Shown here: in pieces, positions 1 through 37,269 of the stretch | Numbering within the stretch: the stretch's first letter is position 1 | Layout of the letters: the number at the start of each line of letters is the position of its first letter | DNA from: Candidatus Susulua stagnicola | Lineage (GTDB): Bacteria > Omnitrophota > Gorgyraeia > Duberdicusellales > 4484-171 | Assembly: GCA_030765735.1 (NCBI GenBank) | Contig: JAVCBZ010000026.1 | Coordinates: 1 to 37,269 of the forward strand | Direction of reading: 5' to 3' | DNA: 37,269 nt | The notes under the pieces: model-generated | The model's database searches: none | What the model was told of the DNA's origin: nothing | The model's input: only the letters and a program-made list of their open reading frames with translations | Made by a program: the position numbers and the translations under genes

Positions 1-2065
1 CAACCCGCATTTCTCGCGTGATTGGCTTCATCGCAAAAGAAATATATTCGAGCACATCAAACAAATCACTTTTTTCAGCGTTAATTACTTTTTGTAAAGT
101 TATCAATTCATCTAACCCATACCCCGCATCTGCAAGCTTTCCAAGTAATGCCTTACGTGTATCCGGCTTAGACCAGATTCTACGCAGTTCATCTTCGCTT
201 TTAAAAAATTCCGGTAAAACTCCAAACATGGCCTGCAAAAACTCTTCTGCTGAGATTGGCTTACCATCAGCACTCCAAAATGAAGTAGAAATCATATGCT
301 GGATTTCGCGTTCTTTTCCATCACGTAATTTAATCTTAATCTTTTTCTTGGGAGGCTCGGGCGGTTCTGAAGGTTCAGGCGAATCTTTAGGTGATTTTGT
401 CTCTTTTTCTGTTGTTTCATCTATCGGTTCGCCATCCCATTCGGGATCAAGAAAATGATGATACGCATCTACAAAATCATAAATAGTAAAATACTCTTTT
501 CCGTCAAACAACCGTGTTCCACGCCCAATAATTTGCTTAAACTCAATTATGGAGTTAACTGGACGCATTAGTATAATATTACGAATATTACGAGCGTCTA
601 CACCCGTGGATAGCTTTTGTGAAGTAGTCAAAATAGTTGGAACAGTTTTCTCATTATCTTGAAATTCACGCAAATACTGCTCACCCAATGCGCCATCATT
701 GGCGGTTACACGCACGCAGTAATTCGGTTCTTTGCTTTGTTTATACTGATTAACTAAATCCCGCACTGCTAACGCATGATTCTGAGTAGAACAAAAAACA
801 ATGCCCTTTTCGCTTTGGTCGATTTCAGAAAGAAATATCTGTACTCGTTTGGCTTCACGTTCTTTAATTATTATGACCCTATTAAAATCTGGCTCTGTAT
901 AAATTTTTCCCTGCTCTATCTCGCCTTCAATAATCTGATCATCTGAGGTATAGATATAATCGTCTATTGTAGTTTGAATCCGCTTAACCTTAAACGGCGT
1001 CAAGAAACCATCGTTGATGCCCTCTTTGAGTGAATAGATATGCACCGGCTCGCCGAAATAACGATAAGTGTCCACATTATCTTTGCGTCTAGGCGTTGCA
1101 GTTAAACCAAGCTGAACAGCAGGCGAAAAATACTCCATAATGCCACGCCAATTGCCTTCGTCATTTGCACCCCCGCGATGACATTCGTCAATAATGATAA
1201 AGTCAAAATAGTCGTTCGGATATTGACCAAAATACGGAGCAAGGTTGCCATCCTTATCCTTGCCACTCATAAAGGTTTGAAAGATAGTGAAAAAAATGCT
1301 ACCACTGGTTGGGACTCGACCATTTCTACGAATTTCATGAGGCTTAATTCGAGCCAGAGCATCTTCTGGAAATGCTGAAAAGGCATTAAATGCCTGATCC
1401 GCGAGTATATTTCTGTCTGCTAAAAACAAAATCCGTGGCCTACGAGAGCCATCTCGTCTTAAATCCCAGCGTGTCTGAAAAAGTTTCCAAGCTATCTGAA
1501 AAGCAATAAAGGTTTTACCTGTCCCAGTAGCAAGTGTAAGCAATATACGCTGCTCGTTTTCGGCAATGGCAGCCACTGCATTATTGACAGCGATTTCCTG
1601 ATAATAGCGTACATCCTTTGTGCCACCTATATCTTCAAATGGCACCTGATTAAATTTATCTTGCCATTGATTCTGGGCAGCAAAGGTTTTATTCCAAAGT
1701 TCATCCGGCGATGGGAATGCGGTAATCAATCCTTCCTTGCCAGTTTTCATACAAATTTGATAAATCTCTTTACCGTTACTGGAATAAGTCCTATCAAGAT
1801 GAAGCATTCCGGCATAGTTCTTGGCTTGAGCCACACCTTCCCCTACTTTAAGTTCATCGCTTTTCGCTTCAATGACAGCTAGTTTACACCCCTTATAAAC
1901 CAACACATAGTCAGCAATCAAGGGTTTAGCTCTTCCACCACCGGTCTGGATTTTACCAGCAGTGATTTTATATTCCCGAAGGACTTTTGTATCTTCGACT
2001 ACACCCCAACCGCTTTCCTTCAACTTCGGGTCGATATATTCAGCTCTTGTTTCAGCTTCGTTCAT
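1..2065 (-). CDS. hsdR: Type I restriction enzyme R subunit (EcoAI-like), 3' end runs off window
   Basis: Manual translation from ATG at 2065: MNEAETRAEYIDPKL..., nuclease motif ADYVL...IEAK, Walker A ATGTGKT, DECH box, LTAT, QIIGRGTR; ATGA overlap with hsdS stop; absent from ORF track because no stop in window. Confidence 0.95.
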   Translation of the reverse strand, partial: MNEAETRAEYIDPKLKESGWGVVEDTKVLREYKITAGKIQTGGGRAKPLIADYVLVYKGCKLAVIEAKSDELKVGEGVAQAKNYAGMLHLDRTYSSNGKEIYQICMKTGKEGLITAFPSPDELWNKTFAAQNQWQDKFNQVPFEDIGGTKDVRYYQEIAVNNAVAAIAENEQRILLTLATGTGKTFIAFQIAWKLFQTRWDLRRDGSRRPRILFLADRNILADQAFNAFSAFPEDALARIKPHEIRRNGRVPTSGSIFFTIFQTFMSGKDKDGNLAPYFGQYPNDYFDFIIIDECHRGGANDEGNWRGIMEYFSPAVQLGLTATPRRKDNVDTYRYFGEPVHIYSLKEGINDGFLTPFKVKRIQTTIDDYIYTSDDQIIEGEIEQGKIYTEPDFNRVIIIKEREAKRVQIFLSEIDQSEKGIVFCSTQNHALAVRDLVNQYKQSKEPNYCVRVTANDGALGEQYLREFQDNEKTVPTILTTSQKLSTGVDARNIRNIILMRPVNSIIEFKQIIGRGTRLFDGKEYFTIYDFVDAYHHFLDPEWDGEPIDETTEKETKSPKDSPEPSEPPEPPKKKIKIKLRDGKEREIQHMISTSFWSADGKPISAEEFLQAMFGVLPEFFKSEDELRRIWSKPDTRKALLGKLADAGYGLDELITLQKVINAEKSDLFDVLEYISFAMKPITREMRV

Positions 2066-3222
2066 GATTGTGCTCCTGCAAGTTTACCATTAAAAGCTTT
2101 TTGAAGAATTGATTTCTTTAATTCCTCTAGATCTACCAGTTTTTGCTGGCATATGGCTTCAAGCTTTTTAGTTTCTGCGGAAAGCGTATCAAGTTTGCTA
2201 ACGATAGCTTTTTGCTCAAAGAGAGATTTTGGGAATGGCAAATAGTAACTATAAATAAAATCTTTTGAAATTCGTTTATGGCCAACTGCGCCCGTCATTA
2301 ATTTTTTACCCTCTTCTCTAAATTGATTACGTGTTAAAAAATAGTATAAATAATCAGGAATTATTTCACCTTTTGACCGAAAAACTATGTATTCACTTGA
2401 ACCAAACCCAACGCCATTCGTTAAATTGCGTGCAATTCCAATTTTTCCGTTTTCAAAGCAGGGTGTGATTTTAGCAAGCAGCACATCATCATCTGCAAAA
2501 TATGTATAACTGCTAAAGACATCTTTTAATTGTCTTTCTTTTGTGGCGTTTATTTCTTTGGTCAAGATACCCAAATCTTTCATAGGAAGAAATGTAACAG
2601 ATCCAGCATCTTTTAACTTTTCTTTCGTTTCCTTTTTTGGAGGTTTTATCACGCATACTTCTCCCAGAGTTTTTCCTCCCCATTCATCCCCCAAATTAGC
2701 AAAAACGCTTTGCAGATATGTTTCAAACAGCTCACGGGCATTTTGCAAATTCTTTTCAGTATTTCCTTTTGCCTTAGCAATTTTTTCAAAAAGTTCATCC
2801 AAAATCTTCACTATCCGCTTTTGTTCGGGTAGAAGCGGAAGTGGTATGAGAAGCTCTTGAAAATGTCTAATCCTTAATGATTTAGCTGTTGCTCCAACAG
2901 CAACTTGTTCAAAGTATTTATGATCAAAAATTAAGTAATATTCAACAAATCTTATGCTAACACTTTCATCAAAGTTAAAAAGCGCATAAGCTCTTTGATG
3001 AAGATCAAATTTTCCAGAATAATATCTTGGAAAGAATTCTGCTCCTTCTCCCGGAATTATTAAAGCCTTACAATCAAAAAGAAATCGCCTACTTCTTTTT
3101 ACCTTCTTTGATCGGTCAAAAAAAGCGTACTCACCGTTTTCAACTGCCTCGTTAGCGTTAGATTTACCAGTGCTAATTTTGCAAATACTTCCAAGCGTTT
3201 TTGTTTTCCAATTCTTCCTCAT
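2062..3222 (-). CDS. hsdS: Type I RM specificity subunit
   Basis: Two TRDs each followed by conserved P.P...EQK.IV..LD repeats; between hsdM and hsdR. Confidence 0.95.
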   Translation of the reverse strand: MRKNWKTKTLGSICKISTGKSNANEAVENGEYAFFDRSKKVKRSRRFLFDCKALIIPGEGAEFFPRYYSGKFDLHQRAYALFNFDESVSIRFVEYYLIFDHKYFEQVAVGATAKSLRIRHFQELLIPLPLLPEQKRIVKILDELFEKIAKAKGNTEKNLQNARELFETYLQSVFANLGDEWGGKTLGEVCVIKPPKKETKEKLKDAGSVTFLPMKDLGILTKEINATKERQLKDVFSSYTYFADDDVLLAKITPCFENGKIGIARNLTNGVGFGSSEYIVFRSKGEIIPDYLYYFLTRNQFREEGKKLMTGAVGHKRISKDFIYSYYLPFPKSLFEQKAIVSKLDTLSAETKKLEAICQQKLVDLEELKKSILQKAFNGKLAGAQS

Positions 3223-4673
3223 ACCAAATCTCTAATCGTCTTTAAAATATCAACTGCTTCTTTACCCAGTATTTTCATTTCAGCCAATATTTCTTTTGGT
3301 TTTCGCAGAATAGTTTTGTCTTTTTTATTCGGATTTTTCACAGACAAATCAAATGTACCCTTATCAACATCAGCCACGTTTACTGTCCAAGAGTTTTCGG
3401 ATTCTTCTTTTTTCTTCTGCAATTTTACAAACTCTGCCAGATCATTTTCATTAAGCGGATTAGTCTTGCCGAGATTGCGATTAAGATTAAGTTGATAGTA
3501 CCAAATTTTCTTCGTCTTAACCCCTTTATCAAAGAAAAGCACCACAGTCTTCACACCCGCACCGGTAAAAGTACCACCGGGTAAATCCAGAATGGTGTGC
3601 AGATTACAATTTTCTAAAAGCAGTTTTCGTAAACTGGTCGAAGCGTTGTCCGTATTAGAAAGAAATGTATTTTTAATTACAACGCCTGCTCGCCCGCCAG
3701 CCTTAACGATTTTGATAAAGTGTTGAAGGAAAAGAAATGCAGTCTCACCAGTTTTGATTGGAAAGTTTTGCTGAACTTCTTTACGAATCCCCGCACCAAA
3801 AGGTGGATTGGCTAAGACAATATCGTAACGATCTTTTTCCTGAATATCAGTAATGTTTTCTGATAACGTATTAGTATGCACAATATTGGGTGTTTCTATA
3901 CCATGCAAAATCATATTCATTGTACCAATAATGTAAGCAAGAGATTTGATTTCTTTACCGTAAAAGGTTTTTTTCTGCAAAATTTTGGCTTGTTTAGTTG
4001 TTAAGTTCTTATTGGTTTTAAGATATTCAAAGGCTTCGCATAAAAACCCAGCCGAACCTACTGCTCCATCGTAAATTTTATTTCCAATAGTAGGAGCAAC
4101 CACTTCCACAATGGTTTTAATAAGCGGGCGAGGTGTATAATATTCTCCGCCATTTCTGCCTGCGTTGCCCATATTCTTGATTTTGGCTTCATATAAATGC
4201 GACATTTCATGTTTTTCTTTGTGAGCCCTAAACCGAAGTTCATCAATACGATTAATTACTTCTCGTAGATTATACCCGCTTTGAACTTTATTTTTAAGTT
4301 CACTAAAAATTTCACCTATCTTGTATTCAATCGTATCTGCGCTTTCAGCGCTTGCTTTAAACTTTTTAAAGTAGGGGAATAGCTTATGGTCAGCAAAATC
4401 TTTTAAATCGTCTCCAGTAAGTGCCTTGTGGTGATCAAGTTTGCCATCCTTACCTTTAGGAACGGCCCATGTTTCCCATTGATACTCAGGCTTTATTATG
4501 CCTGTATAAGTTTTACCTGATAATTTTGCCGCTGTTTTCTTATCCTTCTCTAGATCATCTAGATATTTCAAAAAAAGAATCCAAGAAGTTTGCTCTACAT
4601 AATCCAGCTCGCTAGAACATCCTGCGTCTTTATGGAGAATATCGTCAATATTTTTAAAAGTTTGTTCAAACAT
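3219..4673 (-). CDS. hsdM: Type I RM N6-adenine methyltransferase (ATG at 4673 preferred; GTG at 4679 alternative)
   Basis: GEYYTPR, motif I YDGAVGSAGF, motif IV NPPF; ATGA overlap with hsdS. Confidence 0.95.
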   Translation of the reverse strand: MFEQTFKNIDDILHKDAGCSSELDYVEQTSWILFLKYLDDLEKDKKTAAKLSGKTYTGIIKPEYQWETWAVPKGKDGKLDHHKALTGDDLKDFADHKLFPYFKKFKASAESADTIEYKIGEIFSELKNKVQSGYNLREVINRIDELRFRAHKEKHEMSHLYEAKIKNMGNAGRNGGEYYTPRPLIKTIVEVVAPTIGNKIYDGAVGSAGFLCEAFEYLKTNKNLTTKQAKILQKKTFYGKEIKSLAYIIGTMNMILHGIETPNIVHTNTLSENITDIQEKDRYDIVLANPPFGAGIRKEVQQNFPIKTGETAFLFLQHFIKIVKAGGRAGVVIKNTFLSNTDNASTSLRKLLLENCNLHTILDLPGGTFTGAGVKTVVLFFDKGVKTKKIWYYQLNLNRNLGKTNPLNENDLAEFVKLQKKKEESENSWTVNVADVDKGTFDLSVKNPNKKDKTILRKPKEILAEMKILGKEAVDILKTIRDLV

Positions 4674-5583
4674 TGGCACTTCTCTTGATAGTAAAGGGTT
4701 TCTTTAATTGAGAGCTTATTATATTATGGCTGTGAAGGTTTAATTTTTTAGAAAAAATCATGATTTCTTTACCTATTTTTGATTGATATGCACTGTGCTG
4801 GATTGTAAATTTTCTTTTGCGCATTTTTGTGTAAAGCTTGCGTATATACGAAACGTCATCATACGTCATAATCCATTTTAACGATGAATCCTGCAAAAAT
4901 TTCCTTAGTTTTTCATGGTCGCTATCTTCGTAGTGGTTAAGATAGAGAAGTTTACCTTTTTGATAATAAGGCGGATCAAGAAAAATAAAATAATTGCTCA
5001 TGTTTTTACATCGTTCTATCTTTTTTAAAAGGCTAATTCCGTCAAGATTATAGACTTTGATTTTATTCTTATATCTCTTAATTCGCTTCAAGCGCTTAAC
5101 AAGCGTGCTTTTAGTAAAACGGACGTCAAGCTTCCAGTCTCCGGATTGATCCATTCCCCCAATTGGACCCCCTTCAATGATCCCCGATCTATTTGTTCTA
5201 TTTAGAAAAAGTGTTGCAAACGCCAATTCATGATCAGAGGACAATGCCCTATTATATATCTCTTTCTGTCTTTTCCATTCCTCGATAGTAATCTTCACTT
5301 CTAGTACTCTTTTTATTAAATATTCACTATCAGAAAGAGCGGTTTTCCAAAAGGCATAAATGGCAGAATCAAAATCATTGATTATAATTCTGTTAACTTG
5401 TCCTGCAAATAATAAGGACAGCGCTGCCCCTGCTCCTCCTGCATATGGTTCAACGAGAATTACTTTACCCTTGTCTTCTTCTGTGAAATTTTTTTCAATT
5501 GTCTTAGCAAAAAACTTTGCAAGACGAGTCTTTCCTCCTGGATACCTAATAGGACTAACAAATTTTAGTTTTGCTTTTTCCAT
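4666..5583 (-). CDS. D12-class (Dam-family) DNA adenine methyltransferase
   Basis: SPIRYPGGK, EPYAGGAG, IIIND, LFLNRTNRSG, DPPYY motifs. Confidence 0.9.
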   Translation of the reverse strand: MEKAKLKFVSPIRYPGGKTRLAKFFAKTIEKNFTEEDKGKVILVEPYAGGAGAALSLLFAGQVNRIIINDFDSAIYAFWKTALSDSEYLIKRVLEVKITIEEWKRQKEIYNRALSSDHELAFATLFLNRTNRSGIIEGGPIGGMDQSGDWKLDVRFTKSTLVKRLKRIKRYKNKIKVYNLDGISLLKKIERCKNMSNYFIFLDPPYYQKGKLLYLNHYEDSDHEKLRKFLQDSSLKWIMTYDDVSYIRKLYTKMRKRKFTIQHSAYQSKIGKEIMIFSKKLNLHSHNIISSQLKKPFTIKRSANV

Positions 5584-5584
5584 T

Positions 5585-6991
5585 CTACGTTTCTTTCTTT
5601 TCAGGAACTGACGATAAAATAAACATAAATAACGGCTTTAACTCATCCCACCCTTGTTGCACAGCCTCTCTATTGCTGAAAAAATAATGGCTATGATTTA
5701 ATTGGTGCATAAAATTAGCAGTATACCCCATCATGCTTACACTACCTTTTGTTTGTTCGATTTTCGTTATAAGATTTTTTAGCGCTTTAAATTTCGAACC
5801 AGCAAGAAGCTTAACTTTTTCATTCCCCTTAAATTCTTCTAAAGCATCCTTTAAAAAGGAGTATTCTCCTTTTTTCTTTATTGCTATCTCATGTAAATCA
5901 AAGAAGGCTTTGAGTGAGCATTCTAAAAAACTCCTTAATAAATCATGCGCAGCATTTGGGAAACCCCTATCATTACTGATGGATATTCTTTCTATCTCTT
6001 TGTACATGCGTTCTATTGCGGGAAATGGAAGGTAAAAATTAATACCCTGAGTATTCAGCTTATTCTTGGTGATTTTAGTTGGTTTAACCGGTACAAAATC
6101 ACTCGCCATAGCTGTTGTTTTGAAGGACAATTTTTTGGGAACAATTTGGTCAATGTACGTTTTTCTCTCTGTACTATCACTAATTTTTTTCCGAGATGTA
6201 ATTATTTTGTCCACAATGTCAGTAATGATAATTGTATAGGCGCGATCAAATTCTTGTGATTTGGGAATTGTTACCTCTCCCGTTTCAGGGTTAAACTGAA
6301 GTCCCATTTTTTCTTGTACATATTTATCTGAATACAATCTTTCCAGGGTTGTAATATCAAAATTTCGCTTATTGTTTATTTTTTTACGCACTTCATCGGA
6401 AAGCTTCGGTAAGGATGTTGCAATCTGATGCATTTCATACATCCTAATATATGCAGGAATATTAACTCCTTTATATCTTTTAATTAAATTTTGAACAGAT
6501 CTACCTTTTTCTTTTTGGGCATAATAAAAATAGGCTCTTCTTAATGCACTCCATGGACGTTTGGTATTTTTTGTATGTTTTGCGGCTAAATACTGCATTG
6601 CCGCTTCTCTGTTGGGTGCAACTCTAACCGTTATGCTAAGAATAGGGCTTCTTTCAAGCATTAATTTTCTAATTTTTTCTTTGTATTTTCGAGGAACATG
6701 AATTGGGTCTATCATTGCTTGCAAAGAGGCCACTCTTCGACTTCCTTCAAAAACAACCCAATTTTTGTTTTCTCTAACAACTACAGGGCTTTCGTCGGGG
6801 AAAAACCCATTTTCATAAATACTGAGAAGAATTTGCATAGCCTTTTCATTAACAAATAAATCTCTAACGATTTCATCTTGCGTTTTGCGTTCCGTCTCTA
6901 GTCGAATATTCTCTGGATCAAGCAAAAGAGAAGCAACCAAGACAGTAATTGGTTTCCATTCTTGCTGATAATTTATAAGTTTCTTTTTCAT
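5585..6991 (-). CDS. ParB/Srx-like N-terminal domain protein with putative HEPN-like C-terminal domain; candidate defence effector
   Basis: LLLDPENIRL...YENGF...PVVV...VVFEGSRRVASL (ParB-like GxRR); C-terminal FPNAAHDLLRSFLE...MHQLNHSH helical region resembling HEPN. Confidence 0.6.
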   Translation of the reverse strand: MKKKLINYQQEWKPITVLVASLLLDPENIRLETERKTQDEIVRDLFVNEKAMQILLSIYENGFFPDESPVVVRENKNWVVFEGSRRVASLQAMIDPIHVPRKYKEKIRKLMLERSPILSITVRVAPNREAAMQYLAAKHTKNTKRPWSALRRAYFYYAQKEKGRSVQNLIKRYKGVNIPAYIRMYEMHQIATSLPKLSDEVRKKINNKRNFDITTLERLYSDKYVQEKMGLQFNPETGEVTIPKSQEFDRAYTIIITDIVDKIITSRKKISDSTERKTYIDQIVPKKLSFKTTAMASDFVPVKPTKITKNKLNTQGINFYLPFPAIERMYKEIERISISNDRGFPNAAHDLLRSFLECSLKAFFDLHEIAIKKKGEYSFLKDALEEFKGNEKVKLLAGSKFKALKNLITKIEQTKGSVSMMGYTANFMHQLNHSHYFFSNREAVQQGWDELKPLFMFILSSVPEKKET

Positions 6992-7050
6992 GATGCTCCT
7001 TTTATTTTACTTTTATTTACCCAAAAGTTCTTATTGTATTTCTCTATCTT

Positions 7051-7245
7051 TTATCTCCCCACTAATTCATCTATCTTAATTTTAAAAGCATTTGCAAGTT
7101 TTGTTAATGTCTCTAGGGTTGGGTTTTTGTTTGACCCCGATTCTATCTTGATAAGAGTGCTGTAGGTAATTCCGGCTTTTTGGGCGAGTTGTTCTTGAGA
7201 CAAATGGTGTTTCTTCCTAAGTTTTTTAATATTTGCGGCGAGCAT
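7051..7245 (-). CDS. XRE-family HTH transcriptional regulator (C-protein-like)
   Basis: IKKLRKKHHLSQEQLAQKAGITYSTLIKIESG..NPTLETL; AGGAG RBS. Confidence 0.9.
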   Translation of the reverse strand: MLAANIKKLRKKHHLSQEQLAQKAGITYSTLIKIESGSNKNPTLETLTKLANAFKIKIDELVGR

Positions 7246-7259
7246 AAAATCTCCTATTT

Positions 7260-8186
7260 CTATTTTATCTTTTCCATAATGCTTAAAATCCCTTTATCAA
7301 GTTGTGAGAAAGCAAACCATTTTTTACCAAGATCTTTTAATGATGCACCAATGTGATATACGACCTGCTTATCAATAATTAAAAACCTATCATGGGATTT
7401 ATTAAATATTTTAATTTCAATCGAATGATATTGCGCGTTATGTTTTTTTAAATCAAGGTGTAATTGTTTCGAAATTTGTTTGGTGAAAATAGTAGCAGAA
7501 ACGCCTTTTTTACGTTTATCAAGTAATGTTAAAACAGATTCATCAATATAATTATCAATCAATATAATAGATTTTTTTGCTTTTTTAATAATCTTTGAAA
7601 CAAAAAGATACGCTTCAAACACTTGTCCGTCAAAAAATATCCCCTGTTTAGGCTGAATATTTTCTTTTTCTAAGGCTTTAAAAACTTTCTCAAATTTTTT
7701 ATTTGTCTCTAGTTTATGCTCTAATTGTTTTTGCTCAACGTTATCAAGCCGTTGAAAAAGAACAGCGTTTGTTTGAATAAAACGACGCATTTGTACAAAA
7801 GCATTCATAATTTGGATACTAATCCTAATCGCTGTGTCACTTTTTAACACAGCAGATAGCATAGCTACCCCTTGTTCAGTAAAAACATAGGGCAAGTATT
7901 TTCGGTGTTTTCCTCTCTCATCTTTTAAGGTCGCAAAATGCGACCTTAAAGAATCATTAGATGCCTCAATTTGTGACATCCATTGATTAAGCTCTTGCTT
8001 TGTTAATTGAAACATAAATTCTTTTGGAAAACGATCAATGTTCCGCTTAACCTGTTCATTAAGTCTTTTTATTTCTACTCTATATAATCCAGCTAAGTCT
8101 CTATCAAACATAATCTGCCGTTTGCGAATTGTATGGATTTTTGATCTAATTTGTTTTTCGGTGGAATTTACTAACTCTTTTTTCAA
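7260..8186 (-). CDS. ORF6N-domain DNA-binding protein with C-terminal PLD-like domain
   Basis: IMFDRDLAGLY...LNEQVKRNIDRFPKEFMFQL...LPYVFTEQGVAMLS (ORF6N); C-terminal IIDNYID...SHDRFLIID...YHIGASLKDLG; TTG start with AGGAG RBS. Confidence 0.85.
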   Translation of the reverse strand: MKKELVNSTEKQIRSKIHTIRKRQIMFDRDLAGLYRVEIKRLNEQVKRNIDRFPKEFMFQLTKQELNQWMSQIEASNDSLRSHFATLKDERGKHRKYLPYVFTEQGVAMLSAVLKSDTAIRISIQIMNAFVQMRRFIQTNAVLFQRLDNVEQKQLEHKLETNKKFEKVFKALEKENIQPKQGIFFDGQVFEAYLFVSKIIKKAKKSIILIDNYIDESVLTLLDKRKKGVSATIFTKQISKQLHLDLKKHNAQYHSIEIKIFNKSHDRFLIIDKQVVYHIGASLKDLGKKWFAFSQLDKGILSIMEKIK

Positions 8187-8212
8187 CTTAAAACTCCTAT
8201 TTTTTTACTTGA

Positions 8213-8249
8213 CCCTTCGATGCGCTCATTGCATTCGCTTACTCAGGAC
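8213..8249. repeat. REP-like element CCCTTCGA...CTCAGGAC
   Basis: CCCTTCGATGCGCTCATTGCATTCGCTTACTCAGGAC; shares CCCTTCGA end with the element at 37037. Confidence 0.45.
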
Positions 8250-8274
8250 CTGCGGAAAATCTTTTAGATTTCCC

Positions 8275-8303
8275 TTGACAAACTATCAATATATTGCTAA
8301 TAT
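8275..8303 (+). promoter_or_regulatory. Sigma70-type promoter for small ORF/recombinase
   Basis: TTGACA-17 nt-TAATAT with extended -10 TG; repeated ACTATCA/TTATCA motifs nearby may be operators. Confidence 0.55.
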
Positions 8304-8387
8304 TGTATTAATAGATTACTATCAGTTTATTGCTCTTAATTTAATGATATTTTATCTCGTCTTTAGAAATTATCAAGTATTTTAAAT

Positions 8388-8561
8388 ATGGCTATTAAAC
8401 AGCTAACTAAACATACTAAATCACCTGCTCAGCCAATAAATTTTAATTGGCCTGACAATCCTGCTGTCAAAAATCTGCTGGATGTGATCTCCTCTATTCT
8501 CGCTGAAGAATATGTAGAGATAGCCAAAAAGAACCATGATGTATTCTCAAATGAAAAATAA
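8388..8561 (+). CDS. 57-aa hypothetical protein upstream of recombinase (candidate directionality factor)
   Basis: Manual translation MAIKQLTKHTKSPAQPINFNWPDNPAVKNLLDVISSILAEEYVEIAKKNHDVFSNEK; amphipathic helix; downstream of promoter; too short for the ORF track. Confidence 0.6.
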   Translation: MAIKQLTKHTKSPAQPINFNWPDNPAVKNLLDVISSILAEEYVEIAKKNHDVFSNEK

Positions 8562-8684
8562 TATTAACCCGGATGTATCCCTCCTCGCTGTATATAGGGT
8601 AAAATGTCTTCGACTTTTTACCCTAACTCGGAGGGATTTAATTCGGACTACAGGTTTTTCTCTGAAAAACCTAAGTCTCATTAA

Positions 8685-10397
8685 ATGAAAGTTGCCATAT
8701 ACGCTCGCTATTCTTCTGAAAACCAAAGCGCCAAAAGCATTGACGACCAAATACGCGTATGCAAAGACTATGCCGGAAAAAATAACTTTCTTGTAGAAGA
8801 CGAACACGTCTATGTTGATAAGGCAATTTCAGGGTCTATTGTTGACCGGCCCGGATTGCAGGCTTTGGAAAAGGCTGCCGAGAATAAAGAATTTGATACT
8901 GTGATTGTAGATGACTTATCCCGGATATCACGAAGCAACCATCAAATGTTGACTTTAGTTCTTAAATTCAACTACCTGCAAATTAGAATTATCTCTGTAT
9001 CAGACGGTATCTCTACAGATGATGACAATTCTAAATTAGGCATTCATCTGCGCGGGCTTATGAATGAACTTTATCTTGATGACCTTAAAAAGAAAACCAT
9101 GCGTGGATTAGAAGGCCAGAAAATCCGCGGTTTTAGTGTAGGCGAAAATGTATTTGGCTATTTTACCGAACCGGTCGGCGAGCTAAGGATTGGCAAAAGG
9201 GGTGAAGCAAAGCATGACGGGATGATCCATAAAATAAATCCTGAGCAAGCCGATATAGTAAAAAGGATATTTAATGAGTTCTCCGGAGGTAAAAGCTTAA
9301 GAAAACTTGCCGCATCGCTTAATGAGGACAAAATCCCTACTAAACGCGGGCTTTCCGGTGGTTGGAATATTTCCAGTTTACGCAGAATCTTACAAAATAA
9401 AAAATATATTGGTATCTGGATATGGAAAACAACCAAAACCGTCCGAGATCCTCTGACCGGGAAAAAGAAAATTGTTTCGCGTCCCGAAAAGGAGCATTTA
9501 TCCACACGCAGAAAAGATTTAATAATTATTGAGCAGGATATTTGGGATAAAACCAGGGAAAGGTGGTCTAAAATGGTAGGCGCCTATCCTCTATCTAAAA
9601 AGGCAAGAGCAAACGGCCAAAAACAAAAAAGTTATGTTCATTGTGCCCCAACTCATCTTTTTTCGGGAACAATGAAATGCCACTGTTGTAACGGGCCAAT
9701 TGTTCTTGTCAGCGGAAAAGGCGACGGTTACTATGGTTGTTATAATTTTCGCCGTAAAACCTGTACTAATAAATTATTAGTATCCCGTAAGCGTGTAGAA
9801 AAAACCATCCTCACTGCGCTACAAGAAAAGGTTTTGACTCTTAATAATATAAACTACATTTATAAGAATCTGGAAACCCAAATAGCAAAAAGATTAAACA
9901 ATAACCCTGAGGCCATAAAGAAGAAAAGAGCCCAGCATGATAAGCTTTCTTTAGAAATGCAGAATTACTTGAATTACATTAAGTTAGGTAACTTTTCAAA
10001 GGCCGTATCCGAAGCATTAAAGCACTGTGAATCGAGGTTTGAGCTGTTAACAGAAGAAATAAAATCCCTGGAATTCCAGAAGAGCAACACCTTTAAATCC
10101 CCTCCCCTAGAGTGGGTGAAACACCGTCTAGAACGTTTACAGGAAACACTTAGCAAGAAGGCCACCTCAGCAGCCCTTGTCTTAAAAGGGCTCCTATCCC
10201 CCATATCCCTTGAGCCTGTATTAAGCCCTGATAATGACTTCTATTCAGTAGTTAATGCTCAGGAAGGAAGGTTTAAACCCTATTACGTGGCCCATATAAA
10301 AGCACAAACCCTTGCTCTTCTCGATGAGAAGAACAAGGGTTCGAATTGGTTTCAGTGGCGGGGTCGATGGGATTCGAACCCACGATCACCTGCGTGA
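8685..10397 (+). CDS. Large serine recombinase (integrase)
   Basis: YARYSS catalytic Ser, DDLSRISR, recombinase domain, zinc ribbon CHCC...YYGC...C, coiled coil. Confidence 0.95.
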   Translation: MKVAIYARYSSENQSAKSIDDQIRVCKDYAGKNNFLVEDEHVYVDKAISGSIVDRPGLQALEKAAENKEFDTVIVDDLSRISRSNHQMLTLVLKFNYLQIRIISVSDGISTDDDNSKLGIHLRGLMNELYLDDLKKKTMRGLEGQKIRGFSVGENVFGYFTEPVGELRIGKRGEAKHDGMIHKINPEQADIVKRIFNEFSGGKSLRKLAASLNEDKIPTKRGLSGGWNISSLRRILQNKKYIGIWIWKTTKTVRDPLTGKKKIVSRPEKEHLSTRRKDLIIIEQDIWDKTRERWSKMVGAYPLSKKARANGQKQKSYVHCAPTHLFSGTMKCHCCNGPIVLVSGKGDGYYGCYNFRRKTCTNKLLVSRKRVEKTILTALQEKVLTLNNINYIYKNLETQIAKRLNNNPEAIKKKRAQHDKLSLEMQNYLNYIKLGNFSKAVSEALKHCESRFELLTEEIKSLEFQKSNTFKSPPLEWVKHRLERLQETLSKKATSAALVLKGLLSPISLEPVLSPDNDFYSVVNAQEGRFKPYYVAHIKAQTLALLDEKNKGSNWFQWRGRWDSNPRSPA

Positions 10398-10434
10398 CAG
10401 GCAGGGGACTTAAGCCAGACTAATCGACGACCCC
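10356..10434 (-). tRNA. tRNA-Asp(GTC), CCA encoded
   Basis: Cloverleaf: acceptor GGGGTCG/CGACCCC, anticodon arm CCTGC-CTGTCAC-GCAGG, T loop TTCGAAT, ends GCCA. Confidence 0.95.
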
Positions 10435-10446
10435 GATAGATTTAAG

Positions 10447-10475
10447 ATTATAAGTAAAAAGCCTGTTGTTGTCAA
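10447..10475 (-). promoter_or_regulatory. Consensus sigma70 promoter for tRNA-Asp
   Basis: Minus strand TTGACA-17 nt-TATAAT, 12 nt upstream of the tRNA. Confidence 0.8.
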
Positions 10476-10529
10476 ATTAAAAAATCAAATTTTTGTTGCC
10501 CTTGTCCTCCACCAAATAATATAAAACCA

Positions 10530-10603
10530 TGGGCGATACAGGACTTGAACCTGTGACCCCTACCATGTCAAGGTAGTACTCTAGCCAACTGAGCTAATCG
10601 CCC
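10530..10603 (-). tRNA. tRNA-Val(GAC)
   Basis: GGGCGAT/ATCGCCC acceptor, CTACC-TTGACAT-GGTAG anticodon arm; no encoded CCA. Confidence 0.95.
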
Positions 10604-10621
10604 TATTTAAATAAAAAAATA

Positions 10622-10707
10622 TGCCGGGGGCGGGACTTGAACCCGCACGTCTCTTACGAAACAACAGATTTTAAGTCTGTGTTGTCTGCCAATTCCAACA
10701 CCCCGGC
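10622..10707 (-). tRNA. tRNA-Leu(TAA)
   Basis: GCCGGGG/CCCCGGC acceptor, ACAGA-CTTAAAA-TCTGT, long variable arm; no encoded CCA. Confidence 0.95.
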
Positions 10708-10713
10708 ATAGTT

Positions 10714-10795
10714 AGTTCAAAGTTCATAGCTCATACTCATGGCTCATAGATATTAGTTCATAGATAATTTACTTTTAAACTATGAGCTATAAGCT
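10714..10795. repeat. Degenerate heptamer tandem repeat with inverted copies
   Basis: AGTTCAA AGTTCAT AGCTCAT ACTCAT GGCTCAT AG...AGTTCATAG then CTATGAG CTATAAG CT. Confidence 0.7.
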
Positions 10796-10800
10796 ACACA

Positions 10801-10872
10801 AGGCGTGGGCCGGATTTGAACCGGCGCGTAGCGGTTTTGCAGACCGCTGCCTTACCACTTGGCTACCACGCC
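10801..10872 (-). tRNA. tRNA-Cys(GCA)
   Basis: GGCGTGG/CCACGCC acceptor, GCGGT-CTGCAAA-ACCGC, discriminator U; no encoded CCA. Confidence 0.95.
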
Positions 10873-10912
10873 ACTATCTAATACTTTTATTTTTTAAAAA
10901 ACTATAGACAGA

Positions 10913-11146
10913 CTACTTTTTACTTTTTTCTTTTGGTTTTGATTTTTCTTTTGCTTTTACTTTTATCTTTCCGTCTCTAATTTCTTTCAGAGCATTATCT
11001 AAAACCTTCTCTCCAGGTTTATCAATTAAAACCTTTTCTCCATCAGCTAAAGCAATAGCTCTTTTTGCAGCTAAAATAGTTACTTCATAAATTGATCCAC
11101 TACTTGCTTTTAAAAGTTTTTCTAGGGGTATGCTTACTCCGCTCAT
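10913..11146 (-). CDS. rpoZ: RNA polymerase omega subunit
   Basis: SIYEVTILAAKRA...ALKEI..GKI; follows gmk. Confidence 0.9.
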   Translation of the reverse strand: MSGVSIPLEKLLKASSGSIYEVTILAAKRAIALADGEKVLIDKPGEKVLDNALKEIRDGKIKVKAKEKSKPKEKSKK

Positions 11147-11155
11147 TTCACTCTC

Positions 11156-11728
11156 CTATTTATCCGAATTAAGAATAATACTTTCTAGTTCCTTTAAGGT
11201 ATCTTTTATATTTCTGTTTATTACCGAATAATCATAATCTTTGGAAAGCTCCACTTCTTTTTTTGCAAGTTTTACTCTTTTCTTAATAACTCCTTTATCC
11301 TCATCCCTTTTTTCCATTCGCCGATAAAGTTCTTTTTCTGACGGTGCAACAAGAAAAATAGTAGTTACTTTTTTAGCCTTTAAATCTTTTTTAAGGCACA
11401 TTCCTCCTTTAACATCAATGCATAAAACAAGGTTTTTACCTGTTCTTTTGGCTAACCCATATAAAATCTTTGGCGTTCCGTAATAGTTTTCTAATACCTT
11501 CTGGTTTTCAAGAAAAAATTTATTTTTCTTTAGTCGTAAAAACTCATCTTCTTCAATAAAAAAATAGTCTTTTCCATCTTTTTCTTTATCTCGTTTTTTC
11601 CGAGTAGTTATGGTAACCCCTTTTACAAAATCTTTTTTTATTCTTTCCCGCGCAAACAATTGCTCAACAATGGTAGTTTTACCTGCCCCCCCTGGTCCAG
11701 AGATAATAAAAACTTTTGGATTTCTCAT
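11156..11728 (-). CDS. gmk: Guanylate kinase
   Basis: ISGPGGAGKTT, TTR..R..E.DGKDYFF, YYGTP. Confidence 0.95.
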   Translation of the reverse strand: MRNPKVFIISGPGGAGKTTIVEQLFARERIKKDFVKGVTITTRKKRDKEKDGKDYFFIEEDEFLRLKKNKFFLENQKVLENYYGTPKILYGLAKRTGKNLVLCIDVKGGMCLKKDLKAKKVTTIFLVAPSEKELYRRMEKRDEDKGVIKKRVKLAKKEVELSKDYDYSVINRNIKDTLKELESIILNSDK

Positions 11729-12513
11729 TCTATATTCTGCGCCTGTTCTTTTATCCTTTCTAAATAATTTTTTCCTTCAATTATTAGCAAAGCTAAATTT
11801 TTCTTTTTGGTTTTGCTAGAAGCCGCATTTAATTCTCTTAAAATTTCTTGAGTTAAAAAATCTAAAGCTCTTCCTTGGGGCGTCCATTGCTTAGAATTAA
11901 TTTTGCTTTCTAATTTACTTATATAGAACAATGTTAAAGAAATCTCTTCATCAATATCTTCTCTCCCGTTTTCAATTTTATTAACTTTAGGTTTTTCTTT
12001 TTTTATCTTCTCAACATTGTTTTTTAATTTGCTTAGGTTCTCTATAATTTCCTTTTTTATGGCTTTTCCTTCTTTCTCTTTAAATTTTACAAACTTGTTT
12101 AAGACTTCTTTTATCGCTAAAGGGATTAACCCCTTATCTCTTTTTCCGCTATGGCTTAAAGAGATTGCTTGTGGCAAATTTAAAATATCACTTATTTCAA
12201 TATCAGCCTTTAGATTATACTTTTTATTTAAGGACTTTATCTGAGTAACATAACGACAAACAACCTCTTCGTCAACATATACTTTTTTAATTTGTGGCTT
12301 AGCTGAAAAAATAAAAACTTCTACCTTACCCCGATTAATCTTTTTTTTAATTTCTCGCTTAATTTTTTCTTCTAATAAAAGATCTTCAATTGGTAAATTA
12401 TGGATACAAATATCTAAATATTTAAAATTTGAAGACCTTAAAATTACTTGAGTAGTTTGCTCTCCTCTGCTTACTTGTGCAGAAGCATAAGCGGTCATTG
12501 ATCTCATATCCAA
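11725..12513 (-). CDS. yicC: YicC/YloC-family endoribonuclease
   Basis: MRSMTAY N-terminus, GRALDFLTQEILRELN, ERIKEQAQNIE C-terminus; upstream of gmk. Confidence 0.9.
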   Translation of the reverse strand: MDMRSMTAYASAQVSRGEQTTQVILRSSNFKYLDICIHNLPIEDLLLEEKIKREIKKKINRGKVEVFIFSAKPQIKKVYVDEEVVCRYVTQIKSLNKKYNLKADIEISDILNLPQAISLSHSGKRDKGLIPLAIKEVLNKFVKFKEKEGKAIKKEIIENLSKLKNNVEKIKKEKPKVNKIENGREDIDEEISLTLFYISKLESKINSKQWTPQGRALDFLTQEILRELNAASSKTKKKNLALLIIEGKNYLERIKEQAQNIE

Positions 12514-13010
12514 ATCTCCTTGTTGCTATTTTCTTGAGCTATTTTTTTTGAAGGATAAAGTTCGCAAACAATTTCATCAGGGTCAAACCATAATTTTATT
12601 TCTCTCTCAGCTTCCTCTATACTACTTGAAGCATGAATTACATTTTCAAACAAACCGGTTGTTAAAATTCTCCCATAAGCTCCTCTTATACTTATCGGAT
12701 CAGCCTGTTCAGGATTGGTTGCCCCAGCTATATCTCTAACTTTTTTAATGGCATCCTCTCCCCAATAAATCAAAGGCATAACTCTATTTTCCCCATGAAG
12801 CTGCCCTGTAATATACTTAGCTAGTTCTGGATAAAAAGATTCTTTTTGAAGATGATGATAGTGCTTATTAGCTAATTCAATATCAACCTTTACTATTTTT
12901 GCTCCAATTATTTTCAGTTTAGCTTCAGAAAGCCTGCTTAGAATATTCCCGGTAAGAGACTTTTTTAATCCATCTGGTTTAATAATAACTAAAGTAGCTT
13001 CATCCCTCAT
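12504..13010 (-). CDS. ndk: Nucleoside diphosphate kinase
   Basis: TLVIIKPDG, GATNP...SIRG, NVIHASS, EREIKLWF. Confidence 0.95.
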   Translation of the reverse strand: MRDEATLVIIKPDGLKKSLTGNILSRLSEAKLKIIGAKIVKVDIELANKHYHHLQKESFYPELAKYITGQLHGENRVMPLIYWGEDAIKKVRDIAGATNPEQADPISIRGAYGRILTTGLFENVIHASSSIEEAEREIKLWFDPDEIVCELYPSKKIAQENSNKEIWI

Positions 13011-13034
13011 TTTCTTTGAACCTCCTTATAAACT

Positions 13035-13862
13035 TTATTTTAATTTTTTAATAATTCGTTCTAGATCCTCTAAGCTGTAATACTCAACAACAATTCTACC
13101 ACGATTTTTCTTTTTGTTGAAGACTTTAACTTTAGTTCCTAATAATTTTTGAAGTCTCTCCTCTAGCTCAACTATAAAAGGATCGCTCTTCTTTTTCTTT
13201 TTAGACACCATCCTAACTTTATTTTCTATCTCTCTAACCGACATTCCTTCTTTTAAAATCTGATAAAATATTTTTTCTTGGGTTTGGATTTTATCAGCTC
13301 CTAAGATTGTTCGGGCCTGAGTTCGAGTAATCATTCTTTTACGCACAGCCTCTTTTATTTTTTCTGGTAATTTAAGTAATCGTAAAACATTTACCACTGT
13401 GGTCTTATCTTTGCCAACAAATTTAGCAACATCTTCTAATGAAAAATCAAAATCTTCGATTAACCTTTTAAAAGCTTCTGCTTCTTCTATGGGATTTAAA
13501 TCTTGTCTCTGAAGGTTTTCAACAATAGCTAAAACAAAAGCCTCTTTATCGTCTAGTTCCTTAATAATAGTTGGTATCTCCTTGAGCCCCAAAGACTTAG
13601 CAGCTTCATACCTTCTTTCTCCAGCAACAATTTCATAGCTTCCTCCACTTATTTCTCTTGCTACAATTGGTTGAATAAATCCTTTTTCTTTGATTGATCT
13701 AGTTAGTTCTCCTAATTCTTTTTCACTTATTTCTTGTCTAGGTTGGCATTTAGCAGGCTTTACTTTATCTAATGATAAGCGAATGAATTCTCTTGGTAAC
13801 ATTGCTGCTGTCTTTTTAGGAATAAGTGCATCCAATCCTCTACCTAAAACCTTTCTATCCAT
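13035..13862 (-). CDS. parB: Chromosome partitioning protein ParB
   Basis: LGRGLDALI, IVAGERRY, ENLQRQDLNPIEEA, HTH. Confidence 0.95.
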   Translation of the reverse strand: MDRKVLGRGLDALIPKKTAAMLPREFIRLSLDKVKPAKCQPRQEISEKELGELTRSIKEKGFIQPIVAREISGGSYEIVAGERRYEAAKSLGLKEIPTIIKELDDKEAFVLAIVENLQRQDLNPIEEAEAFKRLIEDFDFSLEDVAKFVGKDKTTVVNVLRLLKLPEKIKEAVRKRMITRTQARTILGADKIQTQEKIFYQILKEGMSVREIENKVRMVSKKKKKSDPFIVELEERLQKLLGTKVKVFNKKKNRGRIVVEYYSLEDLERIIKKLK

Positions 13863-13913
13863 TTCCCCTCCTAGTTCTCCTATTAAATTAATTCAATTGC
13901 TAACCATAACTTG

Positions 13914-14705
13914 TTATTGGACTTCGATAGTTTTTTGTCCAACTTCTATCCTTTCTTTTAATACTTCCTGGGCTAAATTAAAATAGGCTTTGCTACCTAC
14001 ACAACCAGAATCATAAAAACATATTGGCTTACCAAAGCTAGGTGCTTCAGCAAGTCTTATATTTCGTGGCACAATAACATTAAATGTTTTTTTCTGAAAA
14101 AAATTCCTTACCTCCTCTATAACCTGTAAGGTAAGACGAGTACGAAAATCACCCATAGTAAGAAGAACTCCCTCTATCTCTAAAGACGGTTTTAGCCTCT
14201 CGCGAACTAATTCTATTGTATTAACCAATTTAGAAACTCCTTCCAAAGCATAATATTCACATTGGATTGGGATAATTAAGCTATCTGAAGCTACCAAAAC
14301 GTTTAATGTAAGTAACCCTAAAGATGGCGGCGCATCAATAATAATATAAGAAAAATCATCTTTTACTTGTTTTACTTTATCTTGTAGTTGCATCTCTCTA
14401 TTTTCAATATTTACTAACTCAACTTCTCCTCCGGTAAGAGAGATATCTGAAGGACTAATATATAAATTGGGCCATTTAGTAGGATAAATACTTTCTGAAA
14501 TACTAGTTTTACCCATGATTGTATCGTAAATTGAATTTTTGTCTTGACTATCAAACCCAACTCCTGAAGTAGCATTGCCTTGAGGATCCATATCTATAAG
14601 CAAAGTTTTTTTACCGGCTAAACCTAAAAGTGAGCTTAAATTAATAGCTGTAGTAGTTTTGCCTGTCCCCCCTTTTTGATTACAAATACCAATTATTTTG
14701 CCCAT
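13914..14705 (-). CDS. parA: Chromosome partitioning ATPase ParA/Soj
   Basis: NQKGGTGKTTT, DMDPQGNAT, DAPPSLG, PRNIRLAEAPSFGKP. Confidence 0.95.
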   Translation of the reverse strand: MGKIIGICNQKGGTGKTTTAINLSSLLGLAGKKTLLIDMDPQGNATSGVGFDSQDKNSIYDTIMGKTSISESIYPTKWPNLYISPSDISLTGGEVELVNIENREMQLQDKVKQVKDDFSYIIIDAPPSLGLLTLNVLVASDSLIIPIQCEYYALEGVSKLVNTIELVRERLKPSLEIEGVLLTMGDFRTRLTLQVIEEVRNFFQKKTFNVIVPRNIRLAEAPSFGKPICFYDSGCVGSKAYFNLAQEVLKERIEVGQKTIEVQ

Positions 14706-14725
14706 TTTTATTTACGAGTTTTTAC

Positions 14726-14741
14726 GTTTTCACGTGGAAAC
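14726..14741. promoter_or_regulatory. parS-like site 1
   Basis: GTTTTCACGTGGAAAC near-palindrome with CACGTG core, 20 nt upstream of parA. Confidence 0.75.
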
Positions 14742-14801
14742 TTTAAAAGCTTACTGATTTCTTACCTTTTTCTGTTTCCCTTTTCAGGTAAAACTTAATC
14801 T

Positions 14802-14831
14802 ATTCTAATACACCATAGGTAGTATTGTCAA
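14802..14831 (-). promoter_or_regulatory. Putative parAB promoter
   Basis: Minus strand TTGACA-18 nt-TAGAAT. Confidence 0.55.
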
Positions 14832-15053
14832 GCTTTTTGTATTAACCTCCTGCAAAAGGTAAATTGTAACTCATATTGCGACAACATTCAACTCAAAATT
14901 CCTATTCTGTTTTTTGTTGGTTTTGCTACCTTACAAAATAACAGATTTTGAGAGCTATGGGCATTTTTTACCCTCTAACTGTCGCACTTGTGATTACAAT
15001 CTTCTTCCAAAGAAAGGGAGTTGACCCCTTTTATTCTACAGCTCGCTGATTGC

Positions 15054-15069
15054 GTTTTCACGTGGAAAC
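15054..15069. promoter_or_regulatory. parS-like site 2
   Basis: Identical GTTTTCACGTGGAAAC. Confidence 0.75.
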
Positions 15070-15139
15070 TTTAAATATACAGTTCCCCATTGCTTTTTTG
15101 GGTTTAGCTTTTTAGATATACAAAAAAATAGCTTTAGAA

Positions 15140-16600
15140 TTATTTTACTTGCTGAGCTTTAGATAGGCGTGATTGGTAACTTAAGGTAAAGATATTCTGT
15201 ACGAGCCAATAAATGGTCAATGCTGCTGGGAAACCATAGAATATAACTCCAATAAACACAGCAAAGAACAACCCCATAGACTTTTGTTGGGATGAAGCTG
15301 TAGGGGAGGATACAGTTATTTTTTGTTGTACTATCCCCATGATCATTAACAAAACAGGAAGAAGATTTAAATAATTTATAGGTGCTGGGAAAGGAAGTTG
15401 CAATAAATGATCTGGAGAGGCAAGATCTTTAATCCATAAAAAACTAGCCCCCCTAAATCCTATAAAACGATAAACAATCTGATAAAAAGCCATGATTATC
15501 GGTATCTGAAAAAATAAGGGTAAACAACCTCCTAAAGGATTTATTTTATGCTTACGGTATAGTCCAAGTGTTTCTTTTTGAATCTTTTGAGGATTATCCT
15601 TATATTTTGTTTTGAGCTCTTCAACTTCAGGTTGGATTTCTTGCATTTTCCTCATTGCTTTGCTACTTTTAGAAGTAAAAGGGAAGAGGACTAAAGAGGC
15701 TAAAGCTGAAAACACAACAATACTGACTCCCCAATTTTTAAAAATACCATAAAAGAAATAAAGAAGCTTTATCATCCATACAGCTATTCCATTAAAAAAC
15801 CCATAATACATAATTCCTTGCAACCCAAAGACTTCCAATTCTTTTTCAACCTGCGGGCCTAGATAAAGAAAGATTTCGTTGTTGGGAGACATTAAATATA
15901 GGTGTGCTTTTTTCTTGCCTTCGCTTACCCATTTTAGATCATAATCTCCTTTGAGCAAAGACATAGCATAATATCTATCTCGGGCTCCAGAAAACTTTAC
16001 ACTATTATAGGTAACCTCTTTTATTTTTCTTGGGGAAATTCTTTTTATTTTCTTATCTTGAGAATAAAAAATTTCTTGATACCTTTGGTCTAAAACCTTG
16101 GGACTCAGATAATTAGAAAATAAAACTACTGGCGTTGCAGGAAGAGGATTGATCTTTATTCCTAAAACATAATCTTGAAAATTAAATTCTTTTGTTTCTC
16201 CTTCTGGACCCTTAAATTCAAGAGTCTCACCTCTAAGTTTAAAAGTGAATTCTTTTTCCCGATCTTCAGGCAAAAGCCCTATATTTTGAAAAGGTAATTC
16301 ATATTCTTCTTCTCCTATAGCAATTTTTTTAATATAACCACCTGTAGTAGAATATGTTACAACAAAATTACCTACAGAAATTTTTGGCAATTCTAGGCTT
16401 TCTTCCTCATCTTCTAAAACTAGAGGAGTAGCCTCTTGAGATATTTCAGCAGGAAAAGTGTTAAACCTTGTTTCTACAGCTTGTTGTTGGCTATTTCCTT
16501 GAACTGGAGCTGGTTGTGGAACAAATTTGGCAACAACATGCGAATAAACAAGAAAAAACACAAGAGTTATTGAAAATGCTAAAAATAGTCGTTTTTCCAT
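15140..16600 (-). CDS. yidC: Membrane protein insertase YidC
   Basis: N-terminal TM, periplasmic domain, NWGVSI, KINPLGGCLPL, FLWIKDLASPD, LTIYW. Confidence 0.95.
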   Translation of the reverse strand: MEKRLFLAFSITLVFFLVYSHVVAKFVPQPAPVQGNSQQQAVETRFNTFPAEISQEATPLVLEDEEESLELPKISVGNFVVTYSTTGGYIKKIAIGEEEYELPFQNIGLLPEDREKEFTFKLRGETLEFKGPEGETKEFNFQDYVLGIKINPLPATPVVLFSNYLSPKVLDQRYQEIFYSQDKKIKRISPRKIKEVTYNSVKFSGARDRYYAMSLLKGDYDLKWVSEGKKKAHLYLMSPNNEIFLYLGPQVEKELEVFGLQGIMYYGFFNGIAVWMIKLLYFFYGIFKNWGVSIVVFSALASLVLFPFTSKSSKAMRKMQEIQPEVEELKTKYKDNPQKIQKETLGLYRKHKINPLGGCLPLFFQIPIIMAFYQIVYRFIGFRGASFLWIKDLASPDHLLQLPFPAPINYLNLLPVLLMIMGIVQQKITVSSPTASSQQKSMGLFFAVFIGVIFYGFPAALTIYWLVQNIFTLSYQSRLSKAQQVK

Positions 16601-16601
16601 A

Positions 16602-16808
16602 TTATTTTATTGGGTCAAAACCCCCTTTTAGAAAAGGATTACAACGGAGGACACGTATAACAGTAAGCTTCAGAGCTTTAAAAAAAGGTTTTTTCAAAAA
16701 GGCTTCTTGTGCATACTCTGAACAAGTTGGAGTATAAATACAATGCTGCGGAAAAAATCTTGAAACAGAACGATATAGCCCTATTAAAAAAAGGGCTATT
16801 CTCCTCAT
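16602..16808 (-). CDS. yidD: Membrane protein insertion efficiency factor YidD
   Basis: [11 protein letters not shown]...[13 protein letters not shown]. Confidence 0.95.
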
Positions 16809-16942
16809 ATAGTAAGCCTTTTCCGCCCCTTTGCTCTTCTGCGTTTTATAATATTCTTACCACCAGCAGTAGCCTTACGAGCTCGATACCCTCTCTTTTT
16901 TTTAGCCTTAATATTTGTTGGTGTTTTTAAATTCTTTTTCAT
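16805..16942 (-). CDS. rpmH: 50S ribosomal protein L34
   Basis: Manual translation [45 protein letters not shown]; stop overlaps yidD start (ATGA). Confidence 0.9.
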
Positions 16943-17077
16943 CTTTTAATTATAATGGTTTTCCCTATTTTATTGCCTTGCTTTTAATTTTAAGGCCCTA
17001 CTCCCAAACAATATTAGTGATGGATCCAATAAAACCCTTCGGGTATCTGTCTTCGACAGATTGGATGCATAGGTGAA

Positions 17078-17105
17078 ATTTTAGCATATATTACCCTTGT
17101 GTCAA
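17078..17105 (-). promoter_or_regulatory. Putative rpmH promoter
   Basis: Minus strand TTGACA-16 nt-TAAAAT with extended -10 TG. Confidence 0.6.
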
Positions 17106-17116
17106 CTATAAAAATG

Positions 17117-17144
17117 TTGCAAAGAACTTTTATTGCGGTATAAT
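17117..17144 (+). promoter_or_regulatory. Putative dnaA promoter
   Basis: TTGCAA-16 nt-TATAAT. Confidence 0.55.
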
Positions 17145-17165
17145 TATTTTCACCTCATAGCTAGG

Positions 17166-17194
17166 TGTGAATAACTTGTGAATTTTGTGAACTC
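17166..17194. promoter_or_regulatory. DnaA box cluster in dnaA leader
   Basis: TGTGAATAA (consensus TTATTCACA), TGTGAATTT, TGTGAACTC in tandem. Confidence 0.75.
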
Positions 17195-17203
17195 ATCCTT
17201 ATT

Positions 17204-18538
17204 ATGGCAGAACAAATTTGGCAAACCTGTAAAGAAAAACTTAAGAATACGTTAGGAGATACTTCTTTCGATACTTGGATTGCTCCGTTAAATTTAAAAA
17301 AGATAACCCATTCATCATTAGTCTTAGAAGCGCCAGATAGTTTCTTTAAAGATTGGGTTGAAAGCCGACATCTTCCTCAAATAAAACAATCCTTAAAAGA
17401 CATTACTCAAAGAGATTTTGAAATTACTTTTGATGTAAACCCAACTCTTTTAAAAAGAAAAACTACTAAAATTTTTAAAACAATTCAGAAAAGTTTTCGC
17501 GAAGAGCCTCAAGACTCTTTACGTTTAAATCGTCGTTTTACTTTTGATAATTTTATTGAAGGAGCTTCAAACCGTATGGCTCATGCTGCTTCCTTAGCTG
17601 TTTCCAATGCTCCTGGAAAATCTTATAACCCTCTTTTTATTTATGGAGGAGTAGGCTTAGGGAAAACCCATCTTATGCAAGCAATAGCTCAACATACTCT
17701 TTCTCTTAACAACCAAGCAAAAGTAAAATACACTTCTTCTGAAAAATTCACCAATGAACTTATTTTTTCTATACGCAACCGTTCCACTGAAAAATTTCGC
17801 CAAAAACATAGAGAAATTGATATCCTATTAATTGACGACATTCAGTTTCTTGCTGGTAAAGAAGCTGCTCAAGAAGAATTTTTCCATACCTTTAATGTTT
17901 TATATGATTACCACAAACAAATTATCGTCTCTTCTGATAAACCCCCAAAAGAAATTGCTAAGCTTGAAGAAAGACTTGTTTCTCGATTTAATTGGGGGCT
18001 AGTGGTGGATATCCAGCTTCCTGATTTTGAAACTAGGGTGGCAATCTTACAAAAAAAACTTGAACAAGACCCAATAAAAATAGATTCTGATGTAATTCAC
18101 TTTATCGCTAAAAACATTACTACCAATATTCGAGAATTAGAAGGAGCGTTGGTTAGGATTATTGCTTACTCTCTTATAGAAAACAAACCAATCACCTTAG
18201 AATTAGCCAAAGAAATTTTAAAAGACATGGTAAAAGAGATATATCACCGAATAACTCCGGCTACTATCTTATCAAAAGTTGGTGACTATTTTGGAATACC
18301 AAAAGAAGACTTAAAAAAGAAAAAAAGAACTAAAACCTTAGTTATACCTCGTCAAGTAGGAATGTATTTGATACGAGAACTTACGGATTTGTCTTTACCG
18401 GAGATTGGTAGTTTTTTTGGAGCTAAGCACCATACAACTATTCTTTACGCATGTAAAAAGGTTCGCCACGATTTATTAACAAATATTAAGCTTAGATTAA
18501 TTATTGACACTCTTACACAGGAAATTAAGAACTTATAA
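17204..18538 (+). CDS. dnaA: Chromosomal replication initiator DnaA
   Basis: YNPLFIYGGVGLGKTHL, LLIDDIQF, NIRELEGAL, domain IV SLPEIG..FG.KHHTT. Confidence 0.98.
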   Translation: MAEQIWQTCKEKLKNTLGDTSFDTWIAPLNLKKITHSSLVLEAPDSFFKDWVESRHLPQIKQSLKDITQRDFEITFDVNPTLLKRKTTKIFKTIQKSFREEPQDSLRLNRRFTFDNFIEGASNRMAHAASLAVSNAPGKSYNPLFIYGGVGLGKTHLMQAIAQHTLSLNNQAKVKYTSSEKFTNELIFSIRNRSTEKFRQKHREIDILLIDDIQFLAGKEAAQEEFFHTFNVLYDYHKQIIVSSDKPPKEIAKLEERLVSRFNWGLVVDIQLPDFETRVAILQKKLEQDPIKIDSDVIHFIAKNITTNIRELEGALVRIIAYSLIENKPITLELAKEILKDMVKEIYHRITPATILSKVGDYFGIPKEDLKKKKRTKTLVIPRQVGMYLIRELTDLSLPEIGSFFGAKHHTTILYACKKVRHDLLTNIKLRLIIDTLTQEIKNL

Positions 18539-18593
18539 AGAAGTTTTTAAATAAAATAGTTGTTTTTGTCTTTGGTTTTGATACAATAATCAC

Positions 18594-18634
18594 CTCTTAA
18601 CAGAATTCACAGGGTATACTACTATTACTACTAT
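18594..18634. other. oriC unwinding element: tandem DnaA boxes, G run, DnaA-trios
   Basis: CTCTTAACA GAATTCACA GGG TA TAC TAC TAT TAC TAC TAT between dnaA and dnaN. Confidence 0.8.
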
Positions 18635-19730
18635 GAAATTTATTATTAATAAAGATATATTAGTAGAGAACTTACAAAAAGTGTTGGGACCGACAACAAC
18701 CAAACAAAACTTCCCTATGCTCAGTAGTGTTTTGTTAACTACTACAGAAAACAATTTAAAACTTACAACTACTGATTTAGATATAAGCATAATATCTCTA
18801 CAGGAGCTTGAGAAAACAGAAAGTGGAGAAATAGCTATTCCAATGAAAAAGTTTTTTTCAATCATTCGGGAGCTTCCACCAGAAAAAATTACTGTCGAGA
18901 CAATCAAGAATCACCTCTTAATAAGATGTGAAAAAGTTGAGTTTAAGGTGAGCACATTAAATCCTGAGGAATTCCCTCAAATTCAGGAGAAAGGGGGAGT
19001 ATCTTTAATAAAGATTGATCCTCAAGAATTAGGAGCAATGATCAGATTAACTTCTTTTTGTGTTGGGCACGAAGACTCTAATTATGTATTAGGAGGGATT
19101 TTATTTGAAATAGAGGAAAATATAATCAAGTTAATCTCTACTGATGGCAAAAGGTTATCCTTTGTACAAAGAAAGCTACCCTCTAAACAACCAGAGATAA
19201 CCTCAAAAATATCTTTTATTTTACCAATTAAAGCGGTAAATGAACTCCAGAAATTAATAAAAGATAAAATTGGAGAAGTGTATTTGTCTGTAGAAGATAA
19301 TAGAGTTGGTTTTGACTTTAAAGATACTCATTTTATTGCCCGCCCAATAGAAGGGGAGTTCCCTGACTATGAGCAATATATTCCTAAAGAAGGGAGAGAT
19401 AAACTTGTAGTTGAACGAAAAAAAATGCTCTTTGCTTTAAAGAGAGCTAGTTTGCTTTCTACAACAGACCATCTGGGAGTAAAGATGGAGTTAAAAAAAG
19501 ATCATTTGAATATTTACAAAAATACCCCCCAGTTAGGTGAGGTAAGAGAGAGAGTGGATGTAAAATATAGTGGGTCACATTTGGAGATAGGTTTTAATCC
19601 AAGTTATCTAATAGATGTGCTTAAGAATTTAAGCGATGAAGAAGTTTGTATTGATTTTTTCGGTTCTGACAAACCAGCTGTTTTGAGAAAGGAAGATTAT
19701 ATATATCTTCTTCTTCCAATGAAATCTTAA
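18633..19730 (+). CDS. dnaN: DNA polymerase III beta clamp
   Basis: TTDLDI, STDGKRL, IEGEFPDY, IGFNPSYLID, YLLLPM. Confidence 0.97.
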   Translation: MKFIINKDILVENLQKVLGPTTTKQNFPMLSSVLLTTTENNLKLTTTDLDISIISLQELEKTESGEIAIPMKKFFSIIRELPPEKITVETIKNHLLIRCEKVEFKVSTLNPEEFPQIQEKGGVSLIKIDPQELGAMIRLTSFCVGHEDSNYVLGGILFEIEENIIKLISTDGKRLSFVQRKLPSKQPEITSKISFILPIKAVNELQKLIKDKIGEVYLSVEDNRVGFDFKDTHFIARPIEGEFPDYEQYIPKEGRDKLVVERKKMLFALKRASLLSTTDHLGVKMELKKDHLNIYKNTPQLGEVRERVDVKYSGSHLEIGFNPSYLIDVLKNLSDEEVCIDFFGSDKPAVLRKEDYIYLLLPMKS

Positions 19731-19736
19731 TTTATT

Positions 19737-22366
<2,630 letters not shown>

Positions 22367-22369
22367 AAA

Positions 22370-24808
22370 ATGAGTGAAGAAAATACAGGAAAGATAGTAG
22401 ACAGATATTTAGAAGAGGAGATGAAGGAGTCTTATCTTTCTTATGCTATGAGTGTAATCGTGGGGAGAGCTTTGCCTGATGTTAGAGATGGGTTAAAACC
22501 AGTACAAAGAAGAATACTTTATGCAATGCATGATCTGCACTTACGATTCAGTCAGCCTCATAAAAAATGCGCAAGAATAGTTGGTGAATGTTTAGGTAAG
22601 TATCATCCTCATGGTGATAGCGCGGTTTATGAAGCTTTGGTTAGAATGGCTCAGGATTTTTCTTTGCGCTATCCATTAATAAATGGACAAGGTAATTTTG
22701 GATCAATTGATGGTGATCCTCCAGCAGCTATGCGTTATTCTGAAGCCAGAATGGCAAAAATAAGCGAGTGTATATTACAGGATATTGAAAAAAAGACTGT
22801 TAACTTTTTTCCTAATTTTGATAATTCTTTAACTGAACCAGAAGTCCTACCTTCTATATTACCAAACATGATGCTTAATGGAGCAAGTGGTATTGCAGTT
22901 GGTATGGCTACAAATATTCCACCACATAATCTTGAGGAAGTTTGCAATGCTTTAGAGTATTTGATAGATCACCCTGAAGCTGAAGTCAAGGATCTCTACA
23001 AATTTGTTCACGGTCCTGATTTTCCTACTGGAGGAACTATTTGCGGAAAAAGCGATATTCTCAACATGTATAAAAATGGGAGAGGTAAACTTACAGTAAG
23101 AGCTAAGGCTAGGATTGAACATGATAAAAATAAAGAAAAAATAATTATTAGTGAGATCCCTTATCAATTAAACAAAACAACTCTTTTGGAACAGATAGTT
23201 AAATTAGTTAACGATAAGAGAATAGAAGGAATTTCTGATTTGAGAGACGAATCGGACAAAGAAGGAATAAGGGTTGTTATTGAGATGAAGAGAGATGCCC
23301 AAGCTGATGTAGTTTTAAATCGGCTTTATAAACATACTAGTATGGAGACTACTTTTGGAGCTATTTTTCTTTGTCTAGTTAACAGGAAACCGCAAACTCT
23401 GAATTTAAAAGAGATGCTATCCCATCATGTCCATTTTCGTAAAGAAGTTATTGTGAAAAGAGCTCGGTTTGAATTAAATAAGGCTGAGCGTAGAGCTCAT
23501 ATACTAGAAGGTTTAGAAATAGCTCTTAAGTTTTTGGATCAGGTAGTAGAGACAATAAAAAAATCTAAAAATCCTCCTGAAGCTAAAGAAGCACTAATAA
23601 AGAAATTTAAATTAAGTGAGATTCAAGCTCAAGCTATTCTTGAAATGCAATTGCAAAGGCTTTGTGCTTTAGAAAGGAAAAAAATAGAAGAAGAATATTC
23701 AGGACTTCTTAAACAAATAGAATATTTAAAAGGAATATTAGCTTCTGAAAAAAAACAAGAGGCTTTAATAAAAGAAGAACTTAAAGAGATAAAAGAAAAA
23801 TTTTCTGATAAAAGACGTACCAATATTGTGACTCAAAAAGAAGAAATCGAAGTCGAAGATTTAATAATAGAGGAAGACATGGTTATCAGCATCACTGGTT
23901 CGGGTTATATTAAAAGTCTGCCGATCACTACTTACCGTCAACAGAAAAGAGGGGGTAGAGGAGTAACTGCTATGGGCACTTCTGATGCTGATTTTGTTGA
24001 ACAGCTATTCGTAGCTTCAAGCAAGGATATCCTTTTGTTTTTTACTAATCAAGGCAAGGTTTACCCTTTAAAGACTTATGAGGTACCTACTGGTTCAAGG
24101 ACTTCTAAAGGTAGGGCGATAGTTAATGTCTTGAGCCTATCAAATAAAGAAAAAATAACCACAGTTCTTTCAGTTGATAAATTTGATCAAAATAAATTCA
24201 TTTTTATGGCTACTCAACAGGGTATGGTTAAAAGAACCTCTTTAAGTTTATTTTCTAATCTTCGTAAAAATGGGATATGTGCGATTAGCTTGGCTAAGGG
24301 GGATAATCTTATAGGGGCAGTTATTAGTGGAGACGAAGAAGTTATCTTAGCTACCCGGAAAGGACTTTCAATAAAATTTAAGAATGGTGATATAAGGCCA
24401 ACTGGAAGGCAATCACAAGGAGTTAGAGGGATAAGATTGGGGAAGGATGATATAGCCTTAGAAATGGTTTTAGTAAAAGAATCTTTAAAAAAAGAAAATG
24501 CTTACCTTCTAACTGCTACTGAAAATGGATTTGCTAAAAGAACCCTTATTCCAGAGTATCGACTTCAGTCTCGAGGCGGCAAGGGTGTAATAAATATAAA
24601 GTTATCACCAAAGATTGGTGAAGTTAAAGCTTTAATTTTAGTAAGGCCTGATGATGAAGTTATGTGTATTACTCAAAAAGGTATCTTAATCAGAGCAAAG
24701 GTTCAAAGTATTCGAGTGTCAGGTCGTTCTACTCAAGGAGTAAAAATAATCAATCTTGAAAAAGGGGATAAGCTTTCCACTATAGCCCGTATTGTTCCTG
24801 AAGAATAA
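22370..24808 (+). CDS. gyrA: DNA gyrase subunit A
   Basis: [24 protein letters not shown], GyrA box QKRGGRG. Confidence 0.98.
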
Positions 24809-24863
24809 GAAACAATTCATGATTTGCTGGCTGCAGATATAAATTAGTTATTTAGAAAGTTTA

Positions 24864-24899
24864 TTGACCCCATTAGAGAACTTTCTCTAATGGGGTTGA
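24864..24899. repeat. Miniature palindromic element with TTGA direct-repeat flanks (may also act as gyrA terminator)
   Basis: TTGA CCCCATTAGAGAA CT TTCTCTAATGGGG TTGA. Confidence 0.75.
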
Positions 24900-24935
24900 C
24901 AAATTAACTTTATAACTTAAAATAGAAACACTTTC

Positions 24936-25010
24936 GACCCCATCGTCTAGCCTGGTTCAGGACATCGCCCTTTCACGGCGACGGCGCCGGTTCAAATCCG
25001 GCTGGGGTCG
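24936..25010 (+). tRNA. tRNA-Glu(TTC)
   Basis: GACCCCA/TGGGGTC acceptor, TCGCC-CTTTCAC-GGCGA; promoter TTGACA(24896)-16-TAAAAT; no encoded CCA. Confidence 0.95.
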
Positions 25011-25037
25011 TTTTTTATTTTTATAAGCAAATAAAAG

Positions 25038-25511
25038 ATGCAAGAGACGAAAAAGAAAAAACCTTTAGGTTTGTTAATTTTAGGAGGACTTAATTTTATA
25101 ATATTAGGGGTTTTTTCCTTAGGTTTTTTTTCTATTGTTTATATGAACCCTTCTTCAGAAATTAGCAAAACTCTGCTAACTGAGTTTAGCAAACATGTGC
25201 CAGATCAAACTTTAAGTATAGAACAATTTAAGACAATAATTTTATCTCAAATAATTTTAGCTATTGTATTTTTAATTTCAGGCCGGGGGGTTCTTAGTCA
25301 AAAAGAATGGGGCCGTCGCTTAACTCTTTATTTTTCTTTCTTTATGGTTATCTTAGCTGCAGTGTCAGTTATATTTCAACCAGCATCAATTAACAGTGCT
25401 TTTCTGCATATAGTATATCCAGGGATACTTATTATTTATTTTACTAATAAGAAGATTGAAAAAATATTTGTTTTTTCTCAAGAAAAAGACGAAATAGGAG
25501 AGAAAGAATAA
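25038..25511 (+). CDS. Hypothetical membrane protein (~4 TM helices)
   Basis: Four hydrophobic segments; stop overlaps glmS start. Confidence 0.75.
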   Translation: MQETKKKKPLGLLILGGLNFIILGVFSLGFFSIVYMNPSSEISKTLLTEFSKHVPDQTLSIEQFKTIILSQIILAIVFLISGRGVLSQKEWGRRLTLYFSFFMVILAAVSVIFQPASINSAFLHIVYPGILIIYFTNKKIEKIFVFSQEKDEIGEKE

Positions 25512-27340
25512 TGTGTGGGATTTTTGGTTATGTAGGGGAAGGAGCTTCTTTTTCTTCGTTGATCGAGGGACTAGAAAAGTTAGAATACAGAGGTTATGAT
25601 TCTTGTGGTGTAGCTGCAATAGATAATCAAAAACTTTTTCTACAGAAAAGATCTGGCAAAATTCAAAAGTTAAAAGAAAAGTTAGAAGATAAGCTCGACA
25701 AGAAAACCTCTCTTTGTATTTTACATACTCGCTGGGCAACTCATGGTAGACCAAATAAAATTAATGCTCACCCTCATTTAGATCGTAAAAAGAAAATTGC
25801 TCTTGTCCATAATGGGATTATTGAAAATTTTCTTCCTTTGAAAAATCAATTAATTAAAGAAGGTTATACATTTGTCACTGAAACTGATACTGAGGTTATA
25901 GTTTGTTTAATTGAAAAATTTTATAAAAAATCTCTTGAAGCAGGCGTTATTAAGGCAATAAGCAAATTAAAAGGATCATTTGCTTTAGGAGTGATATCTA
26001 TTGACCAACCCGATAGGGTTATTGCTGTTAGGAAAGACAGCCCTTTAATTATTGGCTTAGGTAAAGAAGGAAATTTTTTAGCCTCAGATGTGCCAGCTTT
26101 ACTTTCTTTTACTAAGAAAGCAATTTATTTAAAAGATCAAGAACTAGCAATTTTAGAGAAAAAAACAGTTAGAGTCTTTAATTTTCAGAAAAAAAAGATA
26201 AAGTTAAAAATAGAAGACATTAAAATTAAAAATGAAGAAGCAGAAAAAAAAGGGTATGAGCATTTTATGCTTAAAGAGATTTTTGAGCAGCCGACAGTTT
26301 TGCGCAAAATTTTGTCATCATATTGTAAAGGAAAAAAAATACATTTCCCGAACTTTGAAGATTTTGATAAATATCTAAGGAAAACCAAGAAGATTTTTAT
26401 AACTGCTTGCGGTACGGCTTATCATGCTGGTTATGTAGCTAAATATTTTCTTGAAAAATATTGTAATATTGATGTTGAAATAGACACTTCTTCAGAATTT
26501 CGCTATCGGAAGATTAAACTAAGAAAAGGAGATTTGCTTTTAGCTATTTCACAATCTGGAGAGACAGCAGATACCTTGGCTGCAGTAAGAGAGGCTAAGA
26601 AATGTGGAGTAAAAGTTTTAAGTATTTGCAATGTTTTAGGTTCAAGCTTAGTTAAAGAGAGCGATACAATTATCTTTACTTTAGCTGGTCCTGAAATTGG
26701 TGTTGCTTCAACTAAAGCCTATATAGCTCAGGTTTTTTGTCTTTATCTATTCTCTCTTTATTTAGCTAAGCTCAAAAATGTAACAAAGGATAGAAAAATA
26801 CAAGAGATTTTAAGTGGTCTAAAAAAAACACCGCATTATTTGCAAGAAATTTTAAATGACAGTTCAAAGATTAAAAGGATTGCTAATAAATTTTCTAAAT
26901 TTGGCTCATTTCTATTTTTAGGTCGAGGGATAAATTACCCCTCAGCTTTAGAAGGAGCTTTGAAATTGAAAGAGATTTCTTATATTCCTGCTGAAGGTTA
27001 TCCAGCTGGAGAGATGAAACATGGGCCGATTGCTTTAATTGATGAGTATCGAGCTGTTGTCTGTATTGCTCCTAGAGATAACCTTTATGAGAAGATGGTA
27101 GGCAACATGCAGGAGGTCAAAGCAAGGAAGGGAAAAATTTTAACAATTTTAAATAGCGAAGACAAAGAGGCTAGTACTCTAAGCCGACAAATAATATATA
27201 TACCTAAAATAAAAAATCAAAGTCTAAGCCCTTTTTTAGTGGCAGTAAGTTTGCAATTGTTTGCTTACTATGTGGCCAAGAATAGAGGGTGTGAAATTGA
27301 CCAACCAAGGAATCTTGCAAAATCAGTTACTGTGGAATAG
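25511..27340 (+). CDS. glmS: Glutamine--fructose-6-phosphate aminotransferase
   Basis: MCGIFG, LEYRGYDS, HTRWATHG, SQSGETADT, PRNLAKSVTVE. Confidence 0.98.
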   Translation: MCGIFGYVGEGASFSSLIEGLEKLEYRGYDSCGVAAIDNQKLFLQKRSGKIQKLKEKLEDKLDKKTSLCILHTRWATHGRPNKINAHPHLDRKKKIALVHNGIIENFLPLKNQLIKEGYTFVTETDTEVIVCLIEKFYKKSLEAGVIKAISKLKGSFALGVISIDQPDRVIAVRKDSPLIIGLGKEGNFLASDVPALLSFTKKAIYLKDQELAILEKKTVRVFNFQKKKIKLKIEDIKIKNEEAEKKGYEHFMLKEIFEQPTVLRKILSSYCKGKKIHFPNFEDFDKYLRKTKKIFITACGTAYHAGYVAKYFLEKYCNIDVEIDTSSEFRYRKIKLRKGDLLLAISQSGETADTLAAVREAKKCGVKVLSICNVLGSSLVKESDTIIFTLAGPEIGVASTKAYIAQVFCLYLFSLYLAKLKNVTKDRKIQEILSGLKKTPHYLQEILNDSSKIKRIANKFSKFGSFLFLGRGINYPSALEGALKLKEISYIPAEGYPAGEMKHGPIALIDEYRAVVCIAPRDNLYEKMVGNMQEVKARKGKILTILNSEDKEASTLSRQIIYIPKIKNQSLSPFLVAVSLQLFAYYVAKNRGCEIDQPRNLAKSVTVE

Positions 27341-27355
27341 TAATCGTAAAACAAA

Positions 27356-28126
27356 ATGTTATACATAGTTGCGACTCCAATTGGAAATTTAGAAGACATA
27401 ACTTTAAGAGCTATTCGTGTTTTAGCAGAAGTGGATCTTGTTTTAGCTGAAGATACTCGTAAAACTGGAATGCTTTTAAAGAGGCTAAATATAAACCCCG
27501 TTAAAAGTGCCGAGCTTAAAGAAAAAAAAGGTAATACTTCTAACGGGGTGAAAAAAGAATTATTTAGTTTTTATGAGCACAACGAGACAAGAAAAATGCC
27601 TTTGGTCCTTGAAGAGCTGAGGAAAGGAAGAGACGTTGCGATGGTTTCAAGCGCAGGCACACCAACCATATCAGATCCAGGGTATAAGTTAATAAAAGCT
27701 TGTAGGGAAGAAGGCATCCCAGTTACTTCTTTGCCTGGCCCAAGTAGTATTATTAATTGTTTAGCTTTGTCTTCAATATCTCACGATAAGTTTGTTTTTT
27801 TAGGATACATGCCACGAAAAAAAAGTGCTCAGAAAAAGTTGTTAGAAGAAACAAAAGAATGGGGCATTAATTTAGTGTTTTTTGAATCTCCCTATAGAAT
27901 AATAAAATCATTAAAGTTGATAAAAGAGATTTTAGGAGAAACTAGGGTGGTTATTGGCAGAGAAATGACTAAAAAGTTTGAAGAGGTCCTAGAAGTTGGG
28001 GTAAGTGAAGCTATAGAGCACTTTAGCAGAAAAGCGCCTAAGGGTGAGTTTGTCTTGGTTATAGACAATAGAAAAGCTAAAGAAGCAAGAAAAGCTAAAG
28101 AAGCAAGAAAAGCATTAAAAGATTAA
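27356..28126 (+). CDS. rsmI: 16S rRNA C1402 2'-O-methyltransferase
   Basis: LYIVATPIGNLEDIT, AEDTR, AGTPTISDPG, FESPYR, REMTKKFEE. Confidence 0.95.
   Translation: MLYIVATPIGNLEDITLRAIRVLAEVDLVLAEDTRKTGMLLKRLNINPVKSAELKEKKGNTSNGVKKELFSFYEHNETRKMPLVLEELRKGRDVAMVSSAGTPTISDPGYKLIKACREEGIPVTSLPGPSSIINCLALSSISHDKFVFLGYMPRKKSAQKKLLEETKEWGINLVFFESPYRIIKSLKLIKEILGETRVVIGREMTKKFEEVLEVGVSEAIEHFSRKAPKGEFVLVIDNRKAKEARKAKEARKALKD
27492..27552. repeat. Palindromic element inserted in frame in rsmI
   Basis: TAAA CCCCGTTAAAAGT...ACTTCTAACGGGG TGAA; encodes extra NPVKSAELKEKKGNTSNGV. Confidence 0.8.
28070..28113 (+). repeat. 18-bp tandem repeat (2.4 copies) in rsmI 3' end
   Basis: AGAAAAGCTAAAGAAGCA x2 + AGAAAAGC = RKAKEA RKAKEA RKA. 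Confidence 0.9.
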
Positions 28127-28198
28127 GCCAATATAGAGATTTTTGGCCTATGAGATTTTTCTTGACAAAGCACTGAGGATAAGGTATATATTATGTAG

Positions 28199-28229
28199 CC
28201 TTTAATTTGGTCCGGTGAGGCCAGCAAGG
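28199..28229 (+). promoter_or_regulatory. PyrR-binding RNA loop
   Basis: CCTTTAA...GGTCCGGTGAGGCC...AAGG matches UUUAA and RUCCNGNGAGGY consensus; TTGACA at 28162 upstream. Confidence 0.85.
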
Positions 28230-28267
28230 ACATATTATGAGAAAGTTTAAAGAATCTCAAAAAGTGG

Positions 28268-28300
28268 GCCGTTTTAGTATAAAGCTGAAACGGTTTTTTT
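28268..28300 (+). terminator. pyr attenuator terminator
   Basis: GCCGTTTTAG/CTGAAACGGT stem followed by T run, just before pyrR ATG. Confidence 0.8.
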
Positions 28301-28306
28301 ATTTTT

Positions 28307-28858
28307 ATGAGTAATAAAAAGGAAATAAAGAAAATACTTTCAAAAGACGATATCAAAAGAACTCTTTATCGTCTAGCTCACCAAATAGTAGAAAAAAGTT
28401 CTTCTTCTGAGGAGATAGCTCTTGTTGGTATCCAGACTCGAGGAGTATATCTAGCCCGTAGAATTCAATCAATAATAAAAGAAATAGAGGGTAAAGACGT
28501 TCCTTTGGGGGTGTTAGATATTACTCTTTATCGAGACGATTTAACTGTTCTTGGGCCTAAGCCAATAGTTAAAGAGACTAAACTTGCTTTTGATTTAAGC
28601 GATAAGGTAGTAATCCTTGTCGATGATGTCCTCTATACTGGTAGAACTGTAAGAGCAGCTTTGAATGAGATTATGGATTTTGGTAGACCAAAAAGAGTAG
28701 AATTTTTGGTTTTAGTGGACAGAGGGTTCAGGGAATTACCGATAAGGGCTGATTATGTAGGTAAAAATATTCCTACTTCACGCCAAGAAGTTGTTGAAGT
28801 TAATTTAGAAGAAAGTGATTGCAACGATGAGGTAGTAGTAATTAAGAACATGGACTAA
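28307..28858 (+). CDS. pyrR: Pyrimidine regulatory protein/UPRTase PyrR
   Basis: GIQTRG, LDITLYRDD, VILVDDVLYTGRT, DRGFRELPIRADYVGK. Confidence 0.97.
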   Translation: MSNKKEIKKILSKDDIKRTLYRLAHQIVEKSSSSEEIALVGIQTRGVYLARRIQSIIKEIEGKDVPLGVLDITLYRDDLTVLGPKPIVKETKLAFDLSDKVVILVDDVLYTGRTVRAALNEIMDFGRPKRVEFLVLVDRGFRELPIRADYVGKNIPTSRQEVVEVNLEESDCNDEVVVIKNMD

Positions 28859-28859
28859 T

Positions 28860-29792
28860 ATGGAAGAGTGGCAGAAAAAACATATTTTAGGAATAAAAGA
28901 CTTTAGCCGTCAAGAGATTGAAACTGTGCTTTCTTTGGCAGATTCTTTTAAAGAAATTTCTGAAAGAGAGGTTAAAAAAGTTCCGGCCTTGCGCGGTAAG
29001 ACAATCGTTAATTTGTTTTTTGAGTACTCTACTAGAACTAGGACATCCTTTGAACTAGCCGCAAAACGTTTAAGCGCTGATGTGGTAAATTTTTCATTTT
29101 CTACTAGTAGTTTAACTAAAGGTGAGACCATAGTTGATACTATAAAAAATTTAGAAGCCTACCATCCTGACATAATGATAATGAGAATAGGTGTGGGGGC
29201 TTGTTTAAAGTCTTTTTCCCAATATACACAAGCCTCTCTTATAAATGCTGGAGATGGGAACAATGAACATCCTACTCAAGCCCTGTTAGACATGTTTACT
29301 GTAAAAGAAATTAAGGGAACTTTAGAAAATCTAAATGTTTTAATAGTTGGAGATATAGCCCATTCTCGAGTGGCTCGTTCAAATATTTTTGGATTTCAAA
29401 AATTTTCTTCTAATATTACTGTTTGCGGTCCAACCTCACTTATTCCTTACGAATTTGAAAAAATTGGTGTTAAAGTATCTAATGATTTTGATAAAGAAAT
29501 TGAGTCAGCTGACATCATTATGATGCTTAGGATTCAGAAAGAGAGACAAGGAGCCACCTTTTTTCCTACTTTAAGAGAATATGTTGATAGGTTTAGTTTG
29601 ACACCTCAGAGATTAAAAAAAGCTAAGAAAGATTCTTTAGTTATGCATCCTGGGCCAGTAAATTGGGATGTTGAGATAAGTTCTTCATTAAAGGAAAAAG
29701 TGCATCCTTTAATATTAAAACAGGCTGAAAATGGTTTAGCCATAAGGATGGCGGCCTTATATTTAGTAGGAACAAAAAAAAGAGAAATATGA
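28860..29792 (+). CDS. pyrB: Aspartate carbamoyltransferase
   Basis: STRTRTSFE, INAGDG..EHPTQALLD, MHPGP. Confidence 0.97.
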   Translation: MEEWQKKHILGIKDFSRQEIETVLSLADSFKEISEREVKKVPALRGKTIVNLFFEYSTRTRTSFELAAKRLSADVVNFSFSTSSLTKGETIVDTIKNLEAYHPDIMIMRIGVGACLKSFSQYTQASLINAGDGNNEHPTQALLDMFTVKEIKGTLENLNVLIVGDIAHSRVARSNIFGFQKFSSNITVCGPTSLIPYEFEKIGVKVSNDFDKEIESADIIMMLRIQKERQGATFFPTLREYVDRFSLTPQRLKKAKKDSLVMHPGPVNWDVEISSSLKEKVHPLILKQAENGLAIRMAALYLVGTKKREI

Positions 29793-31072
29793 AGTTGTTA
29801 ATAAAAAATTCAATTCTAGTTAATGCTAACGAGACAATTAAAGCTAATTTACTTATTGAGAACGGGAAGATAATTAGTATTGGCAAAGATATCAAAGAGG
29901 CTGACAAGGAAATAGATGCCAAAGGTAAGCATATTTTCCCTGGTTTTATTGATTTGCATACTCATTTACGTACTCCAGGTAGAGAAGGGGAAGAAGATAT
30001 CTTAAGTGGTTCGACTGCTGCTGCTAAGGGAGGGTTTACTACAATTCTTTGTACGCCTAATACTGAGCCAGCAATAGATAATGAGGGCTTGGCTAAGTGG
30101 ATAAGAGAAGAAAGTCAAAGCGTTGGCTTAATAGATATTTACCCAATAGGGGCAATAACTATGAACAGAGAAGGAAAGAAACTAACTGAATTTGGAGCCT
30201 TGAAAAAAGCTGGTTGCCTTGCTTTAAGTGATGATGGGGTTTCGGTAGAGGATACTTTAGTCTTAAGACGGGCTTATGAATATGCTAAGATGTTTGATCT
30301 TTTGGTTATTTCACATTGTGAAGATAGTCAGTTATCTCATGGAGGTAGTATGAGGGAGAGTTTTATTTCATCTAAATATGGGATAGCTGGTATTCCTGAT
30401 ATTGCTGAAAGTTTGATTGTTGCTCGCAATATTGAACTAGCTAAATATCTAGGTGCTAGGATTCATCTTGCTCACATAAGTAGTGCTAAAAGCATAGAGA
30501 TAATAAAAAGAGCTAAAAAAGAAGGAGTAAAAGTCACTGCTGAGACTTGTCCACATTATTTTACTCTAACTATTGATGATCTAGAGAGAGAAGGTTTTCC
30601 GGGAAATTATAAAGTTAACCCGCCATTAGGAGATAAAAAAGATCTTATAGCCATAAAAAAAGCTTTAGCAGATGGCACTATTGATTGCATTGCTACTGAT
30701 CATGCTCCACATTCCTTAGCTGAAAAAGAACTACCATTTGAGCTTGCACCATTTGGTTTTATTGGGTTAGAGATGGCTTTTTCCTTAACCAATAGTTATT
30801 TAGTAAAGGATAAAACTCTTAGCTTAGAAGATGTGGCTAATAAACTTTCAACTCAACCAGCAGCTATTGCTAGGTTAGATAAGCGTGGGAAAATCGCACA
30901 AGGCTATATAGCTGATTTAGTTATCACTGATTTAACCAGGAAGTGGAAAGTAGAAGGGAAAAACTTAGCCTCCAAATCTATGAATACACCATTTTTAGGC
31001 CACGAGTTAGAAGGAACGATAGAACAAACCATTAAAAAGGGTAAAGTTATTTATTCCCGCCTTAAAGACTAA
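29789..31072 (+). CDS. pyrC: Dihydroorotase
   Basis: PGFIDLHTHLRTPG, SHCED, ETCPHY, KVNPPL, ATDHAPH. Confidence 0.95.
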   Translation: MKLLIKNSILVNANETIKANLLIENGKIISIGKDIKEADKEIDAKGKHIFPGFIDLHTHLRTPGREGEEDILSGSTAAAKGGFTTILCTPNTEPAIDNEGLAKWIREESQSVGLIDIYPIGAITMNREGKKLTEFGALKKAGCLALSDDGVSVEDTLVLRRAYEYAKMFDLLVISHCEDSQLSHGGSMRESFISSKYGIAGIPDIAESLIVARNIELAKYLGARIHLAHISSAKSIEIIKRAKKEGVKVTAETCPHYFTLTIDDLEREGFPGNYKVNPPLGDKKDLIAIKKALADGTIDCIATDHAPHSLAEKELPFELAPFGFIGLEMAFSLTNSYLVKDKTLSLEDVANKLSTQPAAIARLDKRGKIAQGYIADLVITDLTRKWKVEGKNLASKSMNTPFLGHELEGTIEQTIKKGKVIYSRLKD

Positions 31073-31279
31073 TTTCAATATATCTTTTGACACTTTTAGC
31101 TATTGGAGCGATAATTTAGAAAAATTAACAACCAAATGTTTTAGGGAGTAAATATTGTGTTGATAAGAAAAGTAAGAGATAAGGAGATTGAAGTAATTTC
31201 TGGTTACGGCAGAGAGTATGGTATAATTAATATCTTTGGTGGATAGATAAAAGAATAATAAAAATTAATCTAAATAAAA

Positions 31280-31318
31280 GTCCCCGTAGCTTCCACCTAC
31301 GCTAAAGCTACGGTGGAC
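31280..31318. repeat. REP-like palindrome
   Basis: GTCCCCGTAGCTT-CCACCTACGCTA-AAGCTACGGTGGAC; two alternative pairings (CCGTAGCTT/AAGCTACGG and TCCACC/GGTGGA). Confidence 0.65.
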
Positions 31319-31389
31319 TAATTCGACTATATAATTTTTCTGCATTTTTGGCTTGAAAAATTATAGTCTCATTGAGCAACGGATACATT

Positions 31390-31461
31390 GCCCCTTTAGC
31401 TTAACGGATAAAGCACAAGCCTCCGGAGCTTGGGATGGAAGTTCGATTCTTCCAAGGGGCA
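31390..31461 (+). tRNA. tRNA-Arg(CCG)
   Basis: GCCCCTT/AAGGGGC acceptor, CAAGC-CTCCGGA-GCTTG, GGAAG-TTCGATT-CTTCC; no encoded CCA. Confidence 0.95.
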
Positions 31462-31484
31462 TTAAAAATAAGTTATATCATTCT

Positions 31485-31754
31485 AGCTCTGAAGCAAAAG
31501 ATGCTAATCAATATGTAGATGTTAAAATTCCTACTGGGTTAGGTTATGCTAGAAATATTTTGGTAGTAAGGGCTTCAGATGCAATAGTCGCTATTAATGG
31601 AGAGAATGGAACTTTGTCAGAAATTGCTTTTGGTCTTGATGAAGAAAAAATAATTGTTGGTATAGAAACTTGGCAAATAAAGGGAGTAAAAAAAGTAAAT
31701 AGTGCTCAGGAAGCAGTGAACTATATAAAGAAAAAGGTGAAAAATGCTAAATAA
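31485..31754 (+). pseudogene. 5'-truncated LOG/TIGR00725-family gene
   Basis: DANQYVDVKIPTGLGYARNILVVRASDAIVAING.NGTLSEIAF is the family C-terminal half; the N-terminal half and a credible start are missing. Confidence 0.7.
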
Positions 31755-32256
31755 AAAAGAAATCAATCATTTAATTAAAGAAAAAAACTTAATTGAGAAT
31801 TATATTAACTTAGATAAACAATTGGCTCCTAATGGCTTTGATTTAACTGTTGGTAAAATTTTTGAATTTGAATCTGCTGGAGACATAGATTTTTCTAACT
31901 CTGAGAGAGTAGTTCCCCAGGGAAAAGAATTGATTCCAGAAAAAATAAAGCAAGAGGATACATGTGGATGGTGGGTGTTACCACAAGGTGCCTACAAAAT
32001 AAGGACCAATGAGGCTGTAAATTTACCTAATAATTTAGCGGCTTTAGGGTTTACACGTACTTCACTTCTTAGAATGGGAGCGCTCACCCAAAATGGGGTT
32101 TGGGATGCTGGCTTTAAGGGTAAGGGTGAATTTATTTTAGTAGTTTCAAACTCAAAAGGAATAAATATTAAACAAAATGCTAGAGTTGTCCAACTAATAT
32201 TTATTGGACTTGAAGAGACAGAAGAGTATCAAGGAATTTTTAAAAATTTAAAGTAA
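31744..32256 (+). CDS. Trimeric dUTPase / dCTP deaminase family protein (archaeal-like dUTPase)
   Basis: QLAPNGFDLT, RTSLLRMG, VWDAGFKG, NARVVQLIF, YQG. Confidence 0.85.
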   Translation: MLNKKEINHLIKEKNLIENYINLDKQLAPNGFDLTVGKIFEFESAGDIDFSNSERVVPQGKELIPEKIKQEDTCGWWVLPQGAYKIRTNEAVNLPNNLAALGFTRTSLLRMGALTQNGVWDAGFKGKGEFILVVSNSKGINIKQNARVVQLIFIGLEETEEYQGIFKNLK

Positions 32257-32268
32257 AAATCGATAAAT

Positions 32269-32505
32269 ATGGATCAAGGGCATTTTGATTATAAGAGTGT
32301 GTCTGAAGAGAGCGAAAGTTTAGATTTTGAAAAGTTAGTTCCTTGCCCACATTGTAATAAACCTATTCCTAACGATGCAACAATGTGTCTTTATTGTGGG
32401 GAAGAGGTTTCTTTTTCTAAAAAAAGTCCCTGGTTTTTAAGCGTAGCCATTATATTAATAATAGTTTTACTATTGTTTTTTCTAAAATCTATTAAAGGGG
32501 GATAA
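32269..32505 (+). CDS. Zinc-ribbon membrane protein
   Basis: CPHC-x10-CLYC plus C-terminal TM helix. Confidence 0.75.
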   Translation: MDQGHFDYKSVSEESESLDFEKLVPCPHCNKPIPNDATMCLYCGEEVSFSKKSPWFLSVAIILIIVLLLFFLKSIKGG

Positions 32506-33306
32506 ATGCCTGAATTGCCAGAAGTTGAGACAATAAAAAGAGAACTTGTTGTAAAAATTACCAATAAAAAAATTGTTAATTTTAAAACAACTAAATCAAC
32601 ACTTATCAAAGAGCCTTCAGCCAATGAATTTAAAAAAGGTATAATTGGCCAAGAAGTTAAACAAGTAATCCGTAAAGCAAAATTACTTATAATTAAATTA
32701 GAAGAAGATAAATTTTTAGTAATTCACTTAAGAATAGCTGGCTGGCTTCTTTATGGAGAGGAAGACCCTGGAGCTCGAGCAGTGTTTTACCTCTCAGATG
32801 GAAAGGTCTTAAATTATATGGATTCCAGAGTGTTGGGAGAATTAAGACTATGCAAAGATTATAAGGATTTAAACTTTATAAAAAAATTAGGCCCTGAAGC
32901 TTTAGACATAAGCTTAAGTAAATTTAGAGAAACGCTGGTTTCTAAAAAAACTAAAATAAAAGTTCTTCTTTTGGATCAAACCTTAATCTCTGGATTAGGG
33001 AATATCTATGTTCAAGAAGCTTTATTTTTAGCTAAAATAGATCCGCGAAGAACAGCTAATTCCTTAAGTGAAAAAGAGATAAAATTACTTCATGAGAAAA
33101 TAGTTTCAATATTAAAAGAAGCTATAAAATATAAAGGATCTTCAGTTAACAGCTATAGGGATTTAGGTGGCGACAGGGGTGGCATGGAGAAGCGATTGAA
33201 AGTATATGGGAAAAAAGACGAAAGCTGCTACTTTTGCAAAAAACCTTTGACGAAAATATTTTTAGGAGGAAGAGGGACTTGTTTTTGTTCCCATTGTCAG
33301 AAATGA
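32506..33306 (+). CDS. mutM: Formamidopyrimidine-DNA glycosylase
   Basis: MPELPEVET, H2TH GLGNIY, C-terminal zinc finger GRGTCFCSHCQ. Confidence 0.97.
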   Translation: MPELPEVETIKRELVVKITNKKIVNFKTTKSTLIKEPSANEFKKGIIGQEVKQVIRKAKLLIIKLEEDKFLVIHLRIAGWLLYGEEDPGARAVFYLSDGKVLNYMDSRVLGELRLCKDYKDLNFIKKLGPEALDISLSKFRETLVSKKTKIKVLLLDQTLISGLGNIYVQEALFLAKIDPRRTANSLSEKEIKLLHEKIVSILKEAIKYKGSSVNSYRDLGGDRGGMEKRLKVYGKKDESCYFCKKPLTKIFLGGRGTCFCSHCQK

Positions 33307-35129
33307 GTGACTCTCTTAATCATCTTTATAATTTAAAACCACCTTATGTGTTTCTTGATACTATGGACAAGGCCCAAGAAGAGAAAAGTTCCTTTTTATT
33401 TTCTAACTTTAAAGATGTTGTTATTTTCAAGGCAGGGGACGATTTAGAGTTATTTTTTAAAAAATTAGAAAATTATTCCAAAAAAGGCTATTGGCTTGCT
33501 GGTTATTTTTCTTATGAATTTGGATATTTTTTAGAACCAGCTTATCGACTTTTAAGAGTAGGATTAAAAGGACCATTAGCTTGGGTAGGGGTGTGTAGGA
33601 AACCGATAATAACAAATAAAAATAAAAGCACTAATCAACAAAGCTCTAATTTTTCCTTAGGTGAGCCTGCATACAAAATAGAAAATATAAAACCAAACAT
33701 TAGTCAGACAGAATATAATCAGAAAATAAAAAAAATAAAACAATATCTTAAACAAGGGATCACTTATCAAGTTAATTTTACTTTTAAAGAAAAGTTTTTT
33801 TTTAAAGGGAATGCGGTAAGTTTATATTCGGATTTAAGAAAGGCCCAGCCAACCTCTTATTCAGCATTAATTAATACTAAGCAAGAGCAGATACTTTCAT
33901 TATCGCCAGAGTTATTTTTTAAAACAGACAAGAATGAAATTATTGCTCGGCCAATGAAAGGGACAACCAAGAGAGGAGAAACAAAAGAGAAAGATTGCAA
34001 AAGCAGGAGTGAATTAAAAAATAGCAAAAAAATAAAAGCTGAGAATTTAATGATAGTAGATTTATTACGAAATGATTTAGGAAGAATTTCTGAATTAGTG
34101 CGGACGCCTAAGCTTTTTGATATTGAGAAACATCCTACTTTGTATCAAATGACTTCAACCATAGAAGGAAAACTAAAGAGGAATATAAGATTAAAAGAGA
34201 TGTTTTCTTCCTTGTTTCCCTGTGGGTCAGTAACTGGAGCACCTAAGATAAAAACAATTGAGATTATAAAAGAATTAGAGAAAGAACCTAGAGGGATATA
34301 TACTGGGGCAATTGGCTATATTTCACCGAAGAAGAAAAGTTGTTTTAATGTTGCCATAAGAACTGTTTGGATTAAAAGGAATAAAGGAGAATTAGGTATT
34401 GGTGGAGGGATAGTTTATGATTCTAAGGCTAAGGATGAATATGAGGAAGCTTTGCTTAAGGGAAAATTTTTTCGAGATGGGTTAGAAAAAACAGGGCTTA
34501 TTGAAAGCATTCTTTGGGATAAGAGCAAAGGGTATTTTCTCTTGGGTTTACATCTAAAGAGATTAAGAAAATCAGCTCAATATTTTTCTTATCCTTATCG
34601 AGAGAAAGAGATTAAAGATAAGTTAAGACAAATAATAAAAAATAAAAAAAGAGATGTAAAGGTAAGACTGGTCTTATTTTTTGATGGGAGGATTAATGTT
34701 AAAGCAGAGACTTTAAAAAAAATCAAAAGTCCGGTCAAGATAAGAATTAGTGAAAAGAGAATAGACTCTAAGAATAGATTTCTTTATCATAAAACCACTA
34801 ATAGAACATTTTACGACCAAGAAAGAAGCAAGGGTTTAGCTAAGGGTTACTTTGAAACTATTTTTTTAAATCAGGAAGGACAACTTACCGAAGGAGCCAT
34901 TAGCAATATATTTATCTTAAAGAACAAAAAGCTATATACGCCATTGGTTAAGAGTGGTCTTTTACCAGGGGTATTAAGAGAAAGCCTTATAAGCAAAGAA
35001 AAAGCCAAAGAAAAAGTACTCTATTTAAAGGATTTGGAAACTGCTGAAGAAATCTACATAGGAAATTCTGTGAGAAAGCTTTTATTCGTAAGAAAGCCTT
35101 GGTTTTCTTCCATTGTTAAACCAAGATAA
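33303..35129 (+). CDS. pabB: Aminodeoxychorismate synthase component I fused to ADC lyase (class IV aminotransferase fold)
   Basis: YQVNFT, SPELFF, RPMKGT, ENLMIVDLLRND, FPCGSVTGAPK; then HKTT, EGAISNIF, GLLPGV, GNSVR; ATG at 33303 overlaps mutM stop. Confidence 0.9.
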   Translation: MSDSLNHLYNLKPPYVFLDTMDKAQEEKSSFLFSNFKDVVIFKAGDDLELFFKKLENYSKKGYWLAGYFSYEFGYFLEPAYRLLRVGLKGPLAWVGVCRKPIITNKNKSTNQQSSNFSLGEPAYKIENIKPNISQTEYNQKIKKIKQYLKQGITYQVNFTFKEKFFFKGNAVSLYSDLRKAQPTSYSALINTKQEQILSLSPELFFKTDKNEIIARPMKGTTKRGETKEKDCKSRSELKNSKKIKAENLMIVDLLRNDLGRISELVRTPKLFDIEKHPTLYQMTSTIEGKLKRNIRLKEMFSSLFPCGSVTGAPKIKTIEIIKELEKEPRGIYTGAIGYISPKKKSCFNVAIRTVWIKRNKGELGIGGGIVYDSKAKDEYEEALLKGKFFRDGLEKTGLIESILWDKSKGYFLLGLHLKRLRKSAQYFSYPYREKEIKDKLRQIIKNKKRDVKVRLVLFFDGRINVKAETLKKIKSPVKIRISEKRIDSKNRFLYHKTTNRTFYDQERSKGLAKGYFETIFLNQEGQLTEGAISNIFILKNKKLYTPLVKSGLLPGVLRESLISKEKAKEKVLYLKDLETAEEIYIGNSVRKLLFVRKPWFSSIVKPR

Positions 35130-35149
35130 TCTGCTATAATGCTGAAAGT

Positions 35150-35926
35150 ATGAGCAAGTTTGATGCCCCTAAAGAACTTACCGTAAGAGTTAAAAAAATT
35201 AGTAAAGTTAAGAATGATATTTTTCTTTTAAGCTTTGATTCTGTTTATATCTCAAAAAAAGCTTATCCTGGACAATTTATTCATATTAAGATAATTAAAA
35301 CTATTTTAAGAAGGCCGTTTAGCATACATTGTGTTAAGGGAAAAACTGTATTTGTTCTTTTTAGAATTAGAGGACGAGGGACTAAGATTTTGGCTGAGTA
35401 TAAAACTGGAGATAAATTAAATATGATTGGTCCTTTAGGAAAGGGATTTAGCTTGAATATTAAAAGTAGTAGGAATATTCTTCTTGGCGGGGGGTTAGGC
35501 GTTGCGCCATTAGTTTTTCTTGCTGATAGATTAAAGGAACTTAAGCCGATTATTATTTTAGGAGCAAAAAATAAAGATGAAGTTATATGCGTGGATAAGT
35601 TTAAAAGGAGAGGGAGCAAAGTTTATCTTGCAACTGAAGATGGGTCAATTGGTAAGAAGGGTACTGCAGTAGATATCTTAAAAAGTTTTTTTAATAAATT
35701 TAACAAGAGTGATAAAATAAATTTGTATGCTTGTGGACCTGAAGGCATGTTTAAAGGAATAAGAAAAGCTATTGGTAATAATAAAAATGTAAATTGCCAA
35801 GTTTCTTTTGAGCAGTTTATGGGCTGTGGAATAGGAGTCTGTTGTGGATGTACTATTGAGACTAAGAATGGTTACAAAAAAGTATGTAAAGATGGTCCGG
35901 TGTTTGATATCAACGATATTTGGTAG
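35150..35926 (+). CDS. pyrK: Dihydroorotate dehydrogenase electron transfer subunit
   Basis: PGQF, LRRPFSI, GPLGKGF, GGGLGVAP, ACGP, MGCGIGVCCGC...VCKDGPVF. Confidence 0.9.
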   Translation: MSKFDAPKELTVRVKKISKVKNDIFLLSFDSVYISKKAYPGQFIHIKIIKTILRRPFSIHCVKGKTVFVLFRIRGRGTKILAEYKTGDKLNMIGPLGKGFSLNIKSSRNILLGGGLGVAPLVFLADRLKELKPIIILGAKNKDEVICVDKFKRRGSKVYLATEDGSIGKKGTAVDILKSFFNKFNKSDKINLYACGPEGMFKGIRKAIGNNKNVNCQVSFEQFMGCGIGVCCGCTIETKNGYKKVCKDGPVFDINDIW

Positions 35927-35941
35927 AAGAGAGGTATAGGT

Positions 35942-36298
35942 ATGTGGTATACGTATATAGCTTTAGGATTAGGGGCAGGAATTGCTAGCGGGTTCTTGGG
36001 TATTGGCGGAGGGTCAATACTAATTCCAGTAATGGTATATATGTTTGGGCTTACTCAACATCAAGCTCAAGGCACAACTTTAGCTTTAATGATTCCACCG
36101 ATAGGCTTGTTAGCTGCTTGGAAGTATTACTCTGAAGGCAACGTTAAATTAAACATGGCGACCTTTATCTGTATTGGATTTTTATTTGGAGCATTAATCG
36201 GGGCAATTTTTGTTCACAAAGTACCAGCTCCTATATTAAAGAAGGTCTTTGGGATATTTCTATTTTTAATATCTTTAAAAATGATTTTAGGAAAATGA
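35942..36298 (+). CDS. TauE/SafE (TSUP) family permease, single-repeat
   Basis: AGIASGFLGIGGGSILIP, QHQAQGTTL. Confidence 0.85.
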   Translation: MWYTYIALGLGAGIASGFLGIGGGSILIPVMVYMFGLTQHQAQGTTLALMIPPIGLLAAWKYYSEGNVKLNMATFICIGFLFGALIGAIFVHKVPAPILKKVFGIFLFLISLKMILGK

Positions 36299-36335
36299 AA
36301 TAACAGGGTCCGGTCTCTACATATTTTGTTATATT

Positions 36336-36692
36336 CTAAAAATAGATTCCCAAATGTATAAGCAGAGAGTTTTCAATTTCTTTTAGTTTTTTAAGCGAAG
36401 CTTTCCCCAAAGGTTTTATCAGCCGTTTCTTATCTATAGTTCTTATCTGGTTGCATTTTACTTTAGAATTTTTAGGGAGTCCTGATTCTTGAGAGGGTAG
36501 AAGTGTTTCGAAAGGGTAAATCTTTTCTGTATTAGAAGTGATAGGAAGAACAGTTACGGTTTGCGCAACTTGATTGTTTATGTCATTGGAAATTATTAAA
36601 GCGGGACGAGTTTTATTAATTTCGGAGCCAATCGTTGGATCTAAACATACAAGATAAATTTCGCCCCTTTCCGGATGTTTTTTTAATCCCAT
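36336..36692 (-). CDS. mazF: MazF/PemK-family toxin
   Basis: RGEIYLVCLDPTIGSEINKTRPALIISND, CNQIRTIDKKRL. Confidence 0.93.
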   Translation of the reverse strand: MGLKKHPERGEIYLVCLDPTIGSEINKTRPALIISNDINNQVAQTVTVLPITSNTEKIYPFETLLPSQESGLPKNSKVKCNQIRTIDKKRLIKPLGKASLKKLKEIENSLLIHLGIYF

Positions 36693-36904
36693 TCTTCTAG
36701 GCCTGCCTTTCCCCAGTTAGCTTGTAACTTCGTATCTTCTTTGGATGTTGCTTTGTATCCTTCTAATAGGAGATTCTCTATTTTTTCCTTCCTTTCTAGT
36801 TCAAACTTTTCTTCCAATGCTAAGGCAATGAAGCGACTTTTATTGCGTTTGCTTGTTAGTTTTTTTGCTATTTCATTTGGTAGTGTAATGTTCAAACGGG
36901 TCAT
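36683..36904 (-). CDS. Ribbon-helix-helix antitoxin (ATG at 36904 preferred)
   Basis: MTRLNITLP...NKSRFI..AL...LLEGY; AGGAGGTG RBS 6 nt upstream; overlaps toxin. Confidence 0.85.
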   Translation of the reverse strand: MTRLNITLPNEIAKKLTSKRNKSRFIALALEEKFELERKEKIENLLLEGYKATSKEDTKLQANWGKAGLEEWD

Positions 36905-36917
36905 GTGTATCACCTCC

Positions 36918-36953
36918 TGTATAAAGTATACAATATATTATGCGCATTGTCAA
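36918..36953 (-). promoter_or_regulatory. TA promoter with overlapping operator palindrome
   Basis: TTGACA-17 nt-TATACT; TGTATA-AAG-TATACA covers the -10. Confidence 0.75.
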
Positions 36954-37036
36954 TACACAAGCATTAAATATTCTGAAAACAGTTTCAGTGATATTTTTGG
37001 AATTTAAATTCTTAGTCTAACATTCAAACTCAGCTG

Positions 37037-37067
37037 CCCTTCGAAGTTCCGAAGGAGCGAAGTAGGG
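37037..37067. repeat. REP-like element
   Basis: CCCTTCGAAGTTCCGAAGGAGCGAAGTAGGG imperfect palindrome. Confidence 0.55.
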
Positions 37068-37118
37068 TCAGGTGCATTGGTTTGATATGTTTTATTTATT
37101 TTATCCAATTATATTTTA

Positions 37119-37268
37119 TCAAACCTTTGTTGCAGGGGCCAGGCCTGCCTGGCCCTTTACAGAATAATTTTTAATATTATTTTCATCGGCATCCCAATTC
37201 GCGGGATTATCTATAATGTATTTACGGATATTATATAGAGAATGATTACCGGTACGGATAATTTCGTC
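37119..37268 (-). CDS. C-terminus of REP-associated tyrosine (Y1/HUH) transposase, partial
   Basis: Manual translation DEIIRTGNHSLYNIRKYIIDNPANWDADENN... matches the IIR...YI..NP..W..D RAYT pattern. Confidence 0.75.
   Translation of the reverse strand, partial: DEIIRTGNHSLYNIRKYIIDNPANWDADENNIKNYSVKGQAGLAPATKV
37131..37161. repeat. GTAG-type REP palindrome
   Basis: TGCAGGGGCCAGG-CCTG-CCTGGCCCTTTACA inside the transposase 3' end. Confidence 0.7.
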
Positions 37269-37269
37269 G

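Follow-up and report, generated by a model that had tools for sequence, protein, structure and literature searches.

A ParB/HEPN–methyltransferase gene pair assigned to the anti-phage system PD-lambda-5, at the head of a type I restriction-modification operon in Candidatus Susulua stagnicola

Two adjacent genes on a contig of Candidatus Susulua stagnicola (37,269 nucleotides, the whole stretch of which is called the window) were taken in an earlier note, made from the sequence alone, for a two-gene defence module in which a ParB-like/HEPN-like protein is coupled to a Dam-family methylase. This locus raises the question of which system the two genes, here called A and B, belong to, and of how their products may act together. 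The features of the locus are collected in Table 1.

The ORFs of A and B, read from the sequence, both lie on the minus strand, a position absent from the earlier note. The ATG start of A is preceded by AGGAG 6 nt upstream, and its TAG stop (5587..5585) is separated by a single base (5584) from the ATG of B (5583..5581), confirming the statement that the 468-aa gene ends 1 nt before the methylase start. A–B is a real, tightly coupled pair. At the other end of B, the start of hsdM (GTG 4679 or ATG 4673) overlaps the B stop (4666..4668), and A–B is the 5′ end of a five-gene operon running into type I restriction-modification (R-M) genes, hsdM–hsdS–hsdR. This complete type I R-M operon, which begins within the final codons of B, had been left out of the earlier note; its statement that a type II endonuclease cannot be seen is correct. 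The type I R-M operon is context and not a defining part of PD-lambda-5. Upstream of A, the XRE-type gene is matched by Pfam HTH_3 (E 2.3e-19) and by the PADLOC models 'Control_protein' (6.4e-9) and HTH_VI (1.4e-17), and possibly controls the operon; it is not a conserved component of PD-lambda-5, since the genes upstream of A vary among related loci. The island carrying A–B is flanked by a serine recombinase and tRNA-Asp, beside the chromosomal origin, and the genuine chromosomal parAB genes are found elsewhere in the window, at 13035..14705.

Table 1. Positions of the gene pair, its predicted domains and neighbouring genes in the window
Feature	Position	Strand	Description
XRE-type HTH gene	7051..7245	minus	64 aa; 59 nt upstream of A
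A, PD-Lambda-5_A homologue	5585..6991	minus	468 aa; predicted ParB/Srx-fold N-domain, helical (HTH-like) middle and HEPN-like C-terminal domain
Predicted ParB/Srx (CTPase-fold) N-terminal domain of A	6572..6952	minus	about residues 14-140
EGSRR of A, putative P-motif/Box II equivalent (GxRR) of the ParB fold	6734..6748	minus	read from sequence
Predicted helical middle region of A	6143..6547	minus	about residues 149-283
Predicted HEPN-like C-terminal helical bundle of A	5612..6022	minus	C-terminal ~150 aa, about residues 324-460
B, PD-Lambda-5_B homologue	4666..5583	minus	305 aa; predicted D12/Dam-class N6-adenine DNA methyltransferase
hsdM	3219..4679	minus	Pfam N6_Mtase/HsdM_N; PADLOC MTase_I at 4.5e-157
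hsdS	2062..3222	minus	Pfam Methylase_S; PADLOC Specificity_I at 3e-84
hsdR	2..2065, cut by window edge	minus	Pfam ResIII/EcoEI_R_C/HSDR_N; PADLOC REase_I at 8.2e-126

Both proteins were assigned to a family with the profiles of PADLOC-DB 2.0. A is matched by 21 PD-Lambda-5_A models, the best of which is PDLC03998 (E 7.9e-40); the match to PDLC04017 is full-length (E 4.9e-37, residues 6-459 vs. 4-464 of 473), and that to PDLC04008 (E 2e-31) pairs residues 16-456 with 6-445 of 449. B is matched by PDLC04018 (E 4.6e-108, residues 7-290 vs. 3-282 of 291) with 359 bits, which exceeds the 289 bits of the best generic MTase_II model. The scores of A are moderate (135 bits on the best model for 468 aa), and these A models are hit, by the N-terminus only, in another system as well, where a P2-like phage ParB-N protein stands beside a C5 methylase; it is only by the full-length matches of A and the B partner that the PD-lambda-5 call is specific. 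By these profiles, in a comparison that left the prototype proteins RCQ13837.1 and RCQ13838.1 outside, the window pair belongs to PD-lambda-5. The earlier note had held that the pair matched no system it could name, and had counted placement in a system described before as a refutation of its proposal; such a placement is what PADLOC gives for both proteins. The window pair is one more copy of an already known anti-phage system, whose mechanism remains a matter of inference.

PD-lambda-5 was discovered experimentally in E. coli (ECOR7), where its two proteins lie within 264599-267059 of the contig, and is listed as "ParB/HEPN, methyltransferase" in the supplementary table (Vassallo et al. 2022). 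The authors' HHsearch table, which gives 5A as ParBc at 96.4%, 5B as MethyltransfD12 at 99.9% and also DUF4145/HEPN (Vassallo et al. 2022), agrees with our domain calls for the window pair. Tested in a host that lacked the mrr region through deletion, the system changed the EOP or the size of plaques for nine of 10 phages; protection was stronger against T-even phages, the two-gene clone protects on its own, and the discoverers termed it a 'compacted RM+Abi system' (Vassallo et al. 2022). In the parts of the PD-lambda-5 literature available to us, no experiment was found on the cleavage target of A, the methylation target of B or protection by methylation. In the window, as in PD-lambda-5, a ParB/HEPN protein of ~470-500 aa is followed by a D12-class adenine methyltransferase. 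The window copy differs in its host, an uncultured low-GC bacterium (about 31-43% GC), whereas the prototype resides in an enterobacterial prophage; in the far divergence of A, reflected in its 135 bits; in its fusion into a single operon with type I R-M; and in carrying Ser84 in the GNRR motif of A.

Pfam and NCBIfam scans of the whole of A gave no match, Pfam ParB_N included, and Pfam GmrSD_N matched weakly in nine of 35 A homologues. When the N-half of the AlphaFold2 model of A (pLDDT 83.1) was compared with the PDB by Foldseek, 16 matches reached E<=1e-3, and among the matches listed all were ParB, Noc or KorB, for example 7ol9 at 3.6e-5 and 7bnr (ParB-CTPgammaS) at 4e-5; sulfiredoxin is also among the Foldseek matches of the N-domain. 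The model thus supports, at the fold level, a ParB/Srx fold for this domain, in keeping with the ParB-like N-terminus of the earlier proposal. The alignments with truncated forms of ParB, Noc and KorB, which comprise N-domain and HTH, extend over 261-283 columns, and the middle region of A, modelled as helices, aligns with the DNA-binding part of these structures, suggesting that it binds DNA. VFEGSRR occupies residues 80-86 of A, and G83, R85 and R86, like R353, E357 and H433, are invariant across 35 aligned homologues. GxRR is described as an NTP phosphate-binding motif (PMC12704722), and the modelled N-domain is probably NTP-gated. Among the 120 A homologues listed, 116 have the motif, which reads [DE]GNRR in 115 and EGSRR in the window protein alone, so that the observation of Ser in place of the usual Asn holds. 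The codon is AGT instead of AAT, a single transition, and two relatives 84-86% identical to A (P0003 and P0004) carry Asn at position 84. Given this substitution relative to the listed set, the window copy could be altered or attenuated.

The C-terminal domain of A was modelled as a helical bundle (pLDDT 88.1, pTM 0.84). In an Atlas structural search, it resembled clusters of DUF4145, PF05168 HEPN, EC042_2821 and Abi_C (TM 0.61-0.66), all of which are HEPN-clan families. Its best-TM matches in the PDB are 2hsb (prob 0.95, TMt 0.64), entered there under the name of a HEPN-domain protein, and 2q00 (prob 0.90, TMt 0.62), which we take to be a HEPN protein; no PDB match reached E<=1e-3 by Foldseek, and Pfam HEPN models gave nothing significant for A or 35 homologues. 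LLRSFLE corresponds to residues 351-357 (R353-E357 codons at 5921..5935) and MHQLNHSH to residues 428-435 (H433 codon at 5693..5695). D350, R353, E357 and H433 are invariant in all 47 aligned C-terminal domains of the family. The canonical HEPN Rx4-6H motif is absent from these 47 sequences: H433 is preceded by a nearly invariant Asn432 with no Arg 4-6 residues upstream, and R353 sits in the first long helix, within D-x-x-R-x-x-x-E. A 2013 survey includes HEPN families described as 'conserved H but lacks R' (Anantharaman 2013). The C-terminus is thus predicted, less firmly than the ParB-like N-terminus, to be HEPN-like. Of the degenerate HEPN domain proposed earlier, the resemblance to HEPN families stands, without the canonical motif or a PDB match at E<=1e-3.

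B is matched by Pfam PF02086 (E 7e-20), with motif I, EPYAGGAG (5428..5451, minus strand), and motif IV, DPPY (residues 203-206; 4966..4977, minus strand), both intact. Its score against NCBIfam TIGR00571 (Dam), 56.7 bits, is below the curated cutoff of 114.85. Judged by these profiles, B is a D12-class enzyme and not an orthologue of Dam, and the 'Dam-family' label is right for the D12/Dam class and its motifs but not for orthology. All four motifs quoted in the note (VFEGSRR, LLRSFLE, MHQLNHSH and DPPY) are present in the translations; since the quoted A residues lie at conserved family positions and B matches PF02086, the resemblance is more than chance.

In 46 of 47 public loci from many phyla, A is followed immediately downstream, on the same strand, by a B homologue; in the sole exception, the contig ends 315 nt after the A match. 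The A–B linkage is obligate, and together with the PADLOC assignment this conserved pairing, which the note had proposed to check by neighbourhood analysis, upholds the idea of a two-gene defence module. The 114 neighbouring ORFs of 46 loci yielded no third gene that is conserved. An R-M or type IV restriction gene is among the three nearest neighbours in 17 of these 46 loci; apart from the few loci with type I genes, the neighbours include type II and type III systems, Mrr, Fic, TIR, GmrSD and housekeeping genes. Among 1.84 billion cluster representatives, a profile of 35 A homologues retrieved 4419 at E<=1e-3, of which 408 reached E<=1e-30, and the phyla of the family include Patescibacteria, Bacteroidota and Omnitrophota-type genomes.

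GmrSD, BrxU and SspE are single chains in which an N-terminal ParB/Srx-fold NTPase (DUF262, ParB-like) and a C-terminal nuclease effector (DUF1524, HNH) read the modification state of DNA. A resembles them in its predicted single-chain layout of ParB/Srx fold plus effector, as well as in the weak GmrSD_N matches of its homologues. However, its predicted effector is a HEPN-like helical bundle rather than HNH, and its motif is [DE]GNRR rather than DGQQR. GmrSD attacks modified DNA and, to our knowledge, has no cognate methylase, whereas A is paired with its own. prrC is physically joined to a type I operon, as is the window pair, and PrrC has an ABC-ATPase, which A does not. As in PrrC/EcoprrI and, compared by description, the MAE_28990 and Saro_3948 families, a HEPN module is linked to DNA methylases or restriction genes (Anantharaman et al. 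2013), whereas A lacks the canonical Rx4-6H of HEPN proteins of R-M operons and passed no Pfam HEPN model. In structure, the N-terminal 260-280 residues of A, in which the GxRR phosphate-binding motif is conserved, match the CTP-dependent clamps ParB, Noc and KorB best; however, A fails Pfam ParB_N, lacks the ParB C-terminal dimerisation domain and has no parA partner, the real parAB lying apart.

Family membership, the folds of the domains, conserved residues of catalytic type and A–B linkage are observations made here; what senses what, and what gets cut, in PD-lambda-5 we infer. The window pair is probably a PD-lambda-5 member in which B is a self-marking methyltransferase and A a single-chain sensor-effector. 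B, as a Dam-like N6-adenine DNA methyltransferase, would mark the host's own DNA, and the ParB/Srx-fold domain and helical DNA-binding region of A would engage DNA and read the methylation of B sites. On unmethylated, invading DNA, A would fire its HEPN-like nuclease, which would stop the phage, possibly at the cell's cost; the ParB-fold domain may also nick DNA. Such a 'methylation-guarded sensor/effector', as the earlier note called it, is plausible and agrees with the suggestion of the discoverers. Tentatively, PD-lambda-5 might be R-M-like with a non-DNase 'R', in which an NTP-gated ParB-type clamp loads on, or reads, unmethylated adenine sites and switches on a non-canonical HEPN nuclease (with His, without Rx4-6H), so that methylation status is converted to RNA cleavage; the window module would then be hard-wired before type I R-M in a five-gene, two-layer operon. 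T4 DNA resists most restriction enzymes, and the stronger T-even protection is therefore unexpected for plain adenine-methylation R-M and counts against the methylation-guarded reading.

A possible, if somewhat doubtful, alternative is that A combines R-M with Abi: the ParB-like domain would be a restriction DNase acting on unmethylated DNA, and HEPN an independent RNase-type Abi firing if restriction fails, like PrrC for EcoprrI. ParB is among the four endoDNase folds fused to HEPN in R-M contexts, ParB-HEPN fusions (Saro_3948) are known (Anantharaman 2013), DNA-nicking ParB/Srx proteins are cited in PMC12839542, and invariant polar residues are kept in both A domains. However, the structures nearest to the N-half are NTP-gated DNA clamps or binders, not nucleases, and its conserved GxRR binds NTP phosphates in the description cited above (PMC12704722). 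This alternative and the sensor-effector reading differ in the role of the ParB domain alone, and the data here do not tell them apart. It is unlikely that A–B is not autonomous here and is an accessory of the fused type I R-M, i.e., a guard or anticodon-nuclease-like module restrained by HsdMSR, to which B would add a further modification activity. The overlap of B with hsdM in a single operon would fit this, as would the type I genes beside A–B in L001 (86% identical; order A-B-hsdM, as in the window), L014 (A–B between hsdM and hsdS) and L019 (A–B after hsdS-hsdR), but these are only three of 46 scanned loci, and the E. coli two-gene clone protects alone (Vassallo et al. 2022).

We likewise consider it improbable that N84S disables the ParB-fold switch and that the pair is a decayed remnant. 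The Ser is confined to the window protein among the motif-bearing homologues listed, its relatives P0003 and P0004 keeping Asn, but both ORFs are uninterrupted and of full length, and every other invariant residue, including both motif arginines, is present; moreover, Ser is a conservative polar replacement for Asn, and a difference of one base, seen in one sequence, could also stem from faulty sequencing or assembly. Least probable is a role outside immunity, as a selfish addiction module (post-segregational killer) or as a ParB-like regulator with an orphan epigenetic methylase. The island that carries the pair is indeed integrative and has a serine recombinase, and recombinases or transposases occur near it in four related loci: L013 (IS200-like transposase and resolvase), L036 (resolvase), L041 (IS200-like transposase) and the window. 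However, phage protection was the trait for which the prototype was selected and on which it was validated (Vassallo et al. 2022), the surroundings across loci are rich in defence genes, with R-M or type IV genes in 17 of 46 and TIR, Fic or GmrSD in others, and the genuine parAB is separate; addiction and defence are, besides, compatible.

As a discovery, the window pair carries little weight, the system type being known from experiment since 2022 and this copy being recognised by standard defence-annotation profiles. Its remaining value is comparative: the family is large and spread over many phyla, and the methylase is always kept beside the ParB/HEPN protein. G83, R85, R86, D350, R353, E357 and H433, together with the natural Ser84 variant, are ready targets for mutational and biochemical work, and thereby a route to how a ParB-fold switch, a HEPN-like nuclease and a Dam-like methylase may cooperate.

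Protein A, the 468-aa product with a ParB-like N-terminal half and a HEPN-like C-terminus, matches no Pfam or NCBIfam family at E ≤ 0.01, and a profile of 35 of its homologues returned 0 matches at E ≤ 1 against PDB sequences. In PADLOC-DB, A matches 21 PD-Lambda-5_A models (best E 7.9e-40), and the alignments to PDLC04017 (residues 6-459 of A vs. 4-464 of 473, E 4.9e-37) and PDLC04008 (residues 16-456 vs. 6-445 of 449, E 2e-31) run end to end. Its partner B, the 305-aa methyltransferase, scores 359 bits with the PD-Lambda-5_B model (E 4.6e-108), compared with 289 bits for the best generic type II methylase model, and Pfam places it among D12-class enzymes (PF02086, E 7e-20). An assignment of B as a Dam orthologue was rejected, since TIGR00571 of NCBIfam gave 56.7 bits vs. 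a cutoff of 114.85. As the PADLOC models match both proteins, the pair, which the earlier note had matched to no system that it could name, falls in the already described PD-lambda-5 family, to which it very probably belongs. It is thus a new, divergent member of that family and already explained as such, rather than an unnamed system.

PD-lambda-5 came out of a functional selection carried out in E. coli (Vassallo et al. 2022, PMC9519451). In the available parts of that paper, the supplementary table enters the two ECOR7 proteins of the prototype as "ParB/HEPN, methyltransferase", and in the authors' HHsearch 5A matched ParBc at 96.4% and, weakly, DUF4145/HEPN, while 5B matched MethyltransfD12 at 99.9%. 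The ParB-like/HEPN-like/methylase description that the earlier note had drawn from raw sequence agrees with this annotation and is therefore what is published already. The same source documents a phage-protection phenotype, i.e., the prototype changed the plating of 9 of ten phages (all but one), with stronger protection against T-even phages.

All genes of the pair's region are read as ORFs on the minus strand, and the gap of 1 nt between A and B, together with every motif quoted in the earlier note, is present in the translations, which confirms that observation. The end of B overlaps hsdM by 8-14 nt, a feature which the earlier note leaves out and which translationally couples B to a complete type I R-M operon (2..4679, minus strand), and the successive overlaps of B, hsdM, hsdS and hsdR place A and B at the head of a five-gene operon. 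A promoter scan of 1..10500 gave 31 sites vs. 31.8 expected in shuffles and is thus uninformative on the operon structure.

Features of the gene pair, its island and the neighbouring chromosome, and a phage locus examined for comparison
Feature	Coordinates	Strand	Remarks
hsdR	2..2065	-	4-nt overlap with hsdS; cut by window edge; Pfam, PADLOC
hsdS	2062..3222	-	4-nt overlap with hsdM; Pfam, PADLOC
hsdM	3219..4679	-	start (GTG 4679 or ATG 4673) overlaps last codons of B, whose stop is 4668..4666; Pfam, PADLOC
B	5583..4666	-	305-aa ORF; ATG begins one base past A stop
DPPY	B residues 203-206	-	translation; preceded by motif-I-like EPYAGGAG
A	6991 to 5585	-	468-aa ORF; ATG start, AGGAG 6 nt before
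A stop TAG	5587..5585	-	read from sequence
VFEGSRR	A residues 80-86	-	translation
Codon 84 of A	6740..6742	-	AGT (Ser), one transition from AAT (Asn)
LLRSFLE	A residues 351-357	-	translation
MHQLNHSH	A residues 428-435	-	translation
XRE-type HTH gene	7051..7245	-	64 aa; upstream of A; Pfam, PADLOC
ORF6N protein	7260..8186	-	308 aa; PF10543 N-terminal, E 1.7e-31; PDC-S05 full length, E 7.8e-127
Large serine recombinase ORF	8685..10397	+	570 aa; divergent
Strong hairpin	10305..10343		read through by serine recombinase ORF
tRNA-Asp	10356..10434	-	serine recombinase ORF runs 42 nt into its 3' part
Genuine chromosomal parB	13035..13862		parAB at 13035..14705
dnaA	17204..18538		dnaA, dnaN, gyrB, gyrA on other strand
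L048 module (Escherichia phage vB_EcoM-12474III)	2965..6001		phage coordinates; adjoins portal gene, P2 hotspot

Ahead of A stand the ORF6N gene, matched by the PADLOC candidate defence gene PDC-S05, and then the XRE HTH gene. On its right side the defence island is bounded by the serine recombinase and tRNA-Asp, followed by tRNA-Val, tRNA-Leu and tRNA-Cys; a perfect TTGACA-17-TATAAT lies immediately upstream of tRNA-Asp, at 10475..10447. Past the tRNA cluster begins ordinary chromosome around the replication origin (11156..24808), with gmk, yicC, ndk, parB, parA, yidC, dnaA, dnaN, gyrB and gyrA. The gene order and the sign change of the GC skew near 18-19 kb place the island about 7-8 kb from the likely oriC.

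The pair is widely distributed. Of 7988 candidates scored in a word-indexed search, 285 qualified as A homologues at E ≤ 1e-3; the closest are 84-86% identical and most others among the matches listed 43-49%. When a profile was run against 1.84 billion cluster representatives, 4419 matched at E ≤ 1e-3, a number that falls to 2352 at E ≤ 1e-10 and to 408 at E ≤ 1e-30. Scanning a single genome for each species yielded 47 loci, whose hosts, going by their record titles, include Patescibacteria/Saccharibacteria, Bacteroidota (Sediminibacterium, Ferruginibacter, Olleya), Candidatus Velamenicoccus, Zixiibacteriota, a Chloroflexota-type lineage, Desulfobacteraceae and Burkholderiales, among others. 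In 46 of these loci, tblastn places a B homologue (40-86% identity) immediately downstream of A in the same orientation, the exception among the 47 being a contig that stops 315 nt past a partial A match (L047). The pairing with the methylase that the earlier note had proposed is therefore kept in the homologues. Where both ORFs were kept side by side (38 loci), the start of B falls anywhere from 52 nt ahead of the stop of A to 74 nt past it.

No third gene recurs among 114 neighbouring ORFs of at least 90 aa, taken as two upstream and one downstream at 46 loci (L016, whose A ORF was not kept by ORF picking, was left out). R-M or type IV restriction genes are found among the neighbours in 17 of these 46 loci, and other loci have Fic, TIR, GmrSD-like, recombinase or ordinary metabolic genes there. 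Three loci have type I genes beside the pair. In L001, which is the 86%-identical relative, the fusion to the type I operon is shared, with the order A-B-hsdM as in the window; in L019 the pair follows hsdS-hsdR; and in L014 (4535..9453, a Patescibacteria MAG) it sits between hsdM and hsdS, the position that prrC occupies in EcoprrI. Two loci of a distant branch of the Flavobacteriia/Chitinophagia type (23-26% identity to A) carry an additional ATPase gene: in L042 a 517-aa AAA_15-type gene lies between A and B (7214..8767), and in L046 one of the AAA_15/AAA_21 type, about 520 aa long, comes after B (8311..9888). These two loci possibly represent a three-gene variant of the system.

When phage and plasmid records were searched by tblastn, no match covered at least 80% of A; 17 phage and 3 plasmid records gave partial matches of 22-34% identity, mostly N-terminal. 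One such locus, L048 of the P2-like phage vB_EcoM-12474III, was considered as PD-lambda-5 and rejected: its methylase is of the C5 cytosine type and lies on the opposite strand, its 372-aa ParB-N protein covers no more than the N-terminal third of the PD-Lambda-5_A profiles (it also matches PDC-M38A), and a 330-aa protein beside it has no family match. L048 is a different ParB-plus-methylase module, showing that a match to the A profiles confined to the N-terminus has no diagnostic value.

The AlphaFold2 model computed for A from 35 homologues (mean pLDDT 83.1) gave 16 Foldseek matches in the PDB at E ≤ 1e-3, aligned over 198-283 columns; among the matches listed, all are ParB, Noc or KorB entries, and sulfiredoxin matches are weaker (E at least 0.035). 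Over the 35 aligned homologues, Pfam at E ≤ 1 gave only weak matches, to GmrSD_N (9/35), DUF5677 (3/35), ddrB-ParB (2/35) and HEPN_RnaseLS (1/35). The GxRR residues G83, R85 and R86 never vary in this alignment, and the predicted ParB-fold module carries the motif intact. According to the accessible text of PMC12704722, the motif with which the fold binds NTP phosphates occupies this position, and a range of ParB-fold proteins need its arginine to bind NTP. Among 120 listed homologues, 116 bear the motif, and 115 of these read [DE]GNRR, the window protein alone having EGSRR; its closest aligned relatives, P0003 and P0004, have Asn at position 84. Ser84 may have no effect, may weaken function or may be an error in the sequence.

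The C-terminal 154 residues, modelled apart on 47 sequences (the window and 46 loci), form six predicted helices (pLDDT 88.1, pTM 0.84). The structural neighbours of this model in the Atlas are DUF4145, PF05168 HEPN, EC042_2821/DUF3644 and Abi_C clusters (TM 0.61-0.66 by query), with the AbiA C-terminal HEPN cluster scoring 0.51. No PDB structure matches at E ≤ 1e-3; the structures that superpose best are 2hsb (prob 0.95, TM 0.64 by target), whose deposition names it a HEPN-domain protein, and 2q00 (prob 0.90, TM 0.62), also a HEPN protein. A DUF4953 cluster was rejected for this part, its best Atlas feature-search score of 0.80 being at chance level by the tool's calibration. Across the 47 sequences, E332, D350, R353, E357 and H433 are invariant and N432 nearly so; the Rx4-6H motif is absent from the domain, the His being preceded by Asn and the invariant Arg lying in the first long helix. 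"Degenerate HEPN-like" is a fair label for the predicted fold, which has moderate structural support and lacks the defining motif. A 2013 HEPN survey already includes, in its available portion, families that keep the His while lacking the Arg, fusions of ParB to HEPN, and one HEPN family whose gene accompanies those of a ParB nuclease and a DNA methylase (PMC3710099).

Besides its ParB-fold part, the pair combines a HEPN-like module in which Arg, Glu and His residues never vary, a methyltransferase whose catalytic motifs read as intact in translation, and an obligate linkage of two genes in a defence-island context. We tentatively propose, at somewhat short of an even chance, a sensor-effector mechanism in which B would methylate host DNA as a self mark, A would read DNA via its ParB/HTH part in an NTP-gated manner, and the HEPN-like nuclease would fire when A meets unmarked DNA. 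Its nearest functional parallel is GmrSD/BrxU/SspE, in which a ParB-like NTPase controls a C-terminal nuclease according to the modification of DNA; PD-lambda-5 differs from these in its effector and in having a cognate methylase. In the available text on the prototype, the system was assayed in a host with the mrr-containing region deleted (PMC9519451), which suggests to us that B methylation occurs in vivo.

The main rival is the discoverers' literal RM+Abi reading, restated in the accessible part of a 2024 paper, which gives the part of restriction DNase to the ParB domain and makes HEPN a separate abortive-infection back-up. We consider this reading somewhat less likely than the sensor-effector mechanism; the data obtained fit both, and the clamp-like structural neighbours of A favor a sensor role only slightly. 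The rest of the probability is shared by other rivals. A two-copy prediction of the C-terminal domain as a possible HEPN-nuclease-like dimer (median 0.27, mark 0.42) is uninformative either way. A 2024 preprint, as far as its available text goes, groups PD-lambda-5 with HEPN-containing and DNA-modifying systems, and the available portions of the PD-lambda-5 literature report no mechanism for the family.

Follow-up and report, generated by a model that had tools for sequence, protein, structure and literature searches.

A candidate integrative island at the tRNA-Asp gene of Candidatus Susulua stagnicola and the attachment site within its serine integrase gene

Serine integrases are the main tools for the insertion of large DNA, and most descriptions place their natural targets in protein-coding or intergenic sequence. 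In a large 2022 survey of serine integrases, the main text does not contain the word tRNA; the supplements of TIGER/Islander and of Durrant et al. may list serine-integrase islands at tRNA genes. Here, a large serine recombinase gene (int) at a tRNA-Asp gene of Candidatus Susulua stagnicola was analyzed on a stretch of 37,269 nucleotides (contig JAVCBZ010000026.1), referred to below as the window.

The phage-type large serine integrases, such as the Listeria A118/LI integrase, Bxb1, and phiC31, share with the present system a three-domain architecture, a short attP that is an imperfect palindrome with few bases in common with attB, and a motif whose position in attB is 5 bp closer to the centre than in attP (Rutherford et al. 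2013). The present system differs from them in its target, which is the 3' end of a tRNA or tmRNA gene, in that the whole attP is integrase coding sequence, and in that the outer motif is found in the B' half of attB only.

The Dehalococcoides ssrA islands (McMurdie et al. 2011, PMC3146451) resemble the present system as tandem cargo islands at tmRNA that lack transfer genes, with a serine recombinase, DsiB, of about 540 aa at their edge. According to the same account, they have a 20-bp ssrA repeat with the insertion point in the T-loop, whereas the repeat here is 7 bp, and DsiB is paired with a second, small serine recombinase, DsiA, whereas the ORF list of the window has no second serine recombinase beside int. 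The accessible text of PMC3146451 has no mention of an att site inside the DsiB ORF. The Islander-class islands described in PMC4383910 have the same class of target, the same island-at-tRNA layout, and a tRNA 3' end that is restored by the island, but their integrases belong to the tyrosine superfamily and their tDNA repeat is long, in contrast to the serine recombinase and the 7 bp found here. The "suicidal" tyrosine integrases of the SSV type (PMC8371274) also have the recombination site in the integrase gene, which is split on integration. In that description they are called exclusive to archaea and their gene is broken into nonfunctional parts, whereas the bacterial serine integrase studied here loses only a C-terminal domain of 67 aa and keeps its catalytic and site-binding domains. 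Prochlorococcus tycheposons (bioRxiv 10.1101/2020.12.28.424599) likewise consist of tandem cargo elements and decayed remnants by tRNA and tmRNA genes; as reported there, 27 of 937 have a large serine recombinase and nearly all have tyrosine recombinases, unlike the serine system described here.

The integrase gene and its island

The integrase matched PF00239 (Resolvase; residues 3-149, E 4.3e-29), PF07508 (Recombinase; E 3.1e-20), and then PF13408 (Zn_ribbon_recom; E 1.2e-7) in Pfam, and all three domains are intact in the integrated copy. This combination identifies a large serine recombinase and agrees with an earlier note on this DNA, in which the enzyme had been called a serine integrase. 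In an alignment of 27 sequences (A1), R8, Y9, and S10 were invariant, as were C332, C335, C352, and C360; S10 is presumably the serine nucleophile, by comparison with resolvase. Solved structures were matched, by sequence, by the catalytic domain only.

Codons 1-558 make up the conserved enzyme. The protein ends in WRGRWDSNPRSPA, and the final 12-13 codons with the stop (10356-10397) are tRNA-Asp antisense. The earlier note had described an ORF without a stop before the tRNA, with its last 13 residues antisense to tRNA-Asp and its stop in the anticodon loop. The ORF list and ARAGORN confirmed this description, since ARAGORN placed tRNA-Asp(GTC) across these codons on the opposite strand; the TGA stop (10395-10397) covers two anticodon bases and the base 3' of the anticodon. 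This tRNA-Asp gene is the only one of its kind among the 38 tRNA genes found in a genome-wide census of the assembly.

The island (Table 1) continues past the left end of the contig. The islands of two relatives, G001 and G002, have the same int module with other cargo. No tyrosine-recombinase family was found by Pfam among the window ORFs scanned, the left part of the island being beyond the window. Such islands would carry restriction-modification and other cargo between uncultured bacteria with small genomes.

Table 1. Positions of the island genes, the attachment site, and the tRNA target in the window
Feature	Position	Strand	Basis or remark
Island cargo as a whole	2..8186	-	Pfam and ORF list
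hsdR, type I restriction-modification	2-2065	-	
hsdS, type I restriction-modification	2062-3222	-	
hsdM, type I restriction-modification	3219-4679	-	
D12-class adenine methyltransferase	4666-5583	-	
468-aa protein without family	5585-6991	-	
HTH_3 regulator	7051-7245	-	
ORF6N-domain protein	7260-8186	-	
57-aa ORF, candidate integrase partner (regulator or directionality factor)	8388..8561	+	directly upstream of int
Large serine recombinase (integrase), integrated-state form	8685..10397	+	570 aa; Pfam, homologues
P arm of att site (attP-type half-site), within int ORF	10338..10361	+	mirrors P' arm of C44, G001, and G002
Proposed zinc-ribbon-domain (ZD) motif TTCGAA in P arm	10340-10345		17-22 bp from centre
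Core TGGCGGG	10356..10362	.	common to attP, attB, attL, and attR (four-site-type alignment)
tRNA-Asp(GTC), intact, CCA encoded	10356..10434	-	ARAGORN
B' arm (attB-type half-site)	10362..10385	+	acceptor 3' strand and T-arm of tRNA-Asp

The attachment site and the far junction

The core TGGCGGG corresponds to tRNA nt 76-70, that is, the CCA, the discriminator, and the first three acceptor-stem bases. A contiguous attP of 46 bp is present on contig C44 of the window's own genome (5063-5108). In this site, 20 of 23 half-site positions mirror each other, and its dyad centre maps to 10361|10362 (tRNA nt 71|70), in the acceptor stem. The P arm includes GGTTCGAATTGG (10338-10349), which encodes G-S-N-W and occurs once in the 1.1-Mb genome. 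The third positions of these four codons were 100% conserved in 49 junctions, compared with 0.41-0.94 for other third positions, a comparison by which the P arm was shown to be conserved at the DNA level. The contiguous site, the junction set, and the conservation of the P arm together uphold the earlier proposal that the att site lies inside the integrase's own 3' end.

In both the P and the P' arm, the hexamer TTCGAA is 17-22 bp away from the centre, compared with 12-17 bp in the T-loop (10373-10378; B' arm), a 5-bp inward shift. According to Rutherford et al. 2013, the ZD motif is 5 bp nearer the centre in attB, moving from half-site bp 16-24 to 11-19. In the four-site alignment, which includes the empty site of the same-genus genome G004, the chromosomal B arm lacks a TTCGAA where one would be expected, and attB is therefore one-sided. 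The features of a serine-integrase site were found here: a short attP with inverted half-sites, a short shared core, and an attB motif displaced 5 bp inward. The predicted reading of the T-loop by the enzyme, as suggested earlier, is supported by a TTCGAA where the ZD motif of attB is expected. Sequence comparison established all four types of att site, the empty site, and the 5-bp offset.

In G001 and G002, attL consists of the chromosomal flank, TGGCGG, and the P' arm, and the distance between attL and attR is 14,283 and 16,288 bp, respectively. The repeat at the far junction of these two islands is only 7 bp, without a long duplication of the tRNA, and in G004 the orthologous flank lies directly against an intact tRNA-Asp. 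Both comparisons had been proposed in the earlier note, and both came out in favour of an insertion at the tRNA. The last 6 nt of tRNA-Asp come from the P arm of the island. A crossover at the tRNA 3' end, as had been claimed, holds insofar as the junction lies there and only TGGCGGG is repeated in the two relatives; the centre itself lies inside the acceptor stem. On a contig of run X13, the int remnant of C44 and its P arm are joined straight to tRNA-Asp and the island is absent. Judged from the Logan contigs, to which this comparison was confined and whose uncovered parts were left uninterpreted, the presence or absence of the island is polymorphic here, with exact ends.

Two other assignments were rejected. 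A tRNA carried by the island does not agree with the G004 empty site, where the same tRNA cluster is present. At the far flank in the window's own genome, 16 nt of tRNA-Asp are found (C44 4272-4287) away from the P' junction; this piece, which is superfluous under the favoured model, was discarded as the attL of the island, as it has no P' arm and P'-type junctions lie at 4405 and 5086.

Target range and the C-terminal tail

The search returned 697 homologues at E <= 0.001, and those named were mostly from Omnitrophota metagenome-assembled genomes, with others from Chlamydiota and further phyla. A survey of 81 sources (the window and 80 loci) gave 49 junctions with a recognisable C-terminal motif. 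At 42 of these, from several phyla, the int ORF runs in a fixed register into the 3' end of a tRNA or tmRNA gene on the minus strand; the targets are tRNA-Ser at 34 junctions (four anticodons), tRNA-Asp at 3, and tmRNA at 5. One integrase clade sits at tmRNA (5 loci). The integrase tree was a quick IQ-TREE run with 12 of 44 inner branches well supported. The earlier expectation that several tRNA species may be targeted was correct for the family, which uses tRNA-Ser, tRNA-Asp, and tmRNA, but not for the tRNA-Asp clade, which was found at tRNA-Asp only (3 of 3 junctions). Target breadth is, on these junctions, a trait of the family and of its tRNA-Ser clades.

Directly after the centre, G stands at all 3 tRNA-Asp junctions and in the C44, G001, and G002 sites; the tRNA-Ser junctions and 25 attP sites from metagenomes have A there instead. 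The integrases L183 and L188, whose attP has a G|T centre, share 93% and 96% identity with integrases at tRNA-Ser(GCT), a target with A after the centre. Their targets must then be different ones, unless the cut is placed 1-2 nt further left. As far as the junctions indicate, this widespread family inserts at the ends of tRNA-Ser, tRNA-Asp, and tmRNA genes by way of a 7-bp core, and the conserved T-loop appears to serve as one of the motifs that it recognizes. This offers a concrete, testable case of an attB half-site that is a universal feature of an RNA gene, and a natural set of enzymes with related yet distinct targets for the study of specificity change.

Neither the attP pattern (N{28}) nor the attR pattern (N{23}) had a match in the viral contig collection, and nothing in the sequences links the element to phages. 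None of 24 whole metagenome contigs had the terminal direct repeats of a circular form. In assemblies, the majority of attP sites are preceded by just 17-100 int codons and belong to decayed tandem arrays, not to free circles.

In the attP state, the integrase ORF runs 67 codons further, into a conserved helix-turn-helix (HTH) domain. A C-terminus that differs between the integrated and excised states had been guessed in the earlier note; the finding goes beyond that guess in that the excised form has a 67-aa HTH domain. The metagenome scan gave 25 attP sites in sense orientation with a G|A centre; 20 of them are open for at least 55 codons in the int frame, and the other two frames are mostly short. 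Twenty tails were alignable; their dN/dS was 0.14-0.28, versus 0.07-0.085 for the int body, and 17 of the 20 matched HTH_23 at E <= 0.1. Comparison of the attP sites showed that the in-frame tail is conserved across them. The AlphaFold model of the tail has three helices, with a block-mean pLDDT of >90 over residues 41-80, and the 67-residue tail is, as modelled, a tri-helical helix-turn-helix fold. A Foldseek comparison of this model with the PDB gave nothing at E <= 0.001; the top rows were a mixture of HTH DNA-binding proteins, resolvases and IstA among them. The tail of the window genome alone gave subthreshold HTH matches in Pfam, e.g., to Sigma70_r4_2 (17.7 bits against a cutoff of 25.7).

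Proposed integration and competing readings

The reading we favour, with a probability of roughly 0.8, places in the window the right end (attR) of an integrative cargo island, which its own large serine recombinase inserted at the 3' end of the sole tRNA-Asp gene. Once excised, the island would have the entire attP of about 46 bp inside the integrase ORF, the P arm encoding G-S-N-W-x-x-W-R and the P' arm x-x-x-Q-P-I-R-T. Recombination would occur within TGGCGGG, at the CCA end, discriminator, and first acceptor-stem bases of the tRNA; we infer GG (10361-10362) as the probable central dinucleotide and, with it, the exact cut position. The tRNA 3' end would be rebuilt from the P arm. In both arms of the island, the zinc-ribbon domain may bind TTCGAA with the spacing of attP (17-22 bp); in the target, it may bind the same hexamer in the T-loop of the tRNA with the spacing of attB (12-17 bp). 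Every tRNA has its T-loop at a constant distance from the 3' end, and such binding would explain the relatives in tRNA-Ser, tRNA-Asp, and tmRNA genes. Integration would cut the ORF after codon 558 and remove the tail, so that the integrated gene would end in meaningless tRNA-antisense codons; the circular form would encode the 67 extra residues, for which any function is putative.

The earlier note had proposed another geometry, with GGGTTCGAAT and ATTCGAACCC as a true inverted repeat of the integrated state, centred and cut at 10359. The 10-bp pair is exact and unique: GGGTTCGAAT has exactly two copies in the window, at 10337-10346 (+) and 10372-10381 (-), against a chance expectation of 0.05, and two matches were reached in 0 of 100 shuffles, with 6 of its 10 bases (TTCGAA) being self-complementary. 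Its midpoint is the discriminator base, as claimed, and falls within the 7-bp core common to all four site types. The island motif, however, has its true mirror partner not in the T-arm but in the P' arm, which lies at the opposite end of the island: in the C44 attP and in the P' arms of G001 and G002, the P arm is mirrored with a centre at 10361|10362, 2.5 bp further right. The midpoint lies at 10359 because an attP-type half-site (motif at 17-22) is joined there to an attB-type half-site (motif at 12-17). The hybrid attR of a serine integrase is expected to be asymmetric, the displacement is half of the 5-bp attP/attB offset, and the base after 10361|10362 varies with the target (G at tRNA-Asp, A at tRNA-Ser). 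A cut centred on the discriminator is distinctly improbable. Placement of the island by another recombinase, e.g., a tyrosine integrase, with the serine recombinase as cargo or resolvase, is the least probable reading and hardly credible. Part of the island is unseen because it leaves the contig, and the 16-nt tRNA-Asp fragment at the far flank resembles the leftovers of tyrosine integrases, but the complete G001 and G002 islands have the same large serine recombinase at the tRNA end with only the 7-bp repeat, the int 3' end keeps a constant register with the tRNA at 42 of the 49 junctions, and a tyrosine-recombinase family was present in no scanned ORF of the window.

The frame beyond attP might also represent a small gene of its own or a relic, continuous with int by coincidence and without a state-dependent isoform. 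In copy 1 on C44, a 1-nt deletion leaves a stand-alone 69-aa ORF (4405-4614), whose ATG is made by the tRNA end; the tails at six attP sites with a G|T centre are just 11-37 codons, and few full-length fusions are on record. Yet the frame is open in phase with int at most G|A-centre sites, and in G001 and G002, where the first canonical in-frame start is at residue 41 of 67, residues 1-40 are nonetheless conserved. Moreover, two full-length fused proteins, P0040 (625 aa) and P0121 (619 aa), were retrieved with a tail profile against longer proteins, a search of low sensitivity that implies no total; they are 36-63% identical to the window integrase. A separate gene or relic is unlikely.

Under the favoured reading, an att site in the integrase ORF would give two protein forms tied to the DNA state and a simple system for the question of directionality. 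A further proposal is more speculative, and we regard it as doubtful. Only the excised circle might make the full-length integrase with its HTH domain and a downstream 68-aa ORF on one transcript, the integrated copy being tail-less. The two isoforms might then favour integration and excision, respectively, or toggle the int operon, as a built-in directionality or commitment switch that would not depend solely on a separate factor. With the T-loop read at attB spacing, any tRNA or tmRNA 3' end could be a landing site, the choice being tuned by the inner half-site bases and the base after the centre. The 57-aa ORF beside int has no Pfam family; it was found by tblastn in 74 of the 157 loci searched and is conserved with the integrase.

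The integrase gene, its tRNA-Asp junction and the cargo island

The att site in the 3' end of int at tRNA-Asp is a real feature, and the earlier reading of it was largely correct. The finding now reaches a family-wide rule and a putative state-dependent helix-turn-helix (HTH) tail. The window is one complete contig (C11, 37,269 bp) of a 108-contig assembly of 1.1 Mb in total. The architecture of the int product is that of a large serine recombinase, with Pfam matches to Resolvase (E 4e-29), Recombinase (E 3e-20) and Zn_ribbon_recom (E 1e-7). tRNA-Asp lies on the minus strand, and therefore the last 13 codons of int are antisense to it, as comparison of the ORF with the ARAGORN call confirmed; the int stop codon overlaps the anticodon. 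ARAGORN placed tRNA-Val, -Leu and -Cys after tRNA-Asp. The inverted pair GGGTTCGAAT described in the earlier note was also located, with no third copy in the window and 0.05 expected by chance.

The upstream side of int carries type I restriction-modification genes, a D12 methyltransferase, an HTH_3 regulator and an ORF6N protein (ORF list and Pfam). The region left of tRNA-Asp is a cargo island that extends past the left end of the contig. C44, a second contig of the same genome, is orthologous flank up to position 4277; therefore, the island covers C44 and C11, with a gap between them. The 57-aa ORF directly 5' of int has no Pfam family, was kept in 74 of 157 stored loci searched and is a candidate directionality factor or regulator. 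Flanked by the methyltransferase and the HTH_3 regulator is a 468-aa cargo protein for which Pfam likewise gave no family. A further, distant large serine recombinase is encoded in the same genome, by a 555-aa open frame with 32% identity over residues 1-256.

Coordinates of the integrase gene, att sites and associated features
Feature	Contig	Position	Strand	Detail
int ORF	window	8685..10397	+	570 aa, C-terminal end WRGRWDSNPRSPA
int stop	window	10395-10397	+	TGA
tRNA-Asp(GTC)	window	10356..10434	-	CCA encoded; ARAGORN
57-aa ORF	window	8388-8561
468-aa cargo protein	window	5585-6991	-
GGGTTCGAAT, island copy	window	10337-10346	+
GGGTTCGAAT, tRNA copy	window	10372-10381	-
TTCGAA, P arm	window	10340-10345
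TTCGAA, T-loop	window	10373-10378
Last 46 bp up to junction	window	10317-10362
Recurrence of the 46 bp	C44	5041-5086		one mismatch
46-bp imperfect palindrome	C44	5063-5108		GTTCGAATTGGTT, 20 bp, AACCAATTCGAAC
Left-end module, copy 1	C44	4405-4614 + 4618-4839
Left-end module, copy 2	C44	5086-5289 + 5292-5498
tRNA-Asp 3' end, 16 nt	C44	4272-4287		far flank
Second large serine recombinase	C92	21123-21863

Far junction and half-site geometry

A genome k-mer search found the last 46 bp up to the junction again in C44, where the copy continues into the mirror of the island motif instead of the tRNA. The half-sites of the resulting palindrome match at 20 of 23 positions, and its centre corresponds to window 10361|10362. 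In two related genomes, G001 and G002, whose integrases are 90-91% identical to that of the window, the same right-hand arm lies 14,283 bp (G001) and 16,288 bp (G002) upstream of the integrase-tRNA junction and meets the chromosomal flank via TGGCGG; the cargo differs between these two islands. In G004, of the same genus, an intact tRNA-Asp adjoins the orthologous flank directly. This empty site confines the crossover to 10356-10362, in agreement with its earlier assignment to the tRNA 3' end. TGGCGGG was the only sequence common to all four site types in the alignment, which means that a long tRNA duplication is absent from the far junction. The earlier note had proposed to find this junction; it is seen in G001 and G002, and the island's other arm is seen in C44. 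The crossover position and the dyad that the note gave needed correction.

The symmetry centre had been placed at 10359. This position was rejected as a dyad: it is the arithmetic midpoint of one attP-type and one attB-type half-site joined. TTCGAA lies 17-22 from the centre in the P arm and also in the P' arm (C44 and locus L043), and the T-loop TTCGAA lies 12-17 from the centre in the tRNA arm. For the Listeria integrase, Rutherford et al. 2013 showed that, compared with attP, attB has the zinc-ribbon-domain motif 'shifted by 5 bp toward the center', with half-site bp 16-24 moved onto 11-19 in their model. We infer that TTCGAA is read by the zinc-ribbon domain. No TTCGAA-type motif was seen in the chromosomal B arm, so attB appears to be one-sided.

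A Logan contig of sequencing run X13 has C44 5011-5040, a short remnant of int and the P arm in direct continuity with tRNA-Asp, through to window 10558. This allele lacks the island, and its ends are identical to those of the island; it could reflect excision, a pre-insertion state or deletion between the 46-bp repeats.

Family and target range

Homologues of int numbered 697 at E <= 0.001. The best 120 of these share 60-91% identity and are 556-644 aa long, and the named ones among them are mostly from Omnitrophota MAGs. Homologue C-termini part ways immediately past a conserved G-S-N-W-x-x-W-R; D/E-S-N-P, which a T-loop encodes in antisense, is present in most tails (uncounted). The junction survey covered 81 sources (the window and 80 genome loci), 49 of them with a recognisable motif. 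Tabulation of the tRNAs flanking homologues, which the earlier note had proposed, showed that the int ORF enters a minus-strand tRNA or tmRNA in 42 of 49 junctions, with the 3' end of the RNA gene beginning 2-5 nt short of where the W-R codons end. The targets were tRNA-Ser (34; anticodons GGA, TGA, GCT and CGA), tRNA-Asp (3) and tmRNA (5). Three junctions have a tRNA-like T-arm sequence uncalled by ARAGORN, two of them where the contig stops. The right arm is of another kind in L043 (attP-like), L044 and L062, and one junction, L019, has an attP-like site followed by a second int 3' remnant and tRNA-Ser. GGTTCGAATTGG (12 bases) is essentially invariant among junctions. Across the 49 junctions, conservation is 100% at the third positions of the G, S and N codons, compared with 0.41-0.94 at other third positions, which suggests a constraint at the DNA level.

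The tRNA-Asp clade was monophyletic (support 100) in a quick tree of 47 integrases, with a tmRNA clade as its sister (support 91). The tRNA-Ser isoacceptors were intermixed, and integrases 83-87% identical occupied different tRNA-Ser genes; therefore, target breadth is real for the family and the tRNA-Ser clades. The suggestion that several tRNA species are targeted does not extend to the tRNA-Asp clade, which was found at tRNA-Asp alone (3 of 3 junctions). An integrase of this clade is present at tRNA-Asp (L113) in G013, a genome of the same family but a different genus, and in G019 a decayed P-arm-like remnant adjoins tRNA-Asp (L100). Two loci with 61% identity (L027, L069) occur in a MAG labelled Aenigmatarchaeota archaeon, which may reflect misbinning or a host in another domain.

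For islands at the Dehalococcoides tmRNA gene, McMurdie et al. 2011 (PMC3146451) proposed a CcrB-like serine recombinase, DsiB, and gave a 20-bp repeat as their boundary. Large serine recombinases are reported for 27 of 937 tycheposon-type elements in bioRxiv 10.1101/2020.12.28.424599, and 'tRNA' occurs 0 times in the main text of a large survey of these enzymes (PMC10083194). In the main texts of the openly accessible literature, neither a description of this integrase family nor an att site inside a serine-integrase ORF was found.

The C-terminal tail and attP remnants

Translation of int through the C44 site continues for a further 67 codons. In G001 and G002, attL is followed by this segment (86-88% identity), 14-16 kb away from int and with the first canonical in-frame start at residue 41. 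Nevertheless, dN/dS in the int frame was 0.14-0.28 for the tail versus 0.07-0.085 across the body of int. When metagenomes were scanned for the attP-spaced pattern, 68 stretches were found, among them 32 sense-oriented sites, with centres G|A (25), G|G (1) and G|T (6). The int frame was open for at least 55 codons at 20 of the 25 G|A sites; the other two frames were mostly short at sense-oriented sites. I-R-T, encoded by the P' arm, and one glycine were invariant in the alignment of the 20 tails. Pfam at E <= 0.1 gave weak matches to HTH_23 (17/20), Sigma70_r4_2 (14/20) and the resolvase HTH_7 (8/20), those of the window genome's own tail being under the curated cut-offs. The AlphaFold model of the tail has three helices, a mean pLDDT of 79 and block-mean pLDDT > 90 over residues 41-80; Foldseek against the PDB gave no match at E <= 0.001. 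The Pfam matches and the model are evidence for a predicted helix-turn-helix.

Full-length int continues into the HTH tail in L146 (P0040, 625 aa; 11 members in its cluster) and L163 (P0121, 619 aa); L183, L186 and L188 have full-length int with a short tail. The frame is open through attP and has a tRNA-antisense end when integrated; thus, the excised and integrated states would encode different proteins. The C-terminal difference anticipated in the earlier note is borne out by the C44 frame and the two full-length fusions. A circle would carry, in this order, the 57-aa ORF, int with its tail and a 68-aa ORF, all in one direction across attP. The 68-aa ORF is present in 14 loci. The search for a circular contig gave 0 of 24 metagenome contigs.

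In assemblies, just 17-100 int codons come before most attP sites, as in C44, which suggests decayed tandem arrays at the tRNA. The left-end module of the island, an HTH tail segment plus a 68-73-aa ORF, occurs twice in tandem in C44. In copy 1, a 1-nt deletion yields a separate 69-aa HTH ORF whose ATG is formed by the tRNA end. Between the copies, we take the minus strand at 4958-5040 to resemble, by eye, the C-terminal end of a transposase. After the tRNA-Asp fragment in the far flank, which may be the scar of an earlier, different element's integration, come 117 nt that contain a hairpin-like inverted repeat and then an older degenerate flank/P' junction at about 4405.

A second attP class (L043, L149, L172, L177, L183, L188, L191) carries T after the core, differs in the inner sequence of P' and adds just 11-37 codons, without the HTH tail. 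No integrated junction with T after the core was seen. The G|T-centre integrases are 93-96% identical to those at tRNA-Ser(GCT), whose next base is A, which implies either different targets or a cut one or two bases further left.

L044 has about 10 nt of tRNA-Ser next to int, with unrelated DNA beyond, a layout similar to that of the C44 far flank. L019 and L186 carry full-length int, an attP-like site and, 64 to about 115 nt on, a second short int remnant and tRNA-Ser; their tRNA-proximal element has shrunk to barely more than two arms. L159, an 11,249-bp metagenome contig, has att-like sites at 36-81, 1695-1740 and 9428-9473, all in the same orientation, and two copies of the 68-aa ORF, without a full integrase between the sites; it resembles an array of mini-elements that lack an integrase, or of decayed copies.

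Follow-up and report, generated by a model that had tools for sequence, protein, structure and literature searches.

The rsmI gene of Candidatus Susulua stagnicola contains a 57-nt segment that, judged by comparison with homologues, is an insertion. It is most probably a copy of a non-autonomous, MITE-like DNA transposon that enters at (G)YNNR(C) targets and is moved in trans. The elements to which it belongs constitute a new family of in-frame palindromic mobile elements, for which a prior description is possible. This family is apparently large, undescribed and spread over many uncultured bacterial phyla.

The rsmI segment and a second copy in the window

The window, that is the whole stretch of 37,269 nucleotides that was analysed, is an AT-rich replication-origin region (34% G+C) whose Pfam matches include dnaA, dnaN, gyrB, gyrA, glmS, rsmI, pyrR, pyrB, and pyrC, and whose best protein matches carry the label Candidatus Omnitrophota. 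The host gene of the insertion, rsmI (27356..28126, forward strand), is an ORF of 256 aa with a Pfam TP_methylase match (5.2e-32), corresponding to the 16S rRNA C1402 2'-O-methyltransferase. Its best relative of solved structure is E. coli RsmI (5hw4, phmmer E 1.5e-52), and the AlphaFold model of the window protein (81 sequences, mean pLDDT 84.7) matches 5hw4_C with a TM score of 0.85, normalised by target length.

An in-frame palindrome in rsmI, of 53 bp with one arm mismatch, flanked by TAAA and TGAA and adding 19 aa, had been claimed in the original prediction and is confirmed by the sequence and the ORF. The palindromic element extends over 27496..27548. Its arms are terminal inverted repeats of 13 nt each: the left one, CCCCGTTAAAAGT (27496..27508), carries the mismatch, an A at position 9 where the family has G, and the right one, ACTTCTAACGGGG (27536..27548), is the same as the family consensus. 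On the left, the element is preceded by TAAA (27492..27495) and, on the right, followed by TGAA (27549..27552), which are assigned as target-site duplications from the 4-nt direct repeats found family-wide; the right one differs from the left by one transition, synonymous in a GTG codon for Val. Together, element and duplication amount to 53+4 = 57 nt, hence 19 codons (27494..27550, forward strand), which the ORF translation and the homologue alignment place at RsmI residues 47-65, where the peptide NPVKSAELKEKKGNTSNGV separates RLNI from KKELFSFYEHNE. A search for the two-end pattern gives a single match in the window and no match in 100 dinucleotide shuffles. R1, a covariance model derived from copies of other genomes, detects the rsmI copy on the two strands with E-values of 2.2e-06 and 3.9e-05.

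The 19 residues are missing from 18 of the 19 aligned RsmI homologues, among them P0002 (84% identity) and P0003 (81%). In this alignment of the window protein with 19 others, which took in all 8 matches longer than 230 aa from the best 120 (the other 112 being of 217-228 aa), the only homologue carrying the insert is P0001, which is 100% identical. When aligned with E. coli RsmI by phmmer, the protein shows an interruption precisely at the insert, passing from 47 to 64 in the query against 49 to 47 in the chain. The check proposed beforehand of aligning RsmI orthologues came out in favour of an insertion, the segment being missing from close as well as distant orthologues. In the RsmI model, the insert lies between a helix (residues 34-43) and a strand (65-71), and pLDDT falls below 50 at residues 55-63, which suggests that these nine residues of the insert form a flexible stretch. 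As the segment is absent from orthologues and further copies exist, neither of the two observations named in advance as fatal to the claim, a presence in distant RsmI orthologues or a lack of other copies, was made.

The rsmI copy has a predicted RNA fold of -19.6 kcal/mol (z -4.53; 0 of 200 shuffles as good) and a DNA fold of -10.3 kcal/mol (z -3.74). Its left arm departs from the family consensus by a single G-to-A change, by which a Lys codon stands in place of the usual Arg codon, and its interior, AT-rich like the host DNA, resembles none of 119 other copies among the matches listed. Its fold (-16.8 kcal/mol) is weaker than those of all 121 other matches listed, which range from -20.4 to -51.5. 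The AT-rich and unmatched interior, the weak fold and the two point changes together mark it as an old, decaying member of the family. In the proposed course of events, the split from the relatives with 81-84% identical RsmI came first; one copy would then have inserted into rsmI, at an ATA|AAA AAA site, and would since have undergone the left-arm transition (R to K) and the synonymous transition in the duplication and gained its AT-rich interior.

A second, minimal copy stands in the intergenic space between gyrA and the tRNA-Glu gene (24868..24895). It is a perfect palindrome of 28 bp, CCCCATTAGAGAA / TTCTCTAATGGGG with 2 nt between, detected by R1 with E-values of 6.9e-04 and 8.4e-04, and framed by TTGA on the left (24864..24867) and on the right (24896..24899), the latter being followed by a C that matches the target consensus. 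Its arms carry a compensated G-to-A / C-to-T change, and its arm variants, ..GAGA.. and ..AATGGGG, are present in other genomes too. Over the window, the exact-end pattern and the peptide regular expression return the rsmI copy alone, the 28-bp copy being found by the covariance model. The presence of a single copy with these exact ends in the window could have pointed to a one-off event, in which slippage or local duplication in rsmI gave a palindrome by accident. This explanation is refuted by the copies with the same ends found at 120 or more loci elsewhere and by the second, variant copy in the window, and its probability is practically nil.

R1 also gives four weaker matches in the window (E 1.9-9.9). 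A 57-nt inverted repeat in gyrB (21854-21910) was likewise considered as an insertion; it was rejected because most GyrB homologues (best 120 listed, closest included) also have 783 aa.

Ends, hosts and distribution of the family

The scan of 185,579 species-representative genomes used a pattern of 20 fixed bases with two free positions per arm and an interior of 16-46 nt (31 gap lengths). At least 120 loci match this two-arm pattern, against a chance expectation of about 17 in 596 Gb obtained by arithmetic with uniform base composition. Among the matches listed, the bases at the free positions are GA in 119 of 121 and TC in 118 of 121; such nearly fixed bases indicate that the two-arm matches are not due to chance. 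The consensus arms are CCCCGTTAGAAG[T/C] ... [A/G]CTTCTAACGGGG, with positions 1-12 near-invariant in the 121 matches listed and position 13 pairing as T-A in 87 and as C-G in 24 of them. Variant arms stay complementary, as in ..GAAA/TTTC.., ..GAGA/TCTC.. and ..GAGG/CCTC... The elements are 28-70 bp long, some copies reaching about 146 bp. Built on 43 copies, R1 recovers 13 more beyond its seeds in 229,382 nt of flanking DNA. With these loci and the second copy in the window, the claim of a MITE-like family with conserved ends and variable loops holds.

According to the record titles of the 80 hosts listed out of the 120 or more loci, 33 belong to Patescibacteria/CPR, 18 to Planctomycetota, 8 to Omnitrophota, 7 to unclassified 'bacterium', 3 to Nitrospirota-type bacteria, 3 to Pseudomonadota, 2 to Elusimicrobia, and 6 to others, an assignment read from MAG titles that are possibly imprecise and may include mis-binned contigs. 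Two loci, L047 (titled Omnitrophota) and L055 (titled Planctomycetia), share the same insertion in orthologous LigA. One match, in Cytobacillus, was set aside as a likely chance palindrome, since its free bases differ and no repeat flanks it.

A word of 12-13 nt that different genomes conserve and coding DNA tolerates could also serve a host protein as a signal for binding or uptake, comparable to inverted DNA-uptake sequences and enriched by selection. This explanation is extremely unlikely, as the arms nearly always occur as inverted pairs flanked by 4-nt direct repeats and seldom stand alone in the matched loci, nested copies possess their own duplications, and the same word recurs in unrelated phyla.

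Searches in existing collections yield no counterpart. With the window and 20 loci as queries, Rfam gives no match at the gathering score, and at E<=1 only a chance match of miRNA type to a hairpin. In blastn comparisons of a typical copy with plasmids and phages, there are only short chance matches to the GC-rich interior, none of which covers 80% of the query; hardly any extends to the arms, one phage match touching the left arm (E 7), so that neither collection yielded a copy. Literature searches with the terminus strings and by concept, conducted outside subscription journals, retrieved no description of the family, the terminus strings leading only to papers with unrelated titles. A term search in the main text of a MITE survey gave no match (PMC11602168).

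Interior folds and behaviour in coding DNA

The interiors differ widely between copies, the largest group having two hairpins inside the 13-bp outer stem. They are unrelated between subfamilies, yet the hairpins are kept. In 43 copies chosen by similarity to one reference copy, 90.5% of cells pair versus 80.6 +/- 0.7 in shuffles, and both-side changes concern 116 cells versus 39.6 +/- 4.9, with covariation in three helices; the outer stem is largely fixed by the search pattern and the tested structure derives from the same 43 sequences. None of 500 shuffles reaches either value, and slid controls pair at 33.5-49.5%. Among the matches listed, the mean fold energy of the copies is -34.2 kcal/mol, and the G+C content averages 0.57 in interiors versus 0.44 in flanks. 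The two contents are uncorrelated (r 0.09), which indicates that interiors do not simply take on the composition of the host.

Such covariation in the hairpins is beyond the needs of a DDE enzyme binding the terminal inverted repeats, and it counts against the main reading of the elements as MITE-like transposons. It may stem from an enzyme's recognition of DNA in the folded state, from slippage between the 4-nt repeats that removes the element precisely, or from an effect in the mRNA. In the mechanism put forward here, the hairpins would be kept for the folding of the nucleic acid, which would be required either in recognition or in precise loss through such slippage.

The length of the elements is not indifferent to the reading frame. 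Indeed, among the 120 copies listed, 83 have a length of 2 modulo 3, 19 of 1 and 18 of 0 (binomial p 1.6e-15), and a length of 2 modulo 3 plus a 4-bp duplication adds a whole number of codons. One frame is open for at least 150 nt on both sides in 43 of the 83 listed copies with this length, versus 1 of the 37 others. From these frame statistics, we infer that the inserts are probably translated. Among the matches listed, 66 ORFs of at least 360 nt span a copy and 49 of them contain Pfam families. This includes SecA, DnaE (DNA polymerase III alpha), CarB, PolA, LigA, Mfd, and UvrB, and also SerRS, CysRS, SMC, ScpA, FolD, Tgt, a pseudouridine synthase, FtsQ, and several pilins or pseudopilins. 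It had been proposed that the elements write peptides into housekeeping proteins, and the in-frame copies in SecA, DnaE, PolA, LigA and others bear this out. In-gene copies presumably survive where the insertion falls in a surface loop that tolerates it.

The repeats are stop-free in two of the three frames on either strand, the third frame having a TAG. Inward, the arm frames read P-V-R-S / T-P-L-E and, outward, S-N-G-V / L-L-T-G. Both frames that had been predicted, NPV[RK]...SNG[VI] and the alternative TPL...LTG, are used inside ORFs, PVRS...TSNGV in 32 and TPLE...LLTG in 11 of the matches listed. In copies of in-frame length, 3.23 of 4 arm-compatible frames are open versus 2.65 +/- 0.10 with shuffled interiors (among the matches listed), a depletion of stop codons that is not leaned on because many copies are preconditioned on one open host frame.

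Prepilin leaders are a hot spot for insertion. Among the matches listed, 7 of the 120 seeds lie exactly at the G|FT junction and rebuild ...LLTG|FT[LM][IV]E... behind them, and a prepilin of L020 carries two successive G|FT inserts. This preference is explained by the target consensus, because G-TTTA-C is the codon string of G-F-T. As the insert rebuilds the G|FT cleavage motif, the mature pilin should stay unchanged.

The covariation in three helices and the very stable folds would also suit a functional RNA, either cis-regulatory or self-excising from the mRNA, for which transposition would be secondary. The behaviour in coding DNA makes this very unlikely. Indeed, the strong 3-periodicity of the lengths and the fact that hardly any copy of another length lies inside an ORF indicate that ribosomes read through the element. 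Moreover, copies are found between genes as well as inside them, where they take either orientation and two frames with respect to the host gene, and the absence of an Rfam match at the gathering score, for the window and 20 loci, also speaks against an RNA.

Probable transposition, candidate enzymes and related systems

The interpretation of the elements as transposons draws on their flanks. Of the 120 copies listed, 70 have perfect 4-nt direct repeats and 21 more have repeats with one mismatch, versus 1 in 120 for each of two offset controls; the flanking 4-mers thus stand as target-site duplications, as had been anticipated for TAAA/TGAA. Of the 120 copies listed, 49 are without a perfect duplication, which counts against the transposon reading. 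The duplicated 4-mers vary (TAAA, TTGA, TTTA, TCAA, TGAA, CTTG, and others) and follow YNNR, the target consensus being (G)YNNR(C) with the central 4 bp duplicated. In the 120 copies listed, the left flank has T in 88 and C in 28 at position -4, A in 89 and G in 30 at -1, and G in 57 at -5, and the right flank has T in 93 and C in 25 at +1, A in 85 and G in 28 at +4, and C in 47 at +5, with a background of 0.22 for G and C each. The central two bases are free, and only 1 of the 71 perfect duplications listed has a palindromic centre. A rule of pairing between the bases before and after the element (A:T in 78, G:C in 14 and G:T in 15, but A:C in 11 of 120) was dropped because the YNNR target fits the data better among the matches listed.

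Nested copies with their own duplications occur at L016, L021, and L075, and L020 includes a tandem pair of copies with one TAAA in common. Inverted repeats, 4-bp duplications, nesting and presence/absence among relatives all argue for insertion by a cut-and-paste or copy-and-paste process with 4-bp staggered cuts. The element would be moved by a trans-acting transposase making such cuts, most likely of the DDE/DDD type.

Among the 187 ORFs in the flanks of the matched loci, there is no transposase or long element with the same ends, which counts against the main reading. These ORFs include one IS481-type transposase and one tyrosine recombinase, whose gene itself contains a copy, and no type of gene recurs among them. 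Within a set of 121 neighbouring ORFs, an IS481-type transposase lies at L049 and an HTH-only protein at L045. Two candidate autonomous elements were rejected. The first is L013, a 1.66-kb contig with copies on either side of a 345-aa ORF, which is not marked as a transposase because it has an N-terminal hydrophobic segment and no match in Pfam or NCBIfam. The second is the only long-range pair of arms, in L020 (930 and 3033), in which each arm is part of a short copy; the genes between these arms are pilin-like or small.

Movement as a folded single strand by an HUH/Y1 enzyme recognizing the hairpins, in the manner of REP/REPIN-RAYT or IS200/IS605 systems, would account for several of these features. 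The copies conserve a three-way-junction fold; compensatory changes affect the two hairpins of the interior as well as position 13 of the arms. The folds are stable, and a DDE transposase was not found nearby. HUH/Y1 systems insert beside a fixed short target and are not known to produce a duplication, whereas the present copies display perfect and variable 4-nt repeats at a symmetric YNNR target. There is full symmetry between the two ends, many copies lie inside genes, and no Y1/RAYT-like gene is found among the 187 ORFs scanned, so that such a mode of movement is unlikely.

The MITE-like transposon moved in trans, the preferred reading, has counterparts among known systems. Like bacterial MITEs such as Correia, ERIC and QMITE, the elements combine terminal inverted repeats with target-site duplication of fixed length, a small size, no coding capacity for a transposase and many copies. 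Bacterial MITEs usually have interior sequence in common with a parent IS in one lineage, whereas here a parent IS was not found. MITEs are described as mainly intergenic (PMC11602168); here, more than one third of the seeds (43 of the 120 listed) lie inside ORFs.

In-frame selfish DNA in housekeeping genes has so far mostly been seen as a Rickettsia oddity. Rickettsia palindromic elements (RPEs) are multi-copy palindromes that stand in frame in unrelated housekeeping genes and add a peptide, as the present elements do. RPEs are about 150 bp long and known from Rickettsia, with 44 insertions in R. conorii, an unusually high frequency, and a 2024 review singles them out as an extreme case of in-frame MITEs (PMC10969869). 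The present elements differ by their length of 28-70 bp, their 13-bp near-invariant ends, their clear 4-bp duplications and their occurrence in several phyla according to record titles. As size and hosts differ, they are not filed as RPEs, being set apart by description, not by sequence; the likeness to the RPE mode of insertion, which the original prediction had invoked, is apt as an analogy and does not amount to family membership.

The 4-bp duplication, its T...A outer bases and repeats starting with a run of C are features shared with piggyBac and probably with the ends of IS1380 elements. In piggyBac, the duplication is TTAA, rarely TAAA and TCAA, and the repeats start with CCC, IS1380 transposases being described as the prokaryotic outgroup of piggyBac (PMC10813416). 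Here, by contrast, the central two bases are free, palindromic centres are an exception, and no such transposase lies in the flanks. The resemblance of the ends may be taken as a lead only.

REP/REPIN elements are likewise short, GC-rich, hairpin-forming and of high copy number. To our knowledge, no duplications are reported for REPs, whereas the present copies have them. REPs are extragenic by definition and carry a GTAG/CGTC tag (PMC3733652), whereas the present copies are often intragenic and without the tag. Palindromic elements derived from IS200/IS605, which were compared as well, have asymmetric ends, subterminal hairpins and a one-sided fixed target without duplication; the arms are here symmetric and the duplicated 4-mers variable. 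An assignment to integron attC sites was rejected: in attC, a 5' RYYYAAC pairs with a 3' GTTRRRY, and the arms GTTAGAA...TTCTAAC stand in the opposite order, each deviating from its consensus at one position. Translated DNA elements in the form of small hairpins or double hairpins inside protein-coding sequence are also known from mitochondria. This includes the double-hairpin elements of chytrid fungi. In Nematomorpha, coding palindromes are described (PMC6649704). Those elements are organellar, in other hosts, and no sequence shared with them is known.

A further reading, possible though rather doubtful, is that the elements are cross-phylum 'coding transposons', with ends readable in four frames and interiors selected for a three-way junction, moved by an unrecognised enzyme or a shared host function and passing between Patescibacteria and Omnitrophota, both ultra-small and host-dependent, and neighbours such as Planctomycetota. 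If so, they would continually supply essential proteins with new loops and would serve to trace the exchange of DNA from one phylum to another.

Should the family be as widespread as suggested, it would potentially amount to hundreds of insertion experiments made by nature in SecA, DnaE, PolA, LigA, tRNA synthetases, and pilin leaders, showing where essential proteins accept 15-25 extra residues. It would also pose a clear search problem, namely the enzyme recognizing a 13-bp end conserved across phyla. For the annotation of MAGs, the family would yield lineage-specific 'insertions' and assembly-breaking repeats.

Copies in prepilin leaders and inside other copies

Copies of the palindromic element recur at one precise position of prepilin genes in other genomes. 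In the loci L015, L029 (with two copies), L034, L035, L063 and L081, and likewise in L020 (1003-1587), their insertion point coincides exactly with the junction G|FT at which the prepilin leader is cleaved, and the G|FT motif is re-formed behind each of them. The leader is lengthened, and the mature pilin should stay intact.

Copies are also found nested in one another, each with its own 4-nt duplication, in L016 (1454-1600), L021 (92-257) and L075 (1458-1590). In L075, the outer copy has an interior hairpin with the loop CTTG, and it is this loop that the inner copy entered. A tandem pair with one common 4-nt duplication occurs in L020 (1432-1553). Two related 66-nt copies, with a length of 0 mod 3, are carried by L031 and L052, both from one Pseudomonadota-labelled MAG. 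The L052 copy, contained in an EamA transporter ORF, is the single within-ORF copy of non-standard length; its flanks, CTCA and TGAG, are inverted relative to each other instead of being directly repeated. This copy may be of different origin from the others.

Palindromic DNA at gyrA and gyrB

The DNA surrounding the 28-bp second copy, downstream of gyrA, is itself partly palindromic (24846-24917), with 35-nt arms that are 77% complementary, and therefore this copy may have been inserted into a hairpin, or another copy, that was there before it. An in-frame 57-nt inverted repeat with 16-nt arms is also present inside gyrB (21854-21910). It was considered as a second coding palindrome and rejected as an insertion because most of the Omnitrophota GyrB homologues listed, including the closest ones, are 783 aa long, the same as the window GyrB.

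Some Omnitrophota GyrB homologues, of 940-1220 aa, include the intein-type Pfam domain PF14890 (P0163, P0169, P0182, P0209, P0213, P0217 and P0220 among the database matches listed). This domain is absent from the window GyrB.

The RsmI C-terminus and the two ends of the window

The coding sequence of the RsmI C-terminus contains two tandem copies of an 18-nt unit specifying KAKEAR (28073-28108), whereas the otherwise identical homologue P0001, aligned with other homologues, has a single unit and ends in ...KAKEARKGLKD. This difference in unit number is a strain-level repeat polymorphism.

The first part of the window (1-10440) is probably an integrated island adjoining a cluster of tRNA genes (Asp, Val, Leu and Cys), with tRNA-Asp directly bordered by a 16-nt inverted repeat (10307-10341). 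Within it are found the type I restriction-modification genes hsdR, hsdS and hsdM, a D12-class adenine methylase, an ORF6N-domain protein, a large serine recombinase and a 468-aa ORF without Pfam match.

At the right end, the match of a 118-aa ORF (35942-36298) to the Pfam profile of TauE/SafE exporters is confined to the C-terminal half of that profile (positions 129-237 of 237), and the ORF may therefore be a truncated gene. This ORF is adjoined, on the opposite strand, by one matching the Pfam profile of MazF/PemK-type toxins (36336-36692).
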